Positions 1-64,000 of a stretch of 64,000 nucleotides of DNA are shown here, piece by piece. The position numbers and the translations under genes are program-made. Under the pieces are notes generated by a model. It made no database searches. It was not told the DNA's origin and was given only the letters and a program-made list of their open reading frames with translations. Within the stretch, counting starts at the first letter, position 1. Every line of letters begins with the position of its first letter. The stretch spans positions 30,147 through 94,146 of the forward strand of contig JAJFGP010000062.1 in assembly GCA_021776055.1 (NCBI GenBank), read 5' to 3'. The DNA comes from Kiloniellaceae bacterium (GTDB taxonomy: Bacteria > Pseudomonadota > Alphaproteobacteria > Kiloniellales > J153).

Positions 1-293
1 TGACCCTGGGACGCTAGCGGACGTGACCAACGAGCTCGCCAGATTCCTGATGGCTCATGCTGTCGCTGCAAAGCGAATGGCTGGATAACTAAGAGATTGG
101 ATGTGACTGACCGGGTGCGAAAATCCATGGGCGAAGACAAGCAGGAGCAATGGAAAGCCGCATGCCTATGTTAGAAACGTAGAAATACAGATTAGGGACA
201 TTTCAGAAAGACCTGCGATGATCGTTGCCGAAAGAATACGTTTTCTCGCTAGCGTTGTAAGATTGAGAAAATAGAACAGTCGGGGAGGTGCTT

Positions 294-542
294 ATGGCCG
301 ATAGAGGTGCACAGAAGGCGCGTTCGGTAGGCGAAGCAGAGACCCCTGCTGATTTCCTAGCAAACTTGGGCAACGCGCTTCGCGAAAAGGAGGATGTGGA
401 CGTCGGTTTGGCAGATATCCTCGCGAAACACCTGCTTACCGCCGCGCCGGCCGTTGACGCGGTCGCGAGAGCCAAGGACGCCGTCCTGAAACTTGCAGGC
501 GACCGAGCCAATCCACCAAAGCCGGAGTTGGCCGATGGCTGA
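294..542 (+). CDS. small hypothetical protein (82 aa), first cistron of the ATPase operon
   Basis: ATG 294 lies about 5 nt after GGGGAGG (282-288). Stop TGA 540-542 overlaps the next start ATG 535 (ATGGCTGA). No family recognised. The ORF track lists it from GTG 288. Confidence 0.5.
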   Translation: MADRGAQKARSVGEAETPADFLANLGNALREKEDVDVGLADILAKHLLTAAPAVDAVARAKDAVLKLAGDRANPPKPELADG

Positions 543-3024
543 CCATTATTTTATCCAATCGTTGGGCCTCGTCGGGTTCCGCGCCTATCTGGAACCGAAG
601 ACGTTTGATTTCAGCAAGAAGCGCTGCCTGGCGATCTTCGCGCCGAACGGCAGCGGTAAGTCTAGTGTCATAGATGCGCTAGAATTCATGTTCTCCAAGG
701 ACGGAACGCTCGAACGGCTCGGGCAGCGTGCCATCAACAACCAGGCCGGTCCCGTGGCGCTGGCGCACAATCTGGCTGAGGAGGCAAAGATCGCGTCGGC
801 GGTCACGATCGGCGTCGTCTCAGGCAAGGATGCCGCCAACGGCAGCCGATCGGCGACGGGGGCGAAGCGGCCGATACCGGCGGTGGCCACGACTGTGAAC
901 GCCTGCTTTGCGGTGCCGCCGATTATCCGCGGGCACACGCTGCGCACCTTCGTCGAAATCCATACACCCGAACAGCGCTACGCGGATGTCGCCAATTGGT
1001 TGCAGCTCGGCCCGCTGGTCGAGGTCCAGAAGAATATTCGTGCGCTGCGCACGCAGGTGAAGGCTGCGGCCGAGGACGAGACGGCGCTGCAGCGTGTGAA
1101 CACCGAGCTTGCCAGGGAGACGACCCAGGTGGTGAAAACCTGGGATTCGGCGGCGGTGCTTACATACGCCACCACGTCGATCTTGGCGCCACTCGACCCA
1201 GCGCTGGTGCTGGCGGCGCTGGCGGCTGGCGATCCGGCTTTTCTCGAACTGAAAGCGCGCGCCAATGCCGAGGAAAACAAGATCGGGATCGCGGGCCTGC
1301 GCCAGATCCGCAATGCGGCCGCCGCTCTGTGGGCAGAAGAGATGGACGCGGAGAGCGGCCAGACCGTCGTCAGTGGCGCGATTCCGACCTTTGACGCGAT
1401 TGTCACGACACTGTCGGCGACGGAGAGTAAGGAAACGGAGGAGCGCGGCAAGGCGGCGAGTACCGTGTTTCAGGCTTTGTGGACAGCCGCAGAACCGCTT
1501 TTCGCCGAAGGCGTACCGGCACCTGACGTTTGCCCGGTCTGTGCAACACCTGTCGCGGACACGGCGGCGGGCAGCGCCGAGTCGATCCGGGACCATATCG
1601 CCAAGCACCTCGAAGAGCTGGCCGACTACGCCGCCGCCAAAAAGGCGCTCGACGAGGCCAAGGCCGTGGCGACCAGGGCCCACACCCAATTGGTGGCGGC
1701 GCTTCCGGGGCTGATTGGCCTGCTTGGCGACGGTGAAGCGGCGCTGAAAACCGGCCTCATCGCGTATCACGCAGGCATCGCCGGCTGGCCGCACGGCGCC
1801 GTGCCGGCCTCGGCCGATATGGGTGCGGCGATCGCCAAGCTGCTCACCACGCTCGATCAAGCCATTGCCGATATCGAGTCGAAGCAAGGCGATCACACCT
1901 ATATCAAGGCCAAGGCGAAGATCGATCGGCTGCTGGAGCTACAGACCGAACGGGACCTTGCGTTGCGGACGCGAGATGAGTTGGGGAAGCTCTCCGATGC
2001 CTTGGCGGCGCAGGCGACAATGATCTCAGCCGAAATCCGCAAGAAGCTGCAGGCCCTGCTCGACAAGCTTCAAACGCCGATGAATGACATCTACAAGTTG
2101 ATCCAGGGCGCTGGCGCCACGCCAATCCGGCTGGAGCTACCGGCAGAAGACGACACGAATCAGCAGCGGCTCAATCTCCTGATTGATTTCGCCAAAAACC
2201 GTATGGGTGTGCAGCCGGGCGGCTATTTGAGTGACTCCCAGATCCATTCAGTGGCACTGGCGCTGCGAATGGCGGCGATCAAGCAGTTTAACGTCGGCGC
2301 GCCCATCATCGCGCTGGATGACATCGTGACCTCCTACGATGCCAATCATCGGCGCACCATCGCCGGGCTCATCGCCGCCATGTTCGGCGATTGCCAGATC
2401 CTGATCACTACCCATGATGAACGGTTCTTCAATTATTTGAAGGATCAGCTCGAGACAGAGGCGTGGCACTTCACCCGCATCATCGGCCTTGACCCAGCGT
2501 ACGGCCCGCGTTTCGCGGACCACAAGGTTAGCGACGAGATGATCGAAGCACGCTGGGCGGATGGTCAGCCGGCGGCCAATGAGATGCGCCAGGCGGAGGA
2601 AGAATGGCTCTTGGGTATCTGCCGGGGATTCGGGGTCAGCGTGCGCATTCGACCGCTGGAAAAGGCGTATTCCTACGAACGTAGTGAGCTGGCCGTGGCG
2701 CTCGCCGGTTTTCTCAAGGATGCCAAGCTAAAGCCCGCGCTTGTGCCGGGCGTCAACAACCGCTTCCTCGCAAGTTTGGTGAAGGGCGAGATCGAGAATT
2801 TCGGCAGCCACTTCCAAGATGGTCCCTATGGCGACGGCTCAATCGGCGACGAGAAAGCTCGGTGGGAAGAGTTCAAAACTTTCCGCGGCCAGTTCGCTTG
2901 CAAGAAATGCAATCGGACGAAATTCCAGCGCCCCTTAACTCTGAAAAAGCCCGTCTGCGCACATGGCGGCTGCGAGGCGCAATTTGAATTCGTCGCGCCG
3001 GTTCCAAACAAGGTGATCCTGTGA
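535..3024 (+). CDS. Rad50/SbcC/RloC-like ABC (SMC-type) ATPase with coiled-coil insertion, CxxC zinc-hook-like motif and C-terminal zinc ribbon
   Basis: Walker A FAPNGSGKSS (GSGKS = nt 649-663). A ~390 aa helical insertion has CPVC near its centre (nt 1531-1542). Signature-like GGYLSDSQ, Walker B PIIALDD and H-loop ILITTHD are present. CKKC-x15-CAHGGC lies at nt 2899-2973. Start moved from TTG 493 to ATG 535 (MADHYF...). Confidence 0.85.
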   Translation: MADHYFIQSLGLVGFRAYLEPKTFDFSKKRCLAIFAPNGSGKSSVIDALEFMFSKDGTLERLGQRAINNQAGPVALAHNLAEEAKIASAVTIGVVSGKDAANGSRSATGAKRPIPAVATTVNACFAVPPIIRGHTLRTFVEIHTPEQRYADVANWLQLGPLVEVQKNIRALRTQVKAAAEDETALQRVNTELARETTQVVKTWDSAAVLTYATTSILAPLDPALVLAALAAGDPAFLELKARANAEENKIGIAGLRQIRNAAAALWAEEMDAESGQTVVSGAIPTFDAIVTTLSATESKETEERGKAASTVFQALWTAAEPLFAEGVPAPDVCPVCATPVADTAAGSAESIRDHIAKHLEELADYAAAKKALDEAKAVATRAHTQLVAALPGLIGLLGDGEAALKTGLIAYHAGIAGWPHGAVPASADMGAAIAKLLTTLDQAIADIESKQGDHTYIKAKAKIDRLLELQTERDLALRTRDELGKLSDALAAQATMISAEIRKKLQALLDKLQTPMNDIYKLIQGAGATPIRLELPAEDDTNQQRLNLLIDFAKNRMGVQPGGYLSDSQIHSVALALRMAAIKQFNVGAPIIALDDIVTSYDANHRRTIAGLIAAMFGDCQILITTHDERFFNYLKDQLETEAWHFTRIIGLDPAYGPRFADHKVSDEMIEARWADGQPAANEMRQAEEEWLLGICRGFGVSVRIRPLEKAYSYERSELAVALAGFLKDAKLKPALVPGVNNRFLASLVKGEIENFGSHFQDGPYGDGSIGDEKARWEEFKTFRGQFACKKCNRTKFQRPLTLKKPVCAHGGCEAQFEFVAPVPNKVIL

Positions 3025-3046
3025 CTCCGATTATGCGGAGAATTGT

Positions 3047-5659
3047 ATGACCGTCAGCGGGCCAGATTTTCGCCAAACGTGGCTTTGGCGGCAAGCCTTC
3101 CAAACACCGCGATCGGACAGCACTACCGAGGAGCAAGAGTTCTTCAGGACGCAGTATCTCTCAATTCGAGAGCGCACAGCGCAGCTCGTTTCCCGGATTG
3201 CGGTCGATTTGCCGGGGATGACTGTTCACGATATCAGCCATCTGGATGCGTTGTGGGACACCGCGTCCTCGGTTGCAGAGGGCGCCGTCAATGTCAATCC
3301 GGCCGAGGCGTTTGTTCTCGGCGCCAGCATACTTCTGCACGATGCGGCGATGAGTCTGGCTGCCTACCCTGGCGGCCTGGCGGAGGTGAGGACAACGGTT
3401 GCGTGGAAAGATGCTGTAGCACGGCTTGCGCTAACTTCGGAGGAAAGAGGCGGCGACAAATTTGACGTTGAGAAACTGCCGGACACCGTTGTTCAACGGG
3501 TCGTACCGGACGTCCTTCGTCGGTTGCATGCGGAGCGTGCGGAAGAACTTGCCGAACAAGCTTGGCGAATGGCAGATAAATCGCAGGTGTATCTGGTCGA
3601 GGACTCCGAGCTGCGTCGGTTCTATGGACCGACGATTGGTCAGATCGCCCACAGTCACTGGTGGTCGGTGCAAAAGTTGGAACAGGAATTCTCTGAGGAC
3701 CTGGGTGCGCTTGCAAATCGAACCCTCAATCGCGTGGATCGGGTAAAACTCGCTTGTCTGCTTCGGGTTGCTGACGCTTTGCAACTCGACAGTTGGCGAG
3801 CCCCGCGGTTTCTTCGCGCGATCACAAATCCAAGTGGTATTTCAGCGCTTCACTGGTCATTTCAAGAGCGACTGGCTAGACCGCATATCGAACTCGACGC
3901 CGTGGTCTTCACCACGGGCCAGCCCTTCGGACGCGAGGATGCGGAAGCTTGGTGGCTTGCATACGACACGTTAAACGCTGTTGACCGCGAGCTTCGAGAC
4001 GTTGATCTGCTCTTGCAGGGCCGAGGCCGTGAGGTATTGAAAGCAAGACGAGTTAAGGGTGCGTGTTCGCCAGAGATCCTTGCACGGTCGGTTCAGACTC
4101 GGGGTTGGCGCCCGGTTGATGCCCGTCTTCAAGTTTCGGATGTGCCTAGCATCGTAGAAAACCTCGGGGGATCGAAACTCTACGGCAACGATCCTACGGT
4201 GGCGTTGCGCGAGCTAATTCAAAACGCAGCCGATGCGGTACAGGCCAGACGAAAATATCAGAATCGCCCCGCTGATTGGGGGCTCATCACGGTCGGTTTG
4301 CTCTCGGAAGGGGACAGAACATGGCTTGTCGTTGAAGACAATGGCGTCGGCATGTCTGAACAGGTGCTAACCGGCCCCCTTTTGGATTTCGGGACGTCGT
4401 TTTGGCGATCACCTCTCGCGATGGAGGAGTTCCCCGGCCTCATGGCCGCGGGCATGCGTGCCATCGGCCGATTTGGTATCGGATTCTTCTCCGTGTTCAT
4501 GCTCGGCCCCGTCGTGCGGGTGTACTCTCGACGCTGCGACAAGGGTCAAGAAACGGGGCGGTTGTTGGAGTTTCGCGGTGGTACGAGCTCTAGGCCAATT
4601 CTTTCTCCTGTGTCTGGCGGTCCCGTGCCAATCGACGGCGGCACACGAGTTGAGGTCTTGCTAAAAGACCGTCCGCACGAAGCGGGTGGTCTGCTGCATG
4701 TCAATTCCTACTCCAAACGAACGATGTCGTTGGATGCGCTTGTTGGTGCGGTCGCACCGAATCTCCATGTAGCGATTGCAACGATGGTGCAGGAGGCCAC
4801 CCAACCGGTCGTTCAGCCGGGCGATTGGTTAAAGATCAGTGATTTCGATCTTGTGCGCCGTCTGAATCCGATGCTTGACCGCTCTGAATCTGATACGCCG
4901 AAGGCAGATCGGGCGCTGATGCAACCGATTGGAGATGTGAATGACCAAGTGTTTGGCCGAGCCTTTATATCGCCTTCGCGATACTTATTTTCGGCGGACG
5001 GAGGCTGGGTAACTATTTCCGGATTGCGTGCTTCCCGTCTCCACAATGTGCAAGGGGTGCTGCTTGGCGAAGCGGTTACTGCCGCTCGAGACGCTGCTCA
5101 ACCACTTGCCACAGGAGAGGCACTAGCAAAGTGGGCATCGAAGCAAGCTGAAATGATTGCCGTTGCGGTGAATGACGAGGAGCGTCAGGCACGTTCTGCC
5201 GAAGTTGTACTGGAATGCGGAGGAGAGATTGGTAATCTCAAGTTAGTGAAGTGTGGATCCGACTGGCTGACCGCAGTCGAGTTCACCGAGCGTCTTCGGT
5301 GTTCAACGGAGTTAGCGATCAGCTTCGATGGCGAGTTCGATTATGATGAGAATCAGGACGATGTTCATCCAAAGGAGTTTCGTGAGGAATTCGAGATATC
5401 GGAAAAGATTGCGTTGGTTCTGAAGCATGACGGAAGCATATTACGGAGCGGAGGCAATAGTTGGCCAAATTCTCTCACTGGACAGTCCAAGTGGAGTGAC
5501 TCGAACGTGGCTGCACATACGAGAGAGTTGATTCGCAGCGTATGGGGCGAGAACCTTGAGGAGGACGGAGAAGAGCGTGTGGTCGGCAAGGTGGGCACCT
5601 CTGAGATCATTCGTCACGTGGCAGTATTTCGCAAGGCAGATGGCGAAGGGTTTCTTTAA
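3047..5659 (+). CDS. HD phosphohydrolase domain fused to an Hsp90/sacsin-type GHKL ATPase, with ~370 aa unassigned C-terminus
   Basis: HD motifs are HDISH, ILLHDAAM (HD = nt 3338-3343) and LLRVADAL. Bergerat-fold motifs are ELIQNAADA (4211-4237), VVEDNGVGM (DNGVGM 4337-4354) and GRFGIGFFS (from 4466). A 22-nt gap separates it from the upstream gene. Confidence 0.85.
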   Translation: MTVSGPDFRQTWLWRQAFQTPRSDSTTEEQEFFRTQYLSIRERTAQLVSRIAVDLPGMTVHDISHLDALWDTASSVAEGAVNVNPAEAFVLGASILLHDAAMSLAAYPGGLAEVRTTVAWKDAVARLALTSEERGGDKFDVEKLPDTVVQRVVPDVLRRLHAERAEELAEQAWRMADKSQVYLVEDSELRRFYGPTIGQIAHSHWWSVQKLEQEFSEDLGALANRTLNRVDRVKLACLLRVADALQLDSWRAPRFLRAITNPSGISALHWSFQERLARPHIELDAVVFTTGQPFGREDAEAWWLAYDTLNAVDRELRDVDLLLQGRGREVLKARRVKGACSPEILARSVQTRGWRPVDARLQVSDVPSIVENLGGSKLYGNDPTVALRELIQNAADAVQARRKYQNRPADWGLITVGLLSEGDRTWLVVEDNGVGMSEQVLTGPLLDFGTSFWRSPLAMEEFPGLMAAGMRAIGRFGIGFFSVFMLGPVVRVYSRRCDKGQETGRLLEFRGGTSSRPILSPVSGGPVPIDGGTRVEVLLKDRPHEAGGLLHVNSYSKRTMSLDALVGAVAPNLHVAIATMVQEATQPVVQPGDWLKISDFDLVRRLNPMLDRSESDTPKADRALMQPIGDVNDQVFGRAFISPSRYLFSADGGWVTISGLRASRLHNVQGVLLGEAVTAARDAAQPLATGEALAKWASKQAEMIAVAVNDEERQARSAEVVLECGGEIGNLKLVKCGSDWLTAVEFTERLRCSTELAISFDGEFDYDENQDDVHPKEFREEFEISEKIALVLKHDGSILRSGGNSWPNSLTGQSKWSDSNVAAHTRELIRSVWGENLEEDGEERVVGKVGTSEIIRHVAVFRKADGEGFL

Positions 5660-6378
5660 TGGCGCGATCTAAGCCAATTGATCTAGCAACGCGGTCTTTC
5701 GAAACGCAAAGCGACGCCAAGACTTTTTTCAAGGCCATACTGAACCGCTACCGGCCGGGCGAGCGACTCACCGAAGAAGATGGTCTTGATCTTGTTGCAC
5801 TTCTTGAGCGCCACACAGAGTATGTCGACAAGGTGGGGTGCGGCGTCGGCCACTTTGAAGTCATGAGGACCGAGCACGGAACGCAATGTTTCCGGATTGT
5901 CCGTACTGACGGGAGCGGGACCGATTTTTCCTATATCCATTGTATTTCACAACGCGCGCCCAGTCGGAAACAGGAGGTAAGCCAAGGTTTTCGGCGAGCG
6001 GTAAAGTTAGATCTCTATAGGGCTCGCGATAGATTCTTTGCTGCTCACAAGGGCGCGGACGGCCTTGTGGCATGTGCTGTGACAAGTGAACGCATTGGGC
6101 GGGACCAAGGGCATATGGATCATTGCCCCCCGATGACATTCGAGGTCATCGTGACAACATTTCTGTGCGGGCGCGGCCTATCGCTCGACGATGTGCCGCT
6201 TACCACAGGGCGGGACGAGCAGGTCTCACCAGAAGTAACGGATGAGGCGCTGCGTGATAATTTTCGGTCCTATCATGCCAGGGTCGCGAGACTCGATTTC
6301 GTGATAAGTAGCGTTAACCTCGCACAGGCCGGCCGACACCGACTCAGACCGGGGCGCATCGATCTAGTTTCGGAATGA
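5659..6378 (+). CDS. DUF3223-like protein with a possible degenerate His-Me (HNH-like) C-terminal half
   Basis: The start overlaps the upstream stop (TAATG). The N-terminal ~100 aa (..HFEVMRTEHGTQCFRIVRTDGSGTDFSYIHCI) matches my recollection of DUF3223. The later C-x14-HMDH-CPP segment resembles the first half of an HNH finger. Confidence 0.65.
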   Translation: MARSKPIDLATRSFETQSDAKTFFKAILNRYRPGERLTEEDGLDLVALLERHTEYVDKVGCGVGHFEVMRTEHGTQCFRIVRTDGSGTDFSYIHCISQRAPSRKQEVSQGFRRAVKLDLYRARDRFFAAHKGADGLVACAVTSERIGRDQGHMDHCPPMTFEVIVTTFLCGRGLSLDDVPLTTGRDEQVSPEVTDEALRDNFRSYHARVARLDFVISSVNLAQAGRHRLRPGRIDLVSE

Positions 6379-6435
6379 ACGAAGAAGATGGCCGTGGATC
6401 ATGGCGAACTATGTCTGCGTTCCGGGACGCAGGGA

Positions 6436-6698
6436 ATGGCTGAAGGCAAATGCAAAGTTCGCGTCTTTTACTCTTGGCAAAGCGTTTCTCCAAAAAAGGC
6501 GAATTTGTATGCGATCCGGGAGGAGCTTGGGGAGACAGCCAAGCGCGTCGAAGCGGCGACAACCGAGATAAAAATATACTTGATGAAGCAACTCTGGACA
6601 CATGGAGAAGCCCGAATGCCGTGCCAAAAACTTCAGAAGAAATCGAGATGGCGCGCTTGAGATATGTGTCCGGGATCAACGCTTATGGAACAAGCTAG
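6436..6698 (+). pseudogene. frameshifted, truncated remnant of a TIR-like (YSWQSD-type N-terminus) defence-associated gene
   Basis: Frame of ORF 6388-6660 reads KVRVFYSWQSVSPKKANLYAIREELGETAKR. Frame of ORF 6450-6698 continues ILDEATLDTWRSPNAVPKTSEEIEMA. Together they mimic the N-terminal ~70 aa of TIR-like proteins (..FYSWQSDLP..NR.FI....RDT.GSP.I...I..KI). The rest of the gene is missing. Confidence 0.45.
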
Positions 6699-6926
6699 CC
6701 TGATTGTGTGACGAAAGATATCGGCCTCATCGTAACCACCAAGGAGTGGAGATGAGAATGAAATCCGGGACAGCTAACCCATCGGCCGAGAGGGTCATGA
6801 AAGATCCCCGCATGAATATAAGAGTGGCTATCCTTGCTATAGGCACTTTGGGATGCTCGTTGATACGCAGTACTTGTCAACGATGCTTGACCATGTAGAG
6901 ATGCTAGCTGCCATATGAGTAAGAAG

Positions 6927-7598
6927 TTATCCACGTCTCGTGCACCGCAAGTTGAAGCTCTCAATCCAACTTTCATGAAATTTCGGTAAAAGATTTACCG
7001 TGGCCTCTACAAGTTCGTCACCTACAGCTTCGGGCATACCGTGCACAAACGCATTTCGCTGTTGTTGAACATTTTCTAAATGTGTACGAACCGAACTGTA
7101 ACCGAGATCATCTAAGTCGTCGCCGTAGCGATTGCCAAAAAGAATTCGATGTAGTCGATCAAGGCGCGCACCAATTGAGGCATAACGGCTCAGAAGATCT
7201 GACGCGACCGGCCTCGGAAGCTCACTTGTTGCTGTTTCATAAAACCAACCCATGAGCGTTTCGAAATACGTCCAAAATAACAGAATAACTAATACGCGTT
7301 CTGAAGGACGATTTTCTTTGGGAAGAGACAGACCGTTATCTCTACCCAAAGGTCGAACCCAATCTCGATGCATAAGCTGAAGCATTGCATATGGAGACCA
7401 GTCGAGCGCTCCTGCAAATGCTTGCGGCACTAAAACAGTCTTACCTTCGGTAACAATTTCAGTCGGAGAGATATTGCGGTAGTTCGTTGCACAAACTGGA
7501 CAATCATCATTGAGGTCCATCAGTGCTCGGCATGAACCGCATCTTATTCGGTCTTTCCACGCGCCCCACCACCACTCCCAATTATTTGATTCCATCAA
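6927..7598 (-). CDS. zinc-ribbon + HEPN-like protein (putative RNase effector)
   Basis: N-terminal CGSC-x9-CPVC. An Rx4H motif, QQQRNAFVHG, lies at nt 7041-7058 near the C-terminus of a helical region. It is on the same strand as, and 39 nt downstream of, the DUF6527 gene. It is visibly more AT-rich than its neighbours. Confidence 0.6.
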   Translation of the reverse strand: MMESNNWEWWWGAWKDRIRCGSCRALMDLNDDCPVCATNYRNISPTEIVTEGKTVLVPQAFAGALDWSPYAMLQLMHRDWVRPLGRDNGLSLPKENRPSERVLVILLFWTYFETLMGWFYETATSELPRPVASDLLSRYASIGARLDRLHRILFGNRYGDDLDDLGYSSVRTHLENVQQQRNAFVHGMPEAVGDELVEATVNLLPKFHESWIESFNLRCTRRG

Positions 7599-7637
7599 TA
7601 TTCTTTCCCGACTATGTATTATGCTAAACGCTGATAT

Positions 7638-7994
7638 CTATTCCTGAATAAATTTACACCATGAAATACGCCCCATGCGGAACCAAAAATGGGAGCCGCA
7701 GTCCTTCTTGCGCCATATGGACGGATAGAGCGTAGCCGTACCATCTTCATGCCGGGTCAATTGCCAACACGGTCGCTCGTCAGGCAATAGGTTCATGTAA
7801 AGTACTCTGCCGCAGCCACATGGGCAGATCATGGCAACGTGTTCGTTAAACCCATCTTCCTGAACGACATAGAGGATGCGGCGCTTTGGGCGGCTCGGCA
7901 GCGACTCTTCAACAACAATTGTGCGATACGGCGGAGCAAACCAGTCGCGAAGTTTGCGGAGGGCGCAGGATAGTAGCTTCCGAAACCAGTTCAA
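7638..7994 (-). CDS. DUF6527-family small Cys-rich protein
   Basis: CPCGCG ... PCW ... DCGSHFWF motifs. Overlaps the E1 gene stop by 4 nt. This family usually accompanies the multiubiquitin/E2/E1-JAB gene set. Confidence 0.7.
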   Translation of the reverse strand: MNWFRKLLSCALRKLRDWFAPPYRTIVVEESLPSRPKRRILYVVQEDGFNEHVAMICPCGCGRVLYMNLLPDERPCWQLTRHEDGTATLYPSIWRKKDCGSHFWFRMGRISWCKFIQE

Positions 7995-9406
7995 GCGGCC
8001 CGCCTTTCAGAAAGCTCCATGATTCCGAGAAGCGGCGTGACATCTCCCAGGCCGACGCTGCCCCCTAGAATTTCGCAGATACCTTCTTCGGGATCGTAAA
8101 TAATCTCCATGCTGGCGAGGCTGAATGTGACAGCGGCGTAGTTGTTGTTCGGCTCTTCACGGAAGGGGTGAAGGCGCGCGAGGAACTCATTGACCGCCAG
8201 CCCGGCCGCGAACATGTTGACGCTGATGACCGCCGGGCGGTGCGCTTGCACACCGGCGATATATCCGTCCTCGACTTGCTGGTCATGGGCGGCAGGGTCA
8301 TTGCGCCGCAAACCGGCGGCGGCAACCTGGTTCATTGTAAATAGGCCCCGGCTCATCAAGCTTGATCGGCCTGGGCGGATGTAATGGACGGTACCGCATA
8401 TCTCACGAATGTTTCCCTTGGCCGCGCCTTGCCGTATGGCTTCAAGCCGCACACCGATGTCAAAATATGGCAGGGTATAATAGGCCGCGAGCGCATTTAG
8501 CAGATACCGGCCATCGATGGTATCCATACACCCAAAAACCACATCGCATTGCGCGACTTTCCGCACAACCTCCTGGTCCCAAAGATTCCTGCCCAGCGGA
8601 ATAACCCGCGTACCAAGACCGGCCCGATCGATCGCCTCGGCTTGCACATCGACCTTGGGGCGGCCCAATGCGGCGTCACGCATGGTCGAGTTCAGGATGC
8701 GGTTTACGTTACGATCCTCCATGGAATCGTCATCCACGATGACCAGCTCGCCGACACCCAGTCGCATGAGCTGTTCGATCACGGGGCTACCCGTGCCCGA
8801 GGCGCCGATGACAGCGATAGACAGGCGCCGCAGCCGCTCGATTGTCCCCTCATCGAATATCTGCGCATGGGACGCCGCAAAGCTGGGTACGTCCTTGTTA
8901 CCCGCGTCCGCATACCAAAAATGCAAGTCGTCGTCGGCGACGCTGATACATTCGATTGGTTCCATTTTTTGTCCGGACCTAAGAACGCGCCCGAACATTT
9001 GTCCATCGGGCAACATAACAGCGCTTCCGTGTGCAATATCGGCCTCGACCCACCCCCGGATCATGGGCAGCAAGCGGGCATCCCCTTCATCATCCGTTCC
9101 TGAAAAGGCCGGATAGCCGTTCGGGTGACTATGCACCTTAATCACGGAAAGTCGCTTGTCGGCGGCCCGTTCAAGAATGGGAGCAACATAATCCGGGTGC
9201 CAGGTCACGCGTACTGGCGTTCGCTCCGAGCACTGGTCATAGGGCACATCGTGGATTTCGCGCACGACCAGCCGGTGGCGTCGATCACCTTCGCGTCTAT
9301 TGCAAAGAAGAAGGGCGACAGCCTCCTTGCCATCCCCCGGAAAAAGAAAACTCTTGAGGTGCTCGTGCTGGTCGCCCGAAAGCGCGAGGGTTACTGGGAC
9401 GGGCAT
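7991..9406 (-). CDS. JAB/JAMM deubiquitinase-like domain fused to a ThiF/E1-like adenylyltransferase
   Basis: JAMM motif HSHPNGYPAFSGTD (nt 9092-9133) with an upstream Glu (GKEAVALLL). Rossmann IAVIGASGTGSPVIEQLMRLGVGELVIVDDD (GASGTG = nt 8789-8806). Confidence 0.9.
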   Translation of the reverse strand: MPVPVTLALSGDQHEHLKSFLFPGDGKEAVALLLCNRREGDRRHRLVVREIHDVPYDQCSERTPVRVTWHPDYVAPILERAADKRLSVIKVHSHPNGYPAFSGTDDEGDARLLPMIRGWVEADIAHGSAVMLPDGQMFGRVLRSGQKMEPIECISVADDDLHFWYADAGNKDVPSFAASHAQIFDEGTIERLRRLSIAVIGASGTGSPVIEQLMRLGVGELVIVDDDSMEDRNVNRILNSTMRDAALGRPKVDVQAEAIDRAGLGTRVIPLGRNLWDQEVVRKVAQCDVVFGCMDTIDGRYLLNALAAYYTLPYFDIGVRLEAIRQGAAKGNIREICGTVHYIRPGRSSLMSRGLFTMNQVAAAGLRRNDPAAHDQQVEDGYIAGVQAHRPAVISVNMFAAGLAVNEFLARLHPFREEPNNNYAAVTFSLASMEIIYDPEEGICEILGGSVGLGDVTPLLGIMELSERRAA

Positions 9407-9804
9407 TTTTCGAACTCCCTAGCAAGCCAGTCCTCGACGAGGATTACATGAGTGCCCAGAGAGTCGCGGCCAATCTTCCACGGATTCTGCCCGGAGCGAT
9501 GGCGTGACCACCGTTGGTACGACTTGCCATCGATCACCTGCTTGGCGTCCGTCGCACCAATTTGCCTTCCGTCCGTTCTCGCAAGCGCGGGGAAGAAATA
9601 TACCATGTTCAATTCAGTGTTGGGGTAGCCGGTTTCCATGCGGATTGCCGCCGTCACGCGAGGATGATTGTAACCCTCATGTGTCGGAAAGTCGTGGATC
9701 AGAACCCACTGTGAACCATCCACAATGGTTTCCCATGGCAGACCATATTCGTTGAGAAAAACCTGGTCCTGCTCCGGCAGGTCAAACTGGCGACGAAGGC
9801 TCAT
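9391..9804 (-). CDS. prokaryotic E2/UBC-like protein (Prok-E2 family)
   Basis: 137 aa with a YNHPRV (HPN-like) motif and flanking aromatic-rich strands. It sits between the Ubl and E1 genes and overlaps E1 by 16 nt. Family call is from memory of the Prok-E2_E neighbourhood. Confidence 0.65.
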   Translation of the reverse strand: MSLRRQFDLPEQDQVFLNEYGLPWETIVDGSQWVLIHDFPTHEGYNHPRVTAAIRMETGYPNTELNMVYFFPALARTDGRQIGATDAKQVIDGKSYQRWSRHRSGQNPWKIGRDSLGTHVILVEDWLAREFEKCPSQ

Positions 9805-9807
9805 CTA

Positions 9808-10149
9808 TTAGCCCTCCGTCTGATCGCGCGGCAGCGCCTTGAACTTCTCGACGCCGGGACGGCGCAGGTCAACTTTTTCGTCGAGCCCGACCTTTTGGGG
9901 TTTTTCGCCAGCCAATTTGACTCGCAGTGTATAGTTTTCCACCGGGATCAGACCGCCAAGGGTCAGTATCTCGCGCCCGGTGGGCAGCGGATCGTGGACC
10001 ACATAGGGGTCGCCGTTGATCTTGAGGCGGTAACCCCTGGCGAGCGGGGGCCGCTTGCCGAGCTTGGCGTACTCCTCAAGGTCGATTATGTCGTCGAGCA
10101 CCGCTTCGACACCGGAGGAGTCCTCCTTGGATTTAGATTGAGTAGTCAT
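9808..10149 (-). CDS. ubiquitin-like beta-grasp protein (multiubiquitin-family), C-terminal Gly
   Basis: 113 aa with an acidic N-terminus followed by GYRLKINGDPYVVHDPLPTGREILTLGGL...YTLRVKL. It ends ..RDQTEG-stop (GGC 9811-9813, TAA 9808-9810). First gene of the minus-strand operon. Confidence 0.7.
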   Translation of the reverse strand: MTTQSKSKEDSSGVEAVLDDIIDLEEYAKLGKRPPLARGYRLKINGDPYVVHDPLPTGREILTLGGLIPVENYTLRVKLAGEKPQKVGLDEKVDLRRPGVEKFKALPRDQTEG

Positions 10150-10227
10150 TCATAGGTTCCTTTTTGCTAGTTAAGCTCCGGGCCACCTTGGCCAGGCATG
10201 ACCAAGTATGCCAAAGCATGCTAAGTT

Positions 10228-10279
10228 TGTCAAGCATCTAATTAGCACGCTTGACATAGCTAGCGACAATGGCTAGAAT
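10228..10279. promoter_or_regulatory. divergent promoter/operator region between the Ubl operon and the XRE gene
   Basis: Inverted repeat TGTCAAGC (10228-10235) / GCTTGACA (10249-10256). Plus strand: TTGACA (10251-10256), 17-nt spacer, TAGAAT (10274-10279), then AAGGAG and ATG 10315. Minus strand: the mirrored TTGACA is followed 17 nt later by CATACT. Confidence 0.55.
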
Positions 10280-10314
10280 CGTAAGGAAAACAACGCATCA
10301 AGGAGCCTGCCTAT

Positions 10315-10710
10315 ATGTCCACAGCCACCAGAGACAGGACCACCGTGAAACCGACCCTGGGGCAATACCTCGCTTCGATTCGCACCGACCGGAAGTTGAC
10401 TCTGCGCCAGGTCGAGGAGGCCACGAACAAGGAAGTTTCGAACGCCTATCTCAGCCAAATAGAAAACGACAAGATAAAAAAGCCCTCGCCCAACATTCTT
10501 CACACACTCGCGGAACTCTACGGCATCAGTTTTGAGAAACTGATGGATATGGCCGGATACCTGATGTCATCGACGAAACGCGCCGACGATGACAGGCACG
10601 GCCGCGTGGCAACCTTCGCTGAGCATAACCTTACGTCCGACGAGGAAACGGAGTTAATCCAGTATCTCCAATTCATTCGGGGCAGGAATCGGAAACGTGA
10701 CAAAGCCTGA
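10315..10710 (+). CDS. XRE-family helix-turn-helix transcriptional regulator
   Basis: LRQVEEATNKEVSNAYLSQIENDKIKKPSPNILHTLAELYGISFEKL is a typical HTH_3 sequence. AAGGAG RBS. Overlaps the next gene by 14 nt. Confidence 0.9.
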   Translation: MSTATRDRTTVKPTLGQYLASIRTDRKLTLRQVEEATNKEVSNAYLSQIENDKIKKPSPNILHTLAELYGISFEKLMDMAGYLMSSTKRADDDRHGRVATFAEHNLTSDEETELIQYLQFIRGRNRKRDKA

Positions 10711-11641
10711 TGATAGTAGCCTCGACCCCGAGGATCTTCGCGCGGTCGAGGCGCGTGCAAGGCGTCTCCTAGACCGCGCGGACGCATGGAACCGATTTCC
10801 CGTACCAATTGAGGATATTCTTTCCGCCGCCAAGGTTCAGGTCGCGCCAACCAGCGCATTCGACGCGGATTCTATTCTTGCGTATCTAAAGGGTAGGGCC
10901 GCGGACACTGGGGTGCGTATCAAATCGGCGATCACAAAGGTGTTTGGGCTTTATGATGCTGGAGAAAGCCTGATCCACGTTGATGACACCGTGGTCGAAT
11001 CAAAGCGAACGTTTCTAAAACTACATGAAACGGCGCATCACGATATGCCGACACACCGGAAGACGTTTCGATTCTTTCAGGACTGCGAAAAGACACTCGC
11101 GCCTGAGATCGCGGATCAGTTTGAGCGAGAGGCGAACAATTTCGCCCGCTTCGCACTTTTCAAGGGTGATACTTACGCGGAGTACGCATCAGACTGTGCG
11201 TTCGAAATCAAAACGCCAATGAAGCTCGCAAAAAAGTTTGGCGCATCAATTTACGCATCCGCCCGCGAGTTCGCGCGGACGAACGACAGGGCGTGCGTTG
11301 TTTACATCTTGGAACCGCCAGAGTTTTGCCAAGCGAATGGTGCGAAGGCTATCGTTCGGCGCATCGAGCCCTCCAATGACTATGTCGCGCGATTTGGGCA
11401 TCCGGCCGACAAGGTTATCACGTCCGATCACTTCCTTTGGTCGGTACTGCCCTGTGGTCGCAGAATGACGCGGCCCACTGCAGTTTCGGTCATCGACAAA
11501 AATGGAACGTGCCACGACTGTGTGGCAGAGGCGTTCGATACCACTTACAATGTGTTGATCCTGCTCTATCCCGTGCGAGCCCTAAGCGCTAGGACGATCA
11601 TCCTGCCTCGGGGCTTCAAGAAAAAGGTCGCCGATAAGTAA
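10697..11641 (+). CDS. ImmA/IrrE-family zinc metallopeptidase (DUF955-like) with a long C-terminal extension
   Basis: HExxH motif HETAHH at nt 11024-11041. GTG start overlaps the XRE stop. This is the classic XRE-ImmA pairing. Confidence 0.85.
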   Translation: MTKPDDSSLDPEDLRAVEARARRLLDRADAWNRFPVPIEDILSAAKVQVAPTSAFDADSILAYLKGRAADTGVRIKSAITKVFGLYDAGESLIHVDDTVVESKRTFLKLHETAHHDMPTHRKTFRFFQDCEKTLAPEIADQFEREANNFARFALFKGDTYAEYASDCAFEIKTPMKLAKKFGASIYASAREFARTNDRACVVYILEPPEFCQANGAKAIVRRIEPSNDYVARFGHPADKVITSDHFLWSVLPCGRRMTRPTAVSVIDKNGTCHDCVAEAFDTTYNVLILLYPVRALSARTIILPRGFKKKVADK

Positions 11642-11693
11642 GAAGCGTAATGAGACCACCCTATCACACTAACTTAGAAGAAATTAGACGAAC

Positions 11694-12572
11694 ATGGTCA
11701 GACGCATAACGGCATCGCAGTGGAACAGTAAAGTGCGTCAGGCGCAGCAGAAGCATCGCCAGGCCATCGGAAAATATAATTCCGAGGTCAGAGCTTATAA
11801 TCAGAAAGTCAATCAGGCGGTCAACAAATACAACAGTGAAGTGAGCGCCCACAATGCGCGGGTTCGGGCGAACCGACAGCGACTGAAAAACGAAATAGCG
11901 CGCCTAAGCCGCCAGACAGTAACGACGCGCTACGTTACATTCCGGCCATCGGTCAACGAAGTCCAAAGCGCGTACGAGCGATTGGAACATGCGGCGGACT
12001 CGAGCGGTTATGACGATCGGTACAACGAAATTCTCGATCTGTCGGAACGTGAGGCCGCCAACAATGCTGGTCTGATGAACGCATTGCTGGGTGATGCGCA
12101 GTCGTCCAATGAACAGCCGCCGAACGCGCCCGAGAGCCCGCTGTCGCCCATTCTTCAGGCGATATCAGGCGAACTTGCCGACCGTTGGCGGGGCGCGCTG
12201 TACTCTTTGAGCCCGCAGAACCCCGATGCCGCGCGACATTTTTGTACGAGTGCGCGTGAAATCATCGCACGAATCCTGGATACGAAGGCGCCTGATAGTT
12301 CCGTTGCCGCCGCGATGCCGGATTGCGACCGCACGCAGCAGGGAACGCCGACGCGACGCGCTAAGATACGCTATTTCCTGCACTTGCAAGGAATAAATAA
12401 GGATGAACTTGTGGCGTTCATCGAAAGCGACATGGATAACGTGGTTGATTTGTTTGATGTCTTTAATATGGGCACCCATGGTTCCGCCGGAACGTTCGAC
12501 TTTGCGCAGCTTCAGGCGATCCGCAAGCGGGTTGAGGATGGGATCATGTTTCTCTCCCGGCTGATGCGCTAA
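11694..12572 (+). CDS. hypothetical protein with an N-terminal tandem 18-aa repeat and a helical C-terminal domain
   Basis: AIGKYNSEVRAYNQKVNQ / AVNKYNSEVSAHNARVRA (nt 11763-11870). The C-terminus (NPDAARHFCTSAREIIARIL...PTRRAKIRYFL...FNMGTHGSAG) resembles, from memory, domains annotated as pPIWI-associating nuclease. That call is uncertain. Confidence 0.55.
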   Translation: MVRRITASQWNSKVRQAQQKHRQAIGKYNSEVRAYNQKVNQAVNKYNSEVSAHNARVRANRQRLKNEIARLSRQTVTTRYVTFRPSVNEVQSAYERLEHAADSSGYDDRYNEILDLSEREAANNAGLMNALLGDAQSSNEQPPNAPESPLSPILQAISGELADRWRGALYSLSPQNPDAARHFCTSAREIIARILDTKAPDSSVAAAMPDCDRTQQGTPTRRAKIRYFLHLQGINKDELVAFIESDMDNVVDLFDVFNMGTHGSAGTFDFAQLQAIRKRVEDGIMFLSRLMR

Positions 12573-12701
12573 TGGAAAATGGGTGCGTTCAGCTAGTGCC
12601 GGGTCGGGCTCTAAGCGTGAACTTTCAGAAGGTTTCCCCCGGTCCTGACCGAGGAAGCTGGGGTTGTCGAAGCCTCAGAGTTAAAGGAAGACCGAAAGGA
12701 T

Positions 12702-12821
12702 ATCCATAAGAATGCCCGACTGACACCGATGGATTGAGAGCAGCTAGTGCGCTTGATCTAAGCGGGTACAAGGCCGAAGGCCGTCACCGAAGCCGTGTGT
12801 CCGCGCACGATGCGTAAATAG
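12702..12821 (+). pseudogene. fragment of an IS481-family transposase N-terminus (HTH region) with in-frame stops
   Basis: Translation is IHKNARLTPMD*EQLVRLI*AGTRPKAVTEAVCPRTMRK*. HKNARLTP is the characteristic start of IS481-type transposases. No catalytic domain follows. Confidence 0.5.
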
Positions 12822-12911
12822 TTGACGCACTAGCGTGCCGAGGGTGTGGCTTAATTCAAACCCTCTGGAACTGAGCAATTAGTTTTCTGATGGCTCCTAT
12901 TTAGCTCACAG

Positions 12912-12998
12912 TGGGGGCGGACGGCGGGATTCGAACCCGCACGACTGTTAGTCATTGGATTATAGGTCCAATGTGTCTACCAATTTCGCTACGTCCGT
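12912..12998 (-). tRNA. type II (long variable arm) tRNA-Leu-like gene, probably degenerate
   Basis: Reverse complement is ACGGACGTAGCGAAATTGGTAGACACATTGGACCTATAATCCAATGACTAACAGTCGTGCGGGTTCGAATCCCGCCGTCCGCCCCCA. The T-arm (GCGGG/TTCGAAT/CCCGC) and D-loop are good. Position 1 is mismatched, the D-stem is weakened, the anticodon loop is CCTATAA (C at position 33) and the tail is CCCCA. Confidence 0.45.
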
Positions 12999-13032
12999 AG
13001 TGTTTACATGTGATTTTAAGCCTGCGGTTCTC

Positions 13033-14211
13033 CTAGGCGGCTTCACTACCTTTCATCGTCGATTCTATTTGGGTCGCAATTCGCTCGGCGGCATCCTTGA
13101 CTGGATCGGCCGCTAGGTGTGCATATCGCGCCGTGGTCTGAGCTTGGGTGTGGCCGAGGAGCTTGCCGATCATGGGCAGGCTTTCGCCGAGATTGGCCGC
13201 GACGCTGGCATAAGAGTGTCGGAGGTCGTGCATCCGGACGTCATGAAGATCAGCCCGCTTTCTGATCGCTTCCCACTGATGGCCCATCCTTGTCATATGA
13301 CCCCGGTGGAAACGGCCGACGAGCACGTGGGGATTGTCCTGCACCCGTGGGATCGCTTTCAGGACGTCAATCGCCGGGCCGGATAGATAGACCGTCTTCC
13401 GGCCGGTCTTGCTGTCCGCGAGATTGATCCGCTTGTTCTCGAAATCGATGTAGTCCCACTTGAGGGTCAGGATTTCGCCGAGACGGCAACCGGTGAAGAT
13501 CAACAAGCGGATCGCCTGGATGGCTCCGATGAAGATAGACCCATCCTTTTCGGCCTCGTTGAGGATCTTGGCGAGCCGTCCGAACTCCACTGGCGAAAGA
13601 TAGCGCTCCATCTTCCGGCTTGGGTACTTGTCGATGTGCCGGCAGGGGTTGGTGCCGTCGGACCGCAGGCCCCACTTCTCAGCCAGATTGAACATCTTGC
13701 CGAGCAGCCCCATGACGTGGTTGGCGGCACCCGGCCGGTCGACCATCTTCGCGTGCAGGCGCTGGATATCGGCGCGGGTCACGAGGTCGAGGCGTTTCTT
13801 TCCCAGGGCAGGGAGGACATGGTTGTTCAGGTTGGATATGTCGGACTTTACGCTGCTTGGCTTCTTCTTGGGACGGGCGTGTTCATCGAGATAGCGCTCG
13901 GAGAACTCCCGCACGGTCGGCTTTGTCCGCGCCTCGCGCAGGTCCTCGCTCGGGTCTTGACCCATCGCCACGCGGGCCAGCCATTGCTGCGCCTTGGTCC
14001 GGGCCTGATCGCAGGTGATTTTGCCATGAACGCCGAGGGCAGGGCGCCTCTGCCGACCGTCGAGTGTTCGGTAGTAAAGCAGGTAGGCGCGCTTGCCCTT
14101 GGGCGTGATCTTACAGCCGAAGCCACTTAGCTGCCGATCCCAGAACACAGAATCGGTCTTGCCAGGTTTGGCGGACTCAACCACTCTCTTGGTCAATTTG
14201 ACGCGATTCAT
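13033..14211 (-). CDS. int: tyrosine site-specific integrase (P4-type, DUF4102 N-terminus)
   Basis: N-terminus KLTKRVVESAKPGKTDSVFWDRQLSGFGCKITPKGKRAYLLYYR. Catalytic HDLRHSYAS and LLGHTQAQTTARYAH. Start moved to ATG 14211 (MNRVKL). Confidence 0.9.
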   Translation of the reverse strand: MNRVKLTKRVVESAKPGKTDSVFWDRQLSGFGCKITPKGKRAYLLYYRTLDGRQRRPALGVHGKITCDQARTKAQQWLARVAMGQDPSEDLREARTKPTVREFSERYLDEHARPKKKPSSVKSDISNLNNHVLPALGKKRLDLVTRADIQRLHAKMVDRPGAANHVMGLLGKMFNLAEKWGLRSDGTNPCRHIDKYPSRKMERYLSPVEFGRLAKILNEAEKDGSIFIGAIQAIRLLIFTGCRLGEILTLKWDYIDFENKRINLADSKTGRKTVYLSGPAIDVLKAIPRVQDNPHVLVGRFHRGHMTRMGHQWEAIRKRADLHDVRMHDLRHSYASVAANLGESLPMIGKLLGHTQAQTTARYAHLAADPVKDAAERIATQIESTMKGSEAA

Positions 14212-14384
14212 GAGTCGATATCGCCCGATTTCTAGGTAGCACATAGGTAGCAGAAGAACGGGAAACGCCGTGCACTCCACCGAATGCTACCGTGAGTCTA
14301 GTCGTGCGCAGCTCTCTGATATAGAAGGAAATAGTGCGTTTCCGTGAAGGTCAGTGAGCTACACCGATAGGGCGATAGTACGAG

Positions 14385-14429
14385 ATCATAATCCGCGTGT
14401 CGGGGGTTCGAGTCCCTCTCCCGCTACCA
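14385..14429 (+). repeat. direct repeat copy 1: tRNA 3'-half-like att sequence
   Basis: ATCATAATCCGCGTGTCGGGGGTTCGAGTCCCTCTCCCGCTACCA. It reads as anticodon-loop side, variable loop, T-arm, acceptor 3' strand and CCA. No complementary AGCGGGA 5' strand was found upstream. Confidence 0.8.
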
Positions 14430-14477
14430 CTATCTATCTGAATTAAAAGAGAAACTTTACTCGTCTCTCAGGACCTT

Positions 14478-14504
14478 GAGCTGAGGAACTTTGTTTCCTC
14501 AGCT
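14478..14504. repeat. perfect 11-bp inverted repeat (hairpin) just right of repeat copy 1
   Basis: GAGCTGAGGAA-CTTTG-TTCCTCAGCTC. There is no flanking T-run on either strand, so it is not a canonical terminator. Confidence 0.6.
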
Positions 14505-15233
14505 CGGCCGGAACGCGCTGGAATCGGTGTAAATCTGCGGGCAAATGTTGTTGCCGCTGGTAAATAGGAAGGCTGCCTCCAGGCTGGGTTTGACATGCAC
14601 TTGACATGCGTCTCATGCGTCGCTTGTTCCAGGGCGCATTTAGGCTGTGCCGGGCGACTCAATAATTGAGCCTATCGGCAGGCGAAGAAGCTTTTCATGC
14701 AGAATGGGAGAACCGGGCGTCCGTCGCTGTCATGCCGATTCCGGGATGAAAACGCGACACAATTAGCGAGACTTGCAGTCTTTAGCGGGGACTGCGGCGT
14801 TCCGTGCCACTTCAAGAACTACTACTCCGTGAGCATGGGCACAACGATGCTACCGTCACAACCTGATCCCAGTTTAAAATCCTGCCCTCGCAACCAAAAA
14901 TATCCCGCTTTCTCAATAAGATAGATGGCTTTTTGATTCTTGGCTGAGATCTGCTTGATGTTCCCGGGTGCCATATGGGTACCTGTCTAGATCAAGAATA
15001 GTCCAAGACGGCGCGAGTGGTCTGGTGTTGTAGACGGCCCCGCATCTGGCACCCTCGGATGCTCGAGACGCCCCAGATGCTGCGATGCGGTTGTCGAGTT
15101 GGACCCAAACCAGGGTGACAGCCCACCCATTTGGGCTGCTGCCCCGAAGTTTGATGTCAGAAAGCCTTGCGCATCCGAGCGAAGCTGTCTAAGTGCGGAG
15201 AAGCAAGAAACTTCTTACTGTGGGTAAACAATC

Positions 15234-16121
15234 ATGGATCGAATGACGGCCTTGCGAGTATTCAACAGTGTTGTTGAAAACGGAAGTTTCTCCGGAGCTG
15301 CCAGGAGTTTGAGACTGTCAAACGCCGCAGTTAGTAAGAATATTGCCGAGCTCGAAGCGCATCTGGGTGTGGAGCTTATCTCTAGAACCACACGTAGAAT
15401 GCGACTAACGGATGCCGGAAGCGATTACCACCAAAAGATAGAACGAATTCTGGGAGACTTGGACGACGCTGACGACGCTATTAGCGATTGCGCTGCGTCC
15501 CCAAGAGGGAAGCTGCGCGTCACCGCACCTATGTCGTTCGGGTTGATAAAACTCGCTTCTTTGGTTCCTGAGTTCCTCGAGGTGTATCCCGAAATAGTGT
15601 TCGACCTCGATCTTAATGATGCGAACGTTGATTTGATTACCGAACACTTTGATGTCGCAGTTCGTGGCAGCGGGAAGCTGAAGGACTCGAATCTTGTTGC
15701 ACGCAAACTCATGGAGCTTGAACGTGTAGTCTGCGCTTCGCCGGCTTACCTGGATGCCCGGGGTGTTCCGAAAACGCCTGAAGATCTGTTGGCGCACAGA
15801 TGTGTAATCTACTCGCTATCGAGCGAGCCGGGGAATTGGCGGCTTAGCCGCGGAGGCGAGCCTGCCGAAATCAGTGTCTCAGGGGCTTATCGGGTTAACA
15901 ACAGCATTGCGATACGGGAGGCATTGCTGAGCGGTGTGGGCATAGCAATTATACCTCGCATTTATGTCGAGGATGATCTGCGTCGCGGCGATCTAGTGAC
16001 AATATTAGGCGAATGGGAAACTGTGACTCAGTCTGTTTTTTCGATCTTTCCATCAGGAAAATTCCTTCCTCAACGAACCCGCGTTTTTGTTGATTTCCTA
16101 GTTGAAAGACTTTCCCGATAG
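15234..16121 (+). CDS. LysR-family transcriptional regulator
   Basis: N-terminal HTH MDRMTALRVFNSVVENGSFSGAARSLRLSNAAVSKNIAELEAHLGVELISRTTR plus a LysR substrate-binding-domain length. Confidence 0.9.
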   Translation: MDRMTALRVFNSVVENGSFSGAARSLRLSNAAVSKNIAELEAHLGVELISRTTRRMRLTDAGSDYHQKIERILGDLDDADDAISDCAASPRGKLRVTAPMSFGLIKLASLVPEFLEVYPEIVFDLDLNDANVDLITEHFDVAVRGSGKLKDSNLVARKLMELERVVCASPAYLDARGVPKTPEDLLAHRCVIYSLSSEPGNWRLSRGGEPAEISVSGAYRVNNSIAIREALLSGVGIAIIPRIYVEDDLRRGDLVTILGEWETVTQSVFSIFPSGKFLPQRTRVFVDFLVERLSR

Positions 16122-16250
16122 CCATTCTTATATTTTACCGTGAGTAAAAATACTTCTCCAATTCGTGCAATTATCATCAGGCCTTTCTTTTCTTAAGCTC
16201 ACCTTAATCGTGCCGGGCAAAAGCCAGGGTGGAATTAAGGGAGGAAGAAA

Positions 16251-17246
16251 ATGAGCGGCGAGAAGAAACTGCTGAAATTTACCGCTGGTGTGATGGCGGC
16301 TCTGGCAATGAACTTTGCCGGAGTGGCTTTTGCGCAGGATGCAGTCGGGACGAGCCCCTGGGGTCCGAAGGACGAGCTGGGGCGCATGAATTTGATGACC
16401 GAGGAGTCGCGTGCCTCGATCCTATCGAGGGTTTCCGGCGGGAAATCCTATGATCTTTCGGTGGAGTATTTCATCGGTATGCCCGGCTGGCACGCTGCTG
16501 GAGACCCTCGCTATCAGATATGGCTGACCCACTCACCGCGCGGAAACGTGGTCGCCGATCCGCTTGGTGTGGGTACAGATCAAAACGAACATGTCAGCTA
16601 CACCGGTACCGCGGTGTCTATGTATTCGCACACAGGCACCCATATCGATGCGCTGAATCATTTCGGGGTCGACGGTGATATCTACAACCACTTTAGCGCC
16701 GATAAATACCTCGGCGACCGTGGTTGGAAGAAGACCGGCGCCGAGACAATTCCTGTTCTGATCGCCCGTGGGGTATTGATCGATGTTGCTGGCGCCAAGG
16801 GCGTCGATGCCCTCGATGGCAACTACAAGATTACGCGTGCCGATCTGAAAGACGCTCTCAAAAAACAAGGCACCACCTTGGCTGAGGGCGACATCATTCT
16901 AATCCGCACCGGGCGCATGAGGGACTTCGAGGACTACGACGCGTTCATGACCGATCCTCCGGGCATGGGGCTCGATGCCGCCAAATTCCTTGTGGAAGAC
17001 AACGGTGCAATGGTTCTTGGCGCTGATAACTTAAGCTTTGAAGCGTTCCCGTCTGAAGTGGAAGGTAACTACATCCCGCTTCATACCTATCTTCTGGCCC
17101 AGCACGGGGTTCCAATCATGGAACTGGTCTATCTGGAGGATGTCGCTGCCGACGGGGTTTACGAATTCGTGTTTGTAGGCGGTTCGCTGAAACTGCGCGG
17201 CGCGGATGCGGCTCCCATGCGGCCCGTCGCTTTTCCAATTAATTGA
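16251..17246 (+). CDS. cyclase-family protein (kynurenine formamidase-like), secreted
   Basis: Signal-peptide-like N-terminus. HTGTHIDALNHF matches the HxGTHxDxPxH-type cyclase motif. Confidence 0.8.
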   Translation: MSGEKKLLKFTAGVMAALAMNFAGVAFAQDAVGTSPWGPKDELGRMNLMTEESRASILSRVSGGKSYDLSVEYFIGMPGWHAAGDPRYQIWLTHSPRGNVVADPLGVGTDQNEHVSYTGTAVSMYSHTGTHIDALNHFGVDGDIYNHFSADKYLGDRGWKKTGAETIPVLIARGVLIDVAGAKGVDALDGNYKITRADLKDALKKQGTTLAEGDIILIRTGRMRDFEDYDAFMTDPPGMGLDAAKFLVEDNGAMVLGADNLSFEAFPSEVEGNYIPLHTYLLAQHGVPIMELVYLEDVAADGVYEFVFVGGSLKLRGADAAPMRPVAFPIN

Positions 17247-17450
17247 CGGCAAATCTGGCGTCGGGAACCTCCCGCCCGGCGTCAGCCTCTCGTACTTAGT
17301 CGCACGCGGCCGTCGATCTCGTCTTTCAACAAAGTGGCCGAATAATTCGGTGCAGCCATCGACAATGGCTGCGTCTAGTAGGCCAAAACCTTCGCCTCGT
17401 TGCGGCTCCTTACTGTCTGCATTGGGCGCGTCAACAGAAGAGGAAACGAA

Positions 17451-18500
17451 ATGAAGAACGCATCAAGGTTAGCCGCTATCACCATTCCGCTGCTCGTGTT
17501 GGGTACAACTCTGGCCACGGCTCAGGAGATTTCGGCTGTCGGTAGTTGGAGTGGTTTGCCGCTCCACAAGAATTACGAGGCCCCGTTTTGGAATGACATC
17601 CTTCCCGCTGCTTCGGGCGGAAAGATCTCCGTTAAACTTACGACGTTTGACCAGATGGGCGTGAAAGGCGGAGACGTTTTCCGGCTGTTGAGCGATGGTG
17701 TATTCGATGTCGGCATGACCGTGGGTGACTATACGGTAGGCGATGCCCCCGAGCTGGAGGGGCTCGACGTTCCGCTGATCGCGACCACCGCCGAAGAAGC
17801 CAAGGCAATGGTCGATGCGGCGCGCCCAATGGTGGCCGATATCATGGCCAATCGGTTTAATTCAGAGCTGTTGGCAATAGCGCCTTATCCCCCTCAGATT
17901 GTCTTCTGCAGGGAAGAAGTTGCGTCAATGGAGGATCTGAAAGGCCGTAAAATTCGCGGCTCTGGGCGTATGACGACCAAGTTTCTTGAAGCCCTGGGGG
18001 CGGAGGGGATTAACCTCGCATTCTCCGAGGTGCCCGGTGCGCTTGAACGCGGTGTTGTTGACTGCGCGGTGACTGGTGCGGGTTCGGGTTACTCATCGGG
18101 CTGGTGGGAGGTGTCGAAATATCTCGTAACACTGCCGCTTGGTGGGTGGGATCCTGTGATCACGGCCATGAACCGTGACAAATGGAACAGCTTGGATGCC
18201 AAAACACAGGACTTCCTTCGTGCGGAAATTACGCAGAAATTTGAAGCCCCTGCCTGGGCCAATGCCGGTTCTTCCTATTCAGATGAGATTGCGTGCCTGA
18301 CCGGAGTGGGCGCCTGTCCGTTGGGTAAGGCAGCTGACATGAAGCTGGTGACGCCAAGTGACGCCGATGTTGCCAAAGCGCGGGACATTCTCATTACCTC
18401 AGTTTTGCCGGACTGGGCGAAGCGTGCCGGCAGCGATTGGGCTGAACGCTGGAATAAAACCGTTGGGGCAGTAGCGGGTGTGGCGATCGTCGCCAAATAA
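17451..18500 (+). CDS. TRAP transporter substrate-binding protein (DctP family)
   Basis: Signal peptide MKNASRLAAITIPLLVLGTTLATAQE after AGAGGAA. It precedes the DctQ/DctM genes. Start trimmed from 17400. Confidence 0.85.
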   Translation: MKNASRLAAITIPLLVLGTTLATAQEISAVGSWSGLPLHKNYEAPFWNDILPAASGGKISVKLTTFDQMGVKGGDVFRLLSDGVFDVGMTVGDYTVGDAPELEGLDVPLIATTAEEAKAMVDAARPMVADIMANRFNSELLAIAPYPPQIVFCREEVASMEDLKGRKIRGSGRMTTKFLEALGAEGINLAFSEVPGALERGVVDCAVTGAGSGYSSGWWEVSKYLVTLPLGGWDPVITAMNRDKWNSLDAKTQDFLRAEITQKFEAPAWANAGSSYSDEIACLTGVGACPLGKAADMKLVTPSDADVAKARDILITSVLPDWAKRAGSDWAERWNKTVGAVAGVAIVAK

Positions 18501-18519
18501 GCCCGTGCGCCGTGGAACA

Positions 18520-19080
18520 ATGGAAATGACAATATTTGACTTGGCAGCCATTCTACGGCGCATAAATAAATGTATCGCGCTGGTCGTGGGATTTGGAATT
18601 CTCGCGACCAGCGGGTACATAGTCACCGACATTGTTCTGCGTAAACTCGGCATGTCTCTCGGTGGGTCCGACGAAATCTCGGGCTACATAATGGCCGGAG
18701 TTGCCAGCTGGGGTATGTCCTTTGGGCTGACAGAGCTGGCCCATGTGCGGATTGATGTAATTAGACTTCGGCTGATGCCGTTTTGGCGGTCAGGTCTTGA
18801 TGTCTTTTCGATCTTGGTTTTGGCAGCCGTCGTTTCGTTGATCGCGATTCAAGCCTGGCCAGTTCTCGAGAAGACTATGGCGCGAGATTCGCATGCAAAT
18901 ACACCGCTTGAAACGCCACTTTGGGTCCCTCAGTTAATCTGGTTTTCAGGTTGGCTTTGGTTTGCCGTAACTGCGGTTATCCTGACGGCACTGGCTGCGA
19001 TCTGTCTCGGAAGGCAACAGTATAAGGCGGTAGCTGACGTATCGGGAATCGGCTCTGAGCTTGATGAGATCTCCAAGTGA
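18520..19080 (+). CDS. TRAP transporter small permease (DctQ family)
   Basis: Four hydrophobic segments, ~186 aa. Stop overlaps the DctM start. Start trimmed to MEMTIFD. Confidence 0.8.
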   Translation: MEMTIFDLAAILRRINKCIALVVGFGILATSGYIVTDIVLRKLGMSLGGSDEISGYIMAGVASWGMSFGLTELAHVRIDVIRLRLMPFWRSGLDVFSILVLAAVVSLIAIQAWPVLEKTMARDSHANTPLETPLWVPQLIWFSGWLWFAVTAVILTALAAICLGRQQYKAVADVSGIGSELDEISK

Positions 19081-20357
19081 TCGGGTCGGTCACGCTTGCG
19101 CTTTTTGTTTTGCTCGGGCTTTCGATCCCCGTTGGAATCGTTCTGTTTCTTCTGGGGTTCGGTGTTGACTACTTCTATTCACCCTTTCCATTGATCCGTG
19201 GGCTCGGTCAGGTTGTCTGGTCTTCGTCCAATAGCTCGACGCTGATCGCCATTCCTCTTTTTGTTCTACTTGGCGAAATTCTTGTCAGAGGGGGCGTGGC
19301 GGAGCGCACTTATGCCGCGCTGGATAAGTGGTTTTCGTGGCTTCCAGGTGGGCTGGTGCACGCCAACGTCGTCACGGCTACTGCGTTCTCGGCTACATCA
19401 GGTTCGTCGGTCGCGACCGCGGCGACGGTTGCTACCGTCGCCATGCCGCAGGCCGACAAGTTGGGTTATGATCCGCGCCTATTTTCAGGCGCAATCGCAG
19501 CAGGCGGTACGCTGGGTATCTTGATACCGCCATCCATAAACCTGATTGTTTTCGGGTTTCTGACAGAAACATCAATACCACGGTTGTTCCTTGCTGGGTT
19601 GCTTCCCGGTTTGGCGTTGGCGCTTGGGTTTATGATTGTCACGGCCCTGATTTGCTGCGTTCGCCCCTCTTTGGGTGGTGCATCCAGAACCTTCACGTGG
19701 AATGAGCGCCTTATGGCGTTATTTCAACTACTGCCAATTCTGGTTCTTTTCCTCGTGGTCGTCGGGTCGATTTATGCGGGCTGGGCAACACCCACGGAAT
19801 CCGCCGCGATCGGTGTAACCATGGCGATCGCCATCACCATGGCCTACCGCAGCTTTGGTTGGCATATGCTGAAAAGTAGCATGACCGGGTCCGTTCGGAT
19901 CACCTCCATGATCATGCTGGTCGTCGTTGGTGCCTTCTTCCTGAACTTCGTCTTGGCCTCTGCTGGTATGGGGCGTGAGCTGCGCTTGTTCGTCACGGGA
20001 CTTGGTGTCGGACCAATGGAGACACTGATTGTGATCATCGGGCTTTACGTTGTCCTCGGCTTCTTCATTGAAACACTTTCTCTGATGGTAATGACCATCC
20101 CAATCATTGTGCCGATCGTTGTCGACCTGGGTTTTGACAAAGTCTGGTTCGGCGTTCTGATGATCGTGCTGATCGAAATGGCGCTGATTACACCACCCGT
20201 AGGTATGAACTTGTATGTCGTACAGGGCGCGAGAAAAAACGGAGTGATGTCAGAAGTGATGGTGGGAGCCGTGCCCTTCGTGCTGGTGATGTTGATGATG
20301 GTCGGGCTGCTGGTCCTGTTCCCTCAACTCGCGCTCTACTTACCCTCGAAACTTTGA
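19077..20357 (+). CDS. TRAP transporter large permease (DctM family)
   Basis: 426 aa polytopic protein with typical DctM segments (SSNSSTLIAIPLFVLLGEIL, GIPPSINLIV). Confidence 0.9.
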   Translation: MIGSVTLALFVLLGLSIPVGIVLFLLGFGVDYFYSPFPLIRGLGQVVWSSSNSSTLIAIPLFVLLGEILVRGGVAERTYAALDKWFSWLPGGLVHANVVTATAFSATSGSSVATAATVATVAMPQADKLGYDPRLFSGAIAAGGTLGILIPPSINLIVFGFLTETSIPRLFLAGLLPGLALALGFMIVTALICCVRPSLGGASRTFTWNERLMALFQLLPILVLFLVVVGSIYAGWATPTESAAIGVTMAIAITMAYRSFGWHMLKSSMTGSVRITSMIMLVVVGAFFLNFVLASAGMGRELRLFVTGLGVGPMETLIVIIGLYVVLGFFIETLSLMVMTIPIIVPIVVDLGFDKVWFGVLMIVLIEMALITPPVGMNLYVVQGARKNGVMSEVMVGAVPFVLVMLMMVGLLVLFPQLALYLPSKL

Positions 20358-21052
20358 ATTTGGATGAAAAATTGATGCGATTCTCGCTTGATACCCGTGA
20401 TCTTGACGTGAAGGTCGTAAAAGCAATTATTGCTGGCTGGACGGGGCGCGACCGCGATGTACTTGATCGTCATATCGAAGAATTGGCGGAGCTGGGGGTG
20501 GCGCCCCCTTCGACAGTGCCACTATTCTACCGCGTATCCTCTCAGCTCTTGACGCAGGCCGCCGAGATTGAGGTGGTCGGACCCGACACCTCTGGCGAGG
20601 TGGAACCGCTAATCATTGCAACGCGCCAGGATGTATTTCTAGGCCTGGCTTCGGACCATACAGACCGCGCGCTTGAAGCCACATCAGTCGCTGCATCGAA
20701 GCAAGCCTGTCCCAAGTCCATCGCCACGCGGCTCTGGCGCTTGCGCGATGTCGAGGACCGACTAGACAGCATGGAAATACGATCCTGGATTTGGGAAGGT
20801 GAAAGTTGGGTGCCTTACCAGGAGGGGTCTCTTGCCGGAATTCGGCCGTTGGGCAAACTGATTGAAGCGGCGGCAATAGAGACTGCGCGGCTCGGCGCGG
20901 ACGAAGCTATCGCCATGCTGTGTGGGACTTGTCCGGTCATTTCCGGTGGTATTCGTCCCGCGGCGCGGTTTCGCATGTCGATCTCGGATCCTGCGACTGG
21001 TATGGAAATAACTCACCACTATCGTTCAACCGCACTGCCTATTGTCGCATGA
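20354..21052 (+). CDS. conserved hypothetical protein (DUF2848-like by recollection)
   Basis: Coupled to both neighbours: TTG 20354 overlaps the dctM stop, and its stop overlaps the amidase ATG at 21049. An alternative ATG exists at 20375. Confidence 0.5.
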   Translation: MNLDEKLMRFSLDTRDLDVKVVKAIIAGWTGRDRDVLDRHIEELAELGVAPPSTVPLFYRVSSQLLTQAAEIEVVGPDTSGEVEPLIIATRQDVFLGLASDHTDRALEATSVAASKQACPKSIATRLWRLRDVEDRLDSMEIRSWIWEGESWVPYQEGSLAGIRPLGKLIEAAAIETARLGADEAIAMLCGTCPVISGGIRPAARFRMSISDPATGMEITHHYRSTALPIVA

Positions 21053-22344
21053 GCGGAGCAATCGTTAGAAAGACAGAGGCGGCTATCGCGCGCGTTCAGG
21101 GGCTTGGCGAACTGGCGTGCCGTATTTTCACCCAATTTGATCCCGCACGCATCCTTAAGGAAGCGGAAAGGGTGGATGCGAGGATCAACTCAGAACAGCA
21201 GGGGATGCCGCTCGCCGGATGGCTTGTGTCGGTCAAAGACTTGTTTGATGAGGCCGGGCAACGCACGACAGCAGGCTCGCGTCTTCTGGCCACGGCTGCG
21301 TTAGCTGAAGTGGACTGTGCTGTCGTGGCGCGGCTTCGAACAGCGGGCGCTGTCATATTTGGCCGTACGTCGATGAGCGAATTTGCATACTCAGGTGTCG
21401 GTCTTAACCCACACTTTGGAACGCCCGGCAACGCGCTGGAAAGCGCCCGCATTCCAGGGGGGTCTAGCTCCGGCGCGGCGCTGAGCGTGGCGCATGGGTT
21501 GTGCGATGCCGCTATAGGGACTGACACGGGAGGATCGGTTCGCATTCCTGCTGCCGCGAACGGGTTATTCGGCCTCAAACCCAGCCAGGCGGCCGTACCA
21601 ATGACGGGGGTTCATCCGCTTTCGACGACCTTTGATAGCGTGGGGTCAATTGCCAAAACATTCGATGAAACCGTTGCCGTTCTGTCGGTGATTTCCGGCA
21701 GAGACTTCTCGACACACGAGCCTCAGAGGAGTTCCAGTGTCCGAATAGGAGTGCCTTTTGGCGCGTTTGTCGATGACCTCGATGACGTAGTTGGAGAGTC
21801 ATGGGTTCAACTATGCGATCTGCTCGCCAGCGCCGGGGCTCACTTAGAAGAGATCGACCTTAGCTTTCTCACGGAAGCACTTCCGATTGCTCGCACGATC
21901 ATCGCGACCGAAGCACATAAACAGTATGGCGCGCGATTACCCGATCTAGACAGATTGGGCGACCCGCGTGTTTTGCGGCGCATCCGGTATGCGGAAACCC
22001 TGACGGAAGTCGAGATCTCCGATGCGTACGCGAGACGAGCAGAAGTCGTCCAGCGCTTTGATGAGGCGCTTGCTCCGGTCGATGCACTGATGGCACCCAC
22101 GCTCCCGATCTTGCCACCGATGATTTCCGAGGTTGAGGAGAATTTCGACGGGTTGAACTCCGCCATGTTGCGCAACCCTTCGATGATCAATATTGCCGAT
22201 GGCTGCGCCATTTCCGTGCCTTTCAGATCGTCACACTCTGTCTTTCCCGGCGCCGCGATGTTTTCTGCCCCGAATGGGCGTGATCTGGCTTTACTGTCGA
22301 CGGTACGCTCCCTGGTTCCCACGTTGACGGGATTCCAGCATTGA
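21049..22344 (+). CDS. amidase (amidase-signature family)
   Basis: GGSSSGAALSVAHGLCDAAIGTDTGGSVRIPAA signature. Start trimmed to ATG 21049 (ATGA overlap). Confidence 0.9.
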   Translation: MSGAIVRKTEAAIARVQGLGELACRIFTQFDPARILKEAERVDARINSEQQGMPLAGWLVSVKDLFDEAGQRTTAGSRLLATAALAEVDCAVVARLRTAGAVIFGRTSMSEFAYSGVGLNPHFGTPGNALESARIPGGSSSGAALSVAHGLCDAAIGTDTGGSVRIPAAANGLFGLKPSQAAVPMTGVHPLSTTFDSVGSIAKTFDETVAVLSVISGRDFSTHEPQRSSSVRIGVPFGAFVDDLDDVVGESWVQLCDLLASAGAHLEEIDLSFLTEALPIARTIIATEAHKQYGARLPDLDRLGDPRVLRRIRYAETLTEVEISDAYARRAEVVQRFDEALAPVDALMAPTLPILPPMISEVEENFDGLNSAMLRNPSMINIADGCAISVPFRSSHSVFPGAAMFSAPNGRDLALLSTVRSLVPTLTGFQH

Positions 22345-23489
22345 CCGATACCCAAACCCAGATTGACTCTCGGTTGAGCGGTGAGAACAAGCGCCGCATC
22401 TTAAAGCGCGACCCGGAACCCAAGCTATTCAAACCGATCTCTTTCCGAAGCGTGACGGCACGCAACCGAATCATGCTGTCCTCAATGTGCCAATACTCCG
22501 CGACAGATGGAATGCCGAACGACTGGCATCTTGTGCATCTTGGCGCGCGGGCCACGGGTGGAGCGGGTTTTGTCTTTACCGAGGCTGTCCATACGGAACC
22601 GCGTGGCCGGATCACGCCCCATTGCTTGGGCCTATGGAACGATGCACAGCGGGACGCACTAAAGCGGATCGCAGGTTTTGTCGGCGAGCAAGGCGCCATT
22701 CCAGGAGTTCAACTGGGCCATGCTGGCCGCAAGGCATCGGTCGGTCGGCCATGGGAAGGGACGCAGCCACTCTCTCCAAATGAGGGAGGGTGGAGCGTGG
22801 TTGGTGCTTCAAACAGACCTTACGCGGACGGATGGTTCAAGCCCGAAAAACTAGGACTTGATGGGATCGCGCGACAACTGGACCTTTTGGCCGCAGCTGT
22901 GCGGCGGGCGCGTGAGGCAGGATTTCAGGTGCTTGAGTTACACGGAGCACACGGATATCTGATCCATCAGTTTTTGTCTCCCCTTAGTAACGATCGCGAT
23001 GATGGCTATGGCGGGTCATTCGAAAACCGTATCCGGTTCTTGTTGGAATCTATTTCAGTTGTCCGCAGCGAGTGGCCATCTGACTTACCGCTTTTCTTGC
23101 GGATTTCGGTAACGGATTGGGTTGGTGGTGGCTGGAACGTCGACGACAGCGTTCGTCTTGCGAAGCAACTCAAAAAGGGAGGAGAGGTCGACCTAATCGA
23201 TTGTTCCTCTGGCGGGAATGACCCACGCCAGCAAATCCCAATCCATCCTGCCTACCAGGTTCCGTTGTCCTCGGCCGTTAGAAATGGGGCCGGAATTGCG
23301 ACCGGCGCAGTTGGGCTGTTGCACGGCCCTGACCTGGCCGAGTCCGTGCTTGCGAATGGGGATGCCGATTTGATCATCTTGGGCCGCGCTTTACTAGCGG
23401 ATCCGGTTTGGCCCCAGCGAGCAGCAAAGACGTTGAAAACAAAATCGGTCCATTGGCCGGTTCAGTACGAGCGTTCGGACATTTTTTAG
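22341..23489 (+). CDS. NADH:flavin oxidoreductase (Old Yellow Enzyme family)
   Basis: LFKPISFRSVTARNRIMLSSMCQYSA..., HGAHGYLIHQFLSPLSNDRDDGYGGS. TTG start overlaps the amidase stop. Confidence 0.85.
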   Translation: MTDTQTQIDSRLSGENKRRILKRDPEPKLFKPISFRSVTARNRIMLSSMCQYSATDGMPNDWHLVHLGARATGGAGFVFTEAVHTEPRGRITPHCLGLWNDAQRDALKRIAGFVGEQGAIPGVQLGHAGRKASVGRPWEGTQPLSPNEGGWSVVGASNRPYADGWFKPEKLGLDGIARQLDLLAAAVRRAREAGFQVLELHGAHGYLIHQFLSPLSNDRDDGYGGSFENRIRFLLESISVVRSEWPSDLPLFLRISVTDWVGGGWNVDDSVRLAKQLKKGGEVDLIDCSSGGNDPRQQIPIHPAYQVPLSSAVRNGAGIATGAVGLLHGPDLAESVLANGDADLIILGRALLADPVWPQRAAKTLKTKSVHWPVQYERSDIF

Positions 23490-23903
23490 GTCTGGTGTGG
23501 GTGGCCGTGACGTTCCGGCCATTGTATGCAGGGCTTGTCAACTGCGCTGGCTCAGAGCCCTAGTGTGAGAGGACAGTATCTGCTTATGACATCCTCCCTG
23601 AAACTCGGGCCCGGCCTCGCGTCGAGATTTTTCTTCTATGGGGTGGTTTCGAGTTCATACGCCCAATGCGAATTTACATAGTATCTCAAATCCGCTTGGA
23701 TAAGGCTGGATCATCACGCGGCTGCCTGGAAAAGACCCTGCTGATATCGTTGGTTGCGTGCCCCAATTTTGGTCCTTATGCGCCGGGCCAATAGGCCGAC
23801 ACTAAAATGATCCATCTCCGGCTATTTTGCGCTAAGCCACTGATTTTGACATGGATTTGACAATCGTGATCTAACTCTTTGATTTCTTTGAGTCGCGAGA
23901 GGT

Positions 23904-23948
23904 ATCACAATCCGCGTGTCGGGGGTTCGAGTCCCTCTCCCGCTACCA
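23904..23948 (+). repeat. direct repeat copy 2: tRNA 3'-half-like att sequence
   Basis: ATCACAATCCGCGTGTCGGGGGTTCGAGTCCCTCTCCCGCTACCA. It matches copy 1 at 44/45 positions (C23908 versus T14389). Confidence 0.8.
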
Positions 23949-23972
23949 AAATCAGTGTCCCCGGGTTGCTCA

Positions 23973-24006
23973 CCCGTTAGATTGATGATTTAGCGGGATT
24001 TTTTTT
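23973..24006 (+). terminator. putative rho-independent terminator downstream of repeat copy 2
   Basis: CCCGTTA-(11 nt loop)-TAGCGGG (one G-T pair), followed by A and T8 (23999-24006). Confidence 0.5.
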
Positions 24007-24052
24007 GATCCTTATCTATCTGTTCAATTTCGCGTCTGGGCACCACCAGGAA

Positions 24053-25357
24053 TCAAGTTCCAGCCAATGTGGGACACGTCACGGCGTCTTCGATCATCCC
24101 CGCCGCGACAGTGGCGCTGGTAGCCTCGTCGATCAGGATGAAGGCCCCGGTCGCGCGATTATCGCAGTAGGCGTCGAAGGCGATCGGAGAAGCGGTCTGG
24201 ATTGTCACCTGGGCAATGTCATTGCGGGCGAGCGCCGTCGGCGATGGTTCGGCGCCCAGTGCGCTTCCATGAAGGCGATGGTCAACCCTGGCAAGCCGCG
24301 CGGCGACGGTGCGGGTGCCGGTCTTGATCAGGATGCGTCCCGCATCCTCATGGGCCCGGTCGGCTAACCAGCACAGTGTTGCGTTGAAACGGTCGGAGAC
24401 CCTGAGCCGCGCGGTGGCATGAGCGAGCACGTCACCACGCGCGATATCCAGCTCATCGGATACCTCGAGGGCCACCGATTGCGGGGCGGCTGCGGTATCG
24501 AGCGGACCGTCGAAGGTCCAAATCGCACGTATCCGCGTGTCCGTGCTGGCGGGCAACACGGCAATCGTGTCGCCGACGGCGATGCGGCCCGACTCGATTC
24601 GGCCGAGGTAGCGGCGGGTCTGGCTGCCGTCCGCGCCCGCCACCCGCCGTACGAGTTGAACCGGGAAACGGAACGATGCGTCGGCGCACCGCCGGCTTGC
24701 CTGGGGCAACCCTTCGAGAGCGGCCAGAACCGGCGGCCCCTCGTACCATGGTGTGCGGGCGCTGGCGTCGACCACATTGTCTCCGAATTTGGCGGAGACC
24801 GGCACGAGGATCGGCTGTTCGGCTCCCACCGTCGCGGCGAATTCGGCGACCGACGCAGCCACGCCGGCGAAGGTGTTCGCGCTGAAGTCCACCAGATCCA
24901 TCTTGTTGACCGCCACCAAGAGATTGGGAACACCGAGCAGGTGGGCGAGGGTGATGTGCCGGCGGGTTTGCGCGGTCATCCCGACTTGTGCGCTGACCAG
25001 GATGACGGCGGCGTCCGCCGTGCTGGCTCCGGTTACCATGTTGCGGGTGTATTGTTCATGGCCCGGCGTGTCGGCGATGATGAACTTGCGCCGGGGCGTG
25101 GCAAAGTAGCGGTAGGCAACGTCGATTGTAATACCCTGCTCGCGTTCGGCTGTCAGCCCGTCAGTCAGCAGGGACAGATCGATTTCGCTCTCCCCGTTGC
25201 GCGCGGCGGTGCGGTCCAGCGCCGCGATCTGGTCTTCGGGCACGGTTCCGGAATCGTACAGGAGCCGGCCGATCAGCGTGCTCTTGCCGTCGTCGACACT
25301 GCCGGCGGTGGCAAAGCGCAGCAGCCCGCCACCGGCTTCCTGGTCAACCGGAGCCAT
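24053..25357 (-). CDS. cysN: sulfate adenylyltransferase subunit 1 (GTPase)
   Basis: FATAGSVDDGKSTLIGRLL G1 motif, DTPGHEQY, NKMD. Coupled to cysD. Confidence 0.9.
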   Translation of the reverse strand: MAPVDQEAGGGLLRFATAGSVDDGKSTLIGRLLYDSGTVPEDQIAALDRTAARNGESEIDLSLLTDGLTAEREQGITIDVAYRYFATPRRKFIIADTPGHEQYTRNMVTGASTADAAVILVSAQVGMTAQTRRHITLAHLLGVPNLLVAVNKMDLVDFSANTFAGVAASVAEFAATVGAEQPILVPVSAKFGDNVVDASARTPWYEGPPVLAALEGLPQASRRCADASFRFPVQLVRRVAGADGSQTRRYLGRIESGRIAVGDTIAVLPASTDTRIRAIWTFDGPLDTAAAPQSVALEVSDELDIARGDVLAHATARLRVSDRFNATLCWLADRAHEDAGRILIKTGTRTVAARLARVDHRLHGSALGAEPSPTALARNDIAQVTIQTASPIAFDAYCDNRATGAFILIDEATSATVAAGMIEDAVTCPTLAGT

Positions 25358-26322
25358 CAGAAGTACCCGGCCTTCTTGCGCTCTTCCATCGAGGAGTCGG
25401 ATGTCTGGTCATCGAGACGGGTGGCGCCTCGCTCGCTCAGGCGGGCCGCCAGTGTCTCGGCGACGACCGCTTGGGCATCGGTGCCCTGAGATTCCACTGG
25501 CACTGTCGTGGTCATGTCGCCCACCGTGCGAAACCGCACGAACCGCTCTTCAACTTGTTCGTTGGCATCGAGCTGTGTCATCCCATTGATCGGCACTAGG
25601 ATGTCGCCCCGCACAGCGACACGGCGCGGATGCGCATAGTAAAGCGACGGCAGTTCGAGGTTCTCTCGGGCGATGTATTGCCAGACGTCGAGTTCAGTCC
25701 AATTGCTGATGGGAAACACACGCATGTTCTCACCCGTATCCAGGCGCGCATTGTAAAGACTCCACAACTCCGGCCGCTGGCGGCGAGGATCCCATTGGCC
25801 GAAGGTGTCGCGCACGGAGAAGATGCGCTCCTTGGCGCGGGTTTTTTCCTCGTCTCGCCGCGCGCCGCCAATGCAGGCGTCGAATGTAAACTCAGCGATC
25901 GCATCCAGCAGCGTTACGGTCTGTAGGGCGTTGCGACTTTGGTTCCCGTTCTTGAGCTTTGCGCGGCCCCGGTCGATGGGGTCCTGTACCGAGCGCACGA
26001 TTAGCCGTTCACCAAGGCGCCCCGCGGTGCGGTCTCGAAAGGCGATGACCTCGGGGAAGTTGTGGCCGGTGTCGACGTGCAGCAACGGGAATGGGAATGT
26101 GCCGGGCCGGAATGCTTTTTCGGCGAGGCGCAGAAGCACGGTCGAATCCTTGCCACCGGAGAACAGCAGCACCGGGTTCGCGCACTCAGCCGCCACTTCG
26201 CGCAAGATATGGATAGCCTCGCTCTCCAGATCGTCGAGGTGGCGCCAGGACGTAGCACTGTCGCGCGCCGCGCTCTGCACGGCTGCGGAGCGTCCGTCGA
26301 GTAGATGTTCGGCGCTATTCAT
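25357..26322 (-). CDS. cysD: sulfate adenylyltransferase subunit 2
   Basis: PP-loop LLFSGGKDSTVLL. Start trimmed to ATG 26322, which overlaps the cysH stop (ATGA). Confidence 0.9.
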   Translation of the reverse strand: MNSAEHLLDGRSAAVQSAARDSATSWRHLDDLESEAIHILREVAAECANPVLLFSGGKDSTVLLRLAEKAFRPGTFPFPLLHVDTGHNFPEVIAFRDRTAGRLGERLIVRSVQDPIDRGRAKLKNGNQSRNALQTVTLLDAIAEFTFDACIGGARRDEEKTRAKERIFSVRDTFGQWDPRRQRPELWSLYNARLDTGENMRVFPISNWTELDVWQYIARENLELPSLYYAHPRRVAVRGDILVPINGMTQLDANEQVEERFVRFRTVGDMTTTVPVESQGTDAQAVVAETLAARLSERGATRLDDQTSDSSMEERKKAGYF

Positions 26323-27020
26323 GACGTTTCTTCTCTGCGGAGATGCAATCCGCATTCCTTGTGTTCGGGTTCTTCCCACCACCAGCGGCCGGCGCGCTCG
26401 TCTTCGTCCGGCTTGATTGCGCGGGTGCAGGACGCGCAGCCGATGCTGGCGTAGCCGGCATCGTGGAGCGTATTAGTGGGGACGGAATAACGGCGGATAT
26501 ACGCCCAGATTTCTGGCCCCGACCAATCGGCGAGGGGATTGAATTTCGCCAACCCGTTGTCCGCATCCCATTCCTCGAACCGTAGATCGCGGCGGATCGG
26601 CGATTGCCCGCGGCGCTGCCCGGTTATCCAGGCACACTTGCCTGCGAGCGCCCGTTTGAGCGGCTTTACCTTGCGGATATAGCAGCACTCTCGGCGCCGG
26701 AGTACGCTTTCGTAGAAGGCGTTCGGCCCGTGCATGCCGGCGAACGTCTCCACGTCCGCGGTCGCAGGTGCGAACACCGTCAGCGGCACCCGGTAACGCT
26801 GGCGCGTCTGCTGCATCAGGCGGTACGTCTCCTCCGGCAGGCGGCCGGTATCGAGGGTAAATATCCCGATGGTAAGGCCGTGACGATCAATGAGGTCAGT
26901 CAGCAGCATGTCCTCGACGCCAAAACTGCTCGCAAGCGCCGCGGGGGCGTGTTCCCGCGCGATGGTCCGCAACCGTTCAAGGACGCCAAGTTCTTTGTTG
27001 TGTGGGTCGATCGCGTTCAT
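26319..27020 (-). CDS. cysH: assimilatory APS/PAPS reductase (thioredoxin-dependent, Fe-S type)
   Basis: ECCYIRKVKPL, CASCT and the C-terminal KECGLH motif. Confidence 0.9.
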   Translation of the reverse strand: MNAIDPHNKELGVLERLRTIAREHAPAALASSFGVEDMLLTDLIDRHGLTIGIFTLDTGRLPEETYRLMQQTRQRYRVPLTVFAPATADVETFAGMHGPNAFYESVLRRRECCYIRKVKPLKRALAGKCAWITGQRRGQSPIRRDLRFEEWDADNGLAKFNPLADWSGPEIWAYIRRYSVPTNTLHDAGYASIGCASCTRAIKPDEDERAGRWWWEEPEHKECGLHLRREETS

Positions 27021-27093
27021 CGGTCTCTGCTGGTTTTCGTTTGATCTTGCCGCTCCACCGGCGCGGCTGTTTTATCGATAAGCAGTGGGGAGA

Positions 27094-27615
27094 TTAGCCG
27101 CAGGTTCCGTTCAGAAACGCGTTCGCGGTGTCGGTGCGGATCATCGCCGCGGAGCGCCGCCAGTCTGCTGCGGTCTGGTAGACGGCCTCGATTTCGTCGA
27201 ACGCCGAAATCGCCTTTTCCGCCGCCGTTTCGTCGGCGAACTCGAAGGCGTCGAAACCACAGCGCCGCATGAATTGCAGTTGATCGCGTAGTATGTCGCC
27301 AACGGCGCGTAACTCACCGGTGTAGTGGTGGCGCTCGCGCAGCAACCGCACCGTCGAATAAGGGCGGCCGTCCTTGAACGTCGGAAATTCCAGCGCCACA
27401 ACATCGAAACGCGGCAAATCGTCGGCGATGGCCTCGGCGCTTTCGTCGCTCTTCAGGCGAATGCCGAGCGGGGCGTTGCGCCCGACCAGCACGGACCGTT
27501 CGGCCTGCCAGCGCGCCAACGAGACGATCACCCCGCCGTCGGCGGGTATCGCTGCTTCGTCGCCGACATACTGCCAGGTATCGGCGACGATCTGCTTGTT
27601 CTTAATGAGCGGCAT
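27094..27615 (-). CDS. DUF934 protein (sulfite-reduction-associated)
   Basis: MPLIKNKQIVADTWQYV... It lies between cysI and cysH, as is typical in alphaproteobacteria. Start trimmed from 27861 to ATG 27615, overlapping the cysI stop by 14 nt. Confidence 0.7.
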   Translation of the reverse strand: MPLIKNKQIVADTWQYVGDEAAIPADGGVIVSLARWQAERSVLVGRNAPLGIRLKSDESAEAIADDLPRFDVVALEFPTFKDGRPYSTVRLLRERHHYTGELRAVGDILRDQLQFMRRCGFDAFEFADETAAEKAISAFDEIEAVYQTAADWRRSAAMIRTDTANAFLNGTCG

Positions 27616-29257
27616 AGAGGGTCTCCTTGAAGGGATCGTTGCCGACGCGGCGATAGGTGTCGAGGAAGCTTTCGCCGTCGGCCCGCAGACCGATATAGGT
27701 GTTGGTGATGGTCTCAATCGCGCTGCCAACCTTGTCATAAGGCACCGCCGGTCCAACGATCTTGCCAAGGTTAGTGTTCTCGTCGGCGCTGCCACCGAGC
27801 GTGATTTGGTAATACTCCTCGCCTTTGCGGTCGACACCAAGCAATCCAATGTGGCCGACATGGTGATGGCCGCAGGCGTTGATGCAGCCGGAAATTTTCA
27901 CCTTCAGCTCACCGATGTCGTGTTGTCGCCTGAGATCGGCGAACCGCTTGCTGATGTCCTGGGCCAACGGGATCGAGCGGGCATTGGCGAGGCTGCAATA
28001 ATCCATCCCCGGACAGGCGATAATATCGCTGATCAGTCCGAGGTTCGGCGTCGCCAGATCGTGGCTCTTGAGCGTCTGCCAGACGCCGTAAAGATCGGCC
28101 TGACGGACATGCGGCAGCACCAGATTCTGCTCGTGCGTCACCCGGATTTCACCGAAGCTGAAGCGCTCGGCGATCGCCGCGATGGCATTCATCTGTTCCG
28201 TTGTCGCATCGCCCGGAATGCCGCCCTCGGGCTTCAGCGAGATATTGGCAATCGCATATCCCAGCTGCTTGTGCGGCGCGACATTGGTGCGAGCCCATTG
28301 CGCAAATTCGCGATCCTCAAGCCGGTAGCGGGCGAATTCGCCGTCGTTGTTCGGCAGGGCTTCGAAGCGCGGGGGCGCGAAGAAGGTCGCGATGCGGTCG
28401 TGCTCACCCGCCGGCAGGTCGACCGCACTGTCACGGATCGCTTCCCACTCGGCCTCGACACGGCGGATGAATTCCTCGGCGCCCAGCGCGTGGACGAGTA
28501 TCTTGATGCGCGCCTTGTACATGTTGTCGCGCCGGCCGGCCTGGTTGTAAACGCGCAGGATTGCTTCGAGATACGACAGCAGGTGACGTTTCGGCAAGAA
28601 GTCGCGCACCGTAGCGCCGATCATCGGCGTACGCCCGAGACCACCGCCGACAATTACCTGGTAGCCTATCGCGCCCGCCTCGTCGCGCTTGACGACCAAG
28701 CCGATATCGTGGACGCGCACTGCTGCGCGATCGCGTGACGATCCGGTGACAGCGATCTTAAACTTGCGCGGTAGGAACGAGAATTCTGGGTGCAACGTCG
28801 ACCATTGGCGCACGACTTCCGCGGTGATGCGCGGGTCGGCGACTTCGTCGGCTGCGGCACCGGCATACTGGTCGGCGGTGACATTGCGAATGCAGTTGCC
28901 GCTGGTTTGCAGCGCGTGCATCTGAACGTCGGCCAACTCGGCCAGGATGTCCGGCGTTTCCTCCAACTTGGGCCAGTTGAATTGCAGATTCTGGCGCGTC
29001 GTGAAGTGGCCGTAACCCTTGTCGTAACGTTGCGCGATATGCGCCAGCTTGCGCATCTGATGCGATGACAGGGTGCCGTAAGGGATGGCCACGCGCAGCA
29101 TATAGGCATGCAACTGGAGATATAGGCCGTTCATCAGCCGCAACGGTTTAAACTCGTCCTCGCTTAATTCGCCCGCCATGCGGCGGCGCACCTGGCCGCG
29201 GAACTGTTCGACGCGCTGATCCACCAGCGATTGGTCGATGGTGTCATAGAGATACAT
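27602..29257 (-). CDS. cysI: sulfite reductase hemoprotein (siroheme/4Fe-4S)
   Basis: 551 aa of the nitrite/sulfite reductase family. CPGMDYCSLA and KISGCINACGHHH cluster motifs. Confidence 0.9.
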   Translation of the reverse strand: MYLYDTIDQSLVDQRVEQFRGQVRRRMAGELSEDEFKPLRLMNGLYLQLHAYMLRVAIPYGTLSSHQMRKLAHIAQRYDKGYGHFTTRQNLQFNWPKLEETPDILAELADVQMHALQTSGNCIRNVTADQYAGAAADEVADPRITAEVVRQWSTLHPEFSFLPRKFKIAVTGSSRDRAAVRVHDIGLVVKRDEAGAIGYQVIVGGGLGRTPMIGATVRDFLPKRHLLSYLEAILRVYNQAGRRDNMYKARIKILVHALGAEEFIRRVEAEWEAIRDSAVDLPAGEHDRIATFFAPPRFEALPNNDGEFARYRLEDREFAQWARTNVAPHKQLGYAIANISLKPEGGIPGDATTEQMNAIAAIAERFSFGEIRVTHEQNLVLPHVRQADLYGVWQTLKSHDLATPNLGLISDIIACPGMDYCSLANARSIPLAQDISKRFADLRRQHDIGELKVKISGCINACGHHHVGHIGLLGVDRKGEEYYQITLGGSADENTNLGKIVGPAVPYDKVGSAIETITNTYIGLRADGESFLDTYRRVGNDPFKETLYAAH

Positions 29258-29286
29258 CTGGTTGCTCCTGTCGCGCGCGGGCCGAC

Positions 29287-29583
29287 TTAAAGTTCGGCCT
29301 GTTTGCCGATATCGAGGCGTACCGTCGGGCCCTTGGCGCGGATCAGTTCGCGATACCGCGTCGGCCGGCGTTCGCCGCTGCTCTCGTCGATGTCGATGAG
29401 GTAAGGTTCGACGATAATGCGCGCCTCCTCGGCGACGCGCGCCGCCGCCATCGCCACCTCGCCGACCTCCTTACCGGTAACGGCTTGCGCGTCGGCGATA
29501 CGCTCGGACCAGCCACCGCCACCGGTCATATAGACGACCAGGCCATCAACCAGCCGGTTCGCTGAGATTACTTGCATAGCCAT
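29287..29583 (-). CDS. DUF2849 protein
   Basis: MAMQVISANRLVDGLVVYMTGGGGW... It lies between cysG and cysI. GGGAGA RBS. Start trimmed from 29661. Confidence 0.65.
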   Translation of the reverse strand: MAMQVISANRLVDGLVVYMTGGGGWSERIADAQAVTGKEVGEVAMAAARVAEEARIIVEPYLIDIDESSGERRPTRYRELIRAKGPTVRLDIGKQAEL

Positions 29584-29596
29584 TCGAGTCTCCCGA

Positions 29597-31015
29597 TCAT
29601 GCGTATGCTTGCGTATGGGCATCGGCGCCCGGCACCGATTCCTTGGCCAGCGCTGCGGCATCGCCGATGACGATAAGGGCCGGCCCGACGATATCGCGTT
29701 CGGCCACAGTCGCGCCCAGCGTCGCCAGGGTGCCCCGGGCGACGATCTGTTCTGGCCGGGTACCGTTCTCGATCACGGCAACCGGCGTCGCCGGCCGCAT
29801 CCCGTGCGTCACGAGCCGCTCGCCGATGATATCCGCCGTTGCGACGCCCATGTAGATCACCAAGGTGTGCCGGGTGGCGGCGAGGCCTGCCCAATCGGGC
29901 TCCGCCGCGCCGTCGCGCATGTGGCCCGTTACGAAGGTGACGCCCGAGGCATAATCGCGATGGGTCAGCGGCAGACCCGCCGCCGCCGCACAGCCGGTCG
30001 CCGCGGTGATGCCGGGGATAATCTCAACGGCGATGCCGGCGGCTTGCAGATAGGCCATTTCCTCGCCGCCACGGCCGAACACGAACGGATCGCCGCCCTT
30101 CAGGCGCGCCACACGATGGCCGGCGCGGGCCCGCGCCACCAGCAGTGCGTTGATCTCCTCCTGGCTCATGGCATGGTTGCCGCGCGCCTTGCCGACATAG
30201 AGTCGCTCGGCATCGCGGCGGACGTAATCGAGTATCTGGTCGCCGATCAGCCGGTCGTAGACAACCACGTCGGCATCCTGCATTGCCCGCAGTGCCCGCA
30301 GCGTTAGAAGGTCGGGGTCGCCCGGGCCCACGCCGACGAGGGCAACCGACCCTGCGGACGATGGAGCGGTCTCGCCATTGACCAGGCGCAGCATGGCGTT
30401 GGTGGCCTGGTGCTCGCGGCCGTCGAGGACGAGCCGTGCCACCGGGCCATCGAAGAAGGATTCCCAGAACCGGCGGCGGCGTCTGCTATCGGGCTGTGTG
30501 CCCGCAACGGCGCTACGAAATCGCTGCGCGAATTGCGCAAGTTGCCCAAGGCGCGATGGCAACAAGGCTTCGATCTGTTCGCGCAACCGCCGCACGAGCG
30601 CCGGCGCGGCACCGGCGCTGCCGATCGCGACGAGGATCGGGTCGCGGTCGACGATCCCGGGAAACACAACGGTCGAGAGATCCGGCCGGTCGACGACATT
30701 GATCGGGACGTTCGCCTGCCGGGCGGCCGCGGCATAGGCTTTGGCCGTGCCGCTATCGGCGTCCGCGACGACAATCAGAGCGAAGGCGGCAAGCCCGCGC
30801 CATGAAAGATCCGGCGCTCCATCAGCGCCCTGCGCGACGCGCACCTTGCCGTCGCGGGCAAGCGCCCGAATCTCCGCGTTGACGGCACTGGCGACAACCG
30901 TTGGCCGGGCGCCCGCGCGCAACAACAGCCGTAACTTGCGTGCCGCATTTTCCCCGCCGCCGTTGACCAGGCATTCGCGCCCCTCAAGGTCGGCGAACAA
31001 GGGTAGATATCTCAT
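29597..31015 (-). CDS. cysG: siroheme synthase (precorrin-2 dehydrogenase/ferrochelatase + uroporphyrinogen-III methyltransferase)
   Basis: N-terminus MRYLPLFADLEGRECLVNGGGENAARK. SUMT motif VALVGVGPGDPDLLTLRA. Confidence 0.9.
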   Translation of the reverse strand: MRYLPLFADLEGRECLVNGGGENAARKLRLLLRAGARPTVVASAVNAEIRALARDGKVRVAQGADGAPDLSWRGLAAFALIVVADADSGTAKAYAAAARQANVPINVVDRPDLSTVVFPGIVDRDPILVAIGSAGAAPALVRRLREQIEALLPSRLGQLAQFAQRFRSAVAGTQPDSRRRRRFWESFFDGPVARLVLDGREHQATNAMLRLVNGETAPSSAGSVALVGVGPGDPDLLTLRALRAMQDADVVVYDRLIGDQILDYVRRDAERLYVGKARGNHAMSQEEINALLVARARAGHRVARLKGGDPFVFGRGGEEMAYLQAAGIAVEIIPGITAATGCAAAAGLPLTHRDYASGVTFVTGHMRDGAAEPDWAGLAATRHTLVIYMGVATADIIGERLVTHGMRPATPVAVIENGTRPEQIVARGTLATLGATVAERDIVGPALIVIGDAAALAKESVPGADAHTQAYA

Positions 31016-31183
31016 ATTACTGCCTTCTCTGTGCCCCTGCTACAACCGGACGGAGCAAAGTATTTCGATGACAGATTTAGAAAGATATTTCTCTATTGAC
31101 AATATGATCCATGAAATTAGAACAGTTCATTCCATAATACCGACCGTCAGAGAGAATTTTGTCGTAGAAGAGGAATTTCGCGA

Positions 31184-31633
31184 ATGGATGATACGGACCG
31201 GCGGATACTGAGAATCCTGCAAGAGGACAGCAGTCAGTCGACCTCCGATGTGGCGCGCCGGGTCGGCCTGTCGGCCTCGCCTTGCTGGAAGCGGATAAAG
31301 CGGATGCAGGACGACGGACTCATTAAGCGCCAGACCGCTGTGCTCGATGCCGGCCGTCTTGGTTTTGGCCTAACCGTCTTTGTCAGCATCAGGACCGGGG
31401 AACATTCGAAGCTCTGGCTGGAAGAGTTTTCCGAGAGGATAACGGCAATGCCGGAAGTGATGGAATTTCACCGTATGGCGGGTGAGGTGGATTATATGCT
31501 CAAGGTCATCGCGCAGGACATGGAATCGTTCGATGAGTTCTACAAACGCCTTACCGGCATCACGGCACTAACCGAGGTCACATCGCGCTTCTCGATGGAG
31601 ACGATCAAGGAAACGACAGCACTGCCGATTTGA
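31184..31633 (+). CDS. Lrp/AsnC-family transcriptional regulator
   Basis: MDDTDRRILRILQEDSSQSTSDVARRVGLSASPCWKRIKRMQDDGLI plus a RAM-domain length. Confidence 0.9.
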   Translation: MDDTDRRILRILQEDSSQSTSDVARRVGLSASPCWKRIKRMQDDGLIKRQTAVLDAGRLGFGLTVFVSIRTGEHSKLWLEEFSERITAMPEVMEFHRMAGEVDYMLKVIAQDMESFDEFYKRLTGITALTEVTSRFSMETIKETTALPI

Positions 31634-31665
31634 GGACATCCTCTGGTTGGCGGCGATTTTGTTAC

Positions 31666-34600
31666 TTATTCGACGCCGTAAAGTTGCTTTACGAGCACAT
31701 CAACTTCGGCTTCAAGTTTCTCTTGGGCTTCCCTGTCTGCATGTGAATCGGCGCCCTGCGCCAATATTTTCCGGACCTTTTCCGCGATGGCGGCATAGAT
31801 AGGCGAGCTATCCGGCGTAATTGATGGGATGGGGATTCTTTCTACGCCGTGCGGTCTGTAGCGCACCCCCGCCCAAAGTTCAGGATTCGTGGTGCGCATA
31901 TAAGTTTCTACGGAAGAACTGTTGAGCAATCCCAGAAGCGAGGGTAGTGAAATTGCGTTGTCTTCAACAACCACCGCCAGGTTCCCGCCTCCCGGAGCGA
32001 ATATCAGCCCTCCGTCGTCTTCCATTGCGAATTGTGGTTTGCCGGGCCGCCATGCGGTCAGCAGTTTTGGCTTCGATACAAGCTCTGAGGATCCAGCGCG
32101 AAGGAACCGATACCAAGGAGAACGGTTTTCCATCTTTCTCGCATTAAGTTTGAACTTATTCTTGCTCAAATATGCGTAAGCGAGTGGTGCTGACGTCTTA
32201 AGGGTGGCTTCTTCAATCGGATCAAAAGAAGCAGAGTATGGCCAGATCAGCCAGGATGATGATGTAACCGCTTTATACCGACGAATGTCACCCGTGCCCA
32301 CCATTGGCCGGAGCATTTTGCGCTCGATCCAATGTGTCTCTCCGGTTTCCCTGGAGCTGACCAGAACTTTTGCGCCGTCTCTGCGAATAACTTTGACGAC
32401 GAAGACACCATCCGCCCCCGTGGTGATACCCCCGAAGGCATTCGCCATATCGCCAAGCCGTAGAGGTTGACGTTCCATGGCCTCGAAAACGGCTTTATCC
32501 TCCGGCAGAGGAAAGGCCCATAGCTCTCCTTTCAGTTTGGACATTGGAAAGTACTGAAAGGCCAAATTCGGCATGGCCTCTAGAACTTTTTTTGTTGGAG
32601 CCGGGTTACTGGCGGCTAATATCCGAGCATGCCGAAAGGAGCGCTGCTTGTCCTTCCGCAGAAGGGTGATCGCCGTGGCCGGTCCGGCGTCTTCAAAGGT
32701 CTTCGCGACACCGAAATCCACAAGCTCCTTTAGACATCCGCACTCGGAGATCAACTGGCGCAGCCCCGCGCCGGACTCGTTCCAGACGAACCCGTTTGAC
32801 GTAATGAAGCCGAGTGAGCCGCCCTTGTTCAAGAGTGACAACCCCCTTTCCATGAAGGCGTAGGAGAGGTCTGGGCGGCCGTTGCCCATGCTGGCATAGG
32901 TGTTGCGGATATAGGCGTGCTGTTCAGGAATAAACTTCTTGGCGTCGAGCAGCGAGATATAAGGCGGGTTGCCGACGATCACGTCAAAACCGCCGGCGCG
33001 GACCGTCTTCGCGACCTTGGAACTTCCTACCTGCCAGTCGAAGGCACGCACGCGGGTGCGTTCGGCGGGGTCATCGGAAAAATCATTTGCAACAAGGGCG
33101 TTACCGTTGACCACATTGCCGGTCAAGTCAGACAGTTTAAAATCATAGACCCGCGCGGGCCGGATACGGTTGGGGATTTTATAGGTGCGCTCCTGAGTGA
33201 CGAGAGGTGAACCTTCGCCTTCAAGAATCAAAATGTAGAGCCACATTTTGGTGATTTCGATAGCTTGCGGATCGACATCGACACAGAACACGGTGTTTTC
33301 GATCAGCTCCGCCTTTTTTCGGGCGGACAATTTGAACGATCCATCGAGGAGCTGGTAGGCGTCGGGGAACTCACGGTCGTGCCCGCTGATTTTATCCGGG
33401 TGCGCTGCGTAATAGTCGGTCGCGGCGGCCAGAATTCGGGCTGCCATTTGTACCGTAAACGCGCCCGCGCCGCAGGCCGGGTCGAGCACCTTGAGTTTCA
33501 TCAAATCCGTTGCGGATCTTGCCGGCGATCGCGCGGCATTCGGCACTTGCCGTTGCGTTGGTACCGTCTGGGAAGCGGAGCGCCCGGATTCTTCATCCTC
33601 GGGCTTAACCCCATAAAGCGCATAGACCAGGTCGTCTATTTGATTCTCCAGCCGGTCGATTTCGGCATGGTCCGGCTGCCCAAGGGCGTGCCCAGCAGCT
33701 TTCAAATAGGCCAGGGTTAGAGGTCCGGTTAGGGCAAGGCTATTTTTGGAGACCGGCTTGGGATACTCTTCACTATCATAAGGAAAGATAAGCCAGCTTT
33801 GAGGCGCAAGCGGTTTGTAACGCCGAACATCCCTGCCGTGAAAAATAGGTTTTAGATATCGGGTCTCGACCCAATGGGTGGTGCCCGTTGCCTTGGAGCG
33901 GATGAAAGTTTTGCCATCCTTCTCATCCAACTTCTCGACAATAAGAGCTTTATCGGCACCTGTCTCAAGACCGCTTGCTACTTTCGCGATATCTCCCAGA
34001 ACGAAATTCTGGCACATTATTGCGTCGAATAGTTTTTGCCGGGTGGGCGAGGGAAAATGCCAATCATCCGGCCCCCATTGTGCCTTCGCGCGGGAGGAAC
34101 AGGCGCGCCTCTCCCCGTGCTCCGCTTCCGCCGGCATTTGATGCCTTTCCGGCTGCCCCCGTAGTTTGGGTGTTAAGGTCTTGTCCAAAATGTAATCGAC
34201 GATCCATTGGGGCGTGTAGAAGACGCCGCCAGCCTTTCTGACTTCCGGCTTGAGGGCAAGTTCCACACCGCCGTCTGCAATTTCAAGGCGCTTGCCGAGA
34301 TAGCCTTCATAGGCCCGGCCCAGTACCTCGACCGGGATTACGTCAAATGCATAAGGCGAGGTGGGGGGATAAAGTGCATCGACAATTTCCGCTAGTGTCT
34401 TGTCGGGCACTTTGAGACCGTCGGAGAAATGCGCTCCGAACATGACACCGTTGTAGCGCCGCTCCAATCGCCCGAACTCGGCTTTCAGATAATCGAACAA
34501 TCGGCCCTTGGCCCCACGCCCGCGCCATATGTCGATGGCTTCACGCAGGCGCCCGGTGGGCTCAATGTCGCGATCCTCAAGGACGCGAGAAAAGACGATC

Positions 34601-35424
34601 TGATTGAGGATATGGTGTGTGGCCTCGTTCAGACGCTTTTCTGTTAAACGCGGATTGGCGGCGTAAAGATCACGGCCCAGATCTAACCGGAAGCGGTCGA
34701 GGTCGGCGAGAAATGCCCGGTCAACATCAATGCGCTCCAGACGGGAATCCGCATCGCCAAGAAGCGTGTGGATGCTGTCTTGCGCAACGAGGGGTTTAGC
34801 GAAGGTCTTCCAGAGCCGCGGAAAATTTTCGACGTACTCGGCATAGCTCATATGGAACTGTTCCAATTCACCGGCTTTAGGCTGGTCGATGCGCGGAAGA
34901 TTCCGTGCGTCAAACACCCTCAAGGTTTCAAAGTCGGTGAGAACTGCCAGTTCCGCCCGCGCACTCGACCAGGCGTAGCGTTTGGCCTGGAAGATGTGCT
35001 TGGGCTTGTCGATATTCTGATTGGCCGCCTTGGCTTCGACATAGAAGATCGCGCGGGCATCGAGCCGGAAGCCATAATCCGCATAGCGCATAACCGGGCC
35101 AATCCGCAGACGGGTCTCGGGGATTACGTCCTGGTCATAAAGCGGCGCTTGCGCTCGGTTGGTCACGTCCCATCCGAACGCCTCGAAGAAGCGGTCTATG
35201 AATTGGGTGCGGGTTTCCGCCTCGGAGAACGCGGTGGAGGTATAACGACCCGCGTCCGCCTTGAACTCCCGCACCAGCTCGGCGACCTCGGCCCGTGCTG
35301 CCTCGCATGTTGCCGGGCAGTCATCCGCTACTGCGGCTTGAGCGGCGGCCGGGAGCCCGGCCAACACCACAGCCAAAAAGGCCGCGTAAAGCGGCTTTCC
35401 ATATCTCCGCTTTGTCTTAGTCAT
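31666..35424 (-). CDS. type IIG restriction-modification enzyme (PD-(D/E)xK nuclease + gamma-class N6-adenine methyltransferase + TRD) with a nested partial TRD
   Basis: YADYGF..IFYVEAK nuclease motif. MTase motif X GVFYTPQWIV, motif I VLDPACGAGAF (nt 33457-33489) and motif IV NPPY (nt 32959-32970). TaqI-like C-terminal specificity domain. A ~160 aa TRD-like insert lies at nt ~33607-34077. Confidence 0.85.
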   Translation of the reverse strand: MTKTKRRYGKPLYAAFLAVVLAGLPAAAQAAVADDCPATCEAARAEVAELVREFKADAGRYTSTAFSEAETRTQFIDRFFEAFGWDVTNRAQAPLYDQDVIPETRLRIGPVMRYADYGFRLDARAIFYVEAKAANQNIDKPKHIFQAKRYAWSSARAELAVLTDFETLRVFDARNLPRIDQPKAGELEQFHMSYAEYVENFPRLWKTFAKPLVAQDSIHTLLGDADSRLERIDVDRAFLADLDRFRLDLGRDLYAANPRLTEKRLNEATHHILNQIVFSRVLEDRDIEPTGRLREAIDIWRGRGAKGRLFDYLKAEFGRLERRYNGVMFGAHFSDGLKVPDKTLAEIVDALYPPTSPYAFDVIPVEVLGRAYEGYLGKRLEIADGGVELALKPEVRKAGGVFYTPQWIVDYILDKTLTPKLRGQPERHQMPAEAEHGERRACSSRAKAQWGPDDWHFPSPTRQKLFDAIMCQNFVLGDIAKVASGLETGADKALIVEKLDEKDGKTFIRSKATGTTHWVETRYLKPIFHGRDVRRYKPLAPQSWLIFPYDSEEYPKPVSKNSLALTGPLTLAYLKAAGHALGQPDHAEIDRLENQIDDLVYALYGVKPEDEESGRSASQTVPTQRQVPNAARSPARSATDLMKLKVLDPACGAGAFTVQMAARILAAATDYYAAHPDKISGHDREFPDAYQLLDGSFKLSARKKAELIENTVFCVDVDPQAIEITKMWLYILILEGEGSPLVTQERTYKIPNRIRPARVYDFKLSDLTGNVVNGNALVANDFSDDPAERTRVRAFDWQVGSSKVAKTVRAGGFDVIVGNPPYISLLDAKKFIPEQHAYIRNTYASMGNGRPDLSYAFMERGLSLLNKGGSLGFITSNGFVWNESGAGLRQLISECGCLKELVDFGVAKTFEDAGPATAITLLRKDKQRSFRHARILAASNPAPTKKVLEAMPNLAFQYFPMSKLKGELWAFPLPEDKAVFEAMERQPLRLGDMANAFGGITTGADGVFVVKVIRRDGAKVLVSSRETGETHWIERKMLRPMVGTGDIRRYKAVTSSSWLIWPYSASFDPIEEATLKTSAPLAYAYLSKNKFKLNARKMENRSPWYRFLRAGSSELVSKPKLLTAWRPGKPQFAMEDDGGLIFAPGGGNLAVVVEDNAISLPSLLGLLNSSSVETYMRTTNPELWAGVRYRPHGVERIPIPSITPDSSPIYAAIAEKVRKILAQGADSHADREAQEKLEAEVDVLVKQLYGVE

Positions 35425-35916
35425 TGCCGCCGGATGTTAGCGGCTTCTAAAGCGGGTGAGTAGAGGTCAGAAAAAAAAGCCCCGAACCTTGCGGGTCGGA
35501 GCCTAAACGATTGGCAGTTTCACCACGAAAATAGGCCGCACGCGATGTCGCGGCGGCCTGTGTCACACCGGAAAAAATTTCCCAATGTAACTAATTTGTG
35601 AAGGTTCACCGTAACGCTGTCAATAGGTTACCAATGAAAGCTTGCGGTTAAATCCAGTCTTCGTGGTTCTGACTTCCCGATTGGTTAACTGCGTGCGAGC
35701 CGGACTATGAAGTATTTTGGCTCACGGATGCCGTGGCCGCCGCCTGGCCGAAAAGTATACCTCCCAACACGCGGGCCATGCGGCTTTGCTGTTGCCAGAC
35801 TTGGCGCTCTGGGCTATTGTATACCACGACTGCCGGGATAAGGTCAGGAACGTCCGGCGGCCTCGAATCTAACCCGGATCCATGCGGAAAATAACAGGCG
35901 TTCAAGAAGCTTCATC

Positions 35917-36603
35917 ATGCCCAGAGAGCTCAAAGTCGAGGCGATCCAAAGCTCGTTCAGCTTGAAGGAGCACATCTACGCGGTGCTCAAGGACGGCATT
36001 TCCGAGATGAATATCTATGCCGACGATGCGCAGTTGAAGCTGGACGAGCGGCAACTCGCGGAACAACTGAAGATCAGCCGTACGCCCATCCGCGAGGCTT
36101 TGGCGCGCCTGGAGCAGGAGGGGTTGGTCACGGTCGTCCCGCGCCGCGGGGTCTATATCGCCAGGAAGACCAAGGAAGAGATTCTGGAGATGATCACGGT
36201 CTGGGCGGCCCTCGAAAGCATGGCGGCCCGGTTGATTACGCTGAACGCGAGCGACGAGAAGATCGCCTCGCTGCGTAAGCTGTTCACCAGCTTCGAGAAC
36301 GAGCAGGTGCAGGCCAGCATCGATGAGTATTCCGACCGGAACATCGAATTCCACCAATCGATCCTCGAAATTAGTGGATGCGCGCTTCTGAAGCGCACCG
36401 CCGAAGGGTTGTTCCTGCACATGCGGGGCATTCGCGCCAGGACCATCGGCGAAAAGGACAGGGCAAAGCGTTCCATCATCGATCACATGCATATCATCGA
36501 GGCGCTTGAGCAGCGCGACACGGAACTGGCGGAGCGGCTGGTGCGCGAGCATACGCTCTGCCTGGCCGCTCACGTCGAAAAGCACGTGGATTACCTTACC
36601 TGA
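35917..36603 (+). CDS. GntR-family regulator (FadR/FCD subfamily)
   Basis: LDERQLAEQLKISRTPIREALARLEQEGLVTVVPRRGVYI wHTH plus an FCD-type helical domain. Confidence 0.9.
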   Translation: MPRELKVEAIQSSFSLKEHIYAVLKDGISEMNIYADDAQLKLDERQLAEQLKISRTPIREALARLEQEGLVTVVPRRGVYIARKTKEEILEMITVWAALESMAARLITLNASDEKIASLRKLFTSFENEQVQASIDEYSDRNIEFHQSILEISGCALLKRTAEGLFLHMRGIRARTIGEKDRAKRSIIDHMHIIEALEQRDTELAERLVREHTLCLAAHVEKHVDYLT

Positions 36604-36631
36604 TAAGGGTACGGCAGTAGGGAGATACGAC

Positions 36632-38356
36632 ATGGGCGAGACGGCAACCGATACCCTCGCGCGGAAAGACCGCTCTGGAGAGGTGATCTCCGGCGGGCAT
36701 CTGGTCGCGAAGGCCCTCAAGAACGAGGGTGTGGACACGATCTTCACGCTCTGCGGCGGTCATATCATCGACATCTACGACGGCTGTCTGGACGAGGGCA
36801 TCCGCATCATCGATGTGCGCCACGAACAGGTGGCCGCCCACGCCGCCGACGGCTATGCACGTCAGACCGGGGGGCTCGGCTGCGTGGTAACAACGGCGGG
36901 GCCGGGTTGCACCAACGCGGTCACGGGAATCGCCACCGCCTTTCGCTCGGAAAGCCCGGTGCTCCATATCGGCGGCCAGGGAGCGCTTACCCAACATAAG
37001 ATGGGCTCGCTGCAAGACTTGCCGCATGTCGACATCATGGCGCCCATCACAAAGTTTGCCGCCAGTGTGAGTTCGACCGAACGGGTCGCCGACATGGTCT
37101 CCATGGCCGCACGAGAGTGCTTTGCCGGTTCTTATGGGCCCTCATACCTGGAGATGCCGCGCGACGTGCTGGATCGCGAGGTGCCTCTGGACAAGGCCGT
37201 GATCCCCAAGGCCAGCCACTACCGCGCATCGACCAAGTCCATCGGCGATCCCGCCGACATCGAGCGGCTTGCCGATATTCTCGTGAAGGCGGAACGCCCG
37301 TGTGTCTTGCTCGGCTCCCAGGTCTGGAGCAGCCGGGGCCATGAAGCTGCCATCGACCTGGTGCGCGCGCTCAACATCCCGGCCTATTTCAACGGCGGCG
37401 GCCGCGGCCTGCTGCCGCCAGGCGATCCGCACCACTTTCACCGCACCCGGCGCCTGGCCTTCGACAAGGCGGACGTCATCCTGATTGTCGGCACACCTTT
37501 CGACTTCCGCATGGGGTACGGCAAACGGCTGCGCGCCGAGGCAACCGTCGTGCAGATCGACATGGACTACCGCACCGTAGGCAAGAACCGCGACATCTCG
37601 CTGGGCCTGGTAGGCGATCCCGGTGCCATCCTGAAGGCCGTACACGACGCGACCACGAGTCGGAACGGCAACGGCGCCGCCGGTCGCAAAGATTGGTTGG
37701 CTGAGTTGCGCGCGGCCGAGGGGAAGGCCACCGACAAACTGATGCCTCTCTTTCTCTCCGACAAATCGCCGATCCACCCGTACCGTGTCGCCTGGGAGAT
37801 CAATGAGTTCCTGACCGACGACACGATCTATATCGGCGATGGCGGCGACGTGGTTACCATCAGCGCCCAGGCCGTGCAGCCACGCGCGCCCGGCAACTGG
37901 ATGGACCCGGGCGCGCTGGGCAGTCTGGGGGTCGGCACCGGCTTCGCCCTGGCCTCCAAGCTGGCGCACCCGAAAAAAGAGGTGCTCTGCTACTACGGCG
38001 ATGGCGCCTTTGGCATGACCGCCTTCGATATGGAGACGGCCAACCGCTTCGGCGCGCCCTACATCGCGGTCATCGGCAACAACTCGGCGATGAACCAGAT
38101 TCGCTACGGCCAGCTGTCCAAGTATGGCGAACAGCGCGGCAGCATCGGCAACAAACTGGGCGACGTTCCCTTCGGCAAATTCGCCGAGATGCTGGGCGGT
38201 TACGGCGAGGAAGTGCGCGACGCCGGCGAGATCGCGCCAGCGCTCCAGCGCGCCCGTGAAGCCGTGCAGCGCGACGGCAAGTCCGCCGTCGTGAATATTT
38301 GGGTAGACCCGAACGAGTACGCGCCCGGCACAAAGGCGCAGACGATGTACAAGTGA
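36632..38356 (+). CDS. thiamine-pyrophosphate enzyme (acetolactate synthase / oxalyl-CoA decarboxylase superfamily)
   Basis: HEQVAAHAADGYARQTG, TTAGPGCTNAVTGIA, C-terminal GDGAFGMTAFDMETANRF...IGNNS TPP motif. Start trimmed to ATG 36632. The subfamily cannot be fixed by eye. Confidence 0.8.
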   Translation: MGETATDTLARKDRSGEVISGGHLVAKALKNEGVDTIFTLCGGHIIDIYDGCLDEGIRIIDVRHEQVAAHAADGYARQTGGLGCVVTTAGPGCTNAVTGIATAFRSESPVLHIGGQGALTQHKMGSLQDLPHVDIMAPITKFAASVSSTERVADMVSMAARECFAGSYGPSYLEMPRDVLDREVPLDKAVIPKASHYRASTKSIGDPADIERLADILVKAERPCVLLGSQVWSSRGHEAAIDLVRALNIPAYFNGGGRGLLPPGDPHHFHRTRRLAFDKADVILIVGTPFDFRMGYGKRLRAEATVVQIDMDYRTVGKNRDISLGLVGDPGAILKAVHDATTSRNGNGAAGRKDWLAELRAAEGKATDKLMPLFLSDKSPIHPYRVAWEINEFLTDDTIYIGDGGDVVTISAQAVQPRAPGNWMDPGALGSLGVGTGFALASKLAHPKKEVLCYYGDGAFGMTAFDMETANRFGAPYIAVIGNNSAMNQIRYGQLSKYGEQRGSIGNKLGDVPFGKFAEMLGGYGEEVRDAGEIAPALQRAREAVQRDGKSAVVNIWVDPNEYAPGTKAQTMYK

Positions 38357-38423
38357 GGGAGGGCTGCGCGGTAAGGCCCGGAACGGCGAGAATTGACAGA
38401 CAAACAAGGTCCGAGGTGCGGTG

Positions 38424-39692
38424 ATGAAAGCGCTTGAAGGTGTTCGTGTTTTGGATTTCACGCATGTGCAGTCGGGTCCGACCTGCACGCAGCTTATGGC
38501 GTGGTTCGGAGCCGAGGTGATCAAGGTGGAGAGGCCCGGTGTCGGCGACATCACACGCGGCCAGCTACGCGATTTGCCCGACGTCGATTCGCTCTACTTC
38601 ACCATGCTTAACGCCAACAAAAAGTCGATCACCCTCGACACGAAGAACAAGGGTGGCAAGCAGGTTCTGGAACGCCTCGTCAAGTCGTGCGACGTGCTGG
38701 TCGAGAATTTCGCGCCGGGCGCGCTGGATCGCATGGGTTTTTCCTGGGAGCGCATCCAGGAGCTTAACCCGCGAATGATCTACGCCTCGGTCAAGGGCTT
38801 CGGGCCTGGGCCCTATGAGGACTGCAAGGTCTATGAAAACGTCGCGCAGTGCACCGGGGGATCGGCCTCGACCACCGGCTTCGAGGACGGGCCACCGCTA
38901 GTCACCGGGGCGCAGATCGGCGATAGCGGCACCGGCCTTCATTTAGCGCTAGGTATTGTGACGGCGCTCTTCCAGCGCGAGAAGTCCGGTCGGGGTCAGC
39001 GGGTGCTGGCGGCGATGCAGGACGGCGTGCTCAACCTGGCCCGCGTCAAGCTCCGCGACCAGCAACGCTTGGCTCACGGACCGCTCAAGGAATACCCGCA
39101 GTACGCCAACGGCGGTTTCACCGACGAATGTCCGCGCGCCGGCAATGCCTCGGGCGGGGGGCAGCCGGGTTGGGCCGTGAAGACCAAGGGCGGCGGTGCC
39201 AACGATTACATCTATGTGATCATCCAACCGCCGGGCTGGGCCGAATACATGAAGCTTTGCGGGCGCGCCGAGTTGATCGACGATCCGGACTGGGCAACAC
39301 CCGAGGCGCGGTTGCACAAGCTCGACAAGTGCTTTGGGATTATCGAGGAATGGACCAAGACCAAAGATAAGTTCGAGGTCATGGAGATCCTCAACAAAGT
39401 CAACATCCCCTGCGGCCCGATCCTGTCGATGAAGGAACTGGCAGCGGAGCCGTCGCTACGGGCGACCGGCACGATCGTCGAAGTCGATCACCCAACGCGA
39501 GGCAAATACCTAACCGTCGGCAACCCGATTAAACTTTCCGACTCGCCAACCGACGTCGAGCGGTCACCGCTGTTGGGTGAACACACCCTCGAGATTCTGA
39601 ACGAGGTGTTGGGATACAGCGAGGAAGAGATCGAATCTATTCGGCAAAGCGGGGCAGTGGGCAAGATCGCGGAGCCGGTTGCGGCGGAGTAA
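38424..39692 (+). CDS. frc: formyl-CoA:oxalate CoA-transferase
   Basis: Close by eye to Oxalobacter/E. coli Frc: [67 protein letters not shown]. Confidence 0.9.
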
Positions 39693-39720
39693 CCGGCGCA
39701 AAATTTCAGGGAGGAAGCGG

Positions 39721-40635
39721 ATGCGGATCGTCGTTCACGGCCAGCAGGCCTTCGGAAAGACCGTGCTCGAGCGCTTGCTCGAGAATCAGGAAGATGTTGT
39801 CGGCGTGTTCTGTGCGCCCGACCGCGAAGGCCGCCCCGACGATCCGTTGAAGGAACTGGCCTTGGAGAAGGGCCTGCCGCTGCACCAGCCGGCATCCTGG
39901 AAGACGCCCGAGGCGGAAGCGCTCATGCGCTCTCTCGATCCCGATCTCTGCGTCATGGCCTACGTCACCCTTTTCGTGCCGCAGCCCGCCCTCGATGCGC
40001 CGACCCGTGGCACCATTCAGTATCACCCCTCGCTGCTGCCCAGGCATCGGGGGCCCAGCTCGATCAACTGGCCGATTATTCAGGGCGAGGCCAAGACGGG
40101 CCTGACGATCTTCTGGCCCGATGAGGGGCTCGACGAAGGACCGATTTTGCTCCAGAAGGAGGTCGATATCGGACCCGACGACACCCTGGGCACTCTCTAT
40201 TTCAATCACCTCTTCCCCATGGGCGTGGACGCCATGGTCGAGGCCGTGGACCTGGTTCGCGATGGCCGGGCGCCGCGAATCACGCAAGACCACAGCCAGG
40301 CGACCTACGAGAGCTGGTGCCGCAAGGCCGATGCGCAGATCGATTGGCGCAAGCCGGCGCAAGAGGTTCACAACCTGATCCGTGGTGCCAACCCACAGCC
40401 CGGCGCCTGGACGATGCTGGGCGGGAACGAGCTCAAAATTTTCGACAGCACCCTGGCCGATGCGGCCGGGGAGCCGGGCCGGGTGGTGGACGTCACCGGA
40501 GAGGGCTTTACGGTCGCCACCGGCGTCGGGGCAGTTCGTATCGCCCGGGTCCGCCCGCATGACGACAAGAAAATTTCGGCCGGCGACTACGCCGCCCGCG
40601 TCGGATTGTCCGAGGGCACGCAGCTCGGAGCCTGA
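39721..40635 (+). CDS. formyltransferase-family protein resembling the N-terminal hydrolase domain of 10-formyl-THF dehydrogenase
   Basis: IQYHPSLLPRHRGPSSINWPIIQGEAKTGLTIFWPDEGLDEGPILLQKEV... and ATYESWCRK..IDW. Start trimmed to ATG 39721 (MRIVVHGQQAFG). Confidence 0.8.
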   Translation: MRIVVHGQQAFGKTVLERLLENQEDVVGVFCAPDREGRPDDPLKELALEKGLPLHQPASWKTPEAEALMRSLDPDLCVMAYVTLFVPQPALDAPTRGTIQYHPSLLPRHRGPSSINWPIIQGEAKTGLTIFWPDEGLDEGPILLQKEVDIGPDDTLGTLYFNHLFPMGVDAMVEAVDLVRDGRAPRITQDHSQATYESWCRKADAQIDWRKPAQEVHNLIRGANPQPGAWTMLGGNELKIFDSTLADAAGEPGRVVDVTGEGFTVATGVGAVRIARVRPHDDKKISAGDYAARVGLSEGTQLGA

Positions 40636-40657
40636 GGCGCGACCATAGGAGGCCATC

Positions 40658-41521
40658 ATGACGGTGCGGACCATCCTCGTGCCCGTACGCGGCGACGGGA
40701 AGGGCGATGGCGTTCTCGATCACGCGCTAAGCTTCGCGCGGCCCTATTCGGCTCACATCGATGTGGTTCATTGCCGGCCACGGCCCGAGGACCTTCTGCC
40801 CTTCGGGGTGTCGGTTCCGGCGATCTTGAAAAAGGACATCCTCGCCTCCGCGGGAGCCCTGGCGGACGAGGAAGAGCGGAAGGTGAAGGGCCAATTCGAG
40901 GACTACTGCGCGCGACACAAACTGACGGTCGTCGACGCGCCATCTTGGCCCTCTGATCATGTCTCCGTGTCTTGGCGGGAAAGAACGGGCAAGCAGGCCA
41001 CCATCGTCGGCCTCTACGGGCGTCTGGCCGACGTTACGGTCGTGGCGCAACCCGACAGCCAACGAAACGTCGGGCTCAACACCCTGGAAGCGGCCCTTCT
41101 TGAGACCGGCCGGCTGGTGCTTGTGTGTCCGCCGAAGCCGCCCGGCGACCTCGGGGTCCATGTTGCGTTAGGTTGGAACGGCAGCAGCGAAATATCGCGC
41201 GCTATTACGGCGGCTCTACCCATTCTGGAATCCGCCGAAACGGTCACATTGCTCAGCGCCTCGGACGGCAAGACGGGCTCGCTCAGTCCCGAAGACGGAC
41301 AAGCCTATCTAGCCAGCCATGGCATTGCGTGCGGAATATGGACCATAACAGCGCGCGTCACCGAGACGGGCCAAGCCCTGTTGGCCGGCGCCAAGGAGGC
41401 CGGCGCCGATATCCTGCTGATGGGGGCCTACGGCCAGAGCCGGCGCCGCGAGTTGGTGTTAGGTGGAGTCACGCAACACATCATCGACCACGCCGATCTC
41501 CCTGTTTTACTTATGCATTGA
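40658..41521 (+). CDS. tandem-domain universal stress protein (UspA family)
   Basis: Two Usp-like halves. C-terminal motif LLMGAYGQSRRRELVLGGVTQHII. Confidence 0.85.
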   Translation: MTVRTILVPVRGDGKGDGVLDHALSFARPYSAHIDVVHCRPRPEDLLPFGVSVPAILKKDILASAGALADEEERKVKGQFEDYCARHKLTVVDAPSWPSDHVSVSWRERTGKQATIVGLYGRLADVTVVAQPDSQRNVGLNTLEAALLETGRLVLVCPPKPPGDLGVHVALGWNGSSEISRAITAALPILESAETVTLLSASDGKTGSLSPEDGQAYLASHGIACGIWTITARVTETGQALLAGAKEAGADILLMGAYGQSRRRELVLGGVTQHIIDHADLPVLLMH

Positions 41522-41810
41522 GTAAGATGATCGCCGGCTGAATTTGAGAAAGAGCATGCCGGGCACAGGTCGTAGAACACGCATTGCGATTGTCCGGATC
41601 GCAGAAAACGGCAGAAAGCAATTGAACTGACATGGCGAGCTGCTAAACTGCGGTATGTGGTATACCAAATGCCAAATTGTTCGACGCAATAACAGGCTGG
41701 TGCCATTGGCCCGATAGCGAACAAGCGTCGGCGCTTTACTTGGCGGGGGAGATTCCGGCTATAGTGAAGACTAAAATATCCGCAAAACAAATGTCTGGGA
41801 GGACGTCGTT

Positions 41811-42800
41811 ATGAAAGTTACCAGAAGAATTATTCTGGGATGTGCCCTGACTCTTGGGTTCGGTGCCGCGCTATCGACTTTCGTGAGCGGGACGGCCCTG
41901 GCTTGGGAGCCCAAGAAGCCCGTCGAGTTTGTCATCATGGCCGGACAGGGCGGCGGTGCCGACAAGATGGCCCGTTTGATGCAAACACTGATCGAAAAGA
42001 ACGGCTGGGCTTCGAAACCGCTGACGCCCATCAACAAGCCGGGCGGGTCCGGCGCCGAGGCCTTGGTGCATCTGCAGGGTAAGGCCGATTCCGATCCCGA
42101 CCACACCATCATGGTGACGCTCAACAGCTTCTATACCACGCCGTTGCGTCAGCCTGGCCTGGGAATCGACATCGCGACCTTCACGCCGATTGCGCGGATG
42201 GCAGAGGACACCTTCCTGTTGTGGGTCAACAAGGACTCGGGCATCGGCAACATGGAAGAGTTTGCCGCCGCGGCCAAAGCGGCCGGCAAAGACTGGGTCA
42301 TGGCCGGCACCGGCAAGCTGCAGGAAGATCAGCTCCTGACCGATTTCCTCAACGCGTCCTATGGGCTCGAAATGAAGTACGTGCCCTACAAGGGTGGCGG
42401 AAAGGTGGCCAAGCAGCTGGCCGGCAACCATGCCAACTCGACGGTGAACAATCCCTCCGAGCAGGAAGGCTTCTTCAAGGCCGGCACCGTGGTGCCGTTG
42501 GCTGCCTTCACGCCGACGCGCCTGCCATTGTTCCCTGACGCGCCAACCTTCCGCGAACTGGGCAAAGACTTCGTCTACTTCATGCAGCGCAGCGTCGTTG
42601 GTGCGCCGGGCATGTCGGATGATGCGGCCGCGTACTACCAAGGCCTCTTCGCCAAGGTCTTCGCCTCGCCAGAGTGGCAGAAATACCGCACGAAGAAGAG
42701 CTTGCAGGGCGACCTGCTGCAGGGTCAGGCCCTGAAGGACTACTGGCTCAACGAGCGCGAGATCCATCGTCAGATGCTGGAGAAGATGGGCGCCCTGTAA
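41811..42800 (+). CDS. tctC: tripartite tricarboxylate transporter substrate-binding protein (TctC/Bug family)
   Basis: Signal peptide, PVEFVIMAGQGGGAD, INKPGGSGAEA. Followed by TctB and TctA. Confidence 0.85.
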   Translation: MKVTRRIILGCALTLGFGAALSTFVSGTALAWEPKKPVEFVIMAGQGGGADKMARLMQTLIEKNGWASKPLTPINKPGGSGAEALVHLQGKADSDPDHTIMVTLNSFYTTPLRQPGLGIDIATFTPIARMAEDTFLLWVNKDSGIGNMEEFAAAAKAAGKDWVMAGTGKLQEDQLLTDFLNASYGLEMKYVPYKGGGKVAKQLAGNHANSTVNNPSEQEGFFKAGTVVPLAAFTPTRLPLFPDAPTFRELGKDFVYFMQRSVVGAPGMSDDAAAYYQGLFAKVFASPEWQKYRTKKSLQGDLLQGQALKDYWLNEREIHRQMLEKMGAL

Positions 42801-42859
42801 GGGGAGTCTTTCACTTGTTTCGTCACTGACGAGGCGACGGAGAGAAGAAGGCTGCCATC

Positions 42860-43357
42860 ATGCGCCGCGCGGAAATCGTCACGGCTGTTCTGATGGCGGC
42901 TTTCTCCATCTACTTGATGTGGAAGAGCGCCGAGTTGCCCATCGGGTGGATTCCCGACGAAGGGCCGGGCGGGGGCGCGTTCTCTTTCTGGCTTTCCGCA
43001 ATAATGTTGGTGTGTTGCGTCCTGACCATGATCAATTGGGCCAGGCGCACCACCCCGCCATCGCAGTCCACCGAGCCCTTTATGGACGGCTTCGCACGTA
43101 ACAAGTTCGTGCTGGTTGGTGGCGGCGTGACGGTCATGATCGGTCTGGTCCACGTGATCGGCATGTACGGTGCCATCCCGCTGTTCATGCTTTATTACAT
43201 CCGTTTCCTGGGGCGGCATTCCTGGCTGGTGAGCCTGGCGATCAGCCTCAGCGCGCCCGTCGCCATCTTCTTCTTCTTCGACGTGGCCCTCAGAATCGTT
43301 CTGCCGAAGGGTTATCTGGAGCCACTCTTCTATCCACTTTACGACATTTTCCTTTAG
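42860..43357 (+). CDS. tctB: tripartite tricarboxylate transporter small membrane protein (TctB)
   Basis: 165 aa with four hydrophobic segments, located between tctC and tctA. Confidence 0.75.
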   Translation: MRRAEIVTAVLMAAFSIYLMWKSAELPIGWIPDEGPGGGAFSFWLSAIMLVCCVLTMINWARRTTPPSQSTEPFMDGFARNKFVLVGGGVTVMIGLVHVIGMYGAIPLFMLYYIRFLGRHSWLVSLAISLSAPVAIFFFFDVALRIVLPKGYLEPLFYPLYDIFL

Positions 43358-43387
43358 CCGGGATAAGAGGCAGCCGACGACGAGACG

Positions 43388-44908
43388 ATGGAAATAATAC
43401 AGCACCTTTTGGACGGATTTCTTATTGCGCTCACGCCGTTGAATCTGGCGGTAGTCATCGTGGGCGTGGTAGTCGGGCTTTTCATTGGCGCCATGCCGGG
43501 TTTGGGTTCCGTCAATGGCGTGGCCATTCTGCTGCCGATGACTTTCCTGGTGCCTCCGACGTCGGCGATCATCTTTCTGGCGGCACTCTATTACGGCGCG
43601 ATGTACGGCGGCGCCATAAGTTCCATCATGCTGGGCATACCGGGCGCCTCGACGGCGGTGGCCACCACCTTCGACGGGCGGCCCATGGCGCTGAAGGGGG
43701 AGGCCGATAAGGCCCTGGTGGGGGCGGCGTTGGCGTCGTTCTTCGGTGGGACGCTGTCGATCCTGCTGTTCACCGGATTCGCGCCGCCGCTGGCGAGCAT
43801 CGCGCTCGATTTCGGGGATGCCGAGATCTTCGCTCTCATGTTGCTGGCTTTTGCCACCTTCGTGGGCCTGAGCGGGGACGATATCCCCAAGACCATCTTC
43901 TCGATCTGCATCGGCTTGGTCTTTAGCGCCGTCGGCCTCGACATCATGAGCGGTGAACCGCGGCTGGTCTTCTTTGACGTCATCGGATTCATGCACGGCA
44001 TCAACTTCCTCGTCCTGGCGATCGGGATTTACGGGATCGGCGAGATGCTTTGGACCATCGAGATCACCCGGGGCGAGAGCGCCATGTCGAAGGCGGTTTT
44101 CTCACTGCGGGGCATCCTGGCTCACCTCAAGGAACTTCTGGGCACCTGGAAGGTCGCCACCATCGGCTCGTTGCTCGGGTTCTTCGTGGGTATCCTGCCG
44201 GCCGCCGGTGCTACGCCCGGCTCGTTGATGGCCTACGGTGTGGCGAAGCTGACTTCCAAGAACCCGGCAAGTTTCGGCAAGGGCGAGGTTGCCGGCGTCG
44301 TCGCCCCGGAGGCAGCCAACAATGCGGCCTCGACGGGTGCCATGCTGCCGATGCTGACCCTTGGCATTCCCGGTTCGCCGACCACGGCGATCTTGCTGGG
44401 GGGCATGGTGATCTGGGGCATGGTTCCCGGTCCGACTCTTTTCGTGGACGAGACCGAATTCGTCTGGGGCCTGATCGCCAGCCTCTATGTTGCCAATTTC
44501 TTCGCGGTGCTGATCAACATCTTCTTCATCCCGGTCTTCCTCTGGATGCTGAAGATGCCTTTTACTGTTCTAGCACCGGTCATATTCGTGCTTAGCCTGG
44601 TCGGAGGCTTCGCGCCCACGCAGTCCATGCACGATGTCTGGCTCATGTTGGCCTTTGGCATCGGTGGCTATCTTATGAGGAAGCTCGACTATCCACTGGC
44701 CCCGGCCGTGTTGGCCATCGTCTTGGGACCCATTGCCGAACCAGCGCTTCGACAGTCGCTCCTCATCTCGAACGGCGATTTCACCGTCTTCGTCACCCGG
44801 CCGATCGCCGGACCGATCACGGTCATCGCCCTTATCCTGCTGTTCCTGCCCCTGCTCAAACTGATCCGCGACAAGGTCAAGAACAAGAAGGCAAGCGGCT
44901 CGGCCTGA
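43388..44908 (+). CDS. tctA: tripartite tricarboxylate transporter large permease (TctA)
   Basis: 506 aa polytopic protein. GAMPGLGSVNGVAILLP, YYGAMYGGAISSI, LGIPGSPTTAILLG. Confidence 0.9.
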   Translation: MEIIQHLLDGFLIALTPLNLAVVIVGVVVGLFIGAMPGLGSVNGVAILLPMTFLVPPTSAIIFLAALYYGAMYGGAISSIMLGIPGASTAVATTFDGRPMALKGEADKALVGAALASFFGGTLSILLFTGFAPPLASIALDFGDAEIFALMLLAFATFVGLSGDDIPKTIFSICIGLVFSAVGLDIMSGEPRLVFFDVIGFMHGINFLVLAIGIYGIGEMLWTIEITRGESAMSKAVFSLRGILAHLKELLGTWKVATIGSLLGFFVGILPAAGATPGSLMAYGVAKLTSKNPASFGKGEVAGVVAPEAANNAASTGAMLPMLTLGIPGSPTTAILLGGMVIWGMVPGPTLFVDETEFVWGLIASLYVANFFAVLINIFFIPVFLWMLKMPFTVLAPVIFVLSLVGGFAPTQSMHDVWLMLAFGIGGYLMRKLDYPLAPAVLAIVLGPIAEPALRQSLLISNGDFTVFVTRPIAGPITVIALILLFLPLLKLIRDKVKNKKASGSA

Positions 44909-45124
44909 CCGGCGCGAGACACCGCTCTGACAGAGTGAATTGGCGTAGACGCTCCCGGCGCGCCGCAGCAATCGAGACGATGTGTTTCAAATACATGCTC
45001 GTGCCTCCGGGGTTGGTTTCGGGGTAAAGCATCTTACATATGTCTTGCCGAAATACGGCGAGACGAGGGGCATAACTTCGCCGATGCGCCGGCGCAGATC
45101 GGCCAGGCCTGGAGAAAATCAACT

Positions 45125-45610
45125 ATGAAAAGAACTTTCGTCGCGTTCGCTTTTTTTACGGCCATTTCGGCATTTGGTCCGGCGGGCGCTTGGGCAGCCG
45201 ACTACAAGGTCGGTGACATGACGATCCATTCGCCCTGGGCGCGCGCTACCTTCGCCATGGCCAAAACGGGCGTTGCCTATGTGACAATTCGAAATGAGGG
45301 CAACCAGGCAGACCGTCTCGTCGCCGTTAGCGCGGACGTTGCCAAGAAAACCGGGCTACACGAAAGTCTCATGGAGGATGGCGTGATGAAGATGCGCCCG
45401 GCGGGCGCCGTTGAGATACCGGCGGGCGGCATGGCCATGCTCGAACCCGGCGGTTACCACATTATGTTCATGGGCCTGATAGCTCCCTTCAAAGAAGGGG
45501 AGTCTTTCCCGCTGACGCTGGTTTTCGAGAAGGCTGGCCGGATTGATGTCATCGTCGATGTTCTAAAAGCCGGTAGCATGGGCGACGCAGAAATGAAGCA
45601 CGCCGATTAA
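45125..45610 (+). CDS. periplasmic copper chaperone PCu(A)C (DUF461)
   Basis: Signal peptide. Met/His-rich GGYHIMFMGL and MEDGVMKM motifs. Confidence 0.8.
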   Translation: MKRTFVAFAFFTAISAFGPAGAWAADYKVGDMTIHSPWARATFAMAKTGVAYVTIRNEGNQADRLVAVSADVAKKTGLHESLMEDGVMKMRPAGAVEIPAGGMAMLEPGGYHIMFMGLIAPFKEGESFPLTLVFEKAGRIDVIVDVLKAGSMGDAEMKHAD

Positions 45611-45698
45611 GCTATTGGGCAGCAACTCATTTTGTTCTAACGGATTGGCTGAGTAGGCGCACTGGAAGCGTCTATCGGACGGAAAAAGGGAATCCCAT

Positions 45699-46295
45699 AT
45701 GCAGCGACGGATCGTCATTTTGGCTCTGCTCGTAGTTGCCACGATCGGTGGTGCCCTGGTGTTGAATTTCGCCCGTCCGGCCAGGGATCTACCTAGCGTA
45801 TCATCCAGCATATCCATAGGCGGGGCGTTCACTCTCATCGACCACGATGGCAAAACTGTAACGGATGCGGACTATCGTGGCGGATACGTGCTCATTTTCT
45901 TCGGTTACACGTATTGCCCAGACGTTTGCCCGACAACCATGCAGAACATTTCAGATGCCATGGATTTGCTGGGCGCCAGCGCGGATCAAGTCCAGCCCCT
46001 GTTTATCAGCGTCGATCCGGAGCGCGATACCGCCGAGGTCCTCAAATCATTCGTCGGCAATTTCCACCCGCGAACGATCGGCTTGACCGGAAGTGCCGAA
46101 CAGGTCGCGGCGGTAGCAAAAGCCTACAAGGCATACTTCAAAAAAGTGCAAGAAGAGGGGGTTGCCGACGACGAATACCTGATGAACCACTCCTCGATCA
46201 TCTATTTGATGGGCCCTGACGGCGAATTTGTCGCCCATTTCACGCATGGAACCACATCCGACGATATGGCCGCTGAGATTCGGAAGCACCTTTAA
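45699..46295 (+). CDS. SCO1/SenC-family copper-binding thiol-disulfide protein
   Basis: TM anchor, FFGYTYCPDVCP (CxxxC), downstream His (NHSSIIYLMGPDG). Confidence 0.9.
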   Translation: MQRRIVILALLVVATIGGALVLNFARPARDLPSVSSSISIGGAFTLIDHDGKTVTDADYRGGYVLIFFGYTYCPDVCPTTMQNISDAMDLLGASADQVQPLFISVDPERDTAEVLKSFVGNFHPRTIGLTGSAEQVAAVAKAYKAYFKKVQEEGVADDEYLMNHSSIIYLMGPDGEFVAHFTHGTTSDDMAAEIRKHL

Positions 46296-46570
46296 GCACC
46301 TGTCTTCAGCCTTCTCGATGGTGGTGAATCTGTAGAATTCTGCCGATTCAATACGTGCGGTGGACTAATATCCGCAGGCTTGCTGATGTTACCGTTCAAA
46401 TATAGCGAAAATGTATCGACAATTGGTCCGGTGGATGCAAGATAGGGCCGAGTGTTCTGTAAAGTTTAGGTCTGTCGAAATCTTCGGCGGATTCCAGGTT
46501 TCCAACTAGAAGTTGATGATGAACACAGTTGTATTCACAATAACTATTGCTCGCTGAAGTAGAAAGCCGT

Positions 46571-47122
46571 ATGCCTGCCCTACATTCACGTCTAGTTCGC
46601 CATCCGGGGCGCCCGGCGGGAACTCGCTGTCTTGCAGAATCCAGCTCGAATTGTCGAACGCTGCGCCTTGGTTTTGCGCCGGGTATTTCCCTATTTGAGG
46701 GTATCGTCTTGCCACTCCAGCGCGAGAAGATTGGAACGGCGATCATCAATCTTCTCGGCGGCCCCATGCAAATGATCGAATACTGCATGCCGGCGGACGA
46801 TGCGAGCGGTCATACGGTTGCAACTTATGGCGAACCCGGTCGGGAGCGGAACGGATACTTCCTGGGTGGCACGGCCACGCTCGGGCTTGCCGTCGACGGA
46901 TTACCTTTCATCCATTGCCATGGCTCTTTTGTCACGGAGGCCGGCGACGTGCGCGGCGGACACATAGTGACCGAGAGAACCATCGTTGGGGCAACGCCGG
47001 TCACTGCTTTTGCTCGGACGATCGACAGCTTCATAGTCCAACTTTCCGACGATACGGAAACGAACCACCGTGTCTTTCATCCACATTTGACACCCGGAGC
47101 GATCATCGATGGAGTCCGTTGA
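46571..47122 (+). CDS. PPC/DUF296-domain protein
   Basis: LRLGFAPGISLFEGIV...IHCHGSFVTEAGDVRGGHIV resembles the PPC fold. The start is uncertain (TTG 46547, ATG 46571 or ATG 46766). Confidence 0.5.
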   Translation: MPALHSRLVRHPGRPAGTRCLAESSSNCRTLRLGFAPGISLFEGIVLPLQREKIGTAIINLLGGPMQMIEYCMPADDASGHTVATYGEPGRERNGYFLGGTATLGLAVDGLPFIHCHGSFVTEAGDVRGGHIVTERTIVGATPVTAFARTIDSFIVQLSDDTETNHRVFHPHLTPGAIIDGVR

Positions 47123-47528
47123 CGCCGAACTTGGCAGTGCCGAGTTTGGCCATGTCGAGCGAATGGTCTACGCCCGCATTCGACCCAACGAGGATCTTGT
47201 GCAAAGCATCGAGAAGTTGTGCCTTGCGCAAGGCATCGAGCGCGCCTTCGTCCGAGGTAGCCTAGGCAGCCTGACCGCCGCCTGTATTGAAACGCCGGCC
47301 GGTGGGCAAATGACGATGACAGGGCCCGCGGTCGAAGTGGTCAATATCTCCGGTGAGGTCCGGACGGATGCGACCGGAACGCCGAGAGCGGAACTTCACG
47401 GCGTAGTCTCGGACGCCAACGGACATGTTCGGGGCGGCCGGTTCGTATCCGGCAACAACATCGTCTGCATCACCTTCGAGATCGCCCTCGAAGAATGGAA
47501 GCCCGACGCTCCCAAGCAATCGGCTTAA
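47109..47528 (+). CDS. PPC/DUF296-domain protein
   Basis: MVYARIRPNEDLVQSIEKLCLAQGIERAFVRGSLGSL...LHGVVSDANGHVRGGRFVSGNNIV. Overlaps the upstream gene by 14 nt. Confidence 0.7.
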   Translation: MESVDAELGSAEFGHVERMVYARIRPNEDLVQSIEKLCLAQGIERAFVRGSLGSLTAACIETPAGGQMTMTGPAVEVVNISGEVRTDATGTPRAELHGVVSDANGHVRGGRFVSGNNIVCITFEIALEEWKPDAPKQSA

Positions 47529-47707
47529 TCAGCTCAAAGTTGCGTCTCAACCGACGATATTGCCTCGCCGATGGCGAGTGGCGCGGCTCTTTCGGGTATG
47601 GCAATTCTTGACCACATGGTCAAAATTTGCTGTAGTAGGCGAAAGAAGCCGCGCTGATGGGCTGGAACTTGTCCTCGCACGCGGCCGCAGGGAGGAGGTG
47701 CCGTCTT

Positions 47708-49048
47708 ATGAGCCAGAAAAAGGCCAACATCGCCGCCGGCCGTTTGTCCGCGGTCGAGTACGCGGATAACTTCACCGATCTGCATGCGCCGCTGGACGAC
47801 CATCAGGCGTTGATCGAGGCGGACCGATGTTACTTCTGCGATGGGGCGCCGTGTACCACGGCATGCCCGACCGGCATCGACATTCCCATGTTCATCCGCC
47901 AAATCTCCACCGGCAATCCGAAAGGGGCGGCTGCGACGATCTTGCGCGACAATATTATGGGCGGCATGTGTGCCCGCGTTTGCCCGACGGAGACGTTGTG
48001 CGAAGAAGTTTGCGTGCGTAACGATGCCGAGAACAAGCCGGTCAAGATCGGGCAACTACAACGTTTCGCCACCGACAAGCTGTTCACCGCTGGCGCGCAG
48101 ATCTTCTCGAAGGGCGTTGATACGGGCAAGCGGGTCGCGGTCGTCGGCGGCGGCCCCGCCGGTTTGTCCTGCGCCCATGCCCTGGCGCGGCAGGGGCATG
48201 CGGTCACCGTCATTGAGGCACACGACAAACTGGGCGGGCTGAACGAATACGGCATTGCGTCCTATAAGACCGTCGACAATTTTGCTCAACACGAAACGGA
48301 CTATATCCTTGGCGTCGGCGGCATCACGGTGGAACTCGGTAAGCGCCTGGGCGATGACGTGACTTTGGGGCAACTGAGATCCGATTATGACGCGGTTTTT
48401 CTTGGCCTTGGTCTCGGCGCGGTCAACGCCTTGTCCTTGGAGGGCGAGGATTTATCCGGCGTCCTGGACGCGGTCGCCTATATCGCCGAATTGCGTCAAG
48501 CGAAAGACCTGGCCAAGTTGCCGGTCGGCCGCTGTATCGTGGTCATTGGCGGCGGTATGACCGCTATCGACATCGCCGTGCAGACCAAGCGCCTGGGCGC
48601 GGAAGACGTGACCCTGGTCTACCGCCGCGGCCGGGAGCACATGAAGGCAAGCGCCTATGAGCAGGAGTTGGCGCAGACCAGCGGCGTGAGGATAAAATAT
48701 TCGGCCAAGCCCGTGCGGTTGATAGGCGAGGGTAGGCATGTGCGCGCGGTCGAGTTTGAATACACGCAGCCCAGTGCCAAGGGCGAGCGCTTTGTCCTCG
48801 AGGCCGACATGGTCTTCAAGGCGATCGGGCAGAAATTCGTTGCCGGACCGGTAACCGGCGGCAACGATGTGTTGGAGTTGGAGGACGGGCGCGTTGCCGT
48901 GGACAACTCGCGGCGCACGTCTTTGCCCGATGTATGGGCCGGCGGTGATTGCATCGCTGGTGGTCAAGATCTGACCGTCGCTGGCGTGGAAGACGGCAAG
49001 GTTGCCGCCGCCGCCATCGACCGCTTCCTGCGCGGCGGCGCGGAATAA
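47708..49048 (+). CDS. preT: NAD-dependent dihydropyrimidine dehydrogenase subunit PreT (GltD-like)
   Basis: Fe-S Cys clusters (CYFCDGAPCTTACP, CARVCPTETLCEEVC). VAVVGGGPAGLSCA FAD/NAD motif. Start trimmed to ATG 47708. Confidence 0.85.
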   Translation: MSQKKANIAAGRLSAVEYADNFTDLHAPLDDHQALIEADRCYFCDGAPCTTACPTGIDIPMFIRQISTGNPKGAAATILRDNIMGGMCARVCPTETLCEEVCVRNDAENKPVKIGQLQRFATDKLFTAGAQIFSKGVDTGKRVAVVGGGPAGLSCAHALARQGHAVTVIEAHDKLGGLNEYGIASYKTVDNFAQHETDYILGVGGITVELGKRLGDDVTLGQLRSDYDAVFLGLGLGAVNALSLEGEDLSGVLDAVAYIAELRQAKDLAKLPVGRCIVVIGGGMTAIDIAVQTKRLGAEDVTLVYRRGREHMKASAYEQELAQTSGVRIKYSAKPVRLIGEGRHVRAVEFEYTQPSAKGERFVLEADMVFKAIGQKFVAGPVTGGNDVLELEDGRVAVDNSRRTSLPDVWAGGDCIAGGQDLTVAGVEDGKVAAAAIDRFLRGGAE

Positions 49049-49062
49049 CGGGAGTAACGGCT

Positions 49063-50367
49063 ATGGCGGATATTTGCAGCGAATTCCTCGGTATCAGGTC
49101 GCCCAACCCGTTCTGGCTGGCCTCGGCGCCGCCGACGGACAAGGAATACAACGTGGTTCGTGCCTTCCGTGCCGGTTGGGGCGGTGTGGTCTGGAAGACC
49201 CTGGGCGAGGACCCGCCGATTGTGAACATCAACGGCCCGCGGTACGGCGCCATCTACGGTGGTGACCGGCGGTTGCTCGGCTTCAATAACGTAGAGCTGA
49301 TTTCGGACCGGCCGCTCGATCTGAACTTGCGTGAGATCAAACAAGTGAAGCGCGACTGGCCGGACCGGGCCATCGTTGTCTCGCTGATGGTCCCGTGCGA
49401 GGAAGCGGCATGGAAAAGAATCCTGCCCCTGGTGGAGGATACCGGCGCCGATGGCATCGAACTGAACTTCGGCTGCCCGCACGGCATGTCGGAGCGGGGC
49501 ATGGGTTCCGCGGTGGGCCAAGTGCCGGAATACGTGGAGATGGTGGCGCGTTGGTGTAAGCAGCACACGCGCATGCCGGTGATCGTAAAGCTGACCCCCA
49601 ACATCACCGACGTTCGTTTTCCGGCGCGTGCCGCGAAGCAGGGCGGGGCGGATGCGGTCTCGTTGATCAACACGATCAACTCGATCATGGCCATCGATCT
49701 GGACCGGATGGCGCCGTCCCCGCATACGGATGGCAAGGGCACTCACGGCGGCTTTTGCGGCCCGGCGGTTAAACCGATCGCGCTCAACATGGTTGCCGAG
49801 ATCGCTCGCGATCCGGAAACGCAGGGCCTGCCGATTTCGGCTATCGGTGGCATCACCACCTGGCGCGATGCGGTGGAGTTTATGGCCCTGGGTGCTGGCA
49901 ATGTACAGGTGTGTACGGCGGCCATGGCCTATGGCTTCCGCATCGTCGAGGACATGGTCGAGGGCCTGAAGAATTGGATGGATGAAAAGAGCTATGCCCG
50001 CCTCGACGATTTTGTCGGACTGGCTGTGCCCAACGTCACCAATTGGCAATACTTGAACCTAAACTATGTGGTGAAGGCGCGCATCGATCAAGACGCGTGC
50101 ATCAAATGCGGCCGCTGTTATGTGGCCTGCGAGGACACCTCGCATCAGGCGATCAGCAACGCCAAGGACGGTCACCGGCATTTCGAGGTAATCGATGCCG
50201 AATGCGTCGGTTGCAACCTGTGCGCCAGCGTCTGCCCGGTGGAAAATTGTATCACCATGGAGCCCATGACCGGCGGCACCGATCCGCGCACAGGTCAGCC
50301 GGTGGTCAAGGGGTATGCCAACTGGACGACGCACCCGAATAATCCGAACCGGGTCGCCGCGGAATAG
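49063..50367 (+). CDS. preA: NAD-dependent dihydropyrimidine dehydrogenase subunit PreA (DHOD-like + 2x4Fe-4S)
   Basis: GIELNFGCPHGM, then C-terminal CIKCGRCYVACED and CVGCNLCASVCP. Start trimmed to ATG 49063. Confidence 0.9.
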   Translation: MADICSEFLGIRSPNPFWLASAPPTDKEYNVVRAFRAGWGGVVWKTLGEDPPIVNINGPRYGAIYGGDRRLLGFNNVELISDRPLDLNLREIKQVKRDWPDRAIVVSLMVPCEEAAWKRILPLVEDTGADGIELNFGCPHGMSERGMGSAVGQVPEYVEMVARWCKQHTRMPVIVKLTPNITDVRFPARAAKQGGADAVSLINTINSIMAIDLDRMAPSPHTDGKGTHGGFCGPAVKPIALNMVAEIARDPETQGLPISAIGGITTWRDAVEFMALGAGNVQVCTAAMAYGFRIVEDMVEGLKNWMDEKSYARLDDFVGLAVPNVTNWQYLNLNYVVKARIDQDACIKCGRCYVACEDTSHQAISNAKDGHRHFEVIDAECVGCNLCASVCPVENCITMEPMTGGTDPRTGQPVVKGYANWTTHPNNPNRVAAE

Positions 50368-50382
50368 GAACGAACCGGCAGC

Positions 50383-51279
50383 ATGTTGTCTGAAACCGCT
50401 GCCGCCCAGCGGGTGCATCGCGCGCATGGGGCCATGCTGCTCTATTCGTTCATGATCAGCACGTCGTTTCCGGTTAGCAAGGCGATCACCCCCTACCTGG
50501 ACCCGGTGGTTCTGACCTTGGTCCGCTTTGTTCTTGCCGCCTTGCTGTTCGGCGTCCTGACGTTTTCTCGGGAGCGCTGGATCTGGCCTGGGCCGGCGCA
50601 GCTTCTGCGCTACTTCGCGATCAGCGCCTGCATGGCCATCTTTTTCCTGACCATGTTCGAGGCTCTGCGTTGGACCGACGCGGTCAGCACCGGCGCCCTC
50701 TTTGCCCTGGTGCCGCTGGTCAGCATCTCGGTGGCGTATCTCCTTATGCGCCAACGTACCGGCCCACGGCAGCTGTTCTATCTCGTTCTCGGCGGGGCAG
50801 GGGCCATATGGGTGCTCTTTGGCGGTTCGCTGGAGCACCTGCTGGCTTTCCGTTTGGGTAAAGGCGAGATGATATTCGCCATCGGCTGTTTCACCTACGG
50901 CTGCTATGGGCCGTTGATCGCCCGCTTTCACCGAGGCGAACCGATTACCGTGATGACATTTTGGATTTTGGTGCTCGGCGCTCTCATGTTGGCGGTTGTG
51001 GGCATGCCGAAAGTTCTGCGCACCGATTGGTCCGCGGTGCCGGCGGGCCTGTGGATGGGGATCGTCTATCTAGCCGTCTTCAACACAGCCATCACTTTCT
51101 TCTTGTTCAAGTCGGCTAGCGTGATCCTGCCGGCATCGAAGGTAATGGGGTACACATATCTCACCACCGCTTTCGTGGTGCTGTTGGAAGCCATGCTCGG
51201 GCATGGCGTGCCGTCGCTTTCGGTGATCGCCGGTTTGGTGCTTTCTCTTAGCGCAACGCTTCTGTTGCAACGGACGTAG
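50383..51279 (+). CDS. DMT-superfamily (EamA-like) transporter
   Basis: ~10 hydrophobic segments in two EamA-like halves. Confidence 0.8.
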   Translation: MLSETAAAQRVHRAHGAMLLYSFMISTSFPVSKAITPYLDPVVLTLVRFVLAALLFGVLTFSRERWIWPGPAQLLRYFAISACMAIFFLTMFEALRWTDAVSTGALFALVPLVSISVAYLLMRQRTGPRQLFYLVLGGAGAIWVLFGGSLEHLLAFRLGKGEMIFAIGCFTYGCYGPLIARFHRGEPITVMTFWILVLGALMLAVVGMPKVLRTDWSAVPAGLWMGIVYLAVFNTAITFFLFKSASVILPASKVMGYTYLTTAFVVLLEAMLGHGVPSLSVIAGLVLSLSATLLLQRT

Positions 51280-51290
51280 GGGCGATTGAA

Positions 51291-51803
51291 GTGACCGTCA
51301 AAAAGATAAAACTAGCGACGGGCAGCGTGCTCCATACCTTTTTCGAGGATGGAGATTTCTTGGATTGCTATTCGGTGCAGATCGACCGTGCCGATGCACT
51401 GATCGGGGAGATCGCACAACGCATTTTCATCGGCTTGCCACGATGGATCAACGTCCTCCTCGCCGTTCGGGATCTCGGGGTCATGCCGTTTGGACTGAAA
51501 ACGACCGCGAGGTTGCCCACGAGTCTGGATTTCAGACCGTCGATAGACGTGGGGGATTACATAAATTTTCTTTGTGTGCGCAGCATCAGCCAGAACGAAA
51601 TCATCCTTGGCGAAGATGACTTGCATTTGGACTTTAAGATTTCAGTCTATCGGGATAGCGAGACATCCGAACATATTTCCCTCGCAACGTGGGTGCGGAC
51701 GCACAATCGGTTTGGCAAGATTTACCTCGGCACGATCGCACCGTTTCACGCGCTGATCGTCAACGCCAGGTTGAACGATCTCGCCAGGCAGTACACACAG
51801 TAG
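51291..51803 (+). CDS. hypothetical protein (DUF2867-like by recollection)
   Basis: 170 aa ORF with a GTG start and no motif I can verify. Confidence 0.45.
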   Translation: MTVKKIKLATGSVLHTFFEDGDFLDCYSVQIDRADALIGEIAQRIFIGLPRWINVLLAVRDLGVMPFGLKTTARLPTSLDFRPSIDVGDYINFLCVRSISQNEIILGEDDLHLDFKISVYRDSETSEHISLATWVRTHNRFGKIYLGTIAPFHALIVNARLNDLARQYTQ

Positions 51804-51815
51804 CGAACGTCTGTT

Positions 51816-51893
51816 TTAATTGGGGACAGTATATATTTAATTGGGGACAATATATAGTTTATGCGCTCGAAACTATATACTGTCCCCAATTAA
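51816..51893. repeat. 20-nt element in two tandem copies plus one inverted copy
   Basis: TTAATTGGGGACAGTATATA (51816-51835) and TTAATTGGGGACAATATATA (51837-51856, 1 mismatch). The inverted copy TATATACTGTCCCCAATTAA (51874-51893) is a perfect complement of copy 1. It lies between convergent genes and covers the rutR-like stop codon. Confidence 0.85.
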
Positions 51894-52570
51894 ATTCTCT
51901 CGGTCGGTAGGATGCCGCGTAGTAAGATGTGATCTATCGCCGTCTCGGTCTCGCGGAAGAATTTGCGGTCACTCAGGCGACCACCTACCACCGCTTCAAC
52001 TTGCGAGGCGAAGTCGGCGTAGTGCTGGGTCACCGCCCAGATGACGAAGATCAGGTGATAGGGGTCGATATCGGCGATCTTGCCGGCCTTCGCCCAGCCG
52101 CGAATGACGGCGGCCTTCTCGTCGACGATGTTGCGCAAGCCGCCGTGCAAGATGGTCTTCAACAACGGCGCCCCCTGAATGATCTCGTTGGCGAACATCC
52201 GTGAGGCGGTGGGTCGCACCTTGGAAAATTCCAACTTGCGGTTGATGTACGCTCGAATCTCTTCCGCCGGATCGCCGTCGGCGCGGATGGCGCTCAGCGG
52301 CTCCAGCCACATATCCAGGGTGCGCTCGAGGACGGCCACATAAAGATCGCGCTTGCGCCGAAAGTAGTAGAGCAGGTTCGGCTTCGACATGCCGGCGCGG
52401 GCGGCAATCTGGTCGATGGTAGCACCCTTGAAACCGTAGTCGGCAAAAACCTCGAGGGCGGCATCGAGAATCTTGTCCTCGTTGCGCGCCCGGATGCGTG
52501 TGCGATTGCCGTTGGTCGGCGGACCGAGTTCGCTCTTTGGGCGCCGTTTCTTAAGCTTCGTCACCGTCAC
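51890..52570 (-). CDS. rutR: TetR-family regulator, RutR-like
   Basis: Close by eye to E. coli RutR: GATIDQIAARAGMSKPNLLYYF, DPYHLIFVIWAVTQHYADFASQVEAV. Confidence 0.85.
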   Translation of the reverse strand: MTVTKLKKRRPKSELGPPTNGNRTRIRARNEDKILDAALEVFADYGFKGATIDQIAARAGMSKPNLLYYFRRKRDLYVAVLERTLDMWLEPLSAIRADGDPAEEIRAYINRKLEFSKVRPTASRMFANEIIQGAPLLKTILHGGLRNIVDEKAAVIRGWAKAGKIADIDPYHLIFVIWAVTQHYADFASQVEAVVGGRLSDRKFFRETETAIDHILLRGILPTERI

Positions 52571-53211
52571 TTGATCGCTCCGATACCGCGCAGGATGATC
52601 TGGGTGACCGTATCCTTTGCCTTGGCGAATTGCGCCTCGCTCAAATCGTGATCGTTATTCAGGGTGGATATCTGGTGACCGAAGTCGGCGTAATGCTGGG
52701 TCGTCGCCCAGATCATGTACATCAGATAGCGCGGATCGATGGGGGCGAGGCGTCCCTCGGCAATCCATCTCTCGATCACCGCGACGCGCGAGGTCGTCCA
52801 TTCCCGTAACGTCGTTTCCAGATAGTCCTGGATCATCGGCGCCCGCTGGATGATTTCATTCGCCCACACCTTGGAGCCTTTCGGATGAGTGCGGGAGATG
52901 TCCATCTTGATGTGGATGTATTGAGTCAACGCCTCGATGGGATCGTCGCAGTCGTCGAACGAGGCGGCGGCGGCAAGCCAGATATTGAAGATGTTTTCGA
53001 TGACCTGCCGATAGAGCGCTTCCTTTGTCGGGAAATAGTAATGCAGGTTCGCCTTGGGGATGCCGGCCACCTCCGCAATTTTGCTGGTGGTGGCCCCGGC
53101 GAATCCGTAGTCGGCGAACACTTCCTCGGCCGCCGCGAGGATGGCTTTTTCGTTCCCCTCGCGGATGGCGGCCTTCGAGCCGTTGCGTCGCGCTTGGCGG
53201 GCCCAAGCCAT
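52567..53211 (-). CDS. TetR-family regulator, second RutR-like paralogue
   Basis: GATTSKIAEVAGIPKANLHYYFPTKEALY, DPRYLMYMIWATTQHYADFGHQI. Overlaps the downstream paralogue by 4 nt. Confidence 0.85.
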   Translation of the reverse strand: MAWARQARRNGSKAAIREGNEKAILAAAEEVFADYGFAGATTSKIAEVAGIPKANLHYYFPTKEALYRQVIENIFNIWLAAAASFDDCDDPIEALTQYIHIKMDISRTHPKGSKVWANEIIQRAPMIQDYLETTLREWTTSRVAVIERWIAEGRLAPIDPRYLMYMIWATTQHYADFGHQISTLNNDHDLSEAQFAKAKDTVTQIILRGIGAIK

Positions 53212-53230
53212 TCATATCCCCAAAAAAATC

Positions 53231-53282
53231 TTGACCGGTTGGTCAGGTCCGTTATAGAAATATATCCTGACCAATTGGTCAG
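53231..53282. promoter_or_regulatory. two RutR-box-like palindromes
   Basis: TTGACCGGTTGGTCAG (53231-53246) and CTGACCAATTGGTCAG (53267-53282), compared with the E. coli RutR consensus TTGACCAnnTGGTCAA. They lie between the rutR-like gene and the transaminase gene. Confidence 0.7.
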
Positions 53283-53542
53283 GATCAAGTGTCATCGGTC
53301 TGCAACATGACCGCGCCGGCCGATGAGGCCAAAGCCGTCTCGCGATAAGCGGGCATTCGACAATGCGGCAAGGCGCGCGACAGACGAGAGGCGCTATGGG
53401 AGGATGCAGCCGCGTGTGGCGAGTCGGCCGGCGCGGCGAGCTTTGAACTAGACTCATTCATCGCGGACGACATCCGTCCGGGCGGAGCCTCTCGGTCGCT
53501 CCCAACTCGTACGGTGTCGTATCCGCTAGACAGGAGCGTATC

Positions 53543-54874
53543 GTGGTGAGATCGGCGGCAGCAAGCGTACCCAACAATCTCGAATCCTTTTGGATGCCGT
53601 TCACGGCGAACCGGCAATTCAAGAAGAACCCGCGCATGTTCGTTGGTGCGGAGGGGATGTACTACACCACCGCCGACGGCCGGAAAGTCCTGGATGGCAC
53701 GGCGGGCCTGTGGTGCGTCAACGCCGGCCACAAAAGCCCGCGCATTGTCGAGGCCATTCAGCGCCAGGTCGAGGAGCTGGACTATGCCCCGGCCTTCCAG
53801 ATGGGCCACCCCAAAGCCTTCGAGCTGGCCGCGCGCCTGGTCAATCTGGCGCCGGAGGGTTTGAACCATGTCATGTTCACCAATTCAGGCTCAGAATCGG
53901 TCGAAACCGCGCTGAAGGTGGCCATCGCCTATCACCGGGCGCGCGGTGAGGGCAGCCGTTTCCGCCTGATCGGCCGCGAGCGCGGGTATCACGGTGTCAA
54001 TTTCGGCGGCATCTCGGTCGGCGGCATCGTCCCCAACCGCAAGATGTTCGGCACCTTGCTGACCGGCGTCGATCATATTCGGCATACCCACGATCTGGCG
54101 CGCAATGCCTTTACCCGCGGCCAGCCGGAACACGGGGTCGAGTTCGCGGACGATCTGGAGCGGTTGGTCCAGCTTCATGACGCGTCGACCATCGCCGCGG
54201 TCATTGTCGAACCAATGGCCGGGTCCACCGGCGTTCTAATGCCGCCAAAGGGCTATCTGGAACGCTTGCGGCAGATCACCGAGAAGCACGGCATCCTGTT
54301 GATCTTCGACGAAGTGATCACCGGCTTCGGCCGTCTGGGGGCCAGCTTCGGTGCCGAATACTACGGCGTTACGCCCGACATCATCAACACCGCCAAGGGC
54401 CTGACCAACGGCATCATTCCCATGGGGGCGGTGCTGGTGAAAAGCGAGATCCACGACGCCTTCATGACCGGGCCCGAGCATCTGATCGAGTTCTTCCATG
54501 GCTATACCTATTCGGGGAATCCGATCGCCTGCGCGGCCGGCCTGGCAACTTTCGATACCTATCGGGATGAGGGCTTGTTCGAGCGCGCGGCGGAGTTGTC
54601 GACCTATTGGGAGGATGCCCTGCACAGCCTTAAGGGCTTGCCGCACGTCATCGACATCCGCAACACCGGCTTGGTCGGGGCGATCGAATTGGAATCCATC
54701 CCCGGCGAGCCGACGAAGCGGGCCTTCGCCGCATTCATCGATGCCTATGAGAAGGGGTGTCTGATTCGCACCACGGGTGACATCATCGCTTTGTCGCCGC
54801 CGCTGATCATCAAGAAATCCGAAATCGATCAGCTTTTCGAAACCTTAAAAACGGTTTTGAAGAATTTGAATTAG
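53543..54874 (+). CDS. class-III aminotransferase (omega-amino acid/beta-alanine:pyruvate transaminase-like)
   Basis: FTNSGSESVETALK, IVEPMAGSTGV, LLIFDEVITGFGRLG, DIINTAKGLTNG (PLP Lys). Confidence 0.9.
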   Translation: MVRSAAASVPNNLESFWMPFTANRQFKKNPRMFVGAEGMYYTTADGRKVLDGTAGLWCVNAGHKSPRIVEAIQRQVEELDYAPAFQMGHPKAFELAARLVNLAPEGLNHVMFTNSGSESVETALKVAIAYHRARGEGSRFRLIGRERGYHGVNFGGISVGGIVPNRKMFGTLLTGVDHIRHTHDLARNAFTRGQPEHGVEFADDLERLVQLHDASTIAAVIVEPMAGSTGVLMPPKGYLERLRQITEKHGILLIFDEVITGFGRLGASFGAEYYGVTPDIINTAKGLTNGIIPMGAVLVKSEIHDAFMTGPEHLIEFFHGYTYSGNPIACAAGLATFDTYRDEGLFERAAELSTYWEDALHSLKGLPHVIDIRNTGLVGAIELESIPGEPTKRAFAAFIDAYEKGCLIRTTGDIIALSPPLIIKKSEIDQLFETLKTVLKNLN

Positions 54875-54884
54875 GAGACGCGGC

Positions 54885-55751
54885 ATGGCGAAGTTGAAAG
54901 GCGGCCTGATCCAGATGGGGCTAAAGGCCGATACCGGAAGCAGTCCGCAACTCATCAAGGAGGCCATGATCGAGGCCCATCTGCCCTTGATCGAGAAGGC
55001 GGGCCAGCAGGGCGTCCAGGTGCTTTGCTTCCAAGAAGTTTTCACCCAGCCGTACTTCTGTCCCAGCCAGGATTCTAAATGGTACGCCGCGGCCGAGCCG
55101 ATCCCCGACGGGCCGACCACGCGCCTGATGCAGGAATTGGCCAAGAAGCATCGCATGGTCATCGTGGTGCCGATCTATGAGGAGGAGATGACCGGCGTTT
55201 ACTACAACACCGCCGCCGTCATCGATGCCGATGGCACCTATCTGGGCAAATACCGCAAGACTCACATCCCGCACGTGGCCGGCTTCTGGGAGAAATTCTT
55301 TTTCAAGCCCGGCGCCTCCGATTGGCCGGTCTTCCAGACCGCCTATTGTAAGCTGGGCGTCTACATCTGCTACGACCGGCATTTCCCGGAAGGCTGGCGG
55401 GCCTTGGCGCTAAAGGGCGCGGAATACATCGTCAACCCGTCGGCCACGGTGGCCGGGGTCTCGGAATATTTGTGGAAGTTGGAGCAGCCGGCCTCGGCCG
55501 TGGCCAACGGTGTCTTCATCGGTGCTACCAACCGCATCGGCACGGAAGCCCCCTGGAATGTGGGCGAGTTCTATGGCCAGAGCTATTTCGTCAATCCGCG
55601 CGGCGAGATCGAGGCCATCGCCAGCCGCGATAAGGACGAACTGCTGGTGCACGAAATGGATTTCGACATGATCCGTGAGATCCGCGACAAATGGCAGTTC
55701 TTCCGGGACCGGCGTCCGGATACCTATGAGTCGCTCACGGCGCTAAACTAG
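54885..55751 (+). CDS. carbon-nitrogen hydrolase (nitrilase superfamily) beta-ureidopropionase / N-carbamoyl-amino-acid amidohydrolase
   Basis: VLCFQEVF (Glu), YRKTHIP (Lys), KLGVYICYDRHFPE (Cys) catalytic triad context. Confidence 0.85.
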   Translation: MAKLKGGLIQMGLKADTGSSPQLIKEAMIEAHLPLIEKAGQQGVQVLCFQEVFTQPYFCPSQDSKWYAAAEPIPDGPTTRLMQELAKKHRMVIVVPIYEEEMTGVYYNTAAVIDADGTYLGKYRKTHIPHVAGFWEKFFFKPGASDWPVFQTAYCKLGVYICYDRHFPEGWRALALKGAEYIVNPSATVAGVSEYLWKLEQPASAVANGVFIGATNRIGTEAPWNVGEFYGQSYFVNPRGEIEAIASRDKDELLVHEMDFDMIREIRDKWQFFRDRRPDTYESLTALN

Positions 55752-55777
55752 AAACGAAGAAAATCAAGGAGGAGCGC

Positions 55778-57025
55778 ATGTCCGAGAAACGCAACCTGTC
55801 GATTGACGGGCCGCGCCTGTGGGACAGCCTCATGGAGATGGCCAAGATCGGCGCCACCAAGAAGGGGGGCTGCTGCCGCTTGGCGCTGACCGATCTCGAC
55901 AGGCAGAGCCGCGATCTGTTCTCCAAATGGTGCGAGGCCGCCGGCTGTACCCTCAAGGTGGATAAGATGGGCAACATCTTTGCTCGCCGGGCCGGGCGCA
56001 ACGACGACCTGGCGCCGGTGATTACCGGCAGCCATCTGGATACACAGCCGACCGGCGGCCGTTTCGACGGCGTCTTTGGCGTTCTTGCCGGTCTTGAGGC
56101 CGTGCGTACCCTCAATGATCTGGGATACGAGACCGAGCGGCCCATCGAAGTGGCGGTGTGGACCAACGAGGAAGGTTCGCGCTTCGCTCCGGCCATGGTC
56201 GCGTCCGGCGTCTTCGGCGGTGTTTTCTCCCTCGATTACGGCCTCAACCGCGCCGACGAAGATGGCAAGACCATGGGCGAGGAGTTGCAGCGCATCGGCT
56301 ATGCCGGGCCGGAGGAGGTGGGCGGCCGCGATGTGCACGCCTATTTCGAAGCGCACATCGAGCAGGGCCCGATCCTGGAAGCCGAGGATAAAACCATCGG
56401 CATCGTCACCGATGCGCAGGGGCAACGCTGGTACGAGCTGACCTTGACCGGAGTCGAATCCCACGCCGGCCCAACGCCCATGAATCGGCGCAAGGATGCT
56501 CTGCTGGGTGCCGCGCGGGTGGTCGATCTGGTGAACAAGGTCGGTCTCGACAACGCGCCGTCGGGCTGCGCCACCGTGGGCATGATGAAAGTGCATCCCA
56601 ACTCGCGCAACGTCATCCCGGGACAGGTGTTTCTCACCATCGACTTCCGCCATCCGGATGACGCGGTGCTGGCCGGCATGGACAAGGCCATGCGCGCCGG
56701 GGTCGAGCAGATTGCCAAGAAAATCGGCTTGCAAGTTGAGATGGAACAGATTTTCTACTACGCCCCGATTCATTTCGACGAGAGTTGCGTGTCCGCCGTG
56801 CGCGAGGCGGCAAAGGATTGCGGCTATTCCATGCGCGAGATTGTCTCCGGCGCCGGGCACGACGCGTGCTACGTGGCCAACGTCGCGCCAACCTCGATGA
56901 TCTTCGTTCCCTGCATCGATGGCATCAGCCATAACGAGATCGAGGATGCCAAGCCGGAGTGGATCACCGCGGGGGGAAACGTCTTGTTACGGGCGTTGCT
57001 GGAGAAGGCCGGACATGTGGCCTGA
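55778..57025 (+). CDS. M20-family Zn-dependent carbamoyl-amidohydrolase (allantoate amidohydrolase/AmaB type)
   Basis: VITGSHLDTQPTGGRFDGVFGV, WTNEEGSRF, GAGHDA. Confidence 0.85.
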   Translation: MSEKRNLSIDGPRLWDSLMEMAKIGATKKGGCCRLALTDLDRQSRDLFSKWCEAAGCTLKVDKMGNIFARRAGRNDDLAPVITGSHLDTQPTGGRFDGVFGVLAGLEAVRTLNDLGYETERPIEVAVWTNEEGSRFAPAMVASGVFGGVFSLDYGLNRADEDGKTMGEELQRIGYAGPEEVGGRDVHAYFEAHIEQGPILEAEDKTIGIVTDAQGQRWYELTLTGVESHAGPTPMNRRKDALLGAARVVDLVNKVGLDNAPSGCATVGMMKVHPNSRNVIPGQVFLTIDFRHPDDAVLAGMDKAMRAGVEQIAKKIGLQVEMEQIFYYAPIHFDESCVSAVREAAKDCGYSMREIVSGAGHDACYVANVAPTSMIFVPCIDGISHNEIEDAKPEWITAGGNVLLRALLEKAGHVA

Positions 57026-57040
57026 GCACAGGGTAGGGCA

Positions 57041-57880
57041 GTGACCGCGGTGCCGGTTCCCCCGGTCTCCCTGGCAACGCCGGCACCGGCGCCTGAATCG
57101 CGGCGCCGGGTTGTCGATACGCGTGGCTTGTCGCTTACCTTTCAGACAGCCGATGGCCCGGTCTATGCGTTATCCGATGTGGATATTGCCATCGAGCAGG
57201 GCGAGTTCGTCTCTTTCATCGGGCCCTCCGGCTGCGGCAAGACGACGCTGCTGCGCGTGATCGCTGATCTGGAACAGCCGACCGGCGGTGATATCCAGGT
57301 CAATGGCGTCTCCCCACGCGAGGCGCGCCTGGGCCGCGCTTATGGCTACGTATTTCAGGCTGCCGGCCTTTACCCTTGGCGGACCATCGAGCGCAATGTC
57401 GCCTTGCCGCTGGAGATCATGGGGGTGCCCGCGACGGAACGGCGGGAGCGCGTCCGTCAGCACCTGGATCTTGTGGGCTTGGGTGGTTTCGAGAAAAAAT
57501 TTCCCTGGCAACTTTCCGGCGGCATGCAACAGCGCGCCTCCATCGCCCGCGCGCTGTGCTTCGACCCGGAATTGCTGCTGATGGATGAACCGTTCGGGGC
57601 GCTGGACGAGATCGTCCGCGACCACCTGAACGAACAGCTTCTGCGTCTGTGGGACAAGACCGGCAAGACCGTGGTCTTCGTCACCCATTCGATCCCGGAG
57701 GCGGTGTTCCTGTCCACCAAGATTGTGGTCATGTCGCCGCGCCCCGGCAAGATCATCGACGTGATCCCGACCGATTTCGATCGCGACCGCACCCTCGATA
57801 TCCGCGAGACACCGGGATTCCTTGAGGTGGCGCACCGCGTGCGTCAGGGCCTGCGCGCGGGGCATAGCTATGACGACTGA
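57041..57880 (+). CDS. ABC transporter ATP-binding protein (NitT/TauT type)
   Basis: GPSGCGKTT Walker A, LSGGMQQR signature, LLLMDEPFGALD Walker B. Confidence 0.9.
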   Translation: MTAVPVPPVSLATPAPAPESRRRVVDTRGLSLTFQTADGPVYALSDVDIAIEQGEFVSFIGPSGCGKTTLLRVIADLEQPTGGDIQVNGVSPREARLGRAYGYVFQAAGLYPWRTIERNVALPLEIMGVPATERRERVRQHLDLVGLGGFEKKFPWQLSGGMQQRASIARALCFDPELLLMDEPFGALDEIVRDHLNEQLLRLWDKTGKTVVFVTHSIPEAVFLSTKIVVMSPRPGKIIDVIPTDFDRDRTLDIRETPGFLEVAHRVRQGLRAGHSYDD

Positions 57881-58793
57881 GGCCTTGCCAGTCGTTGCCG
57901 TGCGCCGCCGCACATTCGGCCGTTTAATGGCGGGTCAAACCGGGCCGGTGCTGGTGGTAGTAACCGCGATCATTGTTCTTTGGTACGCCGGCGCGATTTG
58001 GCTCAACACACCCTGGCAGATCGATTTGTTCGAACGTGGGGGCGTGGAGTGGTCGAACGCCGATCTGGTCCGCGCCACCCTGGCCCAGGACCGGCCGCTG
58101 CTGCCGGCGCCGCACCAGATCGTGGCCGAGATGCGCAAGACCATTATCGATACGCCCATCACCTCCAAGCGCAGTTTGGTCTTCCATTCCTGGGTTACCC
58201 TGTCCTCAAGTGTGCTCGGGTTCGCCATCGGCGCCGTGCTTGGCATTTTGCTGGCTGTCGGCATCGTCCATGTGCGCTCGCTGGACAAGAGCCTGATGCC
58301 TTGGGTGATCTCGTCGCAGACCGTCCCCATCCTGGCTGTCGCGCCGATGGTCATCGTGGTGCTCGCCGCCATCGGGGTGCGGGGACTGGTGCCCAAGGCA
58401 ATCATCTCCACCTATCTCTGCTTCTTTCCGGTGACCATCGGCATGGTAAAGGGCTTGCGGTCGCCCGATCCGCTACAAATGGACCTGATGCGCACCTACA
58501 ACGCCAACCGCTGGCAGACATTCTGGAAGCTGCGCTGGCCGTCCTCGATGCCGTTCCTGTTTACCAGCTTGAAGGTGGCGGTCGCGATCAGCCTGGTGGG
58601 CGCGATTGTCGGCGAGTTGCCGACGGGTGCGTCGGCGGGATTGGGCGCGCGTCTGCTGGCGGGCTCGTATTACGGACAGACGATTCAGATTTGGTCGGCG
58701 CTGATCACCGCGGCCATCCTGGCGGCGCTGTTGGTGACGCTGGTCGCGGCGATCGAGCGCGTCACTCTGCGCCGCATGGGAATGGGCGTATGA
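57870..58793 (+). CDS. ABC transporter permease
   Basis: BPD-type permease. Start trimmed to ATG 57870, overlapping the ATPase stop. Confidence 0.85.
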   Translation: MTTEALPVVAVRRRTFGRLMAGQTGPVLVVVTAIIVLWYAGAIWLNTPWQIDLFERGGVEWSNADLVRATLAQDRPLLPAPHQIVAEMRKTIIDTPITSKRSLVFHSWVTLSSSVLGFAIGAVLGILLAVGIVHVRSLDKSLMPWVISSQTVPILAVAPMVIVVLAAIGVRGLVPKAIISTYLCFFPVTIGMVKGLRSPDPLQMDLMRTYNANRWQTFWKLRWPSSMPFLFTSLKVAVAISLVGAIVGELPTGASAGLGARLLAGSYYGQTIQIWSALITAAILAALLVTLVAAIERVTLRRMGMGV

Positions 58794-59926
58794 GTTCGCG
58801 TTTCGATCCATGGTGCGCGGTGGCCACGGTATTGGCGATCCTCGCTCTGGCATTCCCGGTGGCCGGTGGCGAAGCACCGCTGCTGTGGTGGGGCGCCCCC
58901 GCGGCGGCGGGTGGATTGGCGATCTTTCTGCTGACCGTGCTGCACTTTGCGTGGCGCCGGCCAACGGGGGCGGGTCACAATATTATTCTGCTGGCTGCCG
59001 TGGCCGTGGGCTGCGCGTCGGCGCTCGGTTTGGTGCACGGCGGTGGCGCCGGTGGCCACACTACGTTCGGTTTCTGGTTGTTTGTCTTTGGCCTGTGGGC
59101 GGCGACGTGGCGCGGCCTAGACGGGCTCGCCGGCGTGCGCAGCTTCGATGCGGGACGGCAACGGCTGATCGATCTATCCGTACCGGTCCTCTTCGGCCTG
59201 TGGCTCGTGTTCCTGTTGGAGGTGGGCACGGTTGGCTTCGGCGTGCCCCAGGTGCTATTGCCGGCGCCCAGCATGATCGGCGCCCGCTTGGCCGGGTCGC
59301 TGGACATATTGGCGGCCGATTTCCAACAGACCTTCCTGAAGGCCGTGCTCATCGGATATGCCATTGGTTGCGGTACCGGGTTCATGGTGGCGGTGCTGGT
59401 GGACCGTGTGCCGTTCCTGCAGCGCGGCCTGCTGCCCTTAGGCAACCTGGTCAGCGCCCTGCCCATCGTCGGCATGGCGCCGATCATGGTGATGTGGTTC
59501 GGCTTCGATTGGCCGTCCAAGGCGGCCGTGGTCGTGATCATGACCTTCTTTCCCATGTTGGTGAATACGGTGACCGGCCTGACCGCCGCTGGTGCCATGG
59601 AGCGGGAGTTGATGCGCTCCTACGCCGCCGGCTATTGGCAGACGCTGTTCAAGCTGCGCCTGCCGGCGGCGTTGCCCTTCGTCTTCAATGCACTCAAGAT
59701 CAACTCGACGCTGGCTTTGATCGGCGCCATTGTAGCCGAGTTCTTCGGCACACCGATCGTCGGCATGGGTTTCCGCATCTCCACCGAGGTGGGACGAATG
59801 AACGTGGATATGGTTTGGGCGGAGATCGTTATGGCCGCCATAGCCGGGTCCGCGTTTTATGGTGTGATGGCGCTCACCGAGCGCACATTCACGTTCTGGC
59901 ACCCTTCGTATCGCGAGAGACGCTGA
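58790..59926 (+). CDS. ABC transporter permease with extra N-terminal TM region
   Basis: ATG 58790 overlaps the upstream stop (ATGA). Only the C-terminal ~378 codons of track ORF 57980-59926 are the real gene. Confidence 0.8.
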   Translation: MSSRFDPWCAVATVLAILALAFPVAGGEAPLLWWGAPAAAGGLAIFLLTVLHFAWRRPTGAGHNIILLAAVAVGCASALGLVHGGGAGGHTTFGFWLFVFGLWAATWRGLDGLAGVRSFDAGRQRLIDLSVPVLFGLWLVFLLEVGTVGFGVPQVLLPAPSMIGARLAGSLDILAADFQQTFLKAVLIGYAIGCGTGFMVAVLVDRVPFLQRGLLPLGNLVSALPIVGMAPIMVMWFGFDWPSKAAVVVIMTFFPMLVNTVTGLTAAGAMERELMRSYAAGYWQTLFKLRLPAALPFVFNALKINSTLALIGAIVAEFFGTPIVGMGFRISTEVGRMNVDMVWAEIVMAAIAGSAFYGVMALTERTFTFWHPSYRERR

Positions 59927-59964
59927 GGCGCCGTTAAAAAGGGAAGCAAGCAAGGAGGACTCTT

Positions 59965-62474
<2,510 letters not shown>

Positions 62475-62503
62475 TTGCACTTAAAAGCAGCGCAGAGATT
62501 TTG

Positions 62504-62530
62504 GAGAGGGCATAGCCCTCTCTTTTTTTT
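62504..62530 (+). terminator. rho-independent terminator
   Basis: GAGAGGGC-ATA-GCCCTCTC followed by a T-run (62523-62530), 30 nt after the dihydropyrimidinase stop. Confidence 0.75.
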
Positions 62531-62707
62531 ACCAGTCTTGATGTGGCGCCCGCTATTGCGCGGGTTGCTGTTTGCTCTCTTATTCTGCACGCTATCGTAT
62601 GATATTTTGTTTCGTAGTCGTAAAAATTGTTCATGACGGATATCCGCCATCTTCAGTTATCCGGTATCTCCAATCTGTCATCGGGCTAACTACAGGTAGG
62701 CATAGAG

Positions 62708-63460
62708 ATGTTGGCCACAATTGCCGTGAAACAAGACGGAATGTTCTGCTCTAGTGGGGCGCCATTGACAAAACCTAGTCCGGATCGGCGGGCTGCGCGG
62801 ATTTTGATCGCTGACGATCATCCGTTGGTATCGGACGCCCTGGCCGAGTGCATACGGACAATTGATCCTGTCGCCGATGTGATTCAGGCGACTCTGTTCG
62901 AGGAGGCCATGGAGTTAGCCGCCAGGGAGCTTCCCGATCTAACTTTTTTAGACTACCGAATGCCCGGTATCCAGGGTCTGCAAGGCTTGCGTCTAATGCG
63001 TAGCCGATTTCCCGAAATGCGAATCGCTATGATCTCGGGTATCGCTGACGGGCCGCAAATCATGGAAGCGTTGCGGCTTGGTGCTTCCGGGTTCATTCCG
63101 AAGGATTTGTCGGTGCCAGCACTTATGAAGGCGCTGGAGTTGGTCCTTATAGGTGAGACGTTCGTACCATCGAAGGCGTTGCGGGGTACCGGCATGGCGG
63201 AGGAAAGCGTCCGCTTCGAGTCGACCGGCGCTGGGCGATCAAGCCCGAAGGCGAGTGGCTTGACGCGACGTGAGCTTGAGGTGTTGGTTTTGGTCGAAGA
63301 GGGTTTGCCGAACCGGCGGATCGCGGAAACGATCGGCACCAAGGAAATGACTGTCGCCTTTCATCTGAAGAACGCTTTCAAGAAGCTCGGCGTTGCAAAT
63401 AGGACCGAGGCGGCGGCGCAGGTTCGCAAACTGGGGCTTGGCAGCGATATATCGACCTAG
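62708..63460 (+). CDS. LuxR/NarL-family response regulator (REC + LuxR HTH)
   Basis: ILIADDHPLV...DLTFLDYRMPG...ISG receiver motifs. C-terminal LTRRELEVLVLVEEGLPNRRIAETIGTKEMTVAFHLKNAFKKLGV. The true start may be ATG 62741. Confidence 0.85.
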   Translation: MLATIAVKQDGMFCSSGAPLTKPSPDRRAARILIADDHPLVSDALAECIRTIDPVADVIQATLFEEAMELAARELPDLTFLDYRMPGIQGLQGLRLMRSRFPEMRIAMISGIADGPQIMEALRLGASGFIPKDLSVPALMKALELVLIGETFVPSKALRGTGMAEESVRFESTGAGRSSPKASGLTRRELEVLVLVEEGLPNRRIAETIGTKEMTVAFHLKNAFKKLGVANRTEAAAQVRKLGLGSDIST

Positions 63461-64000
63461 GTTGAATGGCCCGTCGCGCGCGACCTGACGGTGGTGCTCT
63501 AATGCGGCGCGTTCATTGAAATTGATAGCTATAAAATATAATAGGTTTCTACAATAAAAAACGATAGATCATACTACAAATTATAATAGTAACGAAGAAT
63601 CCAAAGTGTGAATACAGGCGGTATTCTACACAATTAATCATGCTTTAACGATAAATGACTATCACGTGCACCTCTGGCACCTGACTCCACCATTGATTGG
63701 TTGTCACAGACTGTGTGGCGCTGATCGGTAGTGAGGACAGGCAATCGTCTCGGCTTTGCCGTGAAACGGAGGGCACTGAACGGTGGACTCGGCGCTTACC
63801 CAGACCAACTCGGGGCATGAACCTGCCCGCAATGGATCGGGCCATTTTGAGCCTGACGCCCAGCCGTCTGTTCTGACCGACAGGCGAGTTGTCTCAATCG
63901 CGCGTGCGACAAGTGACGGCGCTGACGGGCGAACCACGCGTGGCCCTAGCACATTGGTTCAACGCAATATCGTGCTCGGCGCGCACCGTACGACAGTACG

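Follow-up and report, generated by a model that had tools for sequence, protein, structure and literature searches.

A zinc-ribbon and HEPN-like gene family associated with both types of Bub operon

The gene X223, which encodes a zinc-ribbon and HEPN-like protein, belongs to a small, unnamed family that is found in defence islands and is associated with both types of Bub operon. This association is new and well supported: X223 is a Bub-associated accessory gene, and its proximity to Bub is non-random across lineages. The C-terminal domain very probably belongs to the HEPN superfamily, and we lean towards reading X223 as a self-contained predicted RNase module that was recently swapped in and is co-expressed with Bub as the last cistron of a CapH/CapP operon. 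Bub (6E/DUF6527) operons carry out genuine Ubl conjugation via unusual oxyester chemistry, and published Bub work has established none of their targets, their output or their biological role. A predicted RNase that recurs with both Bub types offers a candidate interaction partner and a phenotype to test (toxicity, RNA cleavage). With X223 comes an unnamed HEPN-like family that is missed by the current models of Pfam, NCBIfam, PADLOC and PHROG and that defence-system annotation could take in.

The X223 protein and its HEPN-like domain

In the window (the whole stretch of DNA that was analysed, 64,000 nucleotides long), X223 lies behind bubE, the DUF6527 gene (Table 1). As the earlier note had described, it is an ORF of 223 aa on the same strand as bubE, whose stop codon ends at 7638, 39 nt away. 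It is more AT-rich than the E1 gene (GC 46.6% vs 58.6%, GC3 39.3% vs 65.5%) and carries CGSC-x9-CPVC at its N-terminus (C20-G-S-C23, nine residues, C33-P-V-C36). The length of 223 aa counts from a TTG codon. One codon after it, at 7595, is an ATG with a Shine-Dalgarno-like site (GGGAAAG) 7 nt upstream, which would give a protein of 222 aa and a gap of 42 nt to bubE. The ATG is the likelier start because it matches the 222-aa NCBI-called product returned by the homologue search (P0001, 100% identical to X223). It is probably the true start, and residue numbers may then shift by one.

Table 1. Features of X223 and of the surrounding genes in the window (AF2, AlphaFold2)
Feature	Position (nt)	Strand	Basis
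SMC/AAA-like ATPase	493-3024	+	
HD-CE + GHKL-ATPase protein	3047-5659	+	
DUF3223 protein	5659-6378	+	PADLOC HamC2, E = 1e-50
X223 (zinc-ribbon + HEPN-like protein) gene	6927-7598	-	ORF list, homologues, AF2 model
All-helical HEPN-like domain, about residues 99-218	6945-7304	-	AF2 helices; PF18735 consensus match
R181-N182-A-F-V-H186 (Rx4H motif), then G187	7041-7058	-	Conservation
[D/E]134-x3-R138, candidate second HEPN motif (Ex3[K/R])	7185-7199	-	Conservation; PMC3710099
Zinc-ribbon knuckles, C20-x2-C23 ... C33-x2-C36	7491-7541	-	Cys conservation, model hairpins
bubE-X223 spacer, 39 nt, with GGGAAAG ribosome-binding site	7599-7637	-	Sequence
bubE (DUF6527 serine protease)	7638-7994	-	PF20137, E = 5e-23
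bubCD (JAB peptidase fused to E1)	7991-9406	-	Pfam Prok-JAB + ThiF
bubB (E2)	9391-9804	-	Prok-E2_E, E = 1e-42
bubA (Ubl), separate ORF, last residue Gly	9808-10149	-	Multi_ubiq, E = 4e-16
Sigma-70-like promoter pair, bubA/capH intergenic	10205-10279	divergent	Promoter scan
capH-like HTH repressor	10315-10710	+	HTH_3; PADLOC capH, E = 1e-5
capP-like metallopeptidase	10697-11641	+	PADLOC capP, E = 1e-11

We found 79 homologues of X223 at E ≤ 1e-26, and at least 250 clusters of homologues when the profile of the C-terminal domain was searched; their strong constraint rules out a chance ORF. A profile search of 1.84 billion representative proteins returned 279 at E ≤ 1e-3, which marks the family as small and compact. 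X223 itself had no match in Pfam, PADLOC, NCBIfam or PHROGs. AF2 models were obtained for the whole protein (pLDDT 92.4, pTM 0.87) and for the C-terminal domain alone (pLDDT 93.0). In the full model, N-terminal beta-hairpins with the Cys knuckles are followed by a helix and then by a C-terminal all-helical bundle. Homologues in two Dehalococcoidia MAGs (L013:7953-8660 and L015:7968-8654) are interrupted at similar positions by an in-frame stop, which may reflect pseudogenes, errors in long reads or recoding.

Conservation was counted over 134 full-length family members, all of which keep W109, F112 and E113. The four cysteines (C20, C23, C33 and C36) are kept in 130-132 of them. On the model, the N-terminus is a zinc ribbon in which two CxxC knuckles sit on beta-hairpins (residues 17-28 and 46-57) and hold one predicted zinc. 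Pfam and NCBIfam give sub-threshold zinc-ribbon matches (Spt4/RpoE'', RecR and others). In the N-terminal region of the family alignment no other Cys or His is conserved; four conserved cysteines make up a single zinc site, not the cross-brace of a RING. A RING or E3 ligase was ruled out on the same count, four conserved cysteines vs eight cross-brace ligands.

For the C-terminal half, the earlier note had pointed to QQQRNAFVHG as an R-N-x3-H match to the HEPN motif near the end of a helical region. This is borne out, with R181 to H186 at exactly nt 7058-7041 as R-x4-H with N after the R. Going by typical R and H frequencies, a bare R-x4-H should turn up by chance in about a quarter of proteins of this size; the weight of the motif therefore comes from its conservation. 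R181 is kept in 132 of the 134 members, and N182, H186 and G187 in 133 each, as was asked of homologues in the earlier note; an Rx4-6H motif with a polar residue after the R thus runs through the family (132-133 of 134). Active HEPN enzymes typically conserve R, N and H almost perfectly, and the residue after the R is usually N, D or H (PMC3710099). Often there is also a second acidic residue, as Ex3[K/R] in helix-2, and the fold is an up-down bundle of four helices in which an insert separates helices 2 and 3 (PMC3710099).

The predicted helices of X223 span residues 102-123, 129-138, 142-154, 158-164, 168-185 and 194-218. R181 and N182 end the penultimate helix (168-185), and H186 begins the loop (186-193) to the last one, a region in which pLDDT is 95-98 and the location that the HEPN definition in PMC3710099 gives for the motif; the placement near the end of a helical region given in the earlier note agrees with this model. 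The second acidic motif is also present, as [D/E]134-x3-R138 in helix 129-138, with D commoner than E. The acidic residue is kept in 128 of the 134 members and R138 in 131. By our own assignment on the model, helix 129-138 would be HEPN helix-2, and the short helix 158-164 lies at the expected place of the HEPN insert.

When the family consensus was compared with 24,736 models, HEPN_RiboL-PSP (PF18735) was the best match (E = 1.1e-4, profile positions 32-178 of 191), at 22.7 bits and short of its gathering cut-off of 28.4 bits. Eight of 27 individual members matched it weakly (best E = 0.0084, and best score 15.8 bits among the matches listed), and HEPN_Apea and HEPN_Cthe2314 match the motif region in the profile search of members. 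X223 of the window had no HEPN match, and no member reached the curated cut-off of any HEPN model. The reversed sequence gave noise only (E = 0.06). The match to HEPN_RiboL-PSP was lost when RN..HG was changed to Ala, and also when either half was searched alone. The motif and the flanking helices therefore both contribute, with the four motif residues supplying most of the consensus match score.

In a Foldseek search of the PDB with the full model, the top match was an AMPylated HEPN toxin (TM 0.51 on target, E > 1). The best fold matches, 8xdj, 8xeh and 8yuf, are all HEPN toxins of the HepT/MntA kind, at E > 1. The domain-only model did not sharpen the search, as generic four-helix bundles rank first, and a Foldseek search of BFVD brought up no meaningful match. 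PDB sequences, searched with the profile and with the consensus, yielded noise only (such as designed helical proteins and L32 or Spt4 zinc ribbons). The best 150 matches listed from the search of 1.84 billion proteins and the best 120 listed from a permissive alignment search with the C-terminal domain were strong family matches, with no bridge to annotated HEPN families. X223 shows all the sequence and positional hallmarks that PMC3710099 gives for HEPN.

X223 resembles HEPN RNases in having R-N-x3-H-G at the end of the penultimate helix with an acidic-x3-basic motif upstream, in its predicted all-helical bundle with an insert, in its defence-island context and in its zinc-ribbon fusion, a type of fusion already catalogued (PMC3710099). 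Unlike them, its consensus stays below the PF18735 cut-off and it has no significant structural match. PF18735, the nearest Pfam family, is described as a distant AbiD/AbiF relative; unlike HEPN_RiboL-PSP, X223 has neither an L-PSP fusion nor a ParB neighbour. X223 lies outside every named HEPN family, and we regard its membership of the superfamily as highly probable.

Association with Bub operons

The operon in the window is a Type I Bub operon (formerly 6E.1/DUF6527), with bubA, bubB, bubCD and bubE and a divergent capH/capP pair. The layout of Type I operons was defined by Ye et al. (bioRxiv 10.1101/2024.11.21.623953), who found the capH/capP regulator pair in 31% of Bub operons. The S-x6-C-x2-H spacing of Ser, Cys and His in BubE is that of the published catalytic Ser/His dyad and zinc ligand. 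BubA is free-standing here, vs a BubAB fusion that is cleaved by JAB in published Type I operons; the JAB domain is still present in BubCD though BubA already ends in Gly. X223 stands directly behind a bubA-bubB-bubCD-bubE operon that is complete and has capH/capP. It does not belong to the published architecture, and published Bub work mentions neither HEPN nor an effector.

A scan of 6300-10400 found no sigma-70-like promoter besides the divergent pair between bubA and capH, and none between bubE and X223. A convincing terminator-like site was looked for in the bubE-X223 spacer and not found. X223 is most likely co-transcribed with bubA, bubB, bubCD and bubE from a single CapH-controlled promoter region.

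The earlier note had likened X223 to a swapped-in cargo gene on account of its composition, and both composition and discordant identities support this. The GC3 gap between X223 (0.39) and E1 (0.65) is strong only in the window; in 23 further loci it does not exceed 0.14. Between the window and Methyloligella (L002) the Bub proteins share 74-81% identity; the X223 homologue of L002 is 58% identical and is placed elsewhere in its locus. The most similar genomic copies of X223 (67-68%) are those of L001 and L004, whose Bub proteins are just 35-49% identical. We sought a mosaic breakpoint inside bubE. BubE is L002-like up to its C-terminus, and the junction therefore lies at or after the bubE stop.

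To survey linkage, one genome per species was scanned, giving 27 loci with an X223 homologue, and Bub neighbours were sought within 8 kb by tblastn and iterated local HMMs. Bub genes lie within this distance in 17 of the 27 species-representative genomes. They are also nearby in eight of nine further metagenome or plasmid contexts, one being an E1 remnant. Bub-linked homologues occur in Alpha- and Betaproteobacteria, Bacteroidota, Acidobacteriota, Gemmatimonadota and others, and with both Type I (JAB-ThiF) and Type II (DUF6791-ThiF; L012, L021/L022, L026) operons.

The position of the gene varies. It follows bubE directly on the same strand in the window, L001, L004, L021/L022 and L024/L025, and the two genes overlap by 4-7 nt in L025 (genomic) and in L033, L042 and L043 (metagenomic). 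Elsewhere it comes after capH-capP and divergent from bubA (L002, plasmid NZ_CP044329), after a Fic gene (L010/L011/L023, L044), after an Xre-RES pair or an ECF sigma factor (some loci), upstream of bubA (L016, L003) or convergent with bubE (L026, L014).

Further genes recur around these loci. Fic/DOC genes directly upstream of the homologue (L010:7008-7928, L011:6173-7093, L023:7005-7925, L044:4882-5934) range from abutting it (annotated ORFs, L010/L011) to a spacing of 66 nt. They keep an intact HPFxxGNGRxxR and fall into two groups that share little beyond this active-site motif; such a neighbour recalls AMPylation-based neutralisation of HEPN toxins. A Peptidase_S8 gene (subtilase, about 745 aa) lies directly upstream of bubA in L001:2227-4464 and L004:3108-5378, and together with a preceding AAA ATPase gene in L033:1044-4408, L042:182-3410 and L043:30-3395. 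These are Type I Bub operons in which the HEPN-like gene comes after bubE and is the closest to the window copy; the window's own operon is without the Peptidase_S8/AAA ATPase pair. On a Methylocystis plasmid (L035:5953-6519, reverse strand), the homologue is followed by an overlapping gene annotated as AbiV family (HEPN-type Abi), and the other side of the Bub operon carries an AbiJ-NTD4 gene and an AbiEi/AbiEii pair. A single-sequence hhalign comparison, of low power, found no relationship between the X223 domain and the annotated AbiV protein of NZ_CP044329.

Bub is absent from the neighbourhood of ten of the 27 genomic copies and of one metagenomic copy. Most such copies are intact, and several of those examined sit among RM, AbiE-like, helicase-nuclease or GmrSD genes, which supports the autonomy of X223. 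In one 'solo' context a Bub E1 fragment (L029:6546-6956, L030:4856-5266) lies 45 nt upstream of the homologue, with an IS21-type gene and a type I RM system as neighbours. It has the look of a Bub operon that decayed while the HEPN-like gene was retained.

The converse linkage is rare. BubE is encoded on 125 plasmids, and one of these (about 1%) has an X223 homologue, with Bub 4 kb away. With this count and a place outside the published architecture, X223 is not a general core component of Bub. It is a rare accessory of Bub, and Bub is a frequent companion of X223. On six sampled Bub plasmids, bubE is followed by nothing, by small ORFs or by a ClpP-like protease. The slot after bubE is therefore variable, a point on which the earlier note had suggested a survey. 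The slot is also taken repeatedly by a ClpP-like or SDH-type serine protease, in sphingomonad loci (L010:3136-4035) and on a Rhizobium plasmid (L037:4914-5522).

Predicted function

Our reading starts from what we observe, namely the gene, its conservation, its motif geometry and its linkage to Bub. In the course of events we favour, recombination would have joined a copy from a lower-GC donor to the 3' end of a Type I Bub operon regulated by CapH/CapP. Upon DNA damage or phage infection, triggers suggested by published regulator work, CapP would cleave CapH and the operon would be derepressed. The HEPN domain, probably as a dimer like other HEPN enzymes, would cut RNA without metal through R181, N182 and H186 with D134 and R138, and growth arrest or abortive infection could follow. 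The zinc-ribbon region would likely serve as a sensor, an RNA-binding part or an auto-inhibitory part. No antitoxin or other restraint on this predicted toxic RNase was identified, and published Bub work has so far observed no phage protection by Bub.

The coupling to Bub is taken to be co-regulation with some functional synergy, and not obligatory control by Ubl conjugation. An obligatory relationship is disfavoured by the Bub-free copies, the rarity among Bub operons and the variable placement. The earlier note had suggested an effector controlled by Ubl conjugation or deconjugation, or else an independent neighbouring toxin. That interpretation is partly supported: its HEPN hallmarks and the link to Bub hold up, and the Bub-free copies and the rarity tell against obligatory control. 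In layout the locus resembles Type II CBASS, in which an autonomous effector system under CapH/CapP carries Cap2/Cap3 ubiquitin-like machinery as an addition. In both, a single locus under CapH/CapP control contains an E1/E2/peptidase module together with a nuclease-type gene, and the nuclease-type gene can also occur without Ubl machinery. Unlike Type II CBASS, the X223 locus has neither a CD-NTase nor a nucleotide second messenger, and the likeness is one of locus layout, with Bub modification of X223 only hypothetical.

A dedicated role in Bub is unlikely. X223 would then be an effector or target, with BubB/BubCD conjugating BubA to it or to a partner and BubE taking BubA off again, thereby switching the HEPN RNase on or off. 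Such a role would fit the linkage to both Bub types in at least six phyla and at least five gene arrangements, the translational overlap with bubE in several loci and the Bub operon 4 kb away on the sole plasmid with a homologue; published Bub work, moreover, names no Bub target or effector. It fits poorly with the Bub-free genomic copies, mostly intact, with the single homologue among the Bub-bearing plasmids, and with its changing orientation and neighbours (preceded by capP, Fic, Xre-RES or an ECF sigma factor). Nor is there a lysine in the invariant or 90%-conserved columns.

We hold it equally improbable that the family is the missing output arm or physiological substrate of some Bub pathways, with oxyester Ubl conjugation through BubB/BubCD and removal through BubE switching a zinc-ribbon HEPN RNase. 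In a related variant, unrelated enzymes (Bub and Fic) would have been independently recruited as covalent regulators of the same predicted RNase. If a Ubl switch of X223 were true, Bub would gain a testable phenotype, and X223 would be, to our knowledge, the first bacterial toxin nuclease under ubiquitin-like control. Toxins of the HEPN type are commonplace in defence islands, and if X223 is merely a neighbouring toxin, the result is a modest one, one more defence-island HEPN family. X223 is a useful experimental handle on Bub, and no new principle is demonstrated.

It is quite unlikely that X223 is a non-catalytic adaptor or sensor, which would bind a phage protein, RNA or nucleotide and play an E3-like or specificity role for Bub, with no RNA cutting. 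Bub and Bil systems lack a recognised E3, the zinc knuckles weakly match Prok-RING_4 and RING-like models, and HEPN domains can have binding roles (PMC3710099). However, the four conserved cysteines make one zinc site and no RING cross-brace, R, N and H are conserved as in active HEPN enzymes, and copies without Bub exist.

Least likely is a toxin of a toxin-antitoxin-like pair, neutralised by an enzyme encoded upstream (Fic in some loci, possibly BubE or the Bub machinery in the window): analogy with MntA AMPylation of HepT, the intact-motif Fic genes of two groups in L010/L011/L023 and L044 and the top PDB fold match all point this way, but no Fic or MNT gene adjoins X223 in the window, the upstream partner is inconstant, Fic genes are common in mobile islands and the fold match lacks significance. 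Neutralisation of HEPN toxins by AMPylation has been described (PMC7641770). Like HepT/MntA, X223 is a small predicted HEPN toxin in mobile elements; unlike it, X223 has an extra zinc-ribbon domain and no MNT partner, with no NTase gene next to it in the window. DUF86 is absent from the best 25 of the 32 Pfam families matched by 27 members.

The island around the Bub locus

The Bub locus of the window sits in a defence and mobile island. After capP, at 11694-12572 on the forward strand, lies a pP_pnuc_1 gene (predicted pPIWI-associated nuclease; PADLOC Aga_Nuclease). The same slot holds the X223 homologue in L002 and on plasmid NZ_CP044329. The X223 domain and the window's pP_pnuc_1 protein showed no relationship in hhalign, again as single sequences and with low power. 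A tRNA-Ile with the unusual anticodon TAT adjoins a tyrosine-integrase-like gene (13033-14280; together 12914-14280, reverse strand), and the mobile island in which the Bub locus lies probably ends here.

On the other side, between X223 and the convergent DUF3223 gene, is a 548-nt AT-rich stretch (6379-6926, GC 0.50) that holds short ORFs only, none with a match in a Pfam search. It is probably part of an imported low-GC patch or a decayed gene. The DUF3223 gene is the last of three abutting, co-oriented genes (493-6378, forward strand), which may form a separate defence system other than canonical Hachiman.

Follow-up and report, generated by a model that had tools for sequence, protein, structure and literature searches.

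A probable Type I-like Bub conjugation operon with separate ubiquitin-like and E2 genes in a Kiloniellaceae bacterium

Identity of the operon

Our analysis showed that a set of four minus-strand genes in the window (the whole 64,000-nucleotide stretch of Kiloniellaceae DNA analyzed here) corresponds to the genes of a Bub ("6e"/DUF6527) operon, namely bubA, bubB, bubCD and bubE, each with its own Pfam family assignment (Table 1). The locus is very probably a Type I-like operon for Bub (bacterial ubiquitination-like) conjugation, albeit one in which bubA and bubB are unfused. Our data show the homology, the fold and the gene order, and that all catalytic residues are present and conserved, while the oxyester chemistry that we infer for the locus is drawn from structural and mutant work on the Citrobacter and E. 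coli systems. The initial annotation had read the E2-like protein as Cys-free in its interior and pointed to a recently reported bacterial pathway with oxyester intermediates. The reading is correct, and the pathway in question is the Bub pathway of Ye, Gong, Chambers & Corbett (bioRxiv 2024, PMC11601596), which appears as NSMB 2026 in the reference list of PMC13373217. The locus is a further member of a known system: the operon family has been on record since 2006, its oxyester mechanism was reported in 2024–2026, and with this chemistry already published the locus contributes small details only.

The comparison sets comprised 150 diverse cluster representatives, 121 close homologues and 52 related genome loci; the PADLOC and NCBIfam collections are without Bub-specific models. 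The closest relatives come from Hyphomicrobiales, e.g., Mesorhizobium (81%), and a complete plasmid of Methylocystis rosea displays an identical gene order amid Abi and methyltransferase genes. BubB homologues were found in no phage genome.

Table 1. Features of the Bub locus and its flanks, in window coordinates.
Feature	Position	Strand	Basis or detail
223-aa ORF directly 3' of bubE, N-terminal CxxC...CxxC	6927..7598	-	no family match
bubE, 118-aa DUF6527 protein	7638..7994	-	Pfam PF20137 E=5.4e-23
bubCD, 471-aa JAB/JAMM peptidase-E1 adenylation fusion	7991..9406	-	Pfam Prok-JAB + ThiF
bubB, 137-aa E2, predicted diverged UBC fold, no catalytic Cys	9391..9804	-	Pfam PF14462 (Prok-E2_E) E=1e-42
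TAA-TAG double stop, bubA/bubB junction	9805..9810	-	TAA 9808-9810, TAG 9805-9807
bubA, 113-aa ubiquitin-like protein	9808..10149	-	Pfam PF14452 (Multi_ubiq) E=4.3e-16
Divergent sigma-70-like candidate promoters	10205..10279	.	consensus matches only
capH-like XRE helix-turn-helix repressor, divergent from bubA	10315..10710	+	Pfam HTH_3; PADLOC capH E=9.6e-6
capP-like metallopeptidase, HETAH = HExxH	10697..11641	+	PADLOC capP E=1.1e-11

The Cys-less E2, BubB

As first annotated, the 137-residue BubB has a sole cysteine, residue 134 (codon 9403-9405), in the tail EFEKCPSQ and none internally; the YQRWSRHRSGQ stretch singled out there occupies residues 96–106. A single cysteine in 137 residues is unremarkable by itself, and the signal comes instead from conservation across the family. 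BubB matches the Citrobacter BubB (PDB 9EAE_C) with E=3.8e-27, and its AF2 model (pLDDT 93.1) superposes on the same chain in Foldseek with TM scores of 0.88/0.94 and an rmsd of 1.1 Å; its matches to UBE2N, Cap2, Atg10 and UEV are weak (TM 0.38–0.51).

The predicted catalytic residues, Ser100 (9505-9507) and His102 (9499-9501), lie inside a Q97-x-W99-S100-R101-H102 motif; in a gapless alignment they pair with Ser333 and His335 of Citrobacter BubB. All five named columns are invariant or near-invariant in the alignment of diverse homologues. His102 is retained in 138 of 142 diverse representatives, 120 of 121 close homologues and 50/50 genome loci. The alignment proposed in the initial annotation as a way of locating an invariant residue pointed to Ser100 (142/143 diverse representatives, 121/121 close homologues and 50/50 genome loci) rather than to the terminal Cys, which is present in just 5 of the 150 diverse representatives. 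Nor is there any column in which Cys occurs in more than 18 of the 150 diverse homologues. Thus, BubB displays the Cys-less Prok-E2_E domain with invariant Ser and His of the broad Bub/'6e' family.

In canonical E2s, the HPN motif comes after strand 4 of the UBC fold. The segment YNHPRV, earlier taken for an HPN-like motif, was rejected as such both by its position in the model, before strand 3 (E49-56), and by column conservation: H47 and P48 are not conserved, the commonest residues in the diverse homologues being V37/H24/Q20 and S22/E21/P19, respectively. With no internal Cys and this segment unconserved, BubB lacks the arrangement of a catalytic Cys downstream of HPN that marks a canonical UBC E2.

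Homology supports the serine chemistry that had been offered as one option for this E2. In Citrobacter, oxyesters at E1 Tyr370 and E2 Ser333/His335 were deduced from structural and mutant data rather than by direct trapping, and BubA is no longer conjugated, either in vitro or in cells, with Y370F or the S333A/H335A double mutant (PMC11601596). Together with the match to Citrobacter BubB and the gapless alignment of Ser100/His102, this suggests that BubB may likewise act through its serine. The principal alternative is an adaptor role, in which BubB would have an E2 fold of the RWD/UEV-like sort but no catalytic activity and would do no more than bind the Ubl, with transfer either proceeding directly from the E1 or not occurring. 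This was the original view of Iyer, Burroughs & Aravind in 2006, who deemed the '6e' E2-like domain, devoid of a conserved Cys, inactive and RWD-like (Genome Biol 7:R60, PMC1779556), and a UEV domain does figure among the weak E2-fold matches of BubB. However, an adaptor would have no need for the invariant Q-x-W-S-R-H motif, and the Citrobacter Ser, whose mutation with His335 abolishes conjugation, sits at the E2 Cys position facing E1 Y370 (PMC11601596). Given this misfit with both the motif and the experiments on homologues, we consider the adaptor option, which had also been raised in the initial annotation, unlikely.

BubA and the bubA/bubB junction

BubA has a single β-grasp (Multi_ubiq) domain (residues 40–106) preceded by an acidic N-terminal tail, and has no cysteines. 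Its PDB matches include residues 155–229 of Citrobacter BubA (E=1e-6) and other multi-ubiquitin Ubls. The RDQTEG-stop terminus reported earlier was recovered, with the Gly113 codon GGC at 9811-9813, and so was its corollary: the glycine is ready-made ahead of the TAA and processing is unneeded to expose it. The Multi_ubiq Ubl with a conserved terminal Gly typical of the broad Bub/'6e' family is thus present.

The Type I operons of Ye et al. encode one BubAB fusion cleaved after this Gly; here a TAA-TAG double stop separates the two genes, at the exact site of the JAB cut in fused BubAB proteins. The bubA gene, both stops and the bubB ATG (9802-9804) all share one frame, and the Thr-Glu-Gly codons of bubA (ACGGAGGGC) provide bubB with a Shine-Dalgarno sequence, GGAGG, 8–12 nt before its ATG. 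One could read this arrangement as a broken fusion—a disabling mutation or assembly error that leaves the E2 unmade or dependent on read-through—and both the shared frame and the statement that every Type I operon encodes the fusion (PMC11601596) are in keeping with it. Yet about 38 of the 52 related loci have DQTEG-stop immediately 5' of the E2 start (gap 0–8 nt), each of the three possible frames of the E2 start relative to the bubA stop being represented, and bubB here has its own Shine-Dalgarno sequence. Further, among the 150 cluster representatives, 44 can be classed with confidence as standalone E2s, full-length and with an initial Met, the two genes are annotated separately by RefSeq on the complete Methylocystis rosea plasmid, and the standalone form was already described by Iyer et al. 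in 2006 (PMC1779556). Because relatives use all three relative frames, the split is real and not a fusion restored by read-through; a broken fusion was rejected from the junctions of the 52 loci and is very improbable. Since the two genes are separated by the TAA-TAG, and most of the alphaproteobacterial related loci are likewise split, we file the locus as an unfused variant and not as a literal member of Type I.

BubCD, the active-site Asp position of BubB, and BubE

The start ATG of bubCD falls inside the Lys133–Cys134 codons of bubB, giving a 16-nt overlap, and it is because this start codon overlaps the bubB 3' end (AAA-TGC) that Cys134 exists. That Cys134 is the true catalytic residue of a conventional thioester has a vanishingly small probability: it is the only Cys in BubB and recurs in 66 of the 121 close homologues, but it lies in a tail of 3–4 residues beyond the last helix (pLDDT down to 66) that many close relatives lack, 21 related loci ending in ...EFEK-stop with an ATGA start/stop overlap with bubCD and Cys appearing only where that TGA reads TGC; its column, in which Cys is so rare among the diverse representatives, has Trp in six close homologues, and Citrobacter BubB functions without an equivalent. 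Mapping of the overlap thus eliminated the C-terminal Cys as the nucleophile, the remaining option of the initial annotation.

BubCD aligns with Citrobacter BubCD (PDB 9EA4) over residues 7–467 (E=3.9e-102), the alignment including GYI(A/T)GV. As in Type I (Ye et al.), the JAB/JAMM domain is N-terminal to the E1 and has an intact site: E28, H92, H94, S102 and D105 (9092-9325). The adenylation Arg is Arg236 (8699-8701), and the crossover-loop Tyr382 (8261-8263) aligns with Citrobacter Y370. The loop is free of Cys, all seven cysteines of BubCD (35, 59, 153, 287, 293, 337 and 444) being located outside it, which is the Tyr-positive, Cys-free condition of the broad Bub/'6e' family. Each of the 46 related loci with full coverage has the complete E-H-H-S-D-R-Y catalytic set, and the crossover Tyr is present in 47 loci. 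The JAB active site is kept in every examined unfused locus, although BubA needs no processing in them.

The published "invariant" Asp beside the Ser-His pair of Type I E2s (Ye et al.), Citrobacter Asp299, is replaced in BubB by Asn66 (9607-9609). This position is Asp in all 73 fused representatives, more mixed in standalone E2s (D59, N8, H2 and others) and variable within the close clade (N92, D13, H7, S4, Q4); the BubB active site is accordingly not identical to that of Citrobacter. If the intact JAB and the tolerated Asn, His, Gln and Ser reflect function, then in unfused Bub operons the JAB might do more than cleave a pre-protein, serving in editing or deconjugation, and the E2 might rely on a dyad of Ser and His instead of a triad, a proposal that we hold tentatively and place a little short of an even balance. 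On the same premise, the Asp would be dispensable in the unfused close clade. Such a JAB role, if true, would contradict the published suggestion that the BubCD JAB acts mainly or solely on BubAB.

BubE contains four cysteines (C57, C59, C61, C99) and a Ser92-His102 pair, with numbering equal to that of the zinc site and protease dyad of Citrobacter BubE, in which S92A or H102A abolishes cleavage (PMC11601596). It thus carries the DUF6527 domain with C4 zinc site and Ser-His dyad of the broad Bub/'6e' family, and these residues are retained in 44 of 44 related loci. The 223-aa ORF that follows bubE returned no matches in Pfam, PADLOC or NCBIfam, and its membership in the operon is uncertain. 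Homologues of its product (35–37% identity) were observed in 5 of the 52 related loci, where they lie upstream of the E2 gene, not after bubE.

Regulatory genes and genomic surroundings

A divergent XRE-HTH gene followed by a HExxH metallopeptidase gene adjoins the operon promoter region, and CapH and CapP are reported next to 31% of Bub operons (PMC11601596). The capH-like product is a weak match to the HTH protein of PDB 7T5U, and capP overlaps capH by 14 nt. Between the divergent genes, candidate promoters were recognized toward bubA (minus strand, TTGACA-17-CATACT) and toward capH (plus strand, TTGACA-17-TAGAAT), with both -35 boxes within an inverted repeat (10220-10235 / 10249-10264) that is a candidate operator for CapH.

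The neighbors of the Bub operon include candidate defense-type genes (HamC-like and nuclease-like), and an integrase is nearby. An att-like direct repeat of a tRNA end was not found within positions 1–16000 of the window. No Bub operon is so far known to protect against phage.

Proposed mechanism and its significance

Based on the Citrobacter homologues, BubA would be translated with its C-terminal Gly113 already free and adenylated there with ATP by the E1 domain of BubCD (Arg236). It would then pass onto the crossover-loop Tyr382 as a tyrosyl oxyester and on to BubB Ser100 as a seryl oxyester, with His102 assisting, before BubB hands it to target lysines. BubE, as a putative zinc-binding Ser92-His102 protease, would strip BubA from targets, and the intact JAB of BubCD, unneeded for Gly exposure, would probably trim or deconjugate. 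The neighboring CapH/CapP pair probably turns the operon on when DNA is damaged or phage infects. As with the chemistry, we infer what the JAB does, how CapH/CapP regulate the locus and what its biological function is.

A ubiquitin-like cascade without a catalytic Cys is striking biology, though already on record. What the locus and its relatives add are modest refinements: unfused bubA and bubB genes are common, the Asp position is variable and the JAB site is retained. These are useful for the choice of mutants and model operons in Bub biochemistry, and open no new question.

Comparison with known systems

The closest comparison is with the Type I operon of Citrobacter sp. RHBSTW-00271 (PDB 9EA4, 9EA8, 9EAE, 9EAV), which has the same order of activities: Ubl, Cys-less E2, JAB-E1 and DUF6527 protease. 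The two share the E2 Ser/His, the E1 Arg/Tyr, the JAB E/H/H/D, the BubE C4 and Ser-His residues, the DQTEG C-terminus of the Ubl, the adjacent CapH and CapP, and a setting among candidate defense-type genes near an integrase. They differ in that bubA and bubB are separate here, with the BubA Gly free without JAB cleavage; in that BubA has one β-grasp domain (113 aa) as against three in Citrobacter; and in that BubB has Asn66 for D299 and an additional 4-residue CPSQ tail.

The '6e' operons (Pfam Prok-E2_E/Multi_ubiq/DUF6527) are the same family, and their Cys-less E2 was already recorded in 2006; later biochemistry indicates an active serine-based E2 rather than the inactive domain of that reading. 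Type II Bub systems (BubA, a BubBD E2-E1 fusion and BubE) share the Cys-free cascade, the E2 Ser, the E1 crossover-loop Tyr and BubE. However, they fuse E2 to E1 and usually lack a JAB, whereas at this locus it is the JAB that is joined to the E1 and the E2 stands free, and their Ser is accompanied by Lys and His, not by His and Asp. With canonical E2s and the E2s of Bil and CBASS (Cap2), BubB may share a diverged UBC fold and, by analogy, a role as carrier from E1 to target, but it has neither the catalytic Cys nor the HPN motif nor the C-terminal helix pair, and its ester with BubA would be an oxyester rather than a thioester.

Operon layout and gene identities

Four closely packed ORFs occupy 7638-10149 on the minus strand of the window and correspond to bubA (encoding the ubiquitin-like protein), bubB (the E2), bubCD (the JAB–E1 protein) and bubE (the DUF6527 protein) of a Bub operon. 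The statements that the initial annotation drew from the sequence were all correct: BubB is 137 aa long, has residue 134 as its sole Cys (tail EFEKCPSQ) and contains the stretch YQRWSRHRSGQ, while the 113-aa BubA terminates in RDQTEG, with the Gly113 codon GGC at 9811-9813. Next come two stop codons, TAA (9808-9810) and TAG (9805-9807), and the bubB ATG, all in a single shared frame; the C-terminal Gly is indeed ready-made and needs no cleavage.

Features of the Bub locus and its surroundings (window coordinates)
Feature	Coordinates	Strand	Matches and remarks
SMC/RecF-like ATPase, 843 aa	493-3024	+	
HD-CE + GHKL ATPase protein, 870 aa	3047-5659	+	
DUF3223/HamC-like protein	5659-6378	+	PADLOC HamC E=1e-50
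223-aa ORF	6927-7598	-	40 nt downstream of bubE; N-terminal CxxC...CxxC
bubE	7994..7638	-	DUF6527 Pfam E=5e-23; Citrobacter counterpart without solved structure
bubCD	9406..7991	-	Pfam Prok-JAB + ThiF in a single 471-aa protein; BubCD 9EA4 E=4e-102, residues 7-467
bubB	9804..9391	-	Prok-E2_E Pfam E=1e-42; Citrobacter BubB PDB 9EAE/9EAV E=4e-27
bubA	10149..9808	-	Multi_ubiq Pfam E=4e-16; Citrobacter BubA 155-229 E=1e-6
capH-like HTH gene	10315-10710		Divergent from bubA; PADLOC E=9.6e-6
capP-like HExxH peptidase gene	10697-11641		Divergent from bubA; PADLOC E=1.1e-11
292-aa protein	11694-12572	+	Directly after capP; C-terminal pP_pnuc_1 (predicted pPIWI-associated nuclease), E=7e-45
Atypical tRNA, 85 nt	12914-12998	-	Rfam only 46 bits; sole tRNA of the window
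Tyrosine integrase	13033-14280	-	tRNA 35 nt downstream

Predicted serine chemistry at the E2 active site

An AlphaFold2 model of the window BubB, computed from 77 homologues (mean pLDDT 93.1), matches the crystal chain of BubB from Citrobacter sp. RHBSTW-00271 with TM scores of 0.88/0.94 and an rmsd of 1.1 Å, and matches UBE2N, the Cap2 E2 domain, Atg10 and a UEV domain weakly (TM 0.38-0.51). As far as a model can tell, these matches are what the published account of BubB would lead one to expect, namely a UBC fold that has diverged and is missing the C-terminal helix pair (PMC11601596).

Catalytic residues were mapped with HMMER alignments that were gapless around the sites, and their codons were verified in the window; the 133-residue BubB PDB chain represents BubAB residues 230-362, and the BubCD chain has two additional N-terminal residues. 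BubB Ser100, His102 and Asn66 correspond to Citrobacter S333, H335 and D299; BubCD Tyr382 and Arg236 to Y370 and R227; the JAB residues E28, H92, H94 and D105 to E28, H91, H93 and D104; and BubE C57, C59, C61, C99, S92 and H102 to residues of identical numbering. In Citrobacter, the E1 crossover loop lacks a Cys and has an invariant Tyr370, and BubB places an invariant Ser333 at the E2 Cys position, together with His335 and Asp299; conjugation was lost in Y370F and in S333A/H335A, both in vitro and in cells, and the cascade was concluded to proceed via oxyester intermediates (PMC11601596). The initial annotation was thus accurate in pointing to a reported bacterial oxyester (Ser) pathway, which is Bub.

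Across the best 150 representatives of 50%-identity clusters, the Ser100 column is Ser in 142 of 143, with W99 (142/143), R101 (140/142), H102 (138/142) and Q97 (140/144) similarly kept. In the alignment with 120 close homologues (≥73% identity), every one of the 121 rows has Ser100 and 120 of them have His102, and all 50 of the 52 compared genome loci that are covered at these BubB positions have both. A search of the E2 alignments for a Cys-rich column found none. The JAB and E1 residues (E-H-H-S-D-R-Y) and the BubE residues (C-C-C-S-C-H) are kept in every covered locus (46 and 44, respectively). Serine chemistry, the leading interpretation in the initial annotation, is supported as the predicted mechanism at this locus by the close homology to the experimentally studied Citrobacter BubB; a non-catalytic adaptor role is disfavored.

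In two related loci (L011 and L012, from Variibacter and Pseudorhodoplanes MAGs; local positions ~6001-6300), the E2 ORF stops after ...DGKTYQR, at 99 aa; the stop falls at the Trp99 codon, immediately ahead of the catalytic Ser-Arg-His. These bubB copies are apparently inactivated, with the rest of the operon intact.

The lone cysteine and the YNHPRV motif

The C-terminal Cys had been offered as another catalytic candidate. The bubCD ATG lies within the bubB Lys133-Cys134 codons (AAA-TGC), so that the two genes share 16 nt. The E2 of 21 related loci terminates in ...EFEK and a TGA, a classic ATGA start/stop overlap, whereas 11 loci resemble the window in having TGC in place of TGA and an E2 longer by 3-4 residues (CPxx). 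Since, in addition, six close homologues have Trp at this position and the tail is modeled with low confidence, we reject Cys134 as a catalytic residue and regard it as a by-product of gene overlap.

Canonical UBC E2s have their HPN motif after strand 4. The YNHPRV segment, previously likened to it, precedes strand 3 in the model, and conservation of its H47 and P48 is confined to the close clade and does not extend family-wide; the likeness is therefore coincidental.

Putative regulators and genomic neighborhood

A capH + capP pair adjoins 31% of Bub operons (PMC11601596). Here, the 165-bp intergenic region contains two divergent sigma-70-like promoters with their -35 boxes within an inverted repeat, a plausible candidate operator.

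To the left of the operon are three co-oriented genes (493-6378), the third starting within the stop of the second, which may constitute another defense module. The 223-aa ORF had no match in Pfam, PADLOC or NCBIfam; its homologues (35-37% identity) lie upstream of the E2 gene in five related loci (L003, L005, L008, L011 and L012), making it a recurrent, movable Bub neighbor. No Argonaute gene is adjacent to the pP_pnuc_1 gene. The tRNA has a long variable arm, an anticodon read as TAT (Ile) and an apparent A1:C72 mismatch, and may be degenerate or element-borne; a search of window 1-16000 for an att-like repeat of its end was negative. The Methylocystis plasmid copy of Bub is surrounded by AbiE, AbiJ, AbiV and methyltransferase genes. 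These surroundings fit a defense-island setting, although phage protection is still a putative function of Bub operons.

Comparison with known Bub systems

The '6e' operons were defined by Iyer, Burroughs and Aravind in 2006, who judged the E2-like domain, without a conserved Cys, to be probably inactive and RWD-like, and already recorded an unfused Ubl/E2 arrangement (PMC1779556). Their newer name, Bub, comes from Ye, Gong, Chambers and Corbett (bioRxiv 2024; PMC11601596), whose preprint the reference list of PMC13373217 gives as Nat Struct Mol Biol 2026;33:71-83. In their Citrobacter Type I system, the JAB domain cleaves the BubAB fusion after Gly229, and BubE, a weak Ser92-His102 protease, strips conjugates (PMC11601596).

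Whereas Ye et al. described all Type I operons, from 107 BubAB proteins, as fusions, the window has separate bubA and bubB genes. About 38 of the 52 related loci show DQTEG-stop with the E2 start within 0-8 nt, in all three relative frames, and seven more distant ones (e.g., Flavobacterium, Opitutaceae and Erythrobacter) have an in-frame fusion. In L016, L021 and L049 (~position 6000), BubA extends one residue past the Gly (DQTEGA-stop or DQTEGT-stop) and its stop is overlapped by the E2 start codon; such a BubA would be intermediate between a ready-made Gly and full fusion, still requiring C-terminal trimming. The best 150 cluster representatives comprise 73 fused, 44 confidently standalone and 33 fragmentary or unclear versions. 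A GGAGG supplied by the bubA Thr-Glu-Gly codons lies 8-12 nt ahead of the bubB ATG. RefSeq likewise annotates separate genes on the Methylocystis rosea plasmid (NZ_CP044329.1); there, bubE (local positions 3976-4155 of locus L053) is annotated at 180 nt only, with a gap of ~190 nt to bubCD, which suggests truncation or mis-annotation.

All split loci keep an intact JAB site even though BubA requires no cleavage there. This is hard to square with the suggestion that the JAB domain acts 'primarily or solely' on unprocessed BubAB (PMC11601596); its putative role in split operons would be trimming or deconjugating.

The second departure is Asn66, against the 'invariant' Asp299 of Citrobacter. Fused representatives have Asp here without exception (73/73), while the column varies in standalone ones (D59, N8, H2, A/E/T) and in the close clade (N92, D13, H7, S4, Q4); we infer that the residue positions His102 and is not an essential charge relay. 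The system itself is already known, and this locus is an added Bub member, unfused and with an active-site Asp-to-Asn change.
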